The notes under the pieces were generated by a model. That model was not told the DNA's origin and searched no databases. It worked only from the letters and a program-made list of their open reading frames with translations. From Mobula hypostoma (lineage: Eukaryota): a stretch of DNA of 64,000 bases. The position numbers and the translations under genes were made by a program. Shown here piece after piece: positions 1-64,000 of the stretch. The stretch covers positions 168,642,001 to 168,706,000 of the forward strand of contig NC_086097.1 of assembly GCF_963921235.1 (NCBI RefSeq), in the 5' to 3' direction. Numbering within the stretch: the first letter of the stretch is position 1; each line of letters opens with the position of its first letter.

Positions 1-412
1 AATCCTTTTAGAATTTTACACGTTTCAATAAGATCCCCCCCTCAATCTTCTAAATTCCAGGGAGTATAAGCCTAGTCGATCCAGTCTTTCTTTATATGAA
101 AGTCCTGCCATCCCAGGAATCAATCTGGTGAACCTTCTTTGTACTCCCTCTATGGCAAGGATGTCTTTCCTCAGATTAGGGGCCTAAAACCGAACACAAT
201 ACTCCAGGTGTGGTTTCACCAAGGCCTTGTACAACTGCAGTAGTACCTCCCTGCTCCTGTACTCGAATCCTCTTGCTATGAATGCCAGCCTACCATTCGC
301 CTTTTTTGCCACCTGCTGTACCTGCATGCCCACTTTCAATGACTGGTGTACAATGACACCCAGGTCTCGTTGCACCTCCCCTTTTCCTAATCGGCCACCA
401 TTCAAATAATAA

Positions 413-983
413 GCAACACACATCAAAGTTGCTGGTGAACGCAGCAGGCCAGGCAGCAACTCTAGGAAGAGGTACAGTCGACGTTTCAGGCCGAGACCCT
501 TCGTCAGGACTAACTGAAGGAAGAGTTAGTAAGAGATTTGAAAGTGGGAGGGGGAGGGGGAGATCTGAAATGATAGGAGAAGACAGGAGGGGGAGGGATG
601 GAGCCAAGAGCTGGACAGGTGATTGGCAAAAGGGATATGAGAGGATCATGGGACAGGAGGCCCAGGGAGAAGGAAAGGGGGGAGGGGGGAAAACCCAGAG
701 GATGGGCAAGGGGTATAGTCAGAAGGACAGAGGGAGAAAAAGGAGAGAGAAAGAATGTGTATATATAAATAAATAACAGATGGGGTACGGGGGGAGGTAG
801 GGCATTAGCGGAAGTTAGAGGCGTCAGTGTTCATGCCATCAGGTTGGAGGCTACCCAGATGGAATATAAGGTGTTGTTCCTCCAACCTGAGTGTGGCTTC
901 ATCTTTACAGTAGAGGAGGCTGTGGATAGACATGTCAGAATGGGAATGGGATGTGGAATTGACATATCAGAATGGGAATGGGA
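413..983 (-). mobile_element. Penelope-like element (GIY-YIG) 3' fragment inserted in CR1
   Basis: Minus strand encodes SHSHSDMSIHSLLYCKDEATLRLEEQHLIFHLGSLQPDGMNTDASNFR*; same family as 33091-34466; flanked by attcaaataataa (400-412) / attcagataataa (984-996). Confidence 0.9.
475..512 (-). ncRNA. Minimal type I hammerhead ribozyme motif in Penelope-like 3' region
   Basis: Minus strand reads uaguc-CUGACGA-agggucucggccu-GAAAC-GUC-gacug: conserved core, stem I aguc/gacu, stem II agg/ccu, palindromic ACGU replacing stem III. Confidence 0.8.
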
Positions 984-2059
984 ATTCAGATAATAATCTG
1001 TTTTCCTGTTCTTGCCACCGAAGTGGATAACCTCACATTTATCCACATTAAGTTGCATCTGCCATGAATTTGCCCACTCACCTAACCTATCCAAGTCACC
1101 CTGAATCCTCTTAGCACCCTCCTCACAGCTAACACTGCCGCCCAGCTTCGTGTCATCCGCAAACTTGGAGATGCTGCATTTAATTCCCTCATCCAAGTCA
1201 TTAATATATATTGTAAACAACTGGGGTCCCAGCACCGAGCCTTGCGGTACCCCACTAGACACTGCCTGCCATTCTGAAAAGGTCCCGTTTATTCCCACTC
1301 TTTGTTTCCTGTCTGCCAACCAATTCTCTATCCACATCAATACCATACCCCCAGTACCATGTGTTTTAAGTTTGCACACTAATCTCCTGTGTGGGACCTT
1401 GTCAAAAGCCTTTTGAAAATCCAAATATACCACATCCACTGGTTCTCCCCATCCACTCTACTCGTTACATCCTCAAAAGATTCTATGAGATTCATCAGAC
1501 ATGATTTTCCTTTCACAAATCCATGCTGACTTTGTCTGATGATTTCACCGCTTTCCAAATGTGCTGTTATCACATCTTTGATAACTGACTCTAGCATTTT
1601 CCCCACCACCAATGTTAGGCTAACTGGTCTATAATTCCCTGGTTTCTCTCTCCCTCCTTTTTTAAAAAGCAGGGTTACATTAGCCACCCTCCAATCCTCA
1701 GGAACTAATCCAGAATCTAAATAGTTTTGAAAAATTATCACTAATGCATCCACTATTTCTTGGGCTACTTCCTTAAGCACTCTGGGATGCAGACCATCTG
1801 GCCCTGGGGATTTGTCTGCCTTTAATCCCTTCAATTTACCTAACACCACTTCCCTACTAACATGTATTTCCCTCAGTTCCTCCATCTCAATAGACCCTCG
1901 GTCCCCTACTATTTCCGGAAGATTATTTATTCAATGCAGTACTTGAAAGAGCTCTGGAATTGATCTCAATTCTCTGGCCTTTCCATTCTCAAAAGAATTG
2001 CCTAACCTACCACAATTTAGCTCACACAGTCTTGAGAAGTAATATTGGAACTTGTGGGC

Positions 2060-2500
2060 CTGAGCCGTAAGGGGAGACTGAAGAGACTTTGGCTGTATTC
2101 CCTGCAGTGTAGGAGGCTGAGGAGCGACTTTATACAGGTTTATAAAGTCATGAAGGGCACAGTAGATAAAATGGTCAGTTTTCTTCCCAGGATAGGGGAG
2201 TTCCTAAACTAAAGGACATAGACTTAAATTGGGAGGTGGAAAAAATTTAGGGGACCCAAAGAGCAACTTTTTCCCCTCCAGACAGAGGGTGGTAGAGCCA
2301 GCTGCCAGAGGAAGTGGTGGAGGTGGTGGGGGGGGGGGGGGTTTAAAACAATTAAAAGGCATTTGGATTGGTACATGGGCAAGAAAAGCTTTAGAGGGAA
2401 TTAGGCCAAATGCAGAGAAATGGGACCAGCTCCGACAGGCAACTTAGCAAGCAAGGATCAGTTAGGCCGATAGGCCTATTTCCGTACTGTAATAACTCTG
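2060..2500 (+). mobile_element. Degraded CR1 LINE 3' end
   Basis: Diverged match to CR1 ORF2 C-terminus and 3' UTR (aggctgaggagcgactttata..., ggcctatttccgtactgta). Confidence 0.75.
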
Positions 2501-2884
2501 AATAAAACTGGTTGGTTTAAATATTTGCTAACTTGATGACATTTTGCCTTACAAATCTCTACCTTGTATTTTATTATCAAAGAACTTCAACACCATTTCT
2601 TTCTCTCGAAACCCCAAATGCATTACGACCATTCAATTAAGGCTCAACCAGTTTCCACAAAATCATGCTGTTAATTGTGATATCAAACGATACATTAATC
2701 CTTTTAAAAGCACAGGAAAGGGCCAGTGATATTTGAAAATGTCATTGGCTGTCAGTTTGTTCTTTATTCTGGAAATATCTTGCACAGGATAACCCAATGT
2801 GGACCCCCAGCTTATCACTGTGCAGTCAGGTCAGCACTGGACTAAGGGTCTTCACCCAGTGAACATAATGACGGCATCATGAAG

Positions 2885-3411
2885 TAGGGTTGCCAACCTT
2901 CTCACTCCCAAATAAGGGACAAAAGTAGCAGTCAAATATGGGACACTTGTGTTTACCCTGAGAAAGACTACCGTGACTATGAAGCCTTGCGCGGGCACCT
3001 GTGTGCACATGCGTGACGTGCGCATGGGCGTACGTGCTGATTTTTTTCACAAATCAGTTTTGGCTTAATTTTCCCGACTACACTGTACATAAATTATTTC
3101 TATTTTATATAGGCTGTGTACTTATCATATCATTCCTGCTTTTACTATATGTTAGTGTTATTTTAGGTCTTATATGTTATTTGGTATGGTTTGGTAGGTT
3201 ATTTTTTGGGTCTGGAAACACACACAAATTTTTCGCATATAAATTAATGGTAATTGCTTCTTTGCTTTACGCCATTTCAGCACGAAAGGTTTCATAAGAA
3301 CACTCTACCTTAGCGGGGGAAATACGGGACAAGGGCGGTCCCGTATGGGACAAACCGATTTAGCCCAATATACGAGATGTCCCGGCAAATACGGGACAGT
3401 TGGCAACCCTA
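2885..3411. mobile_element. Non-autonomous hAT element (MITE), 527 bp
   Basis: TIRs TAGGGTTGCCAAC/GTTGGCAACCCTA; perfect 8-bp TSD tcatgaag (2877-2884, 3412-3419); repeated subterminal aaatacgggac-like motifs; no transposase. Confidence 0.92.
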
Positions 3412-4131
3412 TCATGAAGTGAGACTAGAAACCTTAATTTCAGTCAAGCGAGCAGGAACCTTAATTGGATGTGTTACCTGAAAAGGGCAATGGAGCAAGA
3501 GAATTTCATTCAGCTAAACAGAACTGAAATGATTGTTAAAAAGGAAACATTAGCAGGCCTCTTGAGAAAATGGCTGATTGGATGGTTCTGACAAAGAGCT
3601 AGTGCTTCATAAGGAACGAAATGATCTCCTTTGTGGTACATGTGGACAAGGGGAAATTCATCTTTACCTGACGTCATTAAACACACATCAATGCAGTCGT
3701 GTTGAAATGATAGATATGGCATCATGCATCACAGTTGAACGGATTTCTGTAAGCAGTTAGAACAAACAGCCATCACCACATTGTGCTTTAAGCTCTACGG
3801 TTTTGTTCTGTAAACTGACAACAGAATACAACAAGTACACAAAATATTCCACTTCAGACACAAGTGACCACCATCTCTTTTTTTTTAAAAAATCACCACA
3901 CTCTGTTCCTTTTTGTAATTTAGAATGAATTCCCAAGACCATGGTCCAATAATTCAGCAAGAATGACTCACTAACTGCAGCTTGCTCATGTAGTGTGGAC
4001 CCAACAACAATGTTTGCAGTGGGTGGGGAGGTTTATAGCAAAATACCAGGCTGTGTGAATGAGACTGCCTGATTTTGAGGAATGATATCCTCCGGCACTA
4101 AATAATTACTTCAGTGGTGACTCACCTTGTG

Positions 4132-4725
4132 TCATCATCATCATCAGGTGCCCAGCCCAGTTTGAGCTTTGACTGCCATGGCCCACACACTCCTGTTTCG
4201 GGTCAAGTGGATCAAATCATTGGTATTCATTTCCAGCTCTCTGCCTGCTGTCTCCATTATCATTTGTCTGTCTTCCTCTTGCTTTCTTCCCTTCAATCTT
4301 TCCCATAATTAACATGCATTCTAATTCCTCTTTCCTAATCACATGTCCAATGAAGTTACGTTGCCTTTTCATGATCTCATACATTACCTCTTTTTGTGTT
4401 TGCTCTGTTCATAACATCCTCGTTAGATATTCGTTTCGTCCATGATATTCTTAGCATCCTCCTCAAAAACCACATCTCTGCTGCTACAATTCGTTTCATG
4501 TTACTAGATATTGTCCAACATTCTGAGCCATATAACATAACTGGATAAACGTAACATTTCAGTACTCTGAGGCAGGTTGTCATGCCTAGGTTAGTATTGG
4601 TCAGTATACTCTTCATTCTCGTATTTTGCCATCTCTATTCTTCTTTTGATGTCCAAGTCGCACCTGCCCTCTGATGTCACCCAGCTTCCTAAGTAGCAAA
4701 AGTTCTGTACTTGTTTTATGTCTTG
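4132..4725 (-). mobile_element. RTE-clade LINE 3' fragment
   Basis: ORFs give FCYLGSWVTSEGRCDLDIKRRI and YVYPVMLYGSECWTI..AAEMWFLRRMLRISW; (TGA)n tail on minus strand at 4132-4146. Confidence 0.85.
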
Positions 4726-5218
4726 CTGTGGTACCATTTCCTGGATGGTAGCAGCTGGAACACTTTGTAGTTGGGGTGACTCGGGTCCCCAACGATCCTT
4801 CAGGCCCATTTTACACACCTGTCTTTGTAAATGTCCTGAATAGTGGAAGTTCACATCTACAGATGCACTGGGCTGTCCGCACCACTCTCTGCAGAGTCCT
4901 GCGATTGAGGGAAGTACAGTTCCAATACCAGGCAGTGATGCAGCCAGTCAGGATGCTCTCAATTGTGCTCCTGTAGAAAGTTCTTAGGATTTGGAGGCCC
5001 ATACCAAACTTCAACCACCTGAGGTGAAAGAGGTGCTGTTGTGCCTTTTTCTCGACACACCCGGTAAGTACAGACCACGCGTGATCCTTGGTGATGTTTA
5101 TGCCAAGGAACTTAAAGCTGTTCACCCTCTCAACCCCAGATCCATTGATGCCTGTCTCCATTCCTCCTCCTTGACAACCAGCTCCTTTGTTTTTGCGACA
5201 TTGAGGGAAAGGTTGTTA
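4726..5218 (-). mobile_element. Rex1/Babar LINE RT C-terminal fragment
   Basis: ORF 4811-5161 VERVNSFKFLGINIT...KKAQQHLFHLR...FYRSTIESILTGCITAWY. Confidence 0.85.
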
Positions 5219-5859
5219 GACAGCTGCACAATTTACAAAGCACCCAGAGGTGTGGGGTGGGGTGGAGAGGGTGGTGGAAATGTTGGGCACAGAATACAAC
5301 AGCTATAAAATGATAGCAGCATAAGTCTGGTCTCTGACAATGAGCTGTTTGAGTGAATTACAAAGCTTCTGCTAGATTATTTTTTCTAGAATTCCTCCTG
5401 CTCATTATTCTCTAGGTAATTGGGCTGCAGAGTAAAAGATTAAACCCATTACTTCTGTGCACACAGATACTGACCACTCAGACAGCGAGGACAAGAATGA
5501 GCAGCAGGGATTATCAATGCTTGGTAACCACCATTTCTGCACCCCGCCCCCCACTCAGTCCCTTCAAAGCAGCTCCGTCCCATCTCAACATGGCAGCTGC
5601 TCTCTGTTCTCAGTAAGCATCGCAGGGGAGCCATCCTGCTCAATTTACTTGAAAACCACCTTCCTAGGAGGTTCTAACTCCTACCACATTCCTCACTGGC
5701 CTTTAGTGGTTGGATCTCCTCGATGATTTGCGATCAGTGACGTCAGCAGATGTTGTCCCAGGCAGCACTGAACAGTCAGCATTTAAAATATGCAAGAAAA
5801 ATGTATAAACTAGTGAGGACTGCACAAGCAGCAGTTGGATATTAGCATAGTTGACAAGC

Positions 5860-6960
5860 CACTTACATTTATGTAGTTCTTTTAATGCGATAAACTACCC
5901 ACCTCAGCAAACAAAACTTGACAAGCCACATAAGGAGATGTGGCAGATGGCCTAACACTGAGCAATAGATTTTAAAGAGACTGAAAGGAGGAGAGGCAGT
6001 GAGAACAGAACAGTACAGCACAGTACAGGCCCTTCAGCCCACAATGTTGTGCTGATCTTTTAACCTACTCCAAGATCAATCTAACCCTTCTCTCTCACAT
6101 GATCCTCCACTTCTCTTTCATCTCTGTGCCCATCTAAGGGTCTCTTAAATGTCCATAATGTATCAGCCTCTATCACTACCCCTGGTAGCTCGTTCCATGC
6201 ACTCACCATTAAAACCTACCTTTGATACCCCCGGTCCAATACTCTCCTCTTTAAAATTATGCCCCTTCAGATTAACCATTTCTGCCCTGGGAAAAAGGTG
6301 TTGGTTTTTCCACTCTATGATTCTTAACATCTTATACACCTCTAACCCTCTTTCGCTCCAAACAGAAATGCCCTAATTCACTCAGCCCTTCCTCATAAGA
6401 TGCTCTCTAATCTAGGCAGCAACCTGGTAAATCTCCTCTACACCTTCTCGAAAGCTTCCACATTCATATAAAGAGGTGACCAGAACTAAACACAATACTT
6501 GGGGTTAAGGGCTATTAGAGGAGATGGTGAGTTGGAACAGTTGGTGAGGTGGAACATGTACATTTAATTGCCTGGGATTGGAGGAATGCAGATGTGTGGG
6601 ATGGTTGCGAGGGAGGAGGGGATTACTGCGAGGGAAATGCTAGATTGTGGAGAATTTAAAAATGATGACTGAATTATAAAATAGAGATGCTGTTTAACCC
6701 AGAACCCATGTAGATTTGCAAACTATAAAACATGACAGGTGACATAACAGAGGGCAAGTCAGGACCCAAGAGCAGAAGTTTTGGGTGACCTCATGCGTGG
6801 AAGGAGGACTGCGAGACAAGGAAATGTCTATCAGACTAGTAGAGGTAACAAGGACATGGGTGACCAGTGATACCAGCAGTGTTGGGCTGTAGAAACTAAA
6901 TATAGAGATGAGCAAAGTTAAATTGAGGGTGGAATGCAAATAGTTTTGTAGAGGATATGG
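5860..6960 (-). mobile_element. Old L2-like LINE remnant interrupted by CR1
   Basis: Diverged L2-like 3' end (ttacatttatgtag..., ttttaaagagactgaaaggaggagagg) continuing after 6500; recognised by eye only. Confidence 0.45.
6003..6498 (-). mobile_element. CR1 LINE 3' fragment
   Basis: Reverse complement of CR1 tail gaacagtacagcacagtacaggcccttcagcccacaatgttgtg, ending at ...gaccagaactaaacacaatact. Confidence 0.8.
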
Positions 6961-7879
6961 ATTGAGAAGAACTTGCTCGTTCACATGCATGAGCCTTTGA
7001 AAGTGGTAGAACCAGCTGATAACCTGTTATCAAGGGAGTACTGAGCACTTATAACTAGAGATACAGGTACAAAAGGCAAAGGGCGTTTCCTGATGAGCTC
7101 TACCACCCAGAAGGAAACAGCTGGCGGCAGTGTTCAGAACTGGCACCACAGGATTGAGGGAGGATAGCGTAATTTAAATGTTTAAATTGCCTTGTTTATT
7201 ATTAGAAGCTCAAAAGCATAGGACTAGAGTAATTTAAACAAGCCAATTTAAGATCAAGATGACCCGCTGAGTTCCTCTAGTGCTTTGCGTCTCTCTGTTG
7301 GTCTAATTTGCCATTTTAAATAGGACACTGTGGTATTGCATTGAGAATGCTCCTGTTCCTCCGGGAAGGAAGGCAGGGTCCAAACAGAAAGCAGATTGCA
7401 TGCGGCTCCAATGGGAGACACTACAGCTGAAATCCAGAGTCACAGCCAGGGGTACTTCAGAAAGCAACATTGCTTTAAGACGTTTTAAAAAAAATCAATA
7501 CTCAAAAAATCGGCGGATCCCGGACTGCAGACTCAAGTCATGAGTGTAGTTCCCCCTTAAGAAAACTAGTGTGGAAGCCAAGCTGCTCCATAGGTACAAT
7601 TGAAATGTAGATGCTTTAGATTCTTCTCCCCCCACCCCCAACTATCTGCTGGTGAATGTATTGTCTCTGGAAACTAACATTAAAGACCTCTGAGCAAGAG
7701 TGTTGTACCAGAGGGATATCAGAAATTCGGTACATTTTGCTCCATGGAAACATGGCTATCCCCCGCCATTTAAAATGCAGCGCCGCAGCTGGACTGCTTC
7801 ACCATTCTCTGCAAAGACAGGACAGCTCAGTCTTTTAGAGGCAGAGGAGATGGAGTATGCTTTATGATTAACTCATTAC

Positions 7880-10150
7880 GGTGCACAGATGTGGCAATCT
7901 GTCTTAGTCCTGCTCACCCAACCCAAAACAACTAGTAGTCAAACGTTGTCCTTGTTATCTGCCGAGGGAGTTTTCAGCCATCACCCTGGTAGTGGTGCAC
8001 ATATCTTAGGCCAGCGTCAGGTAAGCTCTGGAGGAACTGAGCACTGTAATCAACAGGTACGATTACTGATGCCTTCCCTGTCACTGTGGGGGACTTCAGC
8101 CAGGTCAGCTTGAAGACTCTGAACTACCACCATCATACCACCTAAAGAACTAGGGATGCTAACACACTTGACCACTGTTATATCACCATCAAGAACACTT
8201 ACTGAGATATCCTACACCCACACTTTGGAAAGTCCAGTCACCTGACTGTACTCCTACTCCCCCAGTATGGGTAGAGACTCATGACTGCAGCACCAGTGAT
8301 GAGGAGCAAGCTGAGGTAAAGGGGGGTGGAGGAGTGTTTACAGGACTGCTTTGAGTCAATGGACTGGACAACTTTCAATGATTCATTTTTGAATCTGAAT
8401 GAATGCAGCATACGTGTCACAAACTTCTATCAAAACCCGTACGGCCCAGTATGTGCCTTCAAGAACATACCTGGCATACTCAAACAAAAAACTGAGGATA
8501 AACCAGGACATTCATAGTCTACTGAGGGCAAGATCTGTAGCATTCAAGACTGGTGACCCAAAACTATACAAGAAGTCCATCTATGGCCTGCAGAAGGCTA
8601 TTTTAAGAGCAAGAAAACAATTCCAATTGAAGTTCAAGATGGAATCGGATGCACATCAGCTCTGAAAGAGTTTGCAGTTCATTACTTCCCACAAAGCAAA
8701 ACCTAACATCATGAATGACTGTGATATCTCACTCCCAGATGTGAACACCTTTTTGCATGTTTTGTAAGGTAGAATAAAACTACACCTGAGTTAATCTCTG
8801 CAGCATCTGGTGACCATGGGATCTTTGTCTCTGAAGCTGACATCAGAACATTTTTCAAGAGGGTAAACAACTAGGCCCTGATAGAGTACCTGGTAGGGCG
8901 TTGAAAACCTGTACCAACCAACTGGCAGGAATGTCCAACAAAATCATCAATCTCCAACCGCTGCTGTCGGAGGTTCCCACCTACTTCAACAAGGCAATAA
9001 CCATACCAGTGTTGAAGAAGAGTAGGTTGAATTGCCTCAACAACTATCACAAAGTGGCATTCACATCTACTATGGTGAAGTGCTTTGAGAGGTTAGTCAT
9101 GGGTAGAATCAACTCCTGCCTAAGCAAAAACCTGGACCCTCTGCAATTTGCCCATCACAATAGGTCTACAATGGATCCAATCTCACTGGCTCTCCACTCT
9201 GTCTTGTATCACCCAAACAATTGTAATACTTACATCAGACTGCTGTTTATTGACTACAGCTCAGCATTCAACAATCATACCCTCACTTCAAATCAGAAGG
9301 CTCCAAAACGTAGGCCTCCTTACCTCTCTCTGCAGCTGGATCTTTGACTTCCTCACCAGGAGACCACAGCCTGTGTAGATCGAAAATAACATCTCCTTCT
9401 CACCGAGGATCAACACCTGTACACCTCAAGGATGCGTGCTTAGCCCACTGTTTTACTCTCTCTACAAACAGAAGAAAGAAGAAAGCCCTTAACTCCGAGT
9501 GGAGTCATTGGGACGCCGTCATGATGGTGTTTTTTTTTTTAGCAGGCTTTCTTATTTTTATGAGGCCGAGTTGCTAGCTCGACGCTCAAACCGGCACGGA
9601 TGGAAAACGTGCAAGGGAGCCGGCTGGATTTGAACTCGGGAGCCTTCGCTCCGAAGTCCGGCGCTGATGCCACCTCGCCACCAGCCGGCACCCACAGCTC
9701 AAATGCAGTCTATAAATTTGTCAACAACTACTTTTGTCAGATACACAGAAGGTGACAAGGAGGCATACAGGAGTGAGATAAATCAGCCGACTGAGTGGTG
9801 TCATAGGAACAGTCTTGCACTCAATGTCAGTGAGAGGAAGAAATTAATTGTGGACTTAAGGAAGAGGAAATTGAGGGAACACATACCAGTTCTCATCTAG
9901 GGATCAGTAATGTAAAGGATGAGCAATTTCAAATTCCTGATTGTCAACATCTGCAAAGATCTATCCTGGGCTCAACATATTGATGGAATTACAAAGAAGG
10001 CACAACAGTGGCTTTATCGCATTGGGAGTTTGAAGAGACTTGGTATGTCATCAAAGACACCAGCAATTTATTAAGAAGGCACAACCGTAGCTATATCACA
10101 TTAGGAGTTTGAAGACACTTGATATGTCACCAAGACACCGGCAATTTATA
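7880..10150 (+). mobile_element. Degraded Rex1/Babar LINE (endonuclease remnant plus RT)
   Basis: ORFs LQDCFESMDW, LNNYHKVAFTSTMVKCFERLV, LDPLQFA, YIRLLFIDYSSAFN; many frameshifts. Confidence 0.85.
9467..9689 (-). mobile_element. tRNA-derived SINE inserted in Rex1/Babar
   Basis: Minus strand starts gccggctggtggcgaggtgg (A box)...gagttcaaatcc (B box); CpG-rich; ends in a (ttc)-rich tail. Confidence 0.8.
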
Positions 10151-10508
10151 TATTTGTTTATTTATTTACAGATGCACCATGGAATTTGTTGCCACAGAGG
10201 GCTATGGAGGCCAAGTCTTATGTGTATTTAGTGAAGATTGATAGATTTTTGATTGGTAAGCGGGTTAAGGAAGGAGGGAGAGAGATTGGTGTTGAAAATA
10301 AAAGTCAGCCATGATTGAATGCCAGAGCAGACTCAATGGCCTGAGTAGCCCTATTCTGCTTCTACATCTTGAGGATCTGTTCGTAAATTCTTCTGCTGCA
10401 GACATTTAAAATATTTTAATATGAACACAAATAATTTATTATTAGAACCAATTATTTTAAATAATATAAATAAAAATAGCAGTATATAATAATAGCAGTA
10501 TAAATAAT

Positions 10509-10639
10509 GTGTGCGCGAGCGTATGCCCTTAACTCCTAGTGGAGTCGTCGGGGTGCCGTCACGACAAGCTTGTCGGTATGCTCATTGTACGGCATGTCTT
10601 AGGCATCTGAAACCTGGCGGAGCCCATCCCTCTTCAGGT
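10509..10639 (-). mobile_element. Short retroposed insertion sharing its 3' end with the SINE at 9467-9689
   Basis: gcccttaactcctagtggagtcgtcggggtgccgtcacga matches 9484-9523; 10-bp TSD tataaataat (10499-10508, 10640-10649). Confidence 0.7.
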
Positions 10640-10939
10640 TATAAATAATATTAAAAAGTAATAAATAATTTAAAGGAGCAAAACAAAAGAAAATAAGAGA
10701 AGATGAGAGACCACAGTTGCTGAAATCTGAAGCAAAAGAACAACCTGCTGGAGGAGCATCTGCGGAGGCAGACAATGGCTTCAACTTCAGAACCAAGGTC
10801 ACATCAACCTCATTCAGACAGTACACAGACAGAGTGTGTGTATGCAAGTGCAGAAAAATGTAAATGTATGCATGCCTGTGTGTGTATAAATGTTTGGATG
10901 CAGAAATCTAAGCCTTTAATGACTCACTCAATGGAACAC

Positions 10940-11400
10940 AAGAACCTTCACTAAACATCCATACAGTAAAATGCCTTCTGCTAACCCTGCTGCACCATAC
11001 TGCCTCCCTTTAATGAAGGTGCAAAGCGAGATCCTAGAAAATGTGGAATTCTTCCCCAACATGGAAGCCACCCCTCCATAAATGTAGTCATGGTGATGAA
11101 GTTCAGTGCAACACAGCAAGGCTTTGGCCACTTGAAGAGTGTGTGAAGATCAAGACCACAAACCCAGCACAAAGCTCATGGACCGCTAGGCAGAAGTATA
11201 GTCTCCTGCATAATCCTGACTACCTCAGATGGGAGAATCATGCTATATGCATACCCAACTCCAGAAAATGGCTCTCCTCTCCAAGCAAGAGATTATCAAG
11301 CAGAAGGAAGTGCTTGGAGCCTTCTTGAGAAAGGGCAACTTCCCCATCAACCCCTCAAAATGGAGGAACAGTATTCCAGGTGGCATTGAAAATCAGATGG
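10940..11400 (+). mobile_element. Old RTE-like LINE 3' remnant
   Basis: Degraded similarity to RTE ORF C-terminus (..AFLRKGNFPINPSKWRNSIPGGIEN). Confidence 0.4.
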
Positions 11401-12859
11401 ACTCAAAAACTATACTGTAATCAGTTGGAAGCAACACAGCCCTGTCACTCTTTACAAGATAAAATAAGCTATTTACCTGACCTTCAAAGGCTATTCTTTA
11501 AATACATTATTTGATAAGCAGACAAGGCTGAGAAAGCAATACATAAATACTTCCTACAACAAGCCTTTGTTAATGGAATGACTTAACCATCATCATTATT
11601 GTGTGTTTGGACTGATGTGTCAAGTCCCTGAAATGTTTCATGCCTGCAAAGTCTGGCATTTTAAGGTGTGTTCAATATAACCTTTTAAGTTTATTTACAT
11701 ATTAAAAACAATTAAAAAAAACATATCCACAATGGGAAAAACTTCAGCCTGATCTGCAAAATTGGTTAAGAATGAATATGACATGTGAAATAATTAATTT
11801 GATGTGCTTCATTCCACCTTCAATCCCAAGATTGCATTAAAACATGCAAGTAATTCTTGTGCCAGTTACTGATACATTGCTTTCATTTAAGAGTTATGAA
11901 GAAAGCTTTACACAGCTGAAGTCCCACAACCTCATTGCCAAAGACAATGAAAATATTTTGAAATCTCTGGATTGCTTTTATTTTTCAAAATGGCTCCGCT
12001 GATGACAGCCAATCCAAGTCAGTTATCCCATTAACTACCTCAGACCTGAGGGGAAAACTGTAGCAGAACAAAGCAGCCACAGTGCTGAGACTCTCCCCCA
12101 TTGTCCGACACAAGCACACACTGGAACGGAGTGTGAAGTGCAAGGGAAAATGGTGCTAACATTGAAAGTGCAGTGGACTGCAAGCTGCTTTAAGGATAGA
12201 GGAATGCAAACTATGTGAGCAACCCCATAAAAACGCCAAAGGTAGGCGGTAGAAACCAGCACCCTTCAGATGTTAGTTGGCTTACAGAGCAAGTGATTCC
12301 CATCTCCAGGAAGTACCCATGGCACAACAACATAAACAGCGAATAATGTACATTTGCTCTGCCCACACTCTCCATATGCCCTTCACCCACGCACTACTCC
12401 CACTAGCTCCCCTCCCCATCCCTCTTCCTTTATTTCATGCTTCACTTTCCTCTCCTCATATTTCATCTTCAGCCCTTTGTCACTTCCACCTAGCTTCTGA
12501 CATTGTCCCCTCTCCCCCCAGCTAAATTCTCTCATCACTTGCTGGCTCTTGCACCATCCCTTCCCTCCACCTTTTCTCTACATTGGCCACCTCCCCTCTT
12601 TCTTTCCATTCCAGATGAAGAGGCTTGGCCCAAAATAACAACTACCCATTTCCTTCTACAGATGCTGCCTGACCTGTTGAGTTCCTCTCATGCTTTGTGT
12701 GTCTCTGTTGGTCTAATTTGCCATTTTCCCCATTTTTTATTGGACACTGTAGTGTTGATATCTGAAGGAAGGCAAGGTCCAAATGGAAAGGAGATTTGGA
12801 CACCCAGCATTCACTTGCCATTACGCTGATGAGTTCAAGGAACAGAGTAATGATATGCT

Positions 12860-14320
12860 GAAATGTATCAATATTATGAAAGAGGTGCTGTAGGTAGTCT
12901 TGTAGCATGTATACCTTCGAGCCTGACCAAGTACATCTTGGGATGTTGCGGGAAGCGATCTCCCTCATATCCTCATTAACAATGGGAAATCTATTAGAAG
13001 GCCGGTGAGAGACTAATATTGTGCTTTTAATAAGGAAGTCAGCACAGTGAGGCCAATGAACTACAGGCTACTGAACCTTACATCAGTTATGGAGAAGTTA
13101 CTGCAGGGAAATCTGAGAGACTGCATTTATTTACATTTGGAAGAGCAAGGTAATTTCTCCCAACTCCTACTTCTCTCCTTCTATTCCTCATTCTGGTTGC
13201 CCTCTCACCCCTCCTTTTCTCCACATCTGCCTATCACCTCCCTCTGGTTCCCCTCCTCCTTCTCTTTATTCCATGGTCCACTGTCTTCTCCTACCAGATT
13301 CCACTTTCTTCAGCCCTTTACCCCTTCTACCTGTCTCCTCCCAGCTTCTTACTCTTCCTGCCCCCCCCCACACCAAACCTGGTCTCAACTATCAGCTTGT
13401 ACTCCTTTCCTTCTCCACACCACCTTATTCTGGCTTTTCCCCCCTTCTTTTCCAGTCCTGAAGGGTATCACCCTCCACAAATGCTGCCTGACCTGCTGAG
13501 TTCAAGGGTAGGGTAGTAGATGTATTCTACATGGATTTTAGCAAAGCCTCTGTCACGGTTCCACATGGTAGGTTGTTCCAGAACACACGGGATCCAGGGA
13601 GAGCTAACCAACGGGATGCGGAATTGGCTTGGTGGTAGAAGGCAGCGTGTGGTAGTAGAGGGTGGTTTTTCCAGATGATCAGTGGTGTGCCGCACTGACC
13701 AGTGCTTGGTCCTGTGTTGTTTGTCAATTTATTAATGATTTATATGAAAAACATAAGCAGTGCACTTACCAAAACTGGTGGTGGAGGAGAATGAAAGAAC
13801 AGTCTGAAGTTATAATAGGGTATCAAGCTGAGCAAAGGAACAGCTGATAGAGTTTAAACTCAGCCAAGTGTGCTGATACATCTTACAAAGATAAACACAG
13901 CCAAGACATACACAGTGAATGGCAAGGCCCGGGGAAGCATCACTGAACAGTAACAGCAAGTACTTAGTTCCCCGAAACTGGCTGAAAAGCGACGTTACAG
14001 GGGTACCGAAAATTATGAGGGGCACAGATGAGGTAGGCAGTACAGTCTTCTCAGGGTTAGGAAATCTGAAACTAGTTGGCAGAAAAAAGTTCAAGGTGAG
14101 AGGGGAAAGATTCTCACAGAGAGTGGTGAGCAAATGATACAAATTATCAGAAGTGATAGAGGCAGCTGCATTTGCATTTAATAAAACATTTAAACACATA
14201 CAAGGATAAGAAAGATTGGGCCAACTCTAGGTATATGTGACAAGCTTAGACAGGCATCTTTGTTAGCAAGTGCGCGCGGGGCTGAAGGAACTGTTTCTGT
14301 GCTGTACATTTCTATGAATC
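12860..14320 (+). mobile_element. Degraded CR1 LINE with Penelope-like 3' fragment (~13150-13503) inside
   Basis: NYRLLNLTSVMEKLL, tacatggattttagcaaagcc, CR1 3' tail; pyrimidine-rich PLE-like insert ending gctgcctgacctgctgagttc. Confidence 0.75.
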
Positions 14321-15299
14321 CATGAATAATTAACCCACACTAAACATGAATTAATCCCATGATTTAAGCCTGCATTGCCACTACCCATGTCAACGTGCAA
14401 GCATCCATCTCTCAAAGTTCAGTTCCTTTGTGTCCGGGAAGGCTGAGCCACGTGAGCTTATCTGCACCTCCCTAACAGCTGACACAAGTTATTTACTTTT
14501 AAAAAGCCAGTCATTCATATAGAACCTCCCTAACCTGACAAGGGAGGCCTCCGGGCAATTCTGTTAGGTTGCAGCTAATGACGCCAGTCTAGGATCAGTA
14601 CAAGGTCAATGTAGCTGCCAAAATTATAAGTAAATGTATTGCAGCGTGCTGTGGGTATCTGGATCCTCCTGGAAATGGGGACCATTTGCACTAGAAGCTA
14701 ACTAATATCTCCAGGGGTTGGTTTCTACTGCCTTTTTTTAAAAAAATGTACAATAGCTCACAAGGCTCTTATTCAGACAACCTCAAAGCAGATTCCCAAA
14801 GTGTATCCATTCAGCTGTAGCACCAGAATTTTCACTGTGCAAAGGCATATGTTCTGGAGTGTGTTTGTGTCAGGCATCAGGAGAGATATTCGAGGATATA
14901 GGATGCAGCAGTCCAATGCAATCTCTGCCTCAGTATTGCAGCAGAGCCTCTCATCCCACAAGCAGCCTAGACTGGCCTCTTCAACATTTAGAAGCATCAG
15001 GACTAACATGTGCTAACATCCACCTATATTCCTGCTGTGACAACCATTTCCTTAATTCTCCACTCAAATTTTCCTTACAATCTGTATATTAAGTTGCTCA
15101 TGGAAGTTTGCAGGACTGTATCAAGGTGAAATTTGCGATGGAAATTCGGCCTCTCTCATCTGCTGAGCTCCTAAAGTCTGAAATCCTTTGCTTAATTTCT
15201 GTGCCTATCTAATTCTCCTCAAAACCAACCTTGTGAAGCTATTAGTATTCCGTGTTATCTTGTTCATTAATAATATTGAAACTCCACTGAACATTGAAT

Positions 15300-15585
15300 T
15301 TATTTATTTAGTGATACAGCACGGAGTTGGCCCTTGGAGCCCCACAGTCCCAGCAAACCCTGACAGACCCAATTAACCCTAACCTAATCACGGGACAATT
15401 TACAATGGCCAATCAACCTACCCAGTAGGGCTTTGGAATGTGAGAGGAAACCAGAGGACCAGGAGAAAACTCGCACACTCCACAGGGAGAACGTACAGAG
15501 ACTCCTTACAGAACAGTGCCAGAACTGAACTGCAAAATGTCCCGAGCTATAATAGCATTGCACTAACTGCTCAGCTACCGTGCAC
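15300..15585 (-). mobile_element. V-domain SINE (HE1-like)
   Basis: Reverse V domain tgtgagaggaaaccagaggaccaggagaaaactcgcacactccacagggagaacgtac followed by tRNA-like head; related copies at 23515, 45810, 61175. Confidence 0.8.
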
Positions 15586-16817
15586 CCACTGTATTAAAGA
15601 GGGGATTTAAATCCAAGATGTGCTTGTTGATTTCTCTTGATCTCCAGATGTGTTGGTAGGAATTGGGGAACAAAGTTATAGGGATAAGTGGAACAGGTTA
15701 AGACTATTCTTCGGAGTACAGGAGACTGAACTTCAAGGAGCGAAAGTACGGTAACTGCACACACAGCCTTTTTCCCTCACAGAAAGAACATAACTCATTG
15801 AATTAGGATGAGAGGGGGAAAGATTGTTTTTTTTTTATATAAAAAGTGACCTGAGGGACAACTTCCTCATGTGTTTATATATGGGTGGAACGAGCTTCCA
15901 GAGAAAGTGGTTGAGGCAGATACAAAAACATTTAAGGGACACTTGGAGTACTATGTGATTAGCAAGAGTTGAAAGGTATGGGCCAATCCTGGGACCAAAA
16001 GAATATAAGACACAAGAACACAATAGAACCCATTTAAAGAAAATCCCCACAAAACAAGACCAAACACCCAATGTGTGAAAGAGAAGACCAAATTGTGCCA
16101 ACAATAAAAAGGAAAGAAATAACATTAACTGCAGAGTCTCCAAATGGTAACCCAACACTGACTGATGGCCACAGCTGCAGGCAGTTCAGTGCCGAAGCAC
16201 CCAGATCAAATCGTGCAAATAGTTAAAAAAAAACTTTTTAAACACAAGGAACATGAACTGTAGAGTTCCTAGAGTCCTGATTATGGAGCACATTCAGTGC
16301 TGAGGCAAGACTGTTCAGAAACTTAATGGTTGTAGGCAATGGCCACTCCTGAAACCAGTAGCGTGGGATCCAAGATTCCTGAACTTTTGCCCACCAGCTG
16401 CAGCAAGAGAGACCGGTCAAAATCAGGCAGATAGCACTGAACCCCTGTTTGTTATCCACTTGTCCTCGATGATTTTAATCTTGCTAGATACTTTAATCGG
16501 CGCAGAGTAATGGAGGGGTTAGTGTTCCAGCATTAGTAATCAACACTATCTCATCCACTCCAAATCCTCCAGATCGCAGAAGCACCAAATCGTTTAGTCA
16601 TCCCAGAAATACATTCGAAGAAGGGAAATTACAGGCTGCAATCTATCGCAGTTCCAGAAGTATACTTAGAAGAGTATCCAGTAGTTTTACAAGCTGCTTG
16701 CAAGATGTCACCATTGGTCATTGGCACCATCTTACCTCCACAGATGTCTGTGGCAATGAATCCTACAGATTCACCACACTCTGGCTAAAGAAATTCCTCA
16801 TCTTTGTTCTAAAGGTA

Positions 16818-18438
16818 CAGTGGCATGCAAAAGTTTGGGCACCCCTGGTCAAAATTTCTGTTCTGTTAGTGAGTAGAAGATGAACTGATCTCCAAAAGTC
16901 ATAAAGTTAAAGATGAAACATTCTTTTCAACATTTGAAGCAAAATTAGAAAATTAGTGTATTATTTTTGGTTTGTACAATTTTAGAGTGAATAAAAGGAA
17001 AGGAGCAACATGCAAAAGTTTGGGCACCCCAAGAGATTTGAGCTCTCAGATAACTTTTACCAAGGTCTCAGACATTAATCAGCTTGTTAGGGCTATGGCT
17101 TGTTCACAATCATCGTTAGGAAAGGCCAGGTGATGCAAATTTCAAAGCTTCATAAATACTGACTCCTCAAACCTTGTTCCAACAATCAGCAGCCATGGGC
17201 TTCTCTAAGCAGCTGCCTTGCACTCTGAAAATTAAAATAATTGATGCCCACAAAGCAGGAGAAGGTTATAAGAAGCTAGCAAAGCGTTTTCAGGTTGCCG
17301 TTTCCTCAGTTCATAATGTAATTAAAAAATAGCAGTTATCAGCAATGGTGGAGGTTAAGTTGAGGTCTGGAAGACCAAGAAAACTTTCCAAGAGAACTGC
17401 TCATAGGATTACTAGAAAGGCAAATCAAAACCCCATCTGACTGCAAAAGACTTTCAGAAGATTTAGCAGACTCTGGAGTGATGGTGGACAGTTCTACTGT
17501 GCAGTGACACCTGCACAAATATGACCTTCATGGAAGAGTCATCAGAAGAAAACCTTTCCTGCATCCTCACCACAAAATTCAGCATCAGAAGTTTGCAAAG
17601 GAACACCTAAACAAGCCTGATGCATTTTGGAATCAAGTCCTGTGGACTGATGAAGTTAAAATAGAACTTTTTGGCCTCAATGAGCAAAGGTATGCTTGAA
17701 GAAAAAAGGGTGCAGAATTTCATGAAGAGAACACCTCTCCAACTGTTAAGCACGGGGGTAGATCGATCATGCTTTGGGCTTGTGTTACAGCCAGTGGCAC
17801 AGGGAACATCTACTGGTAGAGGGAAGAATGAATTCAATTAAATACCAGCAAATTCTGGAAGCAAACATCACACCGTCTGTAAAAAAAAAAGCTGAAGATG
17901 AAAAGAGGATGGCTTCTACAACAGGATAATGATCCTAAACACACCTCAAAATCCACAATGGACTACCTCAAGAGGCGCAAGCTGAAGCTTTTGCCATGGC
18001 CCTCACAGTCCCCCGACCTAAACATCATTGAGAATCTGTGGATAGACCTCAAAAGAGCAATGCATGCAAGACGGCCCAAGAATCTCACAGAACTAGAAGC
18101 CTTTTGCAAGGAAGAATGGGCGAAAATCCCCCAAACAAGAATTGAAAGACTCTTAGCTGGCTACAGAAAGCATTTACAAGCTGTGATACTTGCCAAAGGG
18201 GGTGTTACTAAGTACTGACCATGCAGGGTGGCCAAACTTTTGCTTCGGGCCCTTTTCCTTTTTTGTTATTTTGAAACTGTAAAAGATGGAAATAAAAAAG
18301 TAATCTTGCTTAAAGTATTAAAGAAATGTGTCATCTTTAACTTTATGTCTTTTGGAAATCAGTTCATCTTTTACTCGCTTAGCTATTCACAGTAACAGAA
18401 ATTTTCACCAGGAGTGCCCAAACTTTTGCATGCCACTG
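16818..18438 (+). mobile_element. Full-length Tc1-like DNA transposon with IR/DR ends
   Basis: Termini cagtggcatgcaaaagtttgggcac / gtgcccaaacttttgcatgccactg; ~210-bp inverted repeats with inner repeat copies (~17009, ~18228); TA on left, TC on right. Confidence 0.95.
17195..18218 (+). pseudogene. Tc1 DD34E transposase, inactivated by stops and frameshifts
   Basis: MGFSKQL..GYKKLAKRF..SGRPRK..LWTDE..QDNDPKHTSK..WPSQSPDLNIIENLW..KGGVTKY*; 34 residues between second D and E. Confidence 0.95.
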
Positions 18439-18443
18439 TCCAG

Positions 18444-19345
18444 TGTGACGAGAATACACAAAGATTAAGATGTTAGCTGTCCTGTGCTGGCACCAGTGGG
18501 ATCAGCAGTTGGTCTGCCACCTGTCTTCAGGAGAGAGAGAGATAAGGAAAACCATGGAGCAGCATTTGGAGATGTTAATGAAGGGACGGGAGAGTTTAAC
18601 GGAAGGAGAGCTGTCAAGATCGGCTCCCCCTTTGAACCCTGAACTGTTTGAAGTGATGGACAGGCGATACCCCAGCAGGGGGATAAAAAGGGACAGGTTC
18701 GCTAAGGCAAGACACACACGACACCCCAAGATAACGAGACCCTGGAAGAGGTGCGTCTCCCACAAGTCGGTGGGAAGTTTTGGACGGCTGGTCGCGGGAT
18801 CAAGCCATAGACGCACAGGGTGGAAAGGCACGATCGGCGGGAACCTGGTGTGTGTCCACCCTTGCCTGGGTGCCAGGTTCACAGCAGAGAAATGATCGTA
18901 TCTGGAAACGGAGGGGTCACGGTCGGTGACCTCAGATGACATCACAAAGGGCTCGCACGAAAGCTGACTGCGAAGAATATCGAAGGTCTGTGTGTGGAAG
19001 CCGTTTGACTATTCATTCGTTTTGCTCTCTCTCTCCTTCCCCCCACTGTCCATCGCCACGGCAGCGATTACTGCGAACCGAACTGAACTAAATTGAACTG
19101 AACTTTGCGTCACTTTGAAACTGGTCACTTACCCCTAGACAACGATAGAGCTTGATTGATCCTGTTATCTTACTTCTGTGTAGATGCGTGTTTATCATTG
19201 CTGAACTGTTGCATTTATTATCCTTTTGATTAGAGTACTGTGTTGCTTGCTTCTTTAATAAAACTTTCTTAGTTCTAGTAATCCAGACTCCAACTGAGTG
19301 ATCCATTTCTGCTGGTTTGGCAACCCAGTTACGGGGTACGTAACA
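18444..19345 (+). mobile_element. Solo LTR (Gypsy- or ERV1-like), 902 bp
   Basis: TGTGACG...CGTAACA termini; 4-bp TSD ccag (18440-18443, 19346-19349); AATAAA at ~19257; no internal coding region. Confidence 0.85.
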
Positions 19346-19565
19346 CCAGGTATTCTGAGCCTGTGCCCTCTGGTCCTAGACTCTTGCACTCTTGGAACCA
19401 TCCTCACCATGTCCACTCTGTTTAAGCCTTTCAATATTTGCTGAGTTTAAATAAGATCCTCCCTCATTCTTCTAAACTCCAGCAAGTACAGGTCTCAGCC
19501 ATCAAATGTTCCTCATAGGTCAACCCTTTCATTCCTGGGATCATTCTCTTAAACTTCTTCTGGAT

Positions 19566-19652
19566 GAGGCGTTCCAAACCTTTTTTCTTAAAAAAATGCC
19601 CAGAACCAAAACCATTAAGCAAGGGGTACACAGACCAAGTTGGGAACCCCTG
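19566..19652. mobile_element. Tiny hAT (Charlie-like) MITE
   Basis: Ends gaggcgttccaaacc / gttgggaacccctg; 8-bp TSD ttctggat/ctctggat; relatives at 42601, 46464, 53881. Confidence 0.8.
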
Positions 19653-19732
19653 CTCTGGATCCCTTCCAAAGCCAGCACATTCATTTTTTTAATATAAAAG
19701 ATATGGGGCCCATGGACTAACTTTGTGCAGCA

Positions 19733-21535
19733 AACATGAGAAAATTGCAGATGCTGGAAATCCAAAGCAACATACATAAAATGCTGGAGGAACTAAGTCG
19801 GCCAGGTGCATTTATGGAAAACACTAAACAGTTGATGTTTCGGGCCGAGACCCTTCATCAGGACAGGAAAGAAAGAGAAGTCAGAGTAAGAAGGTTGGGG
19901 GGGGTGAGGAAAAAGAAGTACAAGGTGACTGGTGAAACAGGGAGAGGAGATGAGGTGAAGTAAAGAGCTGGGAAGTTGATTGGTGGAAGAGATAAAGGGC
20001 TGGAGAAGGGGGAATCTGATAGGAGAGGACAGAAGACCATGGAAGAAAGGGGAGGAGCACCAGAGGGAGGCAATGGGCAGGCAAGGAGATAATGTGAGAG
20101 AGGGAAAAGGGGATGGGGAATGGTGTAAGGGAGGGGCAATAACTGGAAGTTCAAGAAATCAATGTTCATGCCATCAGGTTAGAGGCTACCCAGACAGAAT
20201 ACATGGTGTTGCTTCTCTAACCTGAGTGTGGCCTCATCACGGCAGTAGAGGAGGCCATGGACTGACATGTCAAAATGGTAATGGGAAGTAGAATTGAAAT
20301 GTATGGCTACCAGGAAATCCCACTTTTTCTGGTGGATGGAGTGAAGGGGCTCGGCAAAGCATTCTCCCAGTCTATTGGGTCTCACTGATGTACAGAAGGC
20401 CACACCGGGAGCACTGAATACAATAAATGACCCCAACAGACTTACAGGTGAAATGTCACCTCACCTGGAAGGACTGTTTAGGGCCCTGAATGGTAGTGAG
20501 GGAGGAAGTGCAGAGGCAGGAATAGGACTTGTTCTGTTTGCAAGGATAAGTACCAGGTGGGAGATCAGTGGGGAGGGACTAGTGCACAAGGGAGATGGGC
20601 AGGGGGTGATCCCTGCAGAAAGAGGAATGTGGGGGGTGGGATCCCACTGGAGATTGTGGAAGTTACGGAGAATTGTGTGCTGTATTCAAATGCTGGTGGG
20701 GTGGTAAGCAGGGGCAAGAGGAACTCTATCCCTGGTGTGGCGGCAGGAGGATGGGGTGAGGGCAGATGTGCACGAGATGCAAAAGATGCAGGTGAAGGCA
20801 GCATTGTAGGTGTAGGAAGGGAAGCCCTTTTCTTTGAAGGGTTATCTTAGTTCTGGAATGAAGAGCTTCATCCTGAGAGCAGATGCGGCAGAGACGGAGG
20901 AACTGAGAGAAGAGGATGGCACTTTTACAAATGACAGGGTGGGAAGAGGTATAGTCTAGGTAGTTGTGAGAGTCAGTGGGTTTATGAAAGATATCAGTAG
21001 ATGGACTGTCTGCAGAGATAGAGACAGATCGAGAAATGTGAGGGAGGTGTCAGAAATGGATCAGGTAAATTTGAGGGTTGTGGGGAAGTTGAGGCAAAGT
21101 TGATGAAATTGATGAGCTCAGCATGGGTGCAGAAAGCAGCACTAATGCAGTCAATGTAGCACATAAACAGTTGGGGAATGATAGCAATGTAGACTTAGAA
21201 CATAGACTGTTCCATGTAGCCAACAAAAAGGCAGGCATAGCTAGGACCCATGCGAATGCCCATGGCTACACCTTTCATTTGAAGGAAGTGGGAGGAGCCG
21301 AAGGAGAAATTATTGAGGGCGAGGACCAACTCCGCCAGGAGAGTGGTGGTGGTGGATGAGGGGATCTGGTTGGGTCCGTTTTCCGGAAAGTAGCGGAGAG
21401 TTTTAAGGGTCTCCTGATGGAGAATGGAAGTGTATAGGGACTGGACATCCATAGTGAAAATGAGATGATCAGGGCCAGGGAGCTTAAAGAAATTGAAAAG
21501 ATTAAGAGTGTACTAAGTGTCACAGATGTAGGTAG
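19733..21535 (-). mobile_element. Penelope-like element, RT plus GIY-YIG region, degraded
   Basis: MDVQSLYTSI..LVLALNNFSFGSSHFLQMKGVAMGIRMGPSYACLFVGYME; RLGECFAEPL..VAIHFNSTSH..LGSL. Confidence 0.9.
19829..19866 (-). ncRNA. Hammerhead ribozyme motif (diverged copy)
   Basis: Minus strand cuguc-CUGAUGA-agggucucggccc-GAAAC-AUC-aacug. Confidence 0.65.
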
Positions 21536-21859
21536 GAAGCAGCAGCAGAACCAGGGAGGGGGAGGGAGAAATAAAACAGTCGAGATAAGCAGGGTCAGCA
21601 AGGATGAATTGGACCAAAGAGTCTGTTTCTAGTCTTTCTTGTGATAAACTCAGGCAGATAGAAAGAGTTCCTTGCTGCAATTTCATAACTAGTTAACATC
21701 ACTAGATATTTGCCCAGTTTCTCTCTATCTGTACAGCCTTTATGTACATGTCCAGAGCTAATAACATCAGTATTAGCAACACATAACAAACACCCTCCAA
21801 CAGTCCTATTAACCTGTTTGACCTGGTCCCACACTATACAGATATCCCTTGTCCTATCC

Positions 21860-22350
21860 AAACTGACAAGAATGCAAGTAAGGTTTATGAGAATGATGCC
21901 GGGACTCAAGGGCTTGAGTGAAAGGGAGAGGTTGTTGGGCTTGGTTGTATGTTATTTCTTTAGAGTGAAGGAAACTATAGGTCATCTTACAGAGGTGCAC
22001 AAAATCATGTGGGGCAGAGACAGGTTGAATGCACTCAGTTTTTTGCCAAGAGAAAGGGAATCAAAAATTAGAAGGCAGAGACTGAAGGAGAGGAGAAGAA
22101 TGATTTAAACTAGACTGGAGGGGCAACTTCTGCACCCAGGTGATATGCATACGGAATGAGTTGTCAGAATAAGTGGTTGAGGCAGATACAATAACAGCAT
22201 TTAAAAAGACATTTGGACAGGTACATGGATAGGAAAGGCTTAAGGGGTTAAGGGCCAAACACAGGCAAATTGGACCATCTTAGAAGGGTATCTTGTTCAG
22301 CATGGAAGAGTTGAGCAAAAGAGCCGGTTGCTCTGCTGTCTGACTCCAAG
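21860..22350 (+). mobile_element. Degraded CR1 3' end
   Basis: RMQVRFMRMMPGLKGLSERERL..HLTEVHKIMWGRDRL followed by CR1 3' UTR. Confidence 0.75.
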
Positions 22351-23514
22351 AATCCCTTCTTCCACCACCATCACACACACTTTACATTCTACATCACTTA
22401 AAACTCTCATTCCCAGTCTGAGTCATTGAATCAGAGAGACATACAGCACAAAACAGGCCCTCCAGTCCTTTGAGCCTGCGCCAAATATCAAACACAGATT
22501 CACACTAACCTGATAATAACCCCATTTTATCCTCAACAGACCCCACATTAAGGGTAATTTTCACTAGTCAATTAATTTACTAAACCAATGACAAGGAGCT
22601 ATTGACCTGAAAGGTTACCTTTCCATGGATGTGGCCTGATTTGAATAATTGCGACATTTTCTGTTTTTATATCAGGTTTCCTCTGCAATTTTTTTAAAAA
22701 GTTGTCCTAACCTCTATCCAAGTGCCATCAGCTTCTGAAAACTCCTGTACTACCTCATATTACATTTTCCCTCAATTTGCCACAATGCTGTAACATTTTA
22801 TTTATTGCATTGTTATACATAATTTGTTAATTTAATTCTAAATACTTTACATTTGTAATGTACTGAACTGCTGCTGCAAAAACCTAATTTTCACGGCATT
22901 TATACCCTGTGAATGTATGCACACGGCAATAAGCTTCTGAGGAATTATGTTGTTGGACTTGGAATGCAGAAGCCTGGTTTAATGACTCAGATGCAAATAC
23001 ACATGACATGGCAAATAGAAAATTTAAATTAATTTAATTTGATAGATCATTGAATTGTGTTATGGAAGGAGCTCATTTGAAAAGTTGAGCAAGTTAGTAC
23101 TCTTCTCTTGAGCAAATGAGGATGAGAGGTAACTTGATATGGGTGCACAAGGGGCATAGATAGAGTGGGCAGCCAGCATTTCACCCTCCCCACCCACCTC
23201 CCCACCCAGAGCAGAAATTGCTAATAAGAGGACGTAATTTTAAGGTGATTGGAGACAAGTATGGTTGGGGGGGGGGGTGTAATGTCAGAATGTCAGAGAC
23301 TGAGCTATTAGAGATAGTGGCCCTTAATCCTAGACAGCCCAGCCAAGGGGAATATCAGGTCCACCTCTATCCTTCCACGACCAAAAGTCTCAATGATAAG
23401 CCTTCTTTTGGAAGTCCACGTACACCATATCATCTGCTATCCCGTATTCTAGCCCTGTGGCTAATGATTTTCATCCAGGTACTTTTCAGATGCACTGTGA
23501 CTCTCACTCTCTCA

Positions 23515-23760
23515 GAGACAGTGCAGAACAGGCCCTTCAAGTGGCGCCGCCCAGCAGGTCTCAATTTAACCCTAACCTAATCATGGGACAATTTACTGTG
23601 ACCAATTAAACCGACTAACTTTGGACTGTGGGAGTAAAACCAGAGCACCTGGAGAAAATGTACGCACTTCACGGGGTGGACGTACAAACATCGGATGAGA
23701 ACATTGGGAATGAACTCCGAGACCACAAGCTGTAATAGCATCTCACTAACTACTACATTA
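23515..23760 (-). mobile_element. V-domain SINE (HE1-like)
   Basis: ttaaccctaacctaatcatgggacaatttac..ctgtgggagtaaaaccagagcacctggagaaa; homologous to 15300-15585. Confidence 0.8.
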
Positions 23761-24189
23761 CAGTTTATTGTCAGGATGTAGGTGCTGCTGCCATTTAGCA
23801 GCCATTCTGTAAATGCCCCTGAACTAAGCCTGTAGCAATTAAGTGTCACAAACAGACAAGACTGATAAAGAGTCAGATTTCATTCTCCAAAAGAAATTAA
23901 TGGGTACAACAAACTGGAAAGTTCATGACTTTTATTGACATTATGGATGGTTACTTGATGATGGCATGAAGAGAATAGGCTGAGGGGTCTGTATCTGTGC
24001 TGCAAGACTGACTCCCTTCCTCATTATATACGTTTGCCAGGCCTTGGTGGGATTCCATCGATGGCCGTGCTGCCATATTCATCACTCATTCAAGCAGTGA
24101 GCTCTGGAACTAAAGGTGAGCAAGGAAAAAAAAATAAATCGCAGGATTGTCGAAGAAACCACAGATATCCTTTAGAATACTGCATCTTG

Positions 24190-24890
24190 TATGACCCGTG
24201 TTTCCATCCAGGGGGTTAGTGTGGACATGGTGGAGGATTACAAATACCTGGGGATACAAATTGACAATAAACTGGACTGGTCAAAGAACACTGAGGCTAT
24301 CTACAAGAAGGGTCAGAGCTGTCTTTATTTCCTGAGGAGACTGAGGTCCTTTAACATCTGCCGGACGATGCTGAGGATGTTCTACGAGTCTGTAGTGACC
24401 AGTACAATCATGTTTGCTGCTGTGTGCTGGGGCAGCAGGCTGAGGGTAGCAGACACCAACAGAATCAACAAACTCATTCGTAAGGCCAGTGATGTTGTGG
24501 GGATGGAACTGGACTCTCTGACGGTGGTGTCTGAAAAGAGGATGCTGTCCAAGTTGCATGCCATCTTGGACAATGTCTCCCATCCACTACATAATGTACT
24601 GGGTGGGCACAGGAGTACATTCAGCCAGAGACTCATTCCTCCGAGATGCAGCACAGAGCGTCATAGGAAGTCACTCCTGCCTGTGGTCATCAAACTTTAC
24701 AACTCCTCCCTTGGAGGGTCAGACACCCTGAGCCAATAGGCTGGTCCTGGGCTTATTTCCTGGCATAATTTACATATTATTATTTAATTATTTATAGTTT
24801 TATATTGCTATATCTATACTCTATTCTTGGTTGGTGCAACTGTAACGAAACCCAATTTCCCTCGGGATCAATAAAGTATGACTATGACTT
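24190..24890 (+). mobile_element. Young 5'-truncated Rex1/Babar LINE
   Basis: Uninterrupted ORF 24191-24739 (YKYLGIQIDNKLDWSKN..LYFLRRLRSF..FYESVV); 3' end caataaagtatgactatgact. Confidence 0.9.
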
Positions 24891-26169
24891 ATCAAGGTGT
24901 CCCATTATTGTCAGGATGTCCACATTCCACAAAATAGTTTAAATAATTCTGCTAAATTGTTTTACGACCTTCTGAATCAGTAAGCTCAAATCAATTTTTA
25001 AGGTGGAGTACATGGAAGAATTTGAATAGAACTTGTAGTCTGTTATTCTATCTGCTAATGGACACTGAGTTTAAAGAAGCTTAATTATTTGTGGTCTCTG
25101 ACATTAGGTTCCCATGTAATCAATTTCAAAGGAGTTAAGTTTTAATGCTGCACAAACCTGGCCAATTCAAAGCCACAACTTCTAAGGCAATAAGCTGTGC
25201 AACTTAATTCACTCAATTTCTCCATCTGCGATTTAGATTAAATTTATCAGATCTGAAGCAGCTGAAGAAAGCTGGTCAATAAACTCTTAAAACTGCACAT
25301 CAAATTTAATCCCATCCCAGATTCTTGGGCTTGATAATATGACACAAGCTGATTTTGGACTTCCCTGAAATTCACTGACATTTGTTTTATAGTTCACAAG
25401 GATATGAGCAAACCAATGGGCCTTGGAATAATGGTCCATAGAAAACTTGGAGGCCCTTTGGGATTAAAAAAAGTCTTCTGCTGTAAACATTGAATGACCA
25501 ATATTGCAACTCTGCATCAGAAATTCAGTTGAATTAACATTAGGGATGAACTTCCAGCCTTTACTCTCAAAGAATTATATTAATTTTGACATTTTCTGGT
25601 AACATACAAGATTTACGGTTAGAATCACACAACACAGGAACAGACCCTTCCACTGTGTTCATGCTTTCCCATTTGATGCCAATACCAACAGGTGGCACTG
25701 TGGCCACTATTAGGTACAGGGGGTCCAGGAACCTGTACATGTTGTGGTGACCAAGGACGTCTTGAAACCTATTAATCCTTACAAGGTGGTGCCACAAATC
25801 CAAGGAACACTGACTGCCATCTTCCAATGTTACTCTTCCTTTGTTGCCTCCTTATTCAGATGTGTGGCTCACAATACACATCATCTTCTGCACTTCATGC
25901 ATTGAATATAGCACAATGAGTGAAACAATACAGTGCAAAAAGATACTTACATCTAACTGCATAGGACTTCCCCTCTTACAATAACAACATTCCTTTTTAT
26001 ATGATTTCTTAATTTTTTTTTCTTAGACAAACTACCTTAAAAGAAACTATTGTAGCTTGGTAAACTTTCATTCCTAGTATCTTTTAGATTCTAGTGGATT
26101 CTGGTTAATTGGGACACACTGGGTCCAGTACATTTTGGCCCAATTAAGCAGCTGGCAGTTGATAGTTGT

Positions 26170-26590
26170 ACCTGATGATAACAGGAAACCTGTGCAGAAG
26201 AATTTTTAAAGTGGAAAAACCGTTGCACTGGGGCAGTTCCACACTCTTGACCTTGGAAATTTGGGTCCAGTGGTTTGAGTAGCAACTGGGGACTTCCCAG
26301 GTTGCAGGGATAACCACGACTTCTGTGCCTCATCATGCCCTTCGCTCTCCAAGTGGTGTTGCAAAACAGTCTTCCTAGCCACTGGATCTCCGGCAGATGT
26401 CATCTGCCCAGAGCACTGGAGTTGACTTTGCATGCTAGGACAGGCATGTTCCTATCTCACCGGGGTACGAGACCCGCCGACTACCCTCACCTGGTTTAGC
26501 CTGCCTCTCGAGGGTGTGTACTGGGGTATGACCACTGTCCCATTCAAACAGCTACTTGGAGCCACAAGCAAGAGTTGGGTGTCTGTTGGT
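26170..26590 (-). mobile_element. Possible RTE 5'-region-derived non-autonomous element
   Basis: Minus strand ggctaaaccaggtgagggtag resembles RTE 5' regions as I recall them; no RT ORF. Confidence 0.35.
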
Positions 26591-28479
26591 GACCTATAGT
26601 AACAGTATACAACAGAGTAGTGTCTGCTGTATTGAACTTGCACACCAATCTTTGTCTTACTTCTTCCTGACCTCATGGAGAAGATATTTGGGTCAGCGAC
26701 ATTGTCTTTCTGCTTTTTGATGACCTGGCCAGTGATTTCATTTTACCCAAGATGCACTTAGAATAGCAACAAAGAATCTGATTAGAGTTGTCTTGAACAC
26801 TTAACCGCATTTCTTTCAGCCCACACTTTCTCAGAAACTGTAGGAAGCATGTCACAAAGGTAAATCTGTATTGTTCTGCAAGCTCTGGGTGCTCTTTGTT
26901 AGTGATTTGCATTCCATGGTTATTTCTCAGCTTCTCAGGAATTTGTTGTTGTGTGGAATCACTGTGGTTAGTGTAGCGCCAAGGTTTCCCATTCTTCAGC
27001 TCCCACAGTGTGCCACTAATACACAACTCACCTACCCTTATTGTTTGTTAAACTCTTAGAGCCTAGTATCCCATTTTGAGGCATTTGCTTGCATCTCTGG
27101 GGCGCAATGATTCTGGATCCAAACTAACAGACCATCACTGGCTGACCAATAGCACCTTGCATCTGTCTGTGTGTCTTTCACCTTTTCAGGTCTCCCCCAT
27201 GTCATTCACTGACAGTATCTCAATGACTCCTGTGTTTCTCAGTCTCCTCTCAGATACTCACACACATCTCTCTTCTCTCCTGAAACTCTCACCTTTAGTT
27301 TTTCCTGCAGTGATACTTGGAGTATCCTCAATGCACTCTTTGCCTGATTTAGACTTCAGAATTAAAGCCACAGCTCAGCAGTCTAATCTTATCAGATTCC
27401 TCATTCAGCCCTTTACTTCTTCACCTATCACCTATCAGCTTCTTGTATCATTCCCTCCCTCACCCACCTTCCCCCCTCATGTGGGCTCACCTATCACCTG
27501 TACTCATTTTATTCTGTCTTCTGCCCCTTCCTTTCCAGTCCTGATAAAAGATCTCAGCCTGAATCATTCACTGTTTATATCCCTCCACAAAATTCTGCCT
27601 GACCTGCTGATTTTGTGTGTAATATGTAGTTATAGACTCACACAGCATGGGAACAGACCCTTTGGCCCAACCCTTCCACACCAACCAAGGTTTCTACCTG
27701 AGCAAGTCCCAGGTGCTTGTGTTTGGCCCATATTCCTCAATACTTCCCCAATCCATGTGCTAGCATCTGCAGAATCTTGCATTAGCAGTCTTGTTGGTGG
27801 CCAGTTTCAACACTGGAAGGACGCCAGGTTACTCCAAGAAACAGGATCAGCCCAGGGCTAGCTGAGAGATTTCAAACCCCAACAACCTTCCATAAACCCA
27901 GCAATAATGTCCTGGAAATCCTAGAAAATTTAATGATGAAAAGAGATTCATTTATCCGTCCTGCCTGCTCCTACACTTCCCGCTACAGAACCCACTTTGG
28001 ATCCAACACAGTGTTCCTGTGTAGATTTCTTCTGGAGGTCAGTGATCAATTGCTACTACATCTTTTTCCTCATATAGGCAAGGTGTGAAATTCCTCAGAT
28101 CCATGCCCATTACTAAAACGTCCCTTTCCATGTTGGTGCATCTCATTTCTATTGATGCAGGTGCCTTAGACACAAAGACCACCAGCCCATGACCTTGTTC
28201 TACAGCTGCTACCACACCTCTCACAGAAACAGCTACGTGCACTGTAAATTCAGACGGCTACACATCTCCCAAGGGAGAAGTTAATACTTAACTTATACTT
28301 ATGATCAAAGATCAAAATGTTCCTTGTAGAGAAGTTTTAACTGTTCCATTGAGCTGGCAAACATTAAAGGAAGTTTTTCAATTGTGACTTATGTGAGATT
28401 TCCCACAAATTGACACCTTGACCCCACAGATGGTGACTGTAAATAATTAAAGGAAGCATATCTATAGTGCCTTGAAAAC

Positions 28480-30438
28480 CTGAGGACTGGGAGAAATTCA
28501 GAGTTCAGCAGAGGAGGACAAAGGGCTTAATTAGGAAGGGGAAAAAAGATTATGAGAGAAAACTGGCGGAGAACATAAAAACGGACTGTAAAAGCTTTTA
28601 TAGATATGTAAAAAGGAAAAGACTGGTAAAGACAAATGTAGGTCCCCTGCAGACAGAAACAGGTGAATTGATTATGGGGAGCAAGGACATGGCAGACCAA
28701 TTGAATAATTACTTTGGTTCTGTCTTCACTAAGGAGGACATAAATAATCTTCCAGAAATAGTAAGGGACAGAGGGTCCAGTGAGATGGAGGAACTGAGTG
28801 AAATACATGTTAGTAGGGAAGTGGTGTTAGGTAAATTGAAGGGATTGAAGGCAGATAAATCCCCAGGGCCAGATGGTCTGCATCCTAGAGTGCTTAAGGA
28901 AGTAGCCCAAGAAATAGTGGATGCATTAGTGATAATTTTTCAAAACTCGTTAGATTCTGGACTAGTTCCTGAGGATTGGAGGGTGGCTAATGTAACCCCA
29001 CTTTTTAAAAAAGGAGGGAGAAAGAAACCGGGGAATTATAGACCAGTTAGCCTAACATCGGTGGTGGGGAAACTGCTGGAGTCAGTTATCAAGGATGTGA
29101 TAACAGCACATTTGGAAAGCGGTGAAATCATCGGACAAAGTCAGCATGGATTTGTGAAAGGAAAATCATGTCTGACGAATCTCATAGAATTTTTTGAGGA
29201 TGTAACTAGTAGAGTGGATAGGGGAGAACCAGTGGATGTGGTATATTTGGATTTTCAAAAGGCTTTTGACAAGGTCCCACACAGGAGATTAGTGTGCAAA
29301 CTTAAAGCACATGGTATTGGGGGTAAGGTATTGGTGTGGGTGGAGAATTGGTTAGCAGACAGGAAGCAAAGAGTGGGAATAAATGGGACCTTTTCAGAAT
29401 GGCAGGCGGTGACTCGTGGGGTACCGCAAGGCTCAGTGTTGGGACCCCAGCTGTTTACAATATATATTAATGACGTGGATGAGGGAATTAAATGCAGCAT
29501 CTCCAAGTTTGCGGATGACACGAAGCTGGGTGGCAGTGTTAGCAGTGAGGAGGATGCTAAGAGGATGCAGGGTGACTTGGATAGGTTGGGTGAGTGGGCA
29601 AACTCATGGCAGATGCAATTTAATGTGGATAAATGTGAAGTTATCCACTTTGGTGGCAAAAATAGGAAAACAGATTATTATCTGAATGGTGGCCGATTAG
29701 GAAAAGGGGAGGTGCAACGAGACCTGGGTTCATTATACACCAGTCATTGAAAGTGGGCATGCAGGTACAGCAGGCGGTGAAAAAGGCGAATGGTATGCTG
29801 GCATTTATAGCGAGAGGATTCAAGTACAGGAGCAGGGAGGTACTACTGCAGTTGTACAAGGCCTTGGTGAGACCACACCTGGAGTATTGTGTGCAGTTTT
29901 GGTCCCCTAATCTGAGGAAAGACATCTTTGCCATAGAGGGAGTACAAAGAAGGTTCACCAGATTGATTCCTGGGATGGCAGGACTTTCATATGAAGAAAG
30001 ACTGGATGAACTGGGCTTGTACTCATTGGAATTTAGAAGATTGAGGGGGGATCTGATTGAAACGTATAAGATCCTAAAGGGATTGGACAGGCTAGATGCA
30101 GGAAGATTGTTCCCGATGTTGGGGAAGTCCAGAACGAGGGGTCACAGTTTGAGGATAGAGGGGAAGCCTTTTAGGACCGAGATTAGGAAAAACTTCTTCA
30201 CACAGAGAGTGGTGAATCTGTGGAATTCTCTGCCACAGGAAACTGTTGAGGCCAGTTCATTGGCTATGTTTAAGAGGGAGTTAGATATGGCCCTTGTGGC
30301 TACAGGGGTCAGGGGGTATGGAGGGAAGGCTGGGGCGGGGTTCTGAGTTGGATGATCAGCCATGATCATAATAAATGGCGGTGCAGGCTTGAAGGGCCGA
30401 ATGGCCTACTCCTGCACCTATTTTTTATGTTTCTATAT
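28480..30438 (+). mobile_element. Young 5'-truncated CR1 LINE, near-intact RT and complete 3' end
   Basis: ORFs 28668-29750 (360 aa) and 29747-30346 (199 aa) split by one frameshift near 29728; 3' UTR gaagggccgaatggcctactcctgcacctatt. Confidence 0.97.
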
Positions 30439-30544
30439 TGGGTGATTTCAGCCAATCTGACCTCTGATGTCATGTAATATTTGTGGTTGCAAATTTCTCA
30501 CAACATAAAGTTATGAGGATCTGATAATCAGATAATCCATTTGT

Positions 30545-30795
30545 GCTGATATTAGTCGAGGGATAACTATTGGTCAAGAGAATGACAACTCCACTCTTTC
30601 CTCAGGATAACATCATGGGATCCTCTACATCAATCTCAGGAGATGGGGTGCCTGTCTCAGCAACAAGAGCACCCATGGCAGCGTAGCACACCCTCACTAC
30701 TGCACTTCAGTCCAAGACTCGACTGTTGTGCTCAGACCTCCAAAGTGGGATCATCCTTCTGACTTAGAGGCAGAGTTTCAGCCCATGCTGAGGAG
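30545..30795 (-). mobile_element. Deu-domain SINE remnant (SacSINE1/AmnSINE-like)
   Basis: catgggatcctctacatc..gcagcgtagcacaccctcactactgcac..gtgctcagacctccaaagtgggat..ccttctgacttagaggcagag follows the reverse DeuSINE consensus as recalled. Confidence 0.65.
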
Positions 30796-31109
30796 ATCAC
30801 AGCAACCATAGGACTAGAGGGATTTTTTTTATATATAAAAGTCAGTATCTTCAAAAATTAGCCCAGTATAATGCACACTTATTAATTCCTCAATACAGCC
30901 AATTTCAACTCTGGATGGGCACCAGGCTACTCCAGGAGACATGGTCATTCCAGGACAACATTGACAGACTTCAAACACCAAAAAACCTCCATAAATCCAG
31001 CAAAAATACCTCAAAAATTTGATGATAAAAATGGGGCTATTTGGCCCATTATCTCTACCCTCTTGTTTCCTGCTACAGAAGCTATTTTGAATCCAATTCA
31101 TCTTTCTCC

Positions 31110-32555
31110 ACAAGACATGGAAACAGATTTAGGCCATTCAGCTCATCAAGTATGCCCATTATTTCACCATGGCTGATCCATTTCCCTCTCAATCCCATTC
31201 TCCTGTCTTTTCTCTATAACCTCTGACATCTGGACTAATTAAGAACCTATCAACCTCTGCCTTAAATATACCCAACAATTTGGCCTGCACAGCCAGTGGT
31301 GGCAATGAATTCCACAGACTCACCACCATCTCGCTAAAGAAATTCCTCATCTTTGCTCTAAATGGTTACCCCTCTATTCTGAGATTGTGCTCTCGGATCC
31401 TAAACTCGCCCACTATAAGAAACATCCTCTCCACATCCACTCTGTCGAGACCTTTCAACATTTGGTAGGTTTCAATTAAATCACCCAAGATTCTTCAAAA
31501 TTTCAATGAGTACAGGCCCAGAGACAATACTCCTCATATGATAACTCTTTCATTCCCAGAATCATTCTCGTAAACCTCCATTGTCAGCACATCCTTTCTT
31601 AGGTAAGGGGCCCCAAACTGCTTACAATACTCCAAGTGGGGCCTCACCAGAACCTTATAAAGCTTCAGCATTGGATCCTTGCTTTTATATTCTAGTCCTC
31701 TCAAAATGAATACTAACATTGCATTTGTCTTCCTCACCACAGACTCAACCTGCAAGTTAACCTTTAGGGAATCCTGCATGACTTCTGAGCCCTTTGCACC
31801 TCAGATCTTTGAATTTTCTTCCCATCTAGAAAATTGTCTACACTTTTATTCTTTCCTCCAAAGTGCATGACCATACACTTCTCAACACTATATTCCATCT
31901 GACACTTCTTTGCCCATTCTCCTAATCTGTTTAAGTTCTTTTGTCGCCTTTTTACTTCCTCAACATTACCTGCCCCTTCACTTATCTTTGTAGCATATGC
32001 AAACCTGGCCACAAAGCCATCAATTCCGTCATCCAAATCATTGACAAACAATGCAAAAAGCAGTCGCAACAGCGGCAACTGCGGAACACCACTAGTCACC
32101 GAAAGCCAAGCAGAAAAGGCTCCATTTATTCCCACTCTTTGCCTTCTACCAATCAGCCAATCCTCTATCCATGCTAGCATCTTTCCTGTAATACCATGGG
32201 CTTTTATCTTGCTAAGCAGTTTCAAGTGTGGCACCTTTAACTGTTAAAGACCTTCTGAAAACCCAAGTGCGGAACATCCACCAATTCTCCTTTGTCTATC
32301 CTGCTTTTATTTCCTCAAAGGATTCCAACACATTTGTCAGATAAGATTTTCCCTTAAGGAATCCATGCTGATTTTTGCCTATTTTATCATGTGCCTCCAA
32401 GTACTGCAAAACTACATTCTTAGCAATCATCTCCAATATCTTCCCAACCACTGCTGTCAGGCTAACTGGCCTACAATTCCCTTTCTTCTGCCTCCCTCCC
32501 TTCTTGAAGAGTGAAGTGCCATTTGGAATTTTCCAGTCCTCCATAACCATGTGAG
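31110..32555 (-). mobile_element. CR1 LINE fragment
   Basis: ORFs EDWKIPNGTSLFKKGGRQKKGNCRPVSLT, SGVPQ, RPHLEYC. Confidence 0.9.
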
Positions 32556-33090
32556 AATCGATTCTCCCTTGGATCCTTAGAGCTTTAATTTTTTATTGTC
32601 CTGGTTGCCACTTGGAGCATTTATAGGCCTGCTGAAGATCCAGGAGCTTCAAACACACCAGCCTAATTGACCCTTCAAGTTCAGTTTGTTGTCATTCAAC
32701 CACACACATGTAACCCCACGAACAAAACTATGTTCCTCTGGACCAAGCTTCACAACACGATACACATGACACAAAGTAATATTACCACTAGTAAACTAAT
32801 AAGTAAGGTGCATTTATGACACAAGTCAAAAAGTAAACAACATAACACCATTGGCGCTTCATGTGTGATGAGACCTGGGGTGGCAGGGAGTTCTGTGATC
32901 TTATGGTCTGGGTGAAGGAGCCGTTTCCCATCCTAACAATTCTTGTCCAAATGCTATGGCATTTCCTATCTGATAGCAAGCGGGGGAGGGGGAGAGAAAG
33001 AGTCAAAGAGATTATTGGATGGACAGATGGGAAGGATCACTGACAATGCTGAGGGCCCTAAGCATGCATCAATCCTGATAAATATCTGAT

Positions 33091-34466
33091 GCAACACATA
33101 TAAAAATTGCTGGTGAACGCAGCAGGCCAGGCAGCATCTCTAGGAAGAGGTACTGTCGACGTTTCGGGCTGAGACCCTTCTTCAGGACTAACTGAAAGAA
33201 GAGCTAGTAAGAGATTTGAAAGTGGGAGGGGGAGGGGGAGATCCAAAAAGATAGGAGAAGACAGGAGGGGGAGGGAAGGAGCCAAGAGCTGGACAATTGA
33301 TTGGCAAATGGGATATGAGAGGATCATGGGACAGGAGGCCCAGGGAGAAAGAAAAGGGGGAGGGGGAGAAAAAAGCCCAGAGGATGGGCAAGGGGTATAG
33401 TCAGAGGGACAGAGGGAGAAAAAGGAGAGAGAGAGAGAAAAAAAAAGAATGTGTATATAAATAAATAACAGATGGGGTACGAGGGGGAGGTGGGGTATTA
33501 GCGGAAGTTAGAGAAGTCAATGTTCAAGCCATCAGGTTGGAGGCTACCCAGACAGAATATAAGGTGTTGTTCCTCCAACTTGAGTGTAGCTTCATCTTTA
33601 CAGTAGAGGAGGCTGTGGATAGACATATCAGAATGGGAATGGGATGTGGAATTAAAATGTGTGGCCACTGGGAGATCCTGCTTTCTCTGGCGGACAGAGC
33701 GTAGGTGTTCAGCAAAGCAGTCTCCCAATCTGCGTCAGGTCTCGCCAATATATAGAAGGCCACATCGGGAGCACCAGACGCAGTATATCACCCCAGCCGA
33801 CTCACAGGTGAAGTGTCGCCTCACCTGGAAGGACTGTTTGGGGCCCTGAATGGTGGTAAGGGAGGAAGTGTAGGGCATGTGTAGCACTTGTTCCGCTTAC
33901 AAGGGTAAGTACCAGCAGGGAGATCGGTGGGGAGGGATGGCGGGGGACGGGGACAAATGGACAAGGGAGTCGCATAGGGAGCGATCCCTGCGGAAAGCCG
34001 GGGGGGGGCGGGGAGGAGGGAAAGATGTGCTTAGTGGTGGGATCCTGTTGGAGGTGGCGGAAATTGCGGAGAATTATATGTTGGACCCGGAGGCTGGTGG
34101 GGTGGTAGGTGAGGACAAGGGGAACCCTATTCCTAGTGGGGTGGCGGGAGAATGGAGTGAGAGCAGATGTGTGTGAAATGGGGGAGATGCGTTTTAGAGC
34201 AGAGTTGATGGTGGAGGAAGGGAAGTCCCTTTCTTTAAAAAAGGAGGACATCTCCCTCGTTCTGGAATGAAAAGCCTCATCCTGAGAGCAGATGCGGCGG
34301 AGACAGAGGAATTGCGAGAAGGGGATGGCGTTTTTGCAAGAGACAGGGTGAGAAGAGGAATAGTCCAGATAGCTGTGAGAGTCAGTAGGCTTATAGTAGA
34401 CATCAGTAGATAAGCTGTCTCCAGAGATAGAGACAGAAAGATGTAGAAAGGGGAGGGAGGTGTCGG
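33091..34466 (-). mobile_element. Young 5'-truncated Penelope-like element (GIY-YIG endonuclease region)
   Basis: Minus strand CESAGVIYCVWCSRCGLLYIGET..LGDCFAEHL..ATHFN..LGSLQPDGLNIDFSNFR*; TSD aaatatctgat (33080-33090, 34467-34477). Confidence 0.93.
33153..33190 (-). ncRNA. Minimal hammerhead ribozyme motif
   Basis: Minus strand uaguc-CUGAAGA-agggucucagccc-GAAAC-GUC-gacag. Confidence 0.78.
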
Positions 34467-35268
34467 AAATATCTGATGTGTGGAAGAGAAACGTTGATGA
34501 TCCTCTCAGCAGTACTCACAATCCTTTGTTGGTCTTACAGTCAGATGCCTTGCAATTCCCGTACCAGATGGTGATGAAGCTGGTTAGGACACCCTCGATG
34601 GTGCTCCTGTAAAAACTGGTTTGGTTGGTGGAGGTGGGGGGGGGGTCACTCACCTCAGTCTTTTCAGGAAATGGAGACACTGCTGTGTTTTCTTGACCAA
34701 AGAGAGGTGGTGTTGAGGAACCAGGTGGGATCATTCATTATGTGCACTCCCAGAAACTTGGTGCTCTTAACTCCCTCCAAGGACGAGCTGTGTACGTGCA
34801 GTGAGGAGTGGACAGCCTGCACCTTCTTAAAGTCTACAATTCTCTCTTTGGTCTTGTCCATATTGACACTCTAGTTGTGCTCACATTGTTCTACCATCTG
34901 CTCTACCTCCCCTCCATACATGTTCTCATCATCATTGTTGATGAGGCCAGCCACTACTGTATCAACAGCGAACTTGATTTGGTTTAATCGGGATCTAACA
35001 ATACAGTCATGCATCAGCGAACTTGATTTGATTTAATCAGGATCTAATAATATTCATGCGTCAGCAGCGTGAACAGCGGTGGGCTGAACACGCAGCCCTG
35101 GGAAGCACCAGTGATGGAGCTAAAGACGTTTCTGCCAACACAGTCTAACTGCGGCCTTTCTGTCAAGAAGTCTAAGATCAGTTACACAGCGAGGTGTTGA
35201 GACCCAATGAGGACAGTTTATCTACCAGCTTCTGAGGTATGATCGTATTAAATGTCAAGCTGAAGTCG

Positions 35269-36220
35269 ATAAGACCATAAGACAAAGGAGCAGAAGTCGG
35301 CCATTCAGCCCATCAAGTCTGCTCCGCCATTTTATCATGAGCTGATCCATTCTCCCATTTAGTCCCACTCCCCCGCCTTCTCACCATAACCTTTGATGCC
35401 CTGGCTACTCAGATACCTATCAATCTCTGCCTTAAATACACCCAATGACTTGGCCTCCACTGCTGCCCGTGGCAACAAATTCCATAGATTCACCACCCTC
35501 TGACTAAAAAAATTTTTTCGCATTTCTGTTCTGAATGGGTGCCCTTCAATCCTGAAGTCATGCCCTCTCGTGCTAGACTCCCCCATCATGGGAAACAAAT
35601 TTGCCACATCCACTCTGTCCATGACTTTCAACATTCGAAATGTTTCTATAAGGTCTTCCCTCATTCTTCTAAACTCCAAGGAATACAGTCCAAGAGCGGA
35701 CAAACGTTCCTCATATGTTAACCCTCTCATTCCCAGAATCATTCCAGTGAATCTTCTCTGTACCCTCCCCAACGTCAGCACATCCCTTCTTAAATAAGGA
35801 GACCAAAACTGCCCACAGTACTCCAAGTGAGGTCTCACCAGCACCTTATAGAGCCTCAACTTCACATCCCTGCTGCTATACTCTATTCCTCTAGACATGA
35901 ATGCCAACATTGCATTCACCTTCTTCACCACCAACTCAACCTGGAGGTTAACCTTAAGGGTATCCTGTACGAGGACTCCCAAGTCCCGTTGCATCTCAGA
36001 ACTTTGAATTCTTTCCCCATTTAAATAATAGTCTGCCCATTTATTTTTTCTGCCAAAGTGCATAACCATACACTTTCCAACATTGTATTTCATTTGCCAC
36101 TTCTTAGCCCATTCTTCCAATCAATCCAAGTCTCTCTGCAGACTGTTTCCTCAGCACTACCAGCCCCTCCACCTATCTTCGTATCGTCAGCAAACTTAGC
36201 CACAAAGCCATCTATTCCAT
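35269..36220 (-). mobile_element. Young CR1 3' fragment inserted in Rex1/Babar
   Basis: ORF 35359-36120 (253 aa) is the CR1 ORF2 C-terminus; tail (tcttatgg)n on minus strand. Confidence 0.93.
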
Positions 36221-36774
36221 AATCAGCAGCCTCGCATATGAGGCACCATTTTCTAGGTAGGACAAGACAGAGTGGAGGGCAGAGGCTATGGCATCATCAG
36301 TGGACCAATTTGAGCAATAAGCAAACTGGAAAGGGTCCAATGTAGCAAGAAGATGTGATTTAATGTGATCCATAACCAGCCGCTCAAAGCATTTTATTAT
36401 TGTTGAGGTCAGTGCAACTGGAAGGCAGTCACTGAGGCAGGTTACTGTTGTCCTCCTGGGCACCGGGACAATGGTGGCTGTCTTGAAGTCTAAGGGGACG
36501 GTGGGTTGTTCTAGAGAGATGTTGAAGATGTCTACTAGAACCTTAGTTAACTGGTTACGCCATTAAGCTCATGGGGAAGACAGACAGGGTGGTTTTACTC
36601 ATGTCAATACTCAGCATCAATCTAATTCCCTCCACAGATTCAACTTAGAAAATGCCACAGATACACAGCAGCTCAGGAAATGTGCGGACTAAGAAATAGA
36701 GTTAGCGCTTCACATCAAAGACCTTTCAATGTTTCACCCCTCCCTCAGCTTCTCAATAATTCAAGATTAACTTA

Positions 36775-38145
36775 GTATGGCCAAGGGAAGCACAGGAGCG
36801 CTTACAGGATTGCTTCGAAATTGGAGGACTGGTCTATGTTCAGGGATTCAGCTTTCAATCTGGATGAGTATGCCACAGTTATTACTAACTGCATTAAAAT
36901 CTGTGTGGACAAGCGTGTGCCTACAAAGACTTGCTGTATATTCCCAAATCAAAAGCCGTGGATGAACCAGGAGGTTCGTAATCTGCTGAAGGCTAGATCT
37001 GGGACATTCTGGTGACGCAGGTCTGTCCAAGAAAACCAGGTGTAACTTGCAGAGGGCTAGTTCAAGGGCAGACAGACAATTCCAAGCAAAGTTGGAGGCA
37101 ACATCGAATTCACGCCAACTTTGGCAGGGTTTGCAAGACACTACTTCTAACAAAGCAAAACCCCATAGCATGAATGGCAGCAATGTTTCACTACCAGATG
37201 AGGTCAATGCCTTCTATACACATTTGAAAGGGAGAATGTAACTACAGCTGTGAAGATCCCTACTGCACCCGGTGACCTTGTGATCCCTGTCTCAGAGGCC
37301 AACGTAGGCTTTCTTTAAGGAGGGTGAACCATTGCAAGGCCGCAGGTCCCAATGGAGTACTTGGTAAGGCTCTGAAAACTTGTGCCAACCACCCGGTGGG
37401 AGTGTTCAAGGACACTGAATACCAATCCTCAGAGAGATCAGAAGTGGAGAGACTGAGCAGTTGCAAGTTCCTGGGCACTAAGATCTGAGGATTTAACCTG
37501 GTCTCAACATATTGATGCAGCTATAAAGAAGGCAAGACAGCAGCTATATTTCAATAGGAGTTTGAAAAGATTTGGTTTGTCAACTAAGACACTTAAACTT
37601 CTACGGATGTACTGTGGAGAGCTTTCTGACAGGCTGCATCACTGTCTGGTGTGGGGGGGGGGGAAGGAGGACTGAAAGAAGCTACAGAAAGTCGTGAAAT
37701 TAGTCAGCTGCATCTTGGGTACTTGCCTCTATTGTACCCAAGCCATCTTCAAGGAGCATTGCCTCAGAAAGGCGATGTCCATTATTAAGGACCCTTATCA
37801 TCCAGGCCATGCCCTCTTCTCACTTTTAATATCAGAAAGGAGGTACTGTTACTGTTAGGAAGGAGGTACAGAAGCATGAAGGCACACAATCAGCAATTCA
37901 GGAACAGCTTCTTCCCCTCTGCCATACGATTCCTAAATGGACATTGAAGCCATGAATGTTACCTCATTTTTTGAAAAAACATATTTCTGTTTATGCACCA
38001 TTTCTAATCTATTCAATATACATATACTTACTGTAATTGATTTATTTTTTCCTTTCTATATTTATCATGTACTGTTTTGACCTAACTGGTGCCAAGTTAA
38101 CAAATTTCACAACACATACTGGTGATAATAAACCTGATTCTGATT
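36775..38145 (+). mobile_element. Internally deleted Rex1/Babar LINE
   Basis: FPNQKPWMNQEVRNLLKAR, RQLWQGLQ, aagttcctgggc; 3' end gataataaacctgattctgatt. Confidence 0.85.
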
Positions 38146-40583
38146 TCTCTTTCCCAGTTCTAACAAAGGGTTGCCAGCCTGGTTCTCTCCACAGACGCTG
38201 GCCAACCTGTGAGTATTGCCAGCACATTCTACTTTCATTTTCCATATCCAGCACAATTTTATAAATGCACAAGCAAGAATTTTTTTTATAAATGTGCAAG
38301 CAAGCATTAAGCAAATACAGTTTTGTTCAAAGGTTTTCCTGGGAGTGAAGGTATGGGAAAGAGATCCTCAGGGGTTCGTTAGAGATCACAAAGCTGCACA
38401 TCTCCTCTCCAGTCTTTGTGAATTACTCACGGGATAAAACCTGTCACTGGAAATCAATCATTGTGAAGAAACCTTGCCTCCTCGGTGTTGCACATTGCAC
38501 CAAGATGAATTATTGAAGCCACTTAGAAATACATATACAAACACACATTTTTAAATGCACAAATAGAATACACAGATCTGAGAACTGGCAGACTATTGCA
38601 AGGTCAAACCGAAACCTTCATTCAGTTTTGTCTTCACTCCCACAAGTATTCCCTGTCCTGTTGACTTTGAAAGCTTCTTTTGTTTCATGAATATTAGGTT
38701 TCTTACACCTATGTTATTTTGTTTTAGTTATAACTATCCCTCACTCAAAGACACACACACACACACACAGAATAAACAGGCAGCCAGCCTCAACAGGTGA
38801 AGTCTCTCTGGTCTCCTCCCCAGGGATCAGCTGACAGTCTGTCAGAAACCACAGCACATTCACACTACCACATCCCGAGTGCACAGGCTCATTATAAAAT
38901 CTGCACTCACTCTGCAGAGCACAACAGAATAATGGGGAGTGGGGGAGGAACAAGCAGTGCTGTTCTACTCCAAATCCTCCAGCTGATCTGTGACAGAAAA
39001 CCCACTCACTGCCTAATCATTGGACAATGTCAAAATAAGTTCAAAGTAAAATTATGTATATATTACCATATACCACCTTGTGATTCATTTTCTTTCAGGC
39101 ATTTACAGGGGAAAAAGGAACAATAAAATTTATGAAAAACTATACACAAAGACTGAAAAACAACTAACGTGCAAATGAAGATTTATTGTGCAAATAAAGC
39201 AATTACTAACAACCTGAGTTGCAAGAGTCCTTGAAAGTAAGTCTGTAAGTCACAGAACCAGTTCATAGTGGTGATTGAAGCTGTCTACACATGTTCAGGA
39301 GCCAGACAGTTGCAGGGTAATAAGTGTTCTTGAACTTAGCGGTGTCAGACCCAAGGCTCCTACCTCTCGCCCGATGATAATAGCAAGGTGACGGCACGGC
39401 CTGGAATGTGACGGTGTGGAAATAAGAAGAATCTTTCCAATAATAAACAGTTTTAGTGTCAAGGAGACCAAGAAACTGCAGATGCTGCATTGTGGAGCAA
39501 CAGACAAGAAACTGGAGTAGGTCAGCGGGTCAGGCAGCATCTGTAAAAGGAAATGGCCATGCGTCGCTTTGGGTTGGGACCCTTCATGTGTAACAAAAGA
39601 TCAAAGGTGAGATAGGCCAATGTAAAGAGGTGAGAGGGAGGGGTGCAGCAAGAAATAGCTAGCAATAGGTGGATCCAGGTCAGAGGGGTGATGGGAAGGG
39701 AAGAGTGGAAATGTCAAAGAGCAGGAGGAATCAGAGGGGGAGCATTAAGAGGGCATTAGCAGCAAGTCTGTTTCAGACTCTACTCCATGAGGAGTATGAG
39801 GAGATTTGGTTACATCACAAAATATTCCCATGAAGTTCTATATATGTACGGTTGTATGTCATGTAGCATTCAATAGAGAGGATCACAAAGAGGCTCAGAG
39901 GTATTTAGACTTAACCTGCTCCATCACAGGTACAACCCTGCCCAAAACTTTGAGGACATTCTCAAAAGGTGACGCTTCAAGGTGGCGTTCATCAATAAGG
40001 GCCATCACCATCCAGGACAAGCTTCCTCCTTGTTACTATTATCAGGGGAGGTCACACTGGAGCCTGAAGACCCACACTCTAACTCAGAAATGGTTTCTTC
40101 CCCTCCACTAATAGATATCCAAAATGGTCCATGAACAACACCTCATTATTCCTTTTCTTGAAATCATTTATTTAGTCAGCAATTTATTAAAACAATATAA
40201 TACAGCAAACATTAGTGGGAAGTAAGAGGATTAGGAATCTTTTAAAAACCAGCTGAAGGCAACTAAAAAAAATGAGAGAAGATGAAATAGTAAGATAACT
40301 TAGCCAATAAAATCAGAGGATATCATAAGTTTTTTCTCTCATATATAAAGAGTAAAAGAGTCAAGACTGGATAGCGGACCACTGGAAAATTACACTGAAG
40401 AGTTAGTATTGGGAAGCAAAGAAATGGCAGATGAACTTATTAAATATTTTGCGCCAGTCTTCACTTTGAAGACACTAGCAGTATGCCAGAAATTCAAGTG
40501 TCGGGGTGGAAGCGAGTATAGCTGCTATCATCAAGGAAAAGGTACTTGGGAAGTTGAATAGTCTGAAGGTAGACAAGTCAATT

Positions 40584-41988
40584 TTCTTTTTCCTCCAAAA
40601 ATACTTTGTTCAGAAGTATTACAAAATAAAGTTATATAAATATAAGAAAAATTCGTTGACCCTGAGTCCTGATTCAATAAAAAGTTATTTACAATAAAAT
40701 TATGCGTTGACTCTCTGTTCATATACAAATGAAAGATGTTTACAATAAATCGCTCATTTACTCTCAACCCTTGGTCAAGAGTCAAGACTTACTTACAGTA
40801 AAATTATCAACAATAAAGGCAGGCATTGGCTCTAATCCTTTTCCAAATTAACAATTCCACCCACTCCTGGGGCACCATGTTGATTCATCTGTCCACACCG
40901 CTGATGAGGGTTAATCTCCTCCCCACCCAACCCCTCACACTCCCACGGGTGATGAATCTTAAACTGTGGTCCTTCCCCACCGGGGCTTCGCGGTGGCCGC
41001 ACCAAGCTTGAGTGCATCCCTCAGCACGTTCTCCTGCAGGCGAGAGTGAGCCAGCCGGCAGCATTCAGTCACGGACATCTCCATGTGCTGGCAGACCACC
41101 AAGTTTCGGGCAGACCAAAGCACGTCTTTCACCGAATTGATGATCTGTCAGCAGCACTGGATGTTTGTCTCCGTGTGCATCCCCGGGAACAGCCCGCAGA
41201 TCACAGAGTCCTCGGTAACGCAGCTGCTGGGCATGAGTCTTAGCACCGTCCCTTCCATTCTCCTCCACACCTTCTTTGCGAACCCACAGTGTGCAAAGAG
41301 GTGAGCCACTCCATTACAGTCCTCCCGTGGGCAGTGGGGTGCGGAGACGACATTCCGGGCGTACAGGAGGAATCTGACTGGGAGGGCCCCTCTCACCGCC
41401 AGCCAGGCTAGATCTTTGTGCCTGTTGGTGAGGTTTGGCGATGAGGCATTTTGCCAGATGAACTGGACGGTCTACTCAGGGAACCACCCCACTGTGTCCA
41501 TCACGTCCTTCTCCTGCAGTGCCTGCAGGACAGTACGTGCCAACCACTGTCTAATAGCCTTGTGGTCAAATGCGTTGGCCTTGAAGAATTTTTCTACGTA
41601 GGACAGGTATGGAGGCAACGACCAGCTGACAGGGGTGTTGCGCGGGAAAGAGGCCAGACCCATCCTTCGTAGCCAGGGCGACAGGTAGAACCTGGGCACA
41701 TAGTGGTACTTTGTGCCCACGTATCTGGGATCCACACACAACCTGATGCAGCCACACACGAAGCTGGCCATCAGGATGAGGGCGACATTGGGGACGTTTT
41801 TGCCCCAATTGTCCAGGGACTTGTGCATGATGGCCCGTTTCACCCGCTCCATCTTGGATCCCCAGACGAATCTGAAAACAGCTTGGGTGATTTCCGAGCT
41901 GCAGGAGCGGGGGACGGGCCACACCTGCGCCAAGTACAGCAGCCCTGAGAGCACCTCACACCCGATGACCAGGTTCTTGCCCGTTATC
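40584..41988 (-). mobile_element. Tx1/L1-clade LINE 3' fragment
   Basis: LLYLAQVWP..VFRFVWGSKMERVKR..GKNVPN; zinc-knuckle-like CPREDC..HLFAHC..KKVW; A-rich tail; TSD gacaagtcaatt (40572-40583) / gacaggtcaatt (41989-42000). Confidence 0.88.
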
Positions 41989-42600
41989 GACAGGTCAATT
42001 GGACCAGAGGTGCCACACCCCAGGACTCTGAAAGAGATGGCTGAGAGATTGTGGAGGCATTGTGATCTTTCAAGAATCAATAGATTCTGGAATGTTCCGG
42101 AGGACTGAAAAATTGCAACTGTCACTTCATTCTGAGAAGGGGGAAGGCAGAAGAAAGGACATTATAGGCCAGCTAGCCTGACTTCAATGGTTGGGAAGAT
42201 GTTGGAGTCCATTATTAAGATGTGGTTTCAGGGTACATGGAGGCACATGATAAAGTACTCACTAGCCAATCAGAACGGGTCACTGGCAGCCAATCAATGA
42301 TGTTGGGATTGGTATTGGGACTGCTCCTTTTCACGTTATATGCCAACAACTTCAATGACAGAAATAATTACTTTGTTGCCAAGTTTTCAGACGATACAAA
42401 GATAGGTGGAGGGGCAGGTACAGTACTTGGACAGATTGAGAGAATAGGCAAAGAACTGCCAGGTGGAATATTGTGTAGAGGAGTGTATGGTCATGCAATA
42501 TGATAGGAATAAAGGTATCCACTATTTTCTAAACAGGGAGTCACAAAGTCACAGGAAGTGCAAAGGGACTTGGGATTCCTGTGTAGGATTCTCTAAACTT

Positions 42601-42682
42601 TAGGGAGTTCCCAACCTTTTTTATGCCATGGACAAATACCATTAAGCAAGGCGATCTGTGGACCCCAGGCTGGGAACCCGTG
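42601..42682. mobile_element. Tiny hAT (Charlie-like) MITE
   Basis: tagggagttcccaacc...ggctgggaacccgtg; interrupts CR1. Confidence 0.75.
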
Positions 42683-43681
42683 CCTTACAGGTTAACTTAC
42701 AGGTTGAGTCAGTGGTTAGCAGCCGTTTCAAAGGATTAGAATACAAGAGCAAGGATGTGATGCTGAGGCTTTATAAGGTATTGGGTCAGTCCATATTTGG
42801 AGTATTGCGAACAGTTTTGGGTCCCTTAAATAAGTAAAGGTGCACTGGGGTCAGAGAGGGTCCAGAAGAGGTACAAGAGAATTATTCCGGGAATGAAAGC
42901 ATTAATGTATGAGGAGGATTTGATGACTCTGGGCCTGTACACGCTGGAATTCAGAAGAATGAAGGGAGATCTCATTGAAACCTGGCAAACATTGTAAGGC
43001 CTTGATAGAATGGATGTTTCCTATCGTGGGTGAGTCTAGGACCAGAGGGCATAGCCTCAGAATAGAGGAACATCCACTTAGAAAAGAGATGAGGAGAAAT
43101 TACTCCTGCCAGAGTGTGGTGAATCGATGGAACTCATCGCCACAGATGGCAAGTCATTTAGCATATTTAAAGCGGAAGTTCATAGGCTTTTGATTAATCA
43201 GGGCTTTAGAGGTTATGGGGAGAAGGCAAGAGAATGGAGTTGAGAGAGATAATAAATCAGCATGATGGAAAAGCGGAGCAGACTTGATGGACTATGTGGT
43301 CTAACTGCGCATCTACATCTTATTGTCTTATATTTCTGCGATGTACTGTTGCTGCAAATCAACGAGTTTCACATCATATTAGTCGTAAATCAAACTCATG
43401 ACATGGTACTACAATGATACCACCTCTACCATTTTTAAAATGCTTCTTAAAACCTCCTTCAACCAAACATTCAGTCATCTCCTGTAATACCTCATTGTGT
43501 CTCAGTATCAAACATTGCTTTACAAATCACTCAATTGCTCATGTGAAATACCCTTAGACAATCTACTTCATTAAAAAAGTGTTATAAATACAAGATGTTA
43601 TTGTGATAGCCCAACACATACTTTGTCCCACAGACTGTTCAAAGGAAAATTTGGACTCTCCATTTTTGACTGTTTACTCAC

Positions 43682-43759
43682 CAGCTGACACTGATAAGTG
43701 ACTGCTGACACTTTCGGGACAGAGGATGCTCTGTGCTCCAAGGTCACGTGCAAATTTCA
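43682..43759 (-). CDS. Candidate 78-nt internal exon of an unidentified host gene
   Basis: gtttttatgttttgaatcag|...GCTG|gtgagta; only phase 1 is open: KFARDLGAQSILCPESVSSHLSVSA; lies in non-repeat sequence. Confidence 0.4.
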
Positions 43760-43863
43760 CTGATTCAAAACATAAAAACAACTGGGGTTCAAAAAAAATG
43801 AAGCTGGTTGAACCAGAGTTCACTGAGCAACCTCTGAGATGTTCCAGACTCAGAGAGGGAGTG

Positions 43864-44045
43864 GCAACACACACAAAATGATGGGGAAACTCAGCAGGTC
43901 AGAAAGCATCTACATCCTGATGAAGGGTCTCAGCCTGAAATGTCAACTGTCTACTTGCATCCAAAGATGAAACCTGACCTGCTGAGTTCCTCCAGCATTG
44001 TGTGCGTTGCTGAAGATTTCCAGCATCTGCAGAATCTTGTGTCTC
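43864..44045 (+). mobile_element. Short Penelope-derived foldback unit containing a hammerhead motif (43912-43950)
   Basis: Arms gcaacacacacaaaatg..aactcagcaggtcag / ctgacctgctgagtt..cattgtgtgcgttgc flank CTGATGA-agggtctcagcct-GAAAT-GTC. Confidence 0.75.
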
Positions 44046-45809
44046 CAAGAGGGACAGAAAGTGGATGCCGAGAGGCCGGTGAGTCCAGTGTAGCTTCTGG
44101 GCAAGAGGCTGCCATCAATGGCTGAGAAGGGGAGACTTTCTTTATCCAAAAGGTCCACGAACCTTTGAAATGCTCCATTCCAGGAGGCTGGAGATGCTCC
44201 CCATTGAGTACGAGATAGAATCAACAGCAGTTTCTGTACCAACAGAAACTAGAGAATTCGGTTTTACATTAGGGAGTGGTTAATATCTGGAGCACACTGC
44301 CAGAGGTGGCGATGGAATCAAATACGATTATTACACTTCGAGTCAGAGAGTAATTCAGCACAGATTCAGGCCCTTCAACCAAACTGGCCCGTGCCAATCA
44401 CAGCTCCCTGCTAATCCCAGTTACCTACGCTCAGCTCAGAACCCTCCAAGTCCCTCCTCTCTATATACATATCCAAATACCTCCAAAATATTGCAATTAC
44501 ACCTGCCTCAACCACCCTGTATGGCAACTCATTCCAGGCACTCACCGCCCTCTCTGTGAAGTTGCCCCTCACATCTCTTAAATCCCTCCCCTCTTCTCTT
44601 GTATCTGTGCCCTGTAGTTTTGGACTCTACACACTTAAATCGTCAAGGCAGAAGAGGATCAGGTCCTAATGCAGGCAAGTGGGATTAGTGTAGATGGGGG
44701 AAGGGTTGGGGATAGATACAATGGGCTGAATGGCAAACTTCTTTGCTATTTTACATTAAAAGGTCAGCCATGGGTCTACTGAATGTTGGATAGGACTGAG
44801 AAGCATCGATTTCTTATCATCTGAAGCACTGCTATTCTTGAGTATTGTGGAAGTCTGATAGATATCAGACTACTATTCCTTCTCAACATTACAAAATGCC
44901 CACAAAATGTAGAACATCGTGGCAGGATAGAGATCTGGGTGAGCTATGGACAAACTGGCAGGTGAAATCAAATCTAGCAAATCAGTCTGGCAACAATTTC
45001 ATCTGCATAAAATCACTTCAGGCCCTGTGCTAGTCCAGACCCAATACTAATGTCATTCGAGGAAGTGACTAATGTTTCAAGCTTCTAGTATTGGGTGTTA
45101 TCAAATGTTACACGTCACTAGACATTCAAGTGTTAGCAAAGGGATTCAACAGAAAGGAAGTTTGTTCTGTTTTGTCATCCATCTCTCACAGGATGGAGGT
45201 CGAATAAAATTAAGATATGCTGCATTGCTCCTAGTGCCAGGTTGCATCATAGAATCAAAGAAACTTGCAATGGAAGAGGCCATTTGACCCATTAATAATA
45301 TGCTGACTCTTGGGTAAATCTATGTCCATCTGAATCACCAATGTTCTTCAAGAACACAGTTACCCATTTGTGGCAACAATTTGGCCCACTCAAAACTAAG
45401 GTAATTAGGAATGGACATTAAATTTTGCAGAAAGAAATCCAGATCCCGTCAGCAAATACATTTAGAGCTCTAACCTGTATGTGCCCCAAGTCCTTCCCAT
45501 CAGCACTGCTGCTATTTTCCCCCTCAATGTTTCTGCCCACTTCCTTTTTGATAAGAACGAACCCACTTCTCCAAACTTCCTGGTAGCCCATTCCACACTG
45601 TGACAACTCAACAGTCATGTCAGTGTTTATTTACCACGGTAAACCATCCTCGCTGTTCACCTGTAAATGAGAACCATATTTTGAAGCCTTCATCCTTAGC
45701 CATCATTTTTAATTGGGAGAAGGGATCCTCTCAAATCCGCTGCCCAGTCAATTCCTCTTTAATTACTGAATAGTTCAAAAATGGTTCAGATGACCTGCCC
45801 TGAGCCCAA

Positions 45810-46030
45810 CACATAGACACAACATGTTCTCCTCACATTTCCAACAGTTCTTCCACTCACCTCGGACAACTTACAGTAGCCAATTAACTTATGAACCCCA
45901 AACCTTTAGGAGGTCATGAAAACCAACAGATCGAAAGGGAAAACATGCAAACTTTGCAAGGCAGCAGAGGTCAGGATTGAACCCAAGGATGCTGGAGATC
46001 AGGCAGCAGCTCTACTAGCTGCACCACTGC
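45810..46030 (-). mobile_element. Degraded V-domain SINE
   Basis: ggacaacttacagtagccaattaac..gggaaaacatgcaaact..aggtcaggattgaaccc. Confidence 0.6.
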
Positions 46031-46463
46031 AAAACAGGATGCATCCTCCAAGAACACCTATCTGGTTTCAATGAGATCATCTGTTATTCTTTTAAACTTA
46101 CTCATCTCAAAACTCCACAGGGAAGGTTCCAATATCTACCTATCAGCTGAATTTGTAACATGTAAATTTTAAGTGACTGCTCAAGATAAATACATTTGTC
46201 AAAGACATGACAGAGTCACAGACAGACTTGTTGACTGTCATCTTAGTTTTCAGATCTATTTAAGCTGAAACAGTAGTTACAAAGGAGCAACTGTAGGTAG
46301 TCAAATATAGTACCACAAAAGGGGCATCATTTTATCGTCTAAACATGTCTCTTCTTGTTGAATCCCAGGCCCTCTATGGAAAAAAAAACTGAGCTACCTT
46401 TTCTTCTTTTCAGGTGACAGGTGAGCCAGTACAGTGACGTAGTGGTCAACCTACTAAACCTGG

Positions 46464-46514
46464 CAGGGGTCCCCAATCTTTTTTATGCCATGGACCCCAG
46501 GATGAGAACCCCTG
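46464..46514. mobile_element. Tiny hAT MITE, internally deleted (51 bp)
   Basis: caggggtccccaatc...gatgagaacccctg. Confidence 0.7.
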
Positions 46515-47619
46515 ATCTACAGGTTTAGTCTACTGACCTGGAGACAAGAGTTGGAGAATTTGGAATAATACCTATACTCAGTAAAAGTGAGCTCAAAACT
46601 GTTGGATCTGTCATTGCTGATTAACTGAACTGACAACTCACACTCATTCTTCAATCACACTTTATTTACTCGTGCACAAGGAGAACAGCCTGGCCCATCA
46701 CCAAACTGCTCTGAAGCTTAAACAAAGAAACTTCATTTGTATACAGAAATTCACTAGTTGTATAAAAAAAATTGGCAACTTATTGACCCATAATTGATAA
46801 TAGAAATTTTGTGCACTTCTAAATCCCAATATTTGCATATTTAAGCACCAATCATAATATCTTTCAGGTTTAATAACCAATTAAATCTACACCTTAAAGG
46901 CCAATAATACTTGAGAATTAGTAAGATAACCACGCAATATCAAGTGTTGCCCTAGAAACCTTTATTTGCATCTTTACCTTGACTTGGTATGTTTAGCGAC
47001 ATTCATTCCCAGGCTTGAACAGAAAGGCTGTACAGAGAAAAGTTAGGGTTTCAAGGGCTGTGTTCAGCCTAAGTGACTGCAATATGTCTGCACATTTCTG
47101 TCAGTTTATCATCTTGACTATTGCCTTAATAAACTTCAACATACAGGAAAGGATGTACAAAGCATCCTCACTCTGTTTCGTTAACACACCATATTAGCCT
47201 TTTCCTCCCTGCAACTTCCACAATTCCCCCTTTTAATACAAATTATTTCAATAACACACAGCCCCTGCAACTCCTTTGGATGGGAACTGGATCATAACAG
47301 AGGTGGACCTTCTTCAGGCCAATACTTCGCAGAGCAATCTCGGGCAACATTACAACTAGCAGCAATAAGACCCCTATTGCCCACTGCCCATCCTTTTCCA
47401 ACCATTTCTGCAACTCATTTCTCCAGTGATTAAACACAGTTTCTACCCAAAATACTTAATGCACACTACCAGTTTACTTAGGGTGTCTGGGACAGAGGAC
47501 AATCATAATGCCATTCATACTTCAGAATTCATTTTCTTACTTACACACAGAAAAGAAAAAAAATCTTACCCACTACAATCTTTCTCCTCCCTATATCCCC
47601 TTTTATTCCTTTGTATGAC

Positions 47620-49265
47620 TTAGAACATAGAACAGTACAGCACAAGAACAGGCACTTCAGCTCAGTGTCGGTGCCAAACATGATACCAAATTAAACTAAT
47701 TTCTTCTGTCTGAGGATGATCCACATCCTTCTATTCAGAAAGTCAGAAGGCATGGGATCCAGGGAAGTTTGGCCAGGTGGATTCAGAATTGGCTTGCCTG
47801 CAGAAGGCAGAGGGTCGTGGTGGAGGGAGTACGTTCAGATTGGAGGATTGTCACTAGTGGTGTCCCACAAGGATCTGTTCTGGGACCTCTACTTTTCGTG
47901 ATTTTTGTTAACGACCTGGATGTGGGGGTAGAAGGGTGGGTTGGCAAGTTTGCAGACGACAGAAAGGTTGGTGGTGTTGTAGATAGTGTAGAGGATTGTC
48001 GAAGTTTGCAGAGAGACATTGATAGGATGCAGAAGTGGGCTGAGAAGTGGCAGATGGAGTTCAACCCGGAGAAGTGTGAGGTGGTACACTTTGGAAGGAC
48101 AAACTCCAAGGCAGAGTACAAAGTAAATGGCAGGATACTTGGTAGTATGGAGGAGCAGAGGGATCTGGGGGTACATGTCCACAGATCCCTGAAAGTTGCC
48201 TCACAGGTGGATAGGGTAGTTAAGAAACCTTATGGGGTGTTAGCTTTCATAAGTCAAGGGATAGAGTTTAAGAGTCGCCATGTAATGATGCAGCTCTATA
48301 AAACTCTGGTTAGGCCACACTTGGAGTTCTGTGTCCAGTTCTGGTCACCTCACTATAGGAAGAGTGTGGAAGCATTGGAAAGGGTACAGCGGAGATTTAC
48401 CAGGATGCTGCCTGGTTTAGAGACAATACATTATGATTGGAGATTAAGAGAGCTAGGGCTTTACTCTTTGGAGATAAGGAGGATGAGAGGAGACATGATA
48501 CAGCTGTACAAGATAATAAGAGGATTAGATAGAGTGGATAGCCAGCGCCTCTTCCCCAGGGCACCACTGCTCAATACAAGAGGACATGGCTTTAAGGTAA
48601 GGGGTGGGAAGTTCAAGGGGGATATCAGAGGAAGATTTTTTACTCAGAGAGTGGTTGGTGCGTGGAATACACTGCTTGAGTCAGTGGTGGAGGCAGATAC
48701 ACTCGTGAAGTTTAAGAGACTACTAGACAGGTATATGGAGGAATTTAAGGTGGGGAGTTATATGGGAGGCAGGGTCTGAGGGTCGGCACAACATTGTGAG
48801 CCGAAGGGCCTGTACTGTGCTGTACTATTCTATGTTCTATGTTTTTATTCCCTGCATATTCAAGTACCCCTAATCAAAGGCCCCTTAACCACCACCACCT
48901 ATTCTGCTTCCACCAGCACCCCGGCAGCATGCTCCAAGCACCAACCACACCATACAGGTTAAAAAAACACTTGCCCTGCAGAGATCCTTTGAACTTCTCA
49001 GCTTAAAGCTAGGCTGTCTAGTACTTATCTTTAGCTGTCCACCCTATCCATATCACTCAAAATTTAATAAACTTTTATCATATCTCACCTCAGCCTCCAT
49101 TGCTTCAATGAAAACAACCCAAGTTTCTCCAACTTCTCCTTATAGCTGATGTCCTCGAATCCAGATTGAATCCTGATAAACCTTTTCTGCACCCTCTCCA
49201 AAGTCTCAACATCCTTCTTGTAATGGAGCAAACAGAACTGTACACAATAAAATAGGATCTAACAA
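47620..49265 (-). mobile_element. Old CR1 fragment interrupted by a younger CR1
   Basis: Reverse CR1 tail tagaacatagaacagtacagcac at 47621; resumes at ~48843. Confidence 0.75.
47737..48842 (+). mobile_element. Young 5'-truncated CR1 (second family)
   Basis: Uninterrupted ORF 47769-48779 (336 aa; GVPQGSVLGP, KFADD, RPHLEFC); tail ttctatgttctatgt; imperfect TSD ttctattc/ttttattc. Confidence 0.95.
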
Positions 49266-51091
49266 CTTCCATTTTAGAAATTATTTTAATGCAGCAAAAC
49301 ATTGAATATCTTTCACAGAAGCATCACCATAAAACTGATATACAAGGAGATAAATTATAGGAATAATTAATATTAATGCAGATAATACAGGACCTCGCCC
49401 AAGAGATGACATAAGGAGGGAAAGGGTCAATCTCGAGGAAATTCCAGAGTTATGGTCAGGGTACAAAAAGCATAGCAATTAAAATTATTAGAATTATTAG
49501 ATAAATTTATAAAATATTAGGGAATTGAGAGCTCTAGAAACAGGTACAGAGGAGGAAATGAGGCCTGGGGCCACACAGGTTCACTGAAAATGGTTGCCAT
49601 ACATTAGGTGTTTGGATAGCCATGTTTCTGTGCTGTTTGTCACCAGGACTCGAAGATCATATTGAATGGCAAGGAAGGTGTGAGAGATTGAGTGGCCTAC
49701 TCCTTTTCCTGTTTCCTTATGTTCTTATTTAGGGATGGATAACCAGCAGACCAGAGTTGGAGGAGCACAGATACCCGAGGGTTACTGACAAGTACAGATA
49801 AGATAATTTATTTGATATCTGATTTGTAAATGGAGATCTGAATCCTCAACCAGAGAGGGAGCATGAGATTTAAGTTTCAAGCTTCGATCCTAATCGACCA
49901 CAGTTTAGAACAATAAACAAACAACTTACAATCACAGCCAATGTTCAAAGAATTTTGGAACCAGAGTTTGAGCAGAGAATTTAGCCATGCAGAGCCCAAA
50001 TGTGGCTTTTGAACTGAGAAAGGCAGAGGCAGAGGATTCATTTCAAAACTAGATGGTTAGGGTTTCTTCCTGCAGCCTAATGAATGATTTCCATCCTCCC
50101 CTCTGCAGACAAGTCCCATCTCCTCAAACGCAATAGCAGTTGGTTCACTTCACTATGGAAAGCATGCTAGAAAAACCCCAGGTACAGAAACCCCTGTGAT
50201 GACATCACTTTACTTGCAGACTAGTGAAATGGTGAAATAAATTGGTCAACATGCTGACAGTAAAAAGTGACACTTAAGTTTTCATTTATCTTCCTAAGAC
50301 TAATCTGCGTTTGTGCCAGACTCTCCCATTTGAGAATCTGCCATCATTTCTGAACCACCTAGGAACACTACCTTATTGCTTGTCTTTTGCACTATTTCGT
50401 TTAACATTATTATAGTACTTTTTAAATCTTGTACTGCACTGTTTGCTGCAAAACCACAAATTTCATAACATAAGACAGCAATAATAAACTTGATTCAGAT
50501 TCCTTTCAGCTCCGTTTCAATGAAATCCCCTCTCATTCTGCTAAACTCGGGGGAGTATTAAATATCTCAAAAAAACTTAAATAATCAAATCAATACATCA
50601 ATAATCAACATGATTGAAACTAAAGGGATAAAAAACTGGTTCAGGCATGTCTGGCTAACAGATTCTGCTTCCAGTCAACACTTTGCCTCCACACAGCACT
50701 GGTTAAGGACACAATGGCGTCCAGCTTCAACAGTTAATTGGCATCCAGGAAAGCCCCAGGCAACATTTCCTCTCCACTCCCACACTAATGACGCAAGTTC
50801 ACTTGAGGTTTATGCATTAATCTACAGCAGCCATGTTTTCCCAACTGCAAGAGTTTATGCAAATGCCTTGGTTTACAATGGGAAGGCAATTCACTGAGTG
50901 GATAGATACACCCACCCAATGGAGTGAGACAGGCCTTTCAATACAAGACATAAGAATACATCTAACACAGGTTGCGGACTGTACAAAACAACACTTTCAC
51001 AATACAATCCAGACCACTTCAACTTCGCCATCATGCCAGCAACATCCTACAGCTGGAAGCAGACACACCTCAGGCCTGGGATGGCTACACC

Positions 51092-51408
51092 GTAAAGGCA
51101 TCCGTTAGTCTTGCAAGACCATGGATCTGCACCTGGAAAGTCTTCTCTCTCCAGGGCGCAGGCCTGGGCAAGGTTGTATGGAAGACCAGTAGTTGCCCAT
51201 GCTCCAAGTCTCCCCTCTCCACAACATCAATGTTGTCCAAGGGAAGGGCATTAGGATCCATACAGCTTGGCACCAGTGTCGTCACAGAGTAATGTGTGAT
51301 TAAGTGCCTTGCTCGAGGACACAACATGTTCCCTCGGCTGGGGCTCAAACTCACGACCTTCAGGTAGCTAGTCCAATGCCTTAACCACTTGGCCACGTGC
51401 CCACACGT
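51092..51408 (-). mobile_element. tRNA-derived SINE with CORE-like segment
   Basis: Minus strand gtggccaagtggttaagg (A box), gagtttgagccc (B box), gtgtcctcgagcaaggcacttaa; 8-bp TSD gctacacc (51084-51091, 51409-51416). Confidence 0.85.
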
Positions 51409-51589
51409 GCTACACCAGACTACTTCTAAGCAGTAACCAGGACAGCAGCATCATACGCCTGCAGCAGAAACTCACAACACAATGCAATCTGATTTCCCAT
51501 TCCCTCCCTGCCCTGTCTCTACTTAATCCAAGCACCTTTGAGCCCCTGTTTCCATTTAATGTGTCCCATGTTTCATGCAGCTGTCCTGA

Positions 51590-52205
51590 GAGGACTGGTC
51601 TTCATGCAGCAACACTGGAGGGTTGGTCAGACCATACTTGGAATACTGTGAGCAATTTTGGGCCCTTACTGTATCTAAGAAAAGCTGTGCTGATGTTGGA
51701 CAGGGTCCAGAGGAGGTGCATGAGAATGATCCGGAGAATGAAAGAGTTAAAGGGTTAACACAAAGAACATTTAGGACTTGTACTCTTGTACTCATTGGGG
51801 GTGGGGGTGGGAAAAGGGAGGGAAACCTTTGAAACCTACTGAGTATTGAAAGGCCAGATAGAGAAGATGTGGATGTGGAGAGAAGATTTCCAATAGAGGG
51901 AGGTTCTAGGAGCAGAGGGCACAGACTCAGAATAGAAGCATACCCCTTTAGAACAAATAAGAAATTTCTTCATCCACACAGCACAAATCTGTAGAATTCA
52001 TTGTCAATGACAGCTGTGGAAGCCAAATCATTGGGTACATTTAAAGCAGAGGTTGATAGGTATTTAATTAGTAAGCATGTCAAAGGTTATGGGGAGAAGA
52101 CAGGAGAATGGGAATGAGAGAGAAAATAAATCAGCCACAATGGAATGGCAGAGCAGACTCGGTAAGTCAAATGGCTTAACGCTGCTCCCATGATTCATGG
52201 TCTTG
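51590..52205 (+). mobile_element. Degraded CR1 3' end
   Basis: VRPYLEYCEQFWA followed by CR1 3' UTR. Confidence 0.8.
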
Positions 52206-52714
52206 TGATCATCTGTGTCTGGGTCCTTAACTCCAGAATCCCCACCCTGGTCTTTTCCATCTCCTTCATAACAGATCATAAAAGATCTTTGAGCATCCCT
52301 ACTGTAAAACCCAGTACATAATCATTTGGGAATGTTGATGGCTCAGTTATTGGTACACAGAATCCTCATTAGCCACACACCTACATTATTGCAAGGCAAT
52401 CCATGGATTACTAGAAGTGTGGGCCTGACTAATGAAGTGATTGTGCATTTCAGCTTGTGAAACACACTCAATAACCTCCATTTCCCCATTCCCTCTAAGG
52501 TCACTGAGCTCACTGGATAAATTATACCACCTTGCAACACTTAAAGTGAGAGAGAATTATAAGCATGCTGGAGTTATAGATGTTATAGATCCAATAGTCC
52601 AGAAAATCTGCTAGTCAAACACTGAAGTCCCGAAGGTACTGGAATATTGGGGGTTTCCTGTGGTAACTCCAAGTGGACAGGCTTGAACTGGCCTATGCAG
52701 CATCAGGTGCTCTA

Positions 52715-53660
52715 TAAATTGGTACTGGTTTATTACTGTCACCCGTAGCAAGATACCAGTGAAAAGCTGGTCTTGCATAGTGCTTATGCAAATCAAACCA
52801 TAACACAATGCATTGAGCTAGAATGAGGAAAAGTGAAACAATGCAGAATAAAATAAAAACTACTGGTAGATTGCAGTGAACATAAACAATAAAGTGTAAG
52901 AACATAAGAGGAAGGTTGTGAGGCCAAGAGTCCTTCTTATCGCACAAGAGCTCCATTCAGGAGTCTAATAACAGTGTCCTTGAGCCTGGTGGTATATGCT
53001 CTCACGCTTTTGTACCTTCTGTTGAAAAGAGCGGGGAGAGGAGAAAATGCTCGGGACAGGTCGGGTCCTTGATTATGCTGGCTCCTTTACTGAGGCAGCG
53101 AGAACTACAGACAGAGGCTATGGGGTGGGGAGGGGGGATAATTCCTGTGTTGTGTCCACAACTGTAATTTCTTACAGTCACATGCAGAGCAGTGCCATAC
53201 CAAGCCCTCAAGCATCCAAAAAACATTAACAAAAATAGGTAAAAGTCAACAGGTACATACCAAATGTCTTTAGCCTCCCATGGAGGTAGAGATATTGGTG
53301 AGTTTTTGTGGCCATGATGTTAATATGTTTGGAGCAGAACAGGGATTTGGTGGTGTCCATACCTAGGAATTTAAAGCACTCAACCCTCTCAACCTCACAG
53401 CTGATGTAGACAGGAGCCCCTCCCTTTCTGAAGTCAATGACCAGCTGTTTTGTTTTGTTGACATTGAAGGAAAGGTTGTTGGCATGACACCATATCATTA
53501 AGCTCTTTATCTCCTTCCTGTACACCAACCCATTGTTATTTGGGATGCTGCTCACTAAAGTGGTATAATCTACAAACGGGCAGATGAATGGGAGCAGAAT
53601 CTGGCACCAGTCATGAGTACAGGGAGTAGAGTCGGAGGCTTTAGATGCAACCTTGTGGAG
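52715..53660 (-). mobile_element. Degraded Rex1/Babar 3' fragment
   Basis: WCHANNLSFNVNKTKQLVIDFRKG..VERVECFKFLGM. Confidence 0.8.
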
Positions 53661-53880
53661 GTTAGCCACTGAGGCTGGAGAGATGAGAGGAGAATTCTGG
53701 TATATCTTATCGCAGAAGATGACAGCACAGACCACTGCCATGCTCCACCTGCGGCTGAGCTGGCCAAGTTATATCTGCCTTTGGAAGATAATTCTGTGAT
53801 CCCATCTTCCCAATGAGGAAACAGATTTGAAGGAGAATTTGGAGAATCTCAACTCCAGTCTAGTTGGTTTTTCTCTAATC

Positions 53881-53947
53881 CAGGAGTTCCCAACCTTTTG
53901 TATGCCATGGACCAAAGCCATTAAGCAAGCGGTGTGTGGACCCCAGA
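53881..53947. mobile_element. Tiny hAT MITE with right end deleted
   Basis: caggagttcccaacc..gccatggacc..ccattaagcaag; flanks ctctaatc / gtctaatc. Confidence 0.7.
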
Positions 53948-53959
53948 GTCTAATCAATG

Positions 53960-54565
53960 TCTGTTAGGAATACAGGGACATATATTAAACAAAGCTGGGA
54001 TAATAATTTACCCCACACTAAAACAAGTAGTTCATGTAATATAAAGGTGACTGCAATCTATGGATAGAGTTTTATAGTATTATGCAAAATAGAAAAAAGT
54101 TGCTAAGCCACTAACTTGTCATAGGAAAAATGTCATTAAGCTGGAAAGCATGCAAGGGAAATACTAAAGGATGCTGCTGGATTCAAGGGGCTGAGTTATG
54201 GAGAGAAGTTGAGCAGGTTGCAATTTTTTAAAAATTGGAGTGTAGGAGAAAAGAGTGATCTTATAAATGTACAAGGGGCATAGATAGGGTCATGAGCACA
54301 GTTCTTCCCCCACCTCCCCGGGAGAAGGAATGAAAACCTCGTGGGAATAGCTTTAAGATGAGAAGGGAGAGAGGCTCAACAGGAATCAGAGGGGCAACTT
54401 TTTTTACCCAGAGAGCAGTCACTATGTGGAATGATTTGCCAGAGGGTGGTTGAGGCAGGTACATTAACACATTCGGAAGGTACTTGGATTGGAAGGGTTT
54501 AAAGAGATGAGTCAAAGAACAACTGAGACTAGCTTGACCAGCTGGGCTGTATGATTCTACGACTC
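53960..54565 (+). mobile_element. Degraded CR1 3' end
   Basis: aggatgctgctggattcaaggggctgagttatggagagaag..ggggcaactttttttacccagagag. Confidence 0.7.
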
Positions 54566-57415
54566 TCAAGGGAGTTTTATCAACCAGGTCCAATCACCAA
54601 TTCGAAAGTCTAACAATTTTTAAAAATTCATTTCCATGATGGTGATGTCACCAGTAAGTCTGCTTTTTATTGCCCAACCCCAATAATTACATCCTCCAAA
54701 TCTTCATTTTCATTATAACATTCAAGATGATTGTCAACACCTTCAAATTCTTCATAGTTTCTAACTTGATGAAGTAGTGAAATAGTTTCATTTTCATTCC
54801 CAGAAGTTTCTGGCACATCTGAATGCTTAAAACCACAGTGAACTAAAGTTCTGAATTGTCTTACTGCTTACATTTCCACCAACTACCAGTGACAAAAAAA
54901 AATCACTTTTTTAAAAAAAACACCAACACATGAAATAGATGCCATTTTAAAAAGCTGTTTGTTCTACGCATGGTGTAGTGTCTAATGGCCACAGAAGTGT
55001 ACGTGACTGACGCTACTTAGAAACTTCTCCGCAACATTCTCCCAGCCCCAATTAAGAAGCATAGTGTCCCAAATAAACAAAGGGAACCCCAGCATTTTTC
55101 TCAATTAGCTTTTGTTCTTTTAGAGTTGTCCCAAGTAAGCGGCTATACTATTAACCAGAATTTACTGTGCTTTTTTTTAAATTCCAGATTTACTTAATTT
55201 GCTGCATTTAAATTTTCCAATTGGAATGGGTGCATTAGCTAAATGAAAAAAGGCAAACATAGGATTAATATAAACTTACTCAAAAGATTGACCTTCACAA
55301 GAACTTGTGTAAATCTTAACATTTGAACAATACCAAGCAGGTTGTAAAAGCACTCCAAATGACTAACAGAGGAACTGTTAACTAAATACGCCCAGCTTTC
55401 AACCATAAAACTGTAAAATGAAGTGGATTGGAAAGACGTTATGGAAATGAGAAGCCCATGATCAGTCTCTTATTCAGACCCTAGTTCTTCCCTCCTGCCG
55501 AATTTGGCTTATGTCCAGTTTCATCAACATGAACGTAAGTTGTAGAGTGAATGGCTGACAGAGGAGTTACAGCGAAGCAGAGATTGGAAAATGAAGTTCC
55601 GTCTACTAATCAATGTTGTAGTCACAAAGAAATTAAACCCCACATGCTCTTTGGACTTATTATCATGAAAGTAATTGAAAAATGTGGCCTAAATTAGTTT
55701 GCATATTATAATAAGTCTCTGCATATTATGTGAAAATTTTTCAAAGGTTCATGATTTTACCTATATACTTCACTCCCATTACTCTGCCTTTCAAAGTTTT
55801 GAAGATGCAATGTAAATACATTATGTAAATATATGATCTATCCATAATGACCAACTTCTTACAGATCAAACGGAACAGCAATTACTAACTTGCACGAAAC
55901 ATTGATGATCCAGATTCAGTCCTGAGGGATTTATTCAGACATAACTATAGTACTATAACAATGAACAACCAGCTCATTCATGTTAGATGAGCCAAGACAA
56001 TCAACCTGATTCTCAAATATTACTTATACAATTTGTTTCAAACAGACACGAACATTGTAAAACAATTTACTCACTCAATTTTATCTGTGAGATTAATAAC
56101 ATTAGGCATACTTTTTGATACCAATGATGTTCTTCAGTGATTTGGATTAACTACATAGCATCAAATAAAGCAATTCAAGAGAAAATGGAGGAAATACAAC
56201 AAAATTCTACAGCAGAGAAATATTCACATTTCACATGATCAAATAGACAAAAACAGAAATAGGCCTTTCTGCCTACCATGTTCATACTGACTCATCTCAT
56301 TCCATTTACCTACTCTCCATCCGTAGCCTATTATGTCTCGGTAATTTCAATGCTCCTTGTTAATTGTTAGGAAAGTCTCTGCCTTCATCCCACCTCTAAA
56401 CAGTGCACTCCATGTTCTAACCAGCCTCCTCCCCCGACTTCCTCTAAACCACTTAACTCATCACCTGACCCCCTGAACTAAATAACCAGATAGTAGCAGA
56501 GTACAAACTTTATCCACTTCCTGGATAAAGACTCTTTTCCCTCAGTTCCTCTTTGGATTTATTAGTGACTCTTATCCTTGCAATGTTAATTTCTGCACAT
56601 TCTCACAAGCAAATGCAGAGATTCTGCAAACTTTGAATGTAATAGCATTGTCAATTCCCCTTTCCCTCTTCTACCTTCTAGAGGAAGATACAAGAACTTG
56701 AAAGCCTGGACATTCAGACTTAAGAACAGCTTCCCCCCCCCCACCCCCCGCCACTACTATCAGACTCCTGAACCAATCCCTTTTTCACGTTCCCTTCCCA
56801 ATGGTGCTGTCATGTTCACAGTCTCCTAAGTCTACCTCTCTTGGCAATTCTGTTATTGTCACTTTAATGTTTCTTTTGCACAACCTCAGAGTACCATTGC
56901 TGCTTTGCACCTGTCACCATTTATTACTGCAATGCTCGCTGTTTACTCATGTGAGCACTTGATTTATTGCACCCTGGTGTATCTGACAATAAACTAATCC
57001 AAATCTGAATCCCTTTAAAATTTATGCTCCAGGATCTCTTTCCACCCAGAGGTCCATATCAGACTACTTCAGCTACTCCACATCATTATCACTCCATTTA
57101 CCCACCTGAACAATACTTTTTTTAAAAAAATTTATAGCAAAGAATATTCTGAAAGAACTTTGTTGTACAGTAATGCACATCTACTTCAAGGGTTGATCAA
57201 ACACATTGTTTTGCATTTTGTTGTCAATGGCCATTGTAAAACTTGCTCCCTACATAATTTACCACTATATTTGAGAAAGTAAGTAACAAAAATAACAATA
57301 TGAAAGTATCAGACAGGGTAGTATCTAGGAAAATACAGTACAGACTCTCTTGCAAAATGTAGATTTACCTCAGTGGGGATGAATGACTAGGATAATTCAA
57401 TTTACTTATTTGTAG

Positions 57416-57572
57416 AAAGACAAGATAGAAATCTACAGATGCTTCAGACCTGGTGATATTGTTTCAGCAAAAGTGATCTTACTTCAGTTACCCGCTGACA
57501 ACAGCAGAAAATGAACTAGGAACGGTTGCCGCACACCTTCACACAAAGGACTGCAGAAATATGCAATTCCTT
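57416..57572 (+). pseudogene. EXOSC1: Degraded processed pseudogene fragment of exosome component 1 (Csl4)
   Basis: Translates KDKIEIYRCFRPGDIVSAKVI / frameshift / YPLTTAENELGTVAAH / HTKDCR, against recalled human KDKVEIYKSFRPGDIVLAKVI..YLLTTAENELGVVVAH..HTKEFR; no introns, two deletions. Confidence 0.85.
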
Positions 57573-58478
57573 CTGGGAACAGTTGCCCAGGCCCCACCTT
57601 TGCTGAGGTCTGGGCAGCTTAGTGGGGGGAGATATTACTGGTTAGGAAGGCAGATGAAGATCGTTATGGGCCTAACTGAATAGTCAACTCGCTGCATGTG
57701 TTTTTACAGCATTGAAGGTGAACCTTTCACACACTGACTCCGCTTCCTTAACCATTATGGCAGCATTCCAAAATACCTCACTTTCTTATCTCTCCTCTAT
57801 AACCCGCTGTAAACTCCTGCCTGTTACAATGCCACCAGAAACAATTTAATCACTATTTACCATATTGAAAACAATCGCTAGCTTGTTACCTCAATCAGGT
57901 TACCCTTAATCTTATCAACTCCATTAGAAACCCTACAACATATACAACCTGACAAAAGATTACTGGATCCAACTGCAACCTTCACACTGTTTTATTTTCT
58001 ATCTTGCTTATTATGGTTTGTGCAAACTGCTCCAACAAGAACCCAAAGGTCTCCATCCTGCACCTTATTTCATCATCGCAGAATCAGGTTTATTTTCACC
58101 GCATATGATGTGAACTTTGTTAATCTACAACTGATATCTCCATTTATTAGAAACACACCATTTAATACACAATTCCTTCTCTTAATCCCACAAAGACCTT
58201 TCCTTCTGCATCTACCACCTCTTAACATCACTTAAGACCAGACTAATGGATCCACAGACAGGCAAAGTCTAAGTACAGCAGTATAACCAAGCTCAGATCT
58301 CAAACCCTGCTACTCCCACCTTAAATATGATGGTAAACCAGAAAACCAGGGGAATGGCTGAGTAACAGCTTGAGTTAATTGGTTCAACAATGTTCAATTA
58401 CCCGTCTTTTCTGAGTTTTAACTGGGCAGTTCTGCAAGTTCACTAACTTTGTTTCTCTTTTGCTGATGCTGCCTGATC

Positions 58479-59059
58479 TTAGAAACATAGAAAACCTATA
58501 GCACAATACAGGCCCTTCGGCCCACAAAGCCGTGCCGAACATGTACCTACCTTAGAACTACCTAGGCTTTATCCATAGCCCTCTATTTTTCTAAGCTCCA
58601 TGTAGCCATCCAGGAGTCTCTTAAAAGACCCTATCATATCCACCTCCACCACCGCCGCTGACAGCCTATTCCACACACTCACCACTCTGAGTAAAAAAAA
58701 AACTTACCCCTGACATCTCCTCTGTATTTACTTCCAAGCACCTTAAAACTGTGCCCTCTCGTGCTAGCCATTTCAGCCCTGGGGAAACACCTCTGACTAT
58801 CCACACAATCAATGCCTCTCATTATCTTGTACACCTCTATCAGGTCACCTCTCATCTTCAGTTGCTCAAAGGAGAAAAGGACGAGTTCACTCAACCTATT
58901 CTCGTAAGGCATGCTCCCCAATCCAGGCAACATCCCTGTAAATCTCCTCTGCACCCTTTCTATGGTTTCCATGTCCTTCTTGTAGTGAGGCGACCAGAAC
59001 TGAGCACAGTACTCCAAGTGGGGTCTGAACAGGGTCCTATATAGTTGCAACATTACCTC
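58479..59059 (-). mobile_element. CR1 3' fragment inserted into a Penelope-tail remnant
   Basis: ORF 58679-59080 REVMLQLYRTLFRPHLEYC; host gatgctgcctga|cctgctgagcacttctagcatt is split by it. Confidence 0.9.
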
Positions 59060-59875
59060 CCTGCTGAGCACTTCTAGCATTCTTTTAGTTCAGATTTCCA
59101 TCAACTTCTGTGTACTGCACTCAACTGTTCCAGTGTGTTACACTCTTACTCTTTGGGTCTCATTCACTTAACCTTCAGACAGAGAAGCCACAATCAACAA
59201 TCATTCATTACCCTCACTCAAGCAGCATTTGTGTCACTATCTCTAACTTTGCCTCCTACCCCTGCACCTCCCTGCAATTTAAAATGTGTTTTCTTGCTTC
59301 TCCAATTCTGCTGCAAGTTTACTACCCTGAAACTTTTCTCACTCCACGGATGATGCCCAACCCCCAGGCAGCCCCAGCACTTTCTCTTTCTATTTGTGTC
59401 TGAGCGAATGGGGACCTCTTGGATAGTCCTGGCAAAAGAGAGCGAATCTCATTCTTAAATGGACTGTGCTCTCCAAATGCCAACATTTTTTTTTGCAGTG
59501 GAGAAGGTGATTCTCCTGTTAATGGTGGGTCTGCACAGCATTTCAATACACGTGCACCAGTAACAGGACCCGTTGCAGTGCCCAAATACATGGTGCACAG
59601 TGGAAAAAGCTAAGCCCCACAGTTGAAACCAACCAAAACTATCAACTACAAAATTAATTGCTCTGACCATATATGCACCCCCCCCCAACACATTAGATAA
59701 ACCCTCAGCTGTCCTACCAGTAATTTCAGACTTGTACCTGGAGAGAAAAGTGGGGCATTTTCCGAGTTTTGGACATTGCTGACAAAACCAGCATTTCGTA
59801 CTCAAACCCATTGTCTCTGAACAGACAGGCTTGCTGTCCACGTAGCCACTGAAAGGGCAGATCTTGCCTTTCCTA

Positions 59876-60070
59876 CAGACACAACAGACTGCAGATGGAG
59901 CAACAAATCTGCTGAAGGAACTCAAGCGGGTCAAGCAGCATCTGCGGGAGGAAAGGAATTGTCAATGTTTTGGGGTTGAAACCCTGCTGCAGGGTTTGGA
60001 TCCAAAATGTCCACAATTTCTTTTCTCCCACAGACAATGCTCGACCCACTGAGTATATCCAGCAGATTGC
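59876..60070. repeat. Penelope-tail-derived foldback (imperfect ~170-bp hairpin)
   Basis: aatctgctg..actca..gggtc..agca..ttttgg..aaaccctgc|tgcagggttt..ccaaaa..tgct..gaccc..tgagt..cagcagatt, symmetric about ~59986. Confidence 0.7.
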
Positions 60071-60829
60071 TTAGATGAGTTTTTTAAAGTAATGTGGTCA
60101 TCGCAACTAACACTAGATGCTTTTTCTTTTAAAGTGTCTGATTATCAAGCAACCTTCAATTGGATAGCTGCCACGGAGGGATTTGAACTTGGGTCTATGG
60201 ACTTTTAGCAAAGCTCTAACCCTCCTCCCACTGGTACTTGCCTGCAGTGAGTCAGGAGGCCAACAAAAGTGAACGGAATATGGAACAAGTGTCTAGGAGG
60301 TGATAGCAAACTTTATCCCCTTATTTTGTTTGGTTCCCACTCCCTTTCCCTGGACAAAGTTAGAAGGGGTCACCAATAAAAATCCTAGCACCATCATTTG
60401 TGGGAATAGGAAATCAGCCTGCATTGTGATGCTTTTCCTTATCCTTGCCGCTGATTAAGCATTGTTGTTAAATGTTAAACCATGCAGTAACCTAGTAAAA
60501 CAAAAAAGCCAAGTGCTTTGGAATAAGCACAAGCTGGACGAACTCAGTGGGTCAGGCAGTATCTGTGAAGGGAAATGGAGAAACAATTATTGGGTCAAAA
60601 CCCTTGATCTAGACATCATAACAACGACCAAAGCCATCAACTGTGGCTCCTTCGGAGCTTTGCCCATGATTTTTATCAGTCACAGTCAAAGAAATCACTC
60701 CTGAAATCCTACACATAGATCAAGTGTAAGAGATGGACCAGATTTCATTAAAATTTGATTAAACAACAGGAAAGATGGGAATGTAGTAGAAATTGCCATG
60801 GGATAATCAGCATTTCAACAAAAGCTTAC

Positions 60830-60864
60830 CTCTGGTTCTGTACATTGCGAGGGTTCCCCTTTAT
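60830..60864 (-). CDS. Candidate 35-nt exon of an unidentified host gene
   Basis: Strong acceptor ttttcctttttgccttctag| and donor GAG|gtaagc; open as IKGNPRNVQNQ or (D)KGEPSQCTEPE. Confidence 0.5.
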
Positions 60865-61174
60865 CTAGAAGGCAAAAAGGAAAATATTTTTCAAAAGACG
60901 ATCAATTATAGATTTTTCTTGAAATTCATGCTTCAGCGACATTACATGACACAGTAAAACAGTTCTGTACTCCAGTTAACAATCCTTGCACACACTATTC
61001 CTTAATCAATCCAATATCAAGCAGACCAATTAGTTTTCAGCTAAAGAACTTGTTTTAATAACCACTGCAACATTATGCATTTCGCTAACAGCTTTATTTA
61101 AAATTATCCAGAGATTCATCAGAAAAGTAGAGAGCACATGCAGGCCAGACTGGGCAAGGACAGCAGATTTAGTC

Positions 61175-61512
61175 AGAGTCACGCAGCATAGAAACAGACC
61201 CTTCAGCCCATCAATTCCATGCTATCATTCAACCTTGATTTACACTAATCCCCCTTTATTCTCTCCACGTTCTCAAGTTCCACCCCTCCCCCCCCACCGA
61301 CTCTACCATTCACTTGCACACTAGGGGCAATTTACAGGGGCCAATTACCCTTCCACCCTACATCTCTTTGTGATGTAGGAGGAAACTGGAGCACCCGGAG
61401 GAAAGCTACACAGTTATAGGAAGGACGTGCAAACACACAGATGGCACCAAGAGGCCAGGACTGAACCCCATCACAGGAATGGATGTCAACAGCTCCACTA
61501 GCCAGGCCACTG
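61175..61512 (-). mobile_element. V-domain SINE (HE1-like)
   Basis: ggggcaatttacaggggccaattac..gtaggaggaaactggagcacccggaggaaa..aggaaggacgtgcaaac. Confidence 0.8.
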
Positions 61513-61959
61513 AACCCCAAAAAATCTGTTAACCTATTATTAGTTTAGCACCACTAATCTTTTAAAAACTAATTAGAGCTTAAATATTGCAGTTATTGTT
61601 GTGGGTTCAGGTTGGTCTCTCATTAGTTGAGAGGCTCTGGAGTTCTCACCATGCCTGGTGTCATTGACGCAGATAAATAACTCTCATGCTGCTGAAGAAG
61701 TACCCTGGAGCAGCCTGTCACAGCCAAAGGCTGTCTTACTCCATCATGCCTCCTCCACTCTTGGGTACACTGGTCTTTAATGGACCATGTCAACCATTGA
61801 TGCTTGATAATTAAATAGCCGGCACACTTGATGATAAGTTTTGAAATTTATGTCTGTTATGAAAGACCTTTCTGTGGTGCATGAAATTGCAAGTCATACC
61901 TATAGATTCTTCTGCACAATGCCATAATGATGTATAGAAATTTGGCCTGTCCCCTAAAA

Positions 61960-62546
61960 CCCTCACTAATTTTTATAGATGCACCCCGTAGAAAGCTTTC
62001 TTCTAGGGTGCATCACAACCTGGTATGGAAGTTGTCCTGTCCAAGACTGAAAGAAGCTGCAGAAGATCGTGAACATGGCGCAGCACATCACACAAACCAA
62101 TCTTCCGTCCGTGGACTCACTTTACACCGCACGTTGTCGGAGCAGTGCTGCCAGGATAATCAAGGACACGACTCATCCAGCCAACACACTTTTCGTCGCT
62201 CTTCCCTCCAGGAGAAGGCTCATGAGCTTGAAGACCCATACGGCCCTATTTGGGAACAGCTTCTTTCCAACTGTGATAAGACTGCTGAACGGATCCTGAC
62301 CTGGATCTGGGCCATACCCTCCAAATATCCAGACCTGCCTCTCGGTTTTTTTGCACTACCTTACTTTCCATTTTTCTATTTTCTATTTATGATTTATGAT
62401 TTAAATTTTTATATTTACTAATTTTTACTATTTTTAATATTTAATATTTGTAATCCAGGGAGCAGGTAGCACAGAATCAAATATCGCTGTGATGATTGTA
62501 AGTTCTAGTATCAATTGTTTGGCAACAATAAAGTCTAAAGTATAAA
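61960..62546 (+). mobile_element. Rex1/Babar 3' fragment
   Basis: AQHITQTNLPSVDSLYTARC..IIKDTTHP..LPSRRR..NSFFPTVIRLLN; tail caataaagtctaaagtataaag. Confidence 0.85.
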
Positions 62547-63094
62547 GAAATTAACTTTCATCTAAAAACATCAAATGGAATTCTTGTATTACAACACTAA
62601 TAGTTTGAGAAAGATTTCCTAAAAAAAAAACTGGGTAAAGCATTGCCTGTTATCCACATGACTGGAATTGTACTTCCCAGATCTACACTGAAAGGCTCAG
62701 TAAGGTTCATCTGATCAGATAGAGCGCTTACACACCACATTCAAACCTCCCTCGATATCAAACTAGGAGAGCCGTTCAACAATTCCCAATGGACAAATTC
62801 CTCAGCTAAACCTACTTTGTCAGGTGGTGGGAAGGAAGGGAAATACCAGAGGCCACAAATATCCCACGGGACAAACAGCAAAAACCCACAGGGATGAACT
62901 GTCCCTACAAGCCATGCTTTTTGAGCACCAAGTGCAAAGTCAGGGAGTGGAAACATGAAAAGGACAAATCAACGACTGAAAAGCATTATGAGAAAGGGGA
63001 TGACACAATGACAGCATTAGACGAACTATCAAAGCAGTTCAGCAGCGAGAGTAACCTGGAGACACAAGAGACTGAAAAAGTCAGTGGGTCAGGC

Positions 63095-63500
63095 GGTGAT
63101 GTCATGTTGTATCTGTTCAAAATATTGATAAAATCACACTTGGAGTATTGTGTACAGTTTTGGTCACCATACTACCGGAAGGTTGGATTAGCAATTGAGA
63201 GAGTGCAGAAGAGATTCACCAGGATATTGCCTGGACTAAAGGGCCGTGGTTACAAAAAGAGATTAGTTCTCCAGTCCTGATGAAGGGTCTCAGCCCAAAA
63301 CGTTGACTGTACTCTTTCCCATAGATGCTGCTGGGCCTGCTGAGTTCCTCCAGCATTTTGTGTGTGTTGTACAGGTATTTAGATAGAAAGGCATAAAGGG
63401 ATATAGGCTTTATATGAGCAAATTGTAGAAGCATAAATAGGCACAGTTGGCATGGATGCAATGGGCCAAATGACCCATTTTTGCACTAAATGATTCTATT
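63095..63500 (+). mobile_element. Degraded CR1 3' fragment with ~100-bp Penelope-derived hammerhead unit (63268-63370) inside
   Basis: HLEYCVQFWSPYYRK..RVQKRFTRILPGL; insert cagtc-CTGATGA-agggtctcagccc-aAAAC-GTT-gactg...cagcattttgtgtgtgttg. Confidence 0.8.
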
Positions 63501-64000
63501 ATCCTATGAAAACCTAATCTTTATGCTTACACTGGACTAACTCTTTAAAGCTTTTCTGCATGTACCCTTCAGGTCTCTGCTCTTAAGTGAGTCATGCAAA
63601 CTTTGTATAAACATCCAAAGATCTATTGCAGGATGGTTATTAATGGACCCAACCACCACCAATACAACAGGAACCTCACTTCAGTGAATAAAAGCAGAAA
63701 AGGCTGAAATACGCAGCAGGACAAGCAGCATCTAGTGAGAGACATACTCGTGTGGTGCACTGTGTTGTCACACAGATCTAGAGTGTTAGCCCAGCAACAC
63801 ATTCATATCTCTCAGAAATTCAAATTAAAGTAATTAATCTGGAGTAATAATCTAGTATCAGTAGGGTATGTCATGCAAGTACCGGACTGATGCAAAAACC
63901 CAAACAGTTCCCCGCTGTGTGAGAGAAACCTGGTGCCTTTATTTTGTCAGATCCGTGTGTGTCTGGCACCCTCACGCCCCCCCCCCCACCATTGAAGTGG

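What the first reader, a model, noticed from the sequence alone, without database searches (positions are those of the whole stretch)
475..512. Minimal hammerhead ribozyme motifs recur in Penelope-like 3' regions (475-512, 19829-19866, 33153-33190, 43912-43950, 63272-63309)
Seen: each copy reads stem I (aguc) - CUGANGA - short stem II (ggg/ccc or agg/ccu) - GAAAC - GUC - stem I' (gacu), a few hundred nt downstream of the GIY-YIG stop codon in the long copies. Stem III is replaced by palindromic ACGU. The core is intact in the two youngest copies (475, 33153) and mutated, largely at CpGs, in the others. Established: Penelope-like elements carry minimal type I hammerheads in their pseudo-LTRs, thought to cleave as dimers through that palindrome. 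Inference: five or more motifs in 64 kb suggests a very large genomic pool of latent self-cleaving RNA motifs, and the three minus-strand copies would be in sense within a minus-strand host intron.
Basis: partly seen in the sequence, partly recalled or inferred. Interest (0 to 1): 0.7.

Follow-up and report, generated by a model that had tools for sequence, protein, structure and literature searches.

The report
Penelope retrotransposon hammerheads in a ray
The five repeats are real but ordinary: they are the small hammerhead-ribozyme signature at the tail end of a very abundant Penelope-like jumping gene, a pairing already published, and these scattered, mostly decayed single copies are likely unable to cut RNA on their own.

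Summary
Observation confirmed. All five 36-nt minimal type I hammerhead motifs are present (5 matches, 0 in 100 shuffles), three on the minus and two on the plus strand. Seven older remnants make 12 copies, 6 per strand.

Three motifs lie 280-310 nt behind the GIY-YIG end of 5'-truncated, Neptune-type Penelope-like elements. The best relative is a Mobula protein (93% identity). Two copies have 12-13-bp target duplications. Of 19 departures among the five motifs, 14 are CpG transitions. Contigs of four public runs show thousands of related pieces, with variation at CpG sites, N7, loop II or pair-keeping positions.

This is the published PLE minimal hammerhead (PMC4209133). I found no paper describing this ray family. 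The two intact cores lie 32.7 kb apart, so dimer formation in cis is unlikely. A PLE hammerhead tested in vitro needed protein (PMC11167929). No host gene was identified, so the sense-in-intron idea is unverified.

One open lead is an acceptor-like AG 17-20 nt behind the cut site. The scan already noted this family elsewhere in this genome (e1-9283810). Cleavage is untested. Interest is low.

The parts
476..511 (-). Minimal type I hammerhead motif, core intact, G10.1-U11.1 wobble; predicted cut between 480 and 479
413..983 (-). 5'-truncated Penelope-like copy (end of GIY-YIG region, stop at 807-805, pyrimidine-rich 3' UTR, motif, 63-nt tail) inserted into a CR1-like LINE
400..412 (.). 13-bp AT-rich target-site duplication, second copy at 984-996 (one mismatch); present once in the uninterrupted LINE twin near 29675
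33154..33189 (-). Minimal hammerhead motif, core intact, private mismatch in the outer stem I pair; predicted cut between 33158 and 33157
33092..34466 (-). 5'-truncated Penelope-like copy: RT thumb region, C-x4-C-x2-C linker, GIY-YIG region (broken by frameshifts and a stop; end stop 33500-33498), 3' UTR, motif, tail; 12-bp target duplication at 33080-33091 and 34467-34478
19830..19865 (-). Decayed motif of a second subfamily (G16.2>A, G1.1>A, stem I mismatch)
19742..21533 (-). Older 5'-truncated Penelope-like copy reaching into the RT core, with the longer form of the tail
43913..43948 (+). Decayed motif; stem I 5' strand replaced by the junction to an inverted tail arm (43863-43912); forward tail runs to about 44047
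63273..63308 (+). Motif with G12>A (catalytic base lost) in a roughly 100-nt insertion that starts at the motif, inside a CR1-like LINE
33138..33152 (-). Pyrimidine-rich spacer ending in AG in front of the conserved tail (acceptor-like; AG in 9 of 12 copies; splicing untested)
12605..12702 (+). Older decayed copy of motif plus tail
   Evidence: E 5e-15
13456..13504 (+). Remnant with most of the motif deleted
27532..27617 (+). Older decayed copy
   Evidence: E 1.5e-10
39473..39587 (-). Older decayed copy with long tail
   Evidence: E 2e-11
59899..60068 (.). Head-to-head inverted pair of decayed copies overlapping at the motif
60532..60615 (-). Older decayed copy
   Evidence: E 9e-6

Best explanation
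The motifs are the minimal type I hammerhead carried at the 3' end of a high-copy Penelope-like retrotransposon family of rays, likely of the Neptune clade; the copies here are 5'-truncated insertions decaying by CpG mutation and are likely silent as ribozymes. Shown: motif anatomy, position behind the endonuclease region, target duplications, truncation, CpG decay, and that different subfamilies share the motif while flanks diverge. Inferred from published PLE work: in an active partial-tandem master element this 3' region also serves as 5' leader of the next copy. The motif folds into an active core only with help, either a second motif pairing through ACGU or the element's own protein, and cuts after GUC to process the tandem transcript. 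Reverse transcription starts in the tail 65-95 nt behind the cut site on uncut RNA, so even the shortest insertions carry the motif. Selection acts on the few masters, not on dispersed copies.
For: Best protein hits are ray and shark PLE proteins (93% identity to P0001, Mobula; full-length relatives carry RT, thumb and GIY-YIG Pfam domains). The linker motif C-x4-C-x2-C is present and is described for Neptune and Nematis. The motif fits the published consensus CUGANGAH-G...C-GAAAN-palindrome-NUH. Copies 33153 vs 19829, non-CpG identity: motif 25 of 28 (0.89), endonuclease 325 of 395 (0.82), tail 34 of 43 (0.79), 3' UTR 182 of 307 (0.59), spacer 8 of 16 (0.50) (one pair only). Loose ends in laid contigs pile up at both motif edges: 72-413 contigs per run at 33189 and 68-474 at 33155. 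Of 16 variant rows (3% or more) inside the motif, 11 are at CpG columns (N7 included), 2 in loop II, 3 keep or restore a pair, and none is at the 11 non-CpG core positions. All long copies run past the cut site into a tail of two length classes, as with the internal RT start of the anole element. In copy 475 the predicted monomer fold pairs core G5-G8 with the palindrome and C17, an inactive rod (-11.6 kcal/mol).
Against: No cleavage was tested. Within the young subfamily the motif is not less variable than its flanks: 16 of 27 variant rows fall in its 36 nt, 0 in the 26 nt upstream and 11 in the 62 nt downstream (contigs were filtered at 80% likeness and drop rare variants). No two-sided compensatory change was seen; only one-sided U-G to U-A at the last stem II pair. 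Folding energies are no better than shuffles (z -0.12 to -1.42). The modelled active dimer (-11.1 and -14.5 kcal/mol) is less stable than the best inactive dimers (-31.5 and -20.7; the model has no tertiary terms). No full-length or tandem master was seen, so the 5' copy of the motif is inferred. Clade rests on the linker and on hits, not on a tree.
Confidence: 0.82

Rival explanations
1. One reading: many dispersed intact copies do cleave inside host pre-mRNAs (in trans, with a distant copy, or with protein help) and so affect host transcripts.
For: A rough 53-79% of laid depth is unchanged at five CpG-prone critical sites. Twelve copies or remnants lie in 64 kb. In Xenopus, related HHR repeats are depleted from introns (bioRxiv 10.64898/2026.07.22.740005).
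Against: Only 2 of 12 copies here keep an intact core, and they lie 32.7 kb apart. There is no strand bias (6 plus, 6 minus). No host gene was identified. Published monomers were inactive and dimers weak; 1 of 9 Xenopus dimers cleaved; no anole RNA-seq read ended at the cut site.
Confidence: 0.08
2. The motif is kept mainly as a non-catalytic cis-element (protein-binding or RT-positioning fold, or part of a splice signal), with cleavage incidental.
For: Hammerhead mutants did not affect insertion of the anole PLE in vitro. Naiad and most Chlamys PLEs lack the motif yet proliferate. Acceptor-like AGs flank the motif.
Against: The invariant positions are exactly the catalytic ones, and N7 and loop II vary freely. 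The anole motif does cleave with protein, with C3/G8 rescue.
Confidence: 0.08
3. The short copies are an independent non-autonomous family (non-LTR retrozyme or SINE-like) rather than truncations of the Penelope-like element.
For: Some copies start at the motif or are inverted pairs (63272, 43912, 59899-60068). Opposite-strand joints at the motif's 5' edge occur in laid contigs of 3 of 4 runs.
Against: No tandem units contain the motif. Copies form a continuum of 5' truncation (about 1,790, 1,375, 571 and 100 nt). Inverted 5'-truncated arms are a described PLE insertion feature.
Confidence: 0.05

Closest known systems
Minimal hammerheads (min-HHR) of metazoan Penelope-like elements (Cervera and de la Pena 2014, PMC4209133; read: abstract, results, discussion, start of methods, part 2 of supplement file 2)
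   Same: Type I, short helix I, CUGANGA plus an extra base before G10.1-C11.1, GAAA followed by a palindromic tetramer and NUH, U-rich flanks, mostly single motifs in truncated PLEs. The Crassostrea entry has nearly the same stems (GUC/GAC, GGG/CCC).
   Different: Helix II is short (4 bp with a U-G pair). No cartilaginous fish is among the chordate rows I saw; searches of the held supplements for shark, skate, Callorhinchus and Leucoraja gave 0 (one file could not be searched).
PAc, Poseidon element of Anolis carolinensis (Frangieh et al. 2024, PMC11167929; read: main text and start of methods)
   Same: Hammerhead at the pLTR/ORF junction; genomic copies end in a tail downstream of the cut site, with two end classes; AT-rich target sites.
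   Different: PAc is Poseidon clade and its ORF starts within the motif. Here the linker points to Neptune and the ORF start was not found. PAc was tested biochemically; this family was not.
Drosophila virilis Penelope (Schostak et al. 2008, PMC2377424, passages; Cervera 2014)
   Same: [quoted passage not shown]
   Different: Its motif has a small helix III and a proven 75-nt intron. No splicing is shown here.
Non-LTR retrozymes (bioRxiv 10.64898/2026.07.22.740005; read: abstract, introduction, methods, part of results, passages)
   Same: Type I hammerheads related to PLE pseudo-LTRs; reported from one chondrichthyan.
   Different: Defined by tandem units that each hold the ribozyme; the copies here are dispersed and attached to PLE coding remnants.

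Membership tests
PLE minimal hammerhead (min-HHR) | Core CUGANGA ... GAAA ... NUH in type I order with short helix I | tested here: met
   Copies 475 (4 bp) and 33153 (3 bp); decayed in the other three
PLE minimal hammerhead (min-HHR) | Extra nucleotide between 9 and 10.1, and G10.1-C11.1 pair | tested here: met
   Extra A in 5 of 5; G-C in 3 of 5, G-U by CpG decay in 2 of 5
PLE minimal hammerhead (min-HHR) | No helix III; palindromic 15.1-16.1 tetramer | tested here: met
   ACGU in 3 of 5; CpG-decayed in 19829 and 43912
PLE minimal hammerhead (min-HHR) | Located in the terminal repeat region of a PLE | tested here: met
   3 of 5 lie behind RT/GIY-YIG remnants; the other 2 share the same tail. 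A 5' pLTR copy was not seen.
PLE minimal hammerhead (min-HHR) | Conservation and covariation of core and stems above flanks | tested here: inconclusive
   Higher than UTR and spacer between two subfamilies; not lower variation than flanks within one subfamily; only one-sided pair changes
PLE minimal hammerhead (min-HHR) | Self-cleavage as dimer or with protein help | not testable with these tools
   Only contigs were available; they cannot show RNA ends
Neptune-clade EN+ Penelope-like element | RT followed by C-terminal GIY-YIG endonuclease in one ORF | tested here: met
   Order seen in copies 19742-21533 and 33092-34466 and in relatives
Neptune-clade EN+ Penelope-like element | CX2-5CxxC linker between RT and EN (shared with Nematis, absent from Penelope/Poseidon) | tested here: met
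   C-x4-C-x2-C in copy 33153; definition from PMC8557442 passages
Neptune-clade EN+ Penelope-like element | RT phylogeny grouping with named Neptune references | not tested
   No named Neptune reference sequence was at hand; no tree built
Non-LTR retrozyme | Tandem repeat with a hammerhead in each unit | tested here: not met
   None of 7 tandem-repeat rows overlaps a motif
Canonical hammerhead (Rfam models) | Three helices scoring against Rfam hammerhead models | tested here: not met
   No hammerhead hit at E <= 1

The most novel reading that the evidence does not exclude
In ray Neptune elements the hammerhead sits inside the element's own 5' leader intron, just upstream of a conserved 3' splice site (pyrimidine tract plus AG, 17-20 nt behind the cut site, kept across subfamilies although the spacer sequence changes). 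Cleavage would cut that acceptor off from its upstream intron, so the ribozyme would act as a switch between spliced messenger and the unspliced RNA that Penelope-like elements copy into the genome. Sense copies in host introns would then mainly donate cryptic acceptors.
Probability: 0.12. Interest if true: 0.6.

Novelty: new member of a known kind. Interest (0 to 1): 0.15.

Why it matters
As it stands it adds a cartilaginous-fish, probably Neptune-clade, example to a documented association, with an unusually dense pool (12 copies in 64 kb). That makes ray genomes a good statistical substrate for asking whether intact hammerhead cores are purged from the sense strand of introns. It would matter more if the flanking acceptor proved real, because why PLEs retain introns and what their hammerhead does are both open (PMC8557442, PMC11167929).

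Tried and rejected
Whole genome: none held, so no genome-wide count or intron-orientation test.

Rfam scan: 2 unrelated lncRNA-region hits, rejected as chance.

Collection scans with a degenerate family pattern returned 120 metagenome and 48 viral loci. 0 of 168 matched the family profile, a PLE protein or the stems, so all are chance matches and gave no covariation set.

Host gene: no convincing host exon among 109 minus-strand frames and 116 mostly plus-strand frames by Pfam. The only hits were a Tc1-like transposase and three weak hits at E 0.016-0.034. A crude exon scan gave 10 candidates, none recognisable. Exons in frames under 38 codons, in masked regions or without Pfam domains would be missed.

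Sequencing runs: no RNA holder listed; X1 and X5 are only guessed to be RNA. All four laid runs are contigs, so the empty table of molecule ends says nothing on cleavage. No RNA-specific loose end at either acceptor-like site was among the rows shown, but 500 rows were not shown and contigs are a poor test.

ORF start: the AUG after the acceptor-like AG was considered as the element's start. None of the 31 relatives read begins with that peptide, none of the shark or ray ones is full length, and the frame is not kept between copies 33153 and 63272; unresolved.

The active-dimer energy for copy 63272 was mis-registered because G12 is lost, and was not used.

Lunse et al. 2017 (dimer cleavage) was not held; it is cited only through review PMC6765202 passages. 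PMC8782182 passages gave only the method.

Not-in-print statement rests in the open library and on supplement look-ups. Repbase/Dfam, subscription papers, one unreadable supplement file and bioRxiv supplements could already hold this family.

Full report
Observation. The five motifs are present at the stated places, three on the minus strand (475, 19829, 33153) and two on the plus strand (43912, 63272). A degenerate family pattern finds exactly these five with up to 3 mismatches and nothing in 100 shuffles; it was derived from them, so it only excludes chance. In register the motif is 36 nt: stem I strand AGUC, core CUGANGA, an extra A, a 4-bp stem II with a 4-nt loop, GAA, the palindrome ACGU, C17, and GACU. 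Copy 475 differs from this only by C11.1>U. Copy 33153 has an intact core but a mismatch in the outer stem I pair. Copy 63272 has lost G12. Copies 19829 and 43912 have lost the pair next to the cut site and have a changed palindrome. Of 19 departures, 14 are CpG transitions, and the 11 non-CpG core columns are invariant in all five. A profile built from the five finds seven further decayed copies and one inverted tail arm at E < 1e-4 (three weaker rows were left out); the reversed window gives at best E 1.2. The 12 copies split 6 plus and 6 minus. Rfam does not detect the motif.

Context. Three motifs end 5'-truncated Penelope-like elements: 413-983, 33092-34466 and about 19742-21533. The translations show an RT core remnant (Pfam RVT_1, E 4e-4, below the curated cut-off), the thumb region, a C-x4-C-x2-C linker and a VIY...YIG endonuclease region, all broken. 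The best protein relatives are from rays and sharks (93% identity to P0001, Mobula hypostoma; full-length invertebrate-like relatives carry RT, thumb and GIY-YIG domains). So the window is likely from a myliobatiform ray. The linker is described for the Neptune and Nematis clades (PMC8557442 passages); no tree was built. The motif lies 294 and about 309 nt behind the endonuclease stop in copies 475 and 33153, and about 280 nt behind the equivalent point in 19829, which lacks that stop. Copy 475 sits in a CR1-like LINE with a 13-bp AT-rich target duplication; copy 33153 has a 12-bp one. Copy 63272 starts at the motif. Copies 43912 and 59899-60068 are inverted arrangements, a described PLE feature. 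No tandem array contains the motif.

Related sequence. No genome was held, and the metagenome and viral scans gave chance matches only (0 of 168 loci). Contigs from 4 of the 24 listed runs were laid on copy 33153. On the 131-nt stretch 3,444 to 18,381 contigs per run were laid. Of 27 variant rows at 3% or more, 16 fall in the motif: 11 at CpG columns (including N7, which is C in 65-84% and U in 12-26% of depth), 2 in loop II, 2 that keep a pair (G-U at 1.3, U-A at the last stem II pair), and 1 that restores the pair lost in the reference copy. None is at a non-CpG core position. Against my reading, the 26 nt upstream have no variant row and the 62 nt downstream have 11, so within this subfamily the motif is not better conserved than its flanks. 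This fits neutral decay after insertion, and the 80% likeness filter biases the comparison. Between subfamilies the picture differs. Loose ends pile up at the motif's two edges (72-413 contigs per run at 33189, 68-474 at 33155). Copies 33153 and 19829 share 25 of 28 non-CpG motif positions, against 182 of 307 in the UTR, 8 of 16 in the spacer, 325 of 395 in the endonuclease and 34 of 43 in the tail (one pair). A rough product over five CpG-prone critical sites leaves 53-79% of depth unchanged; depth is not copy number and contigs drop rare variants.

How it most likely works. Shown steps are anatomy, truncation and decay; the rest is inferred from papers. Cervera and de la Pena (PMC4209133; results and discussion read) found such motifs in the flanking repeats of PLEs and by the thousand as single motifs, with no monomer and weak dimer cleavage in vitro. 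The review PMC6765202 (passages) reports dimer cleavage and a need for tandem layout. Frangieh et al. (PMC11167929; main text read) showed that the anole PLE hammerhead cleaves only with the element's protein, is dispensable for insertion in vitro, leaves no RNA-seq ends at its site, and that reverse transcription starts internally at two sites downstream, giving the optional tail. The window fits this: the long copies run 65-95 nt past the cut site, with short and long tail classes, so the copied RNA was uncut there. Folding does not favour activity. With N7 = C the monomer pairs core G5-G8 with the palindrome, energies are no better than shuffles, and the modelled double hammerhead is less stable than inactive dimers (no tertiary terms). 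The two intact cores here are 32.7 kb apart. I therefore read the motif as functional in rare tandem masters and silent in these copies (0.82).

The large pool is real but already known in kind (about 4,000 in coelacanth, 9,000 in Xenopus). The minus-strand host intron could not be verified: no host exon was recognised, and there is no strand bias among the 12 copies.

Open lead. Here a pyrimidine tract plus AG lies in the stem I strand of several copies, as at the D. virilis intron end. A second acceptor-like site lies 17-20 nt behind the cut: the AG is present in 9 of 12 copies and the 15 nt before it are 67-93% pyrimidine. A different subfamily has another spacer sequence that is also pyrimidine-rich and ends in AG (loose ends at 33155). 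Against it: U-rich flanks belong to the published min-HHR consensus, the first AG doubles as stem I, and no spliced read was seen or properly testable. PLE leader introns are established (PMC2377424 passages); no paper in the library held all of Neptune, Penelope-like, hammerhead and splice acceptor. Probability of the splice-switch reading is about 0.12.

Verdict. A real, ordinary feature: a new member of a known kind. I did not find this ray family in the open literature searched, though repeat databases and unseen supplements may hold it. Interest 0.15.

Noticed in passing
P0004: A Mobula gene model named chitinase domain-containing protein 1 isoform X1 is almost entirely PLE sequence. It jumps from the endonuclease region to a short peptide that matches a reading of the motif's 3' half, which could be a modelled splice or a deletion. 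P0008 (Hypanus, divergent protein kinase domain 1C isoform X2) is likewise PLE sequence under a host-gene name.
   Followed up: no
window 43863-44047 and 59899-60068: Inverted (head-to-head) arrangements of the motif and tail. Opposite-strand joints at the motif's 5' edge also appear in laid contigs, one (33146 to 33188) at depth 630 and 1673 in X1 and X5 and absent from X19 and X20.
   Followed up: partly
window 36-1930 and 28740-30084: Two young CR1-like LINE copies in opposite orientation, 93-95% identical; the first is interrupted by the Penelope-like copy.
   Followed up: partly
window 16868-18379: Tc1/Sleeping Beauty-like transposon remnant with 60-nt inverted ends and HTH/DDE Pfam hits.
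   Followed up: no
window 921-983: A 32-nt tandem duplication at the 5' truncation point of the Penelope-like copy.
   Followed up: no
window 19830-19865: Two CpG decays (N7 C>U and G16.2>A) happen to keep the predicted inactive core-palindrome pairing; a single case, may be chance.
   Followed up: no
window 41148-42161: Minus-strand frames that look like a Tx1/L1-type LINE C-terminal region (label from recall; no Pfam hit).
   Followed up: no
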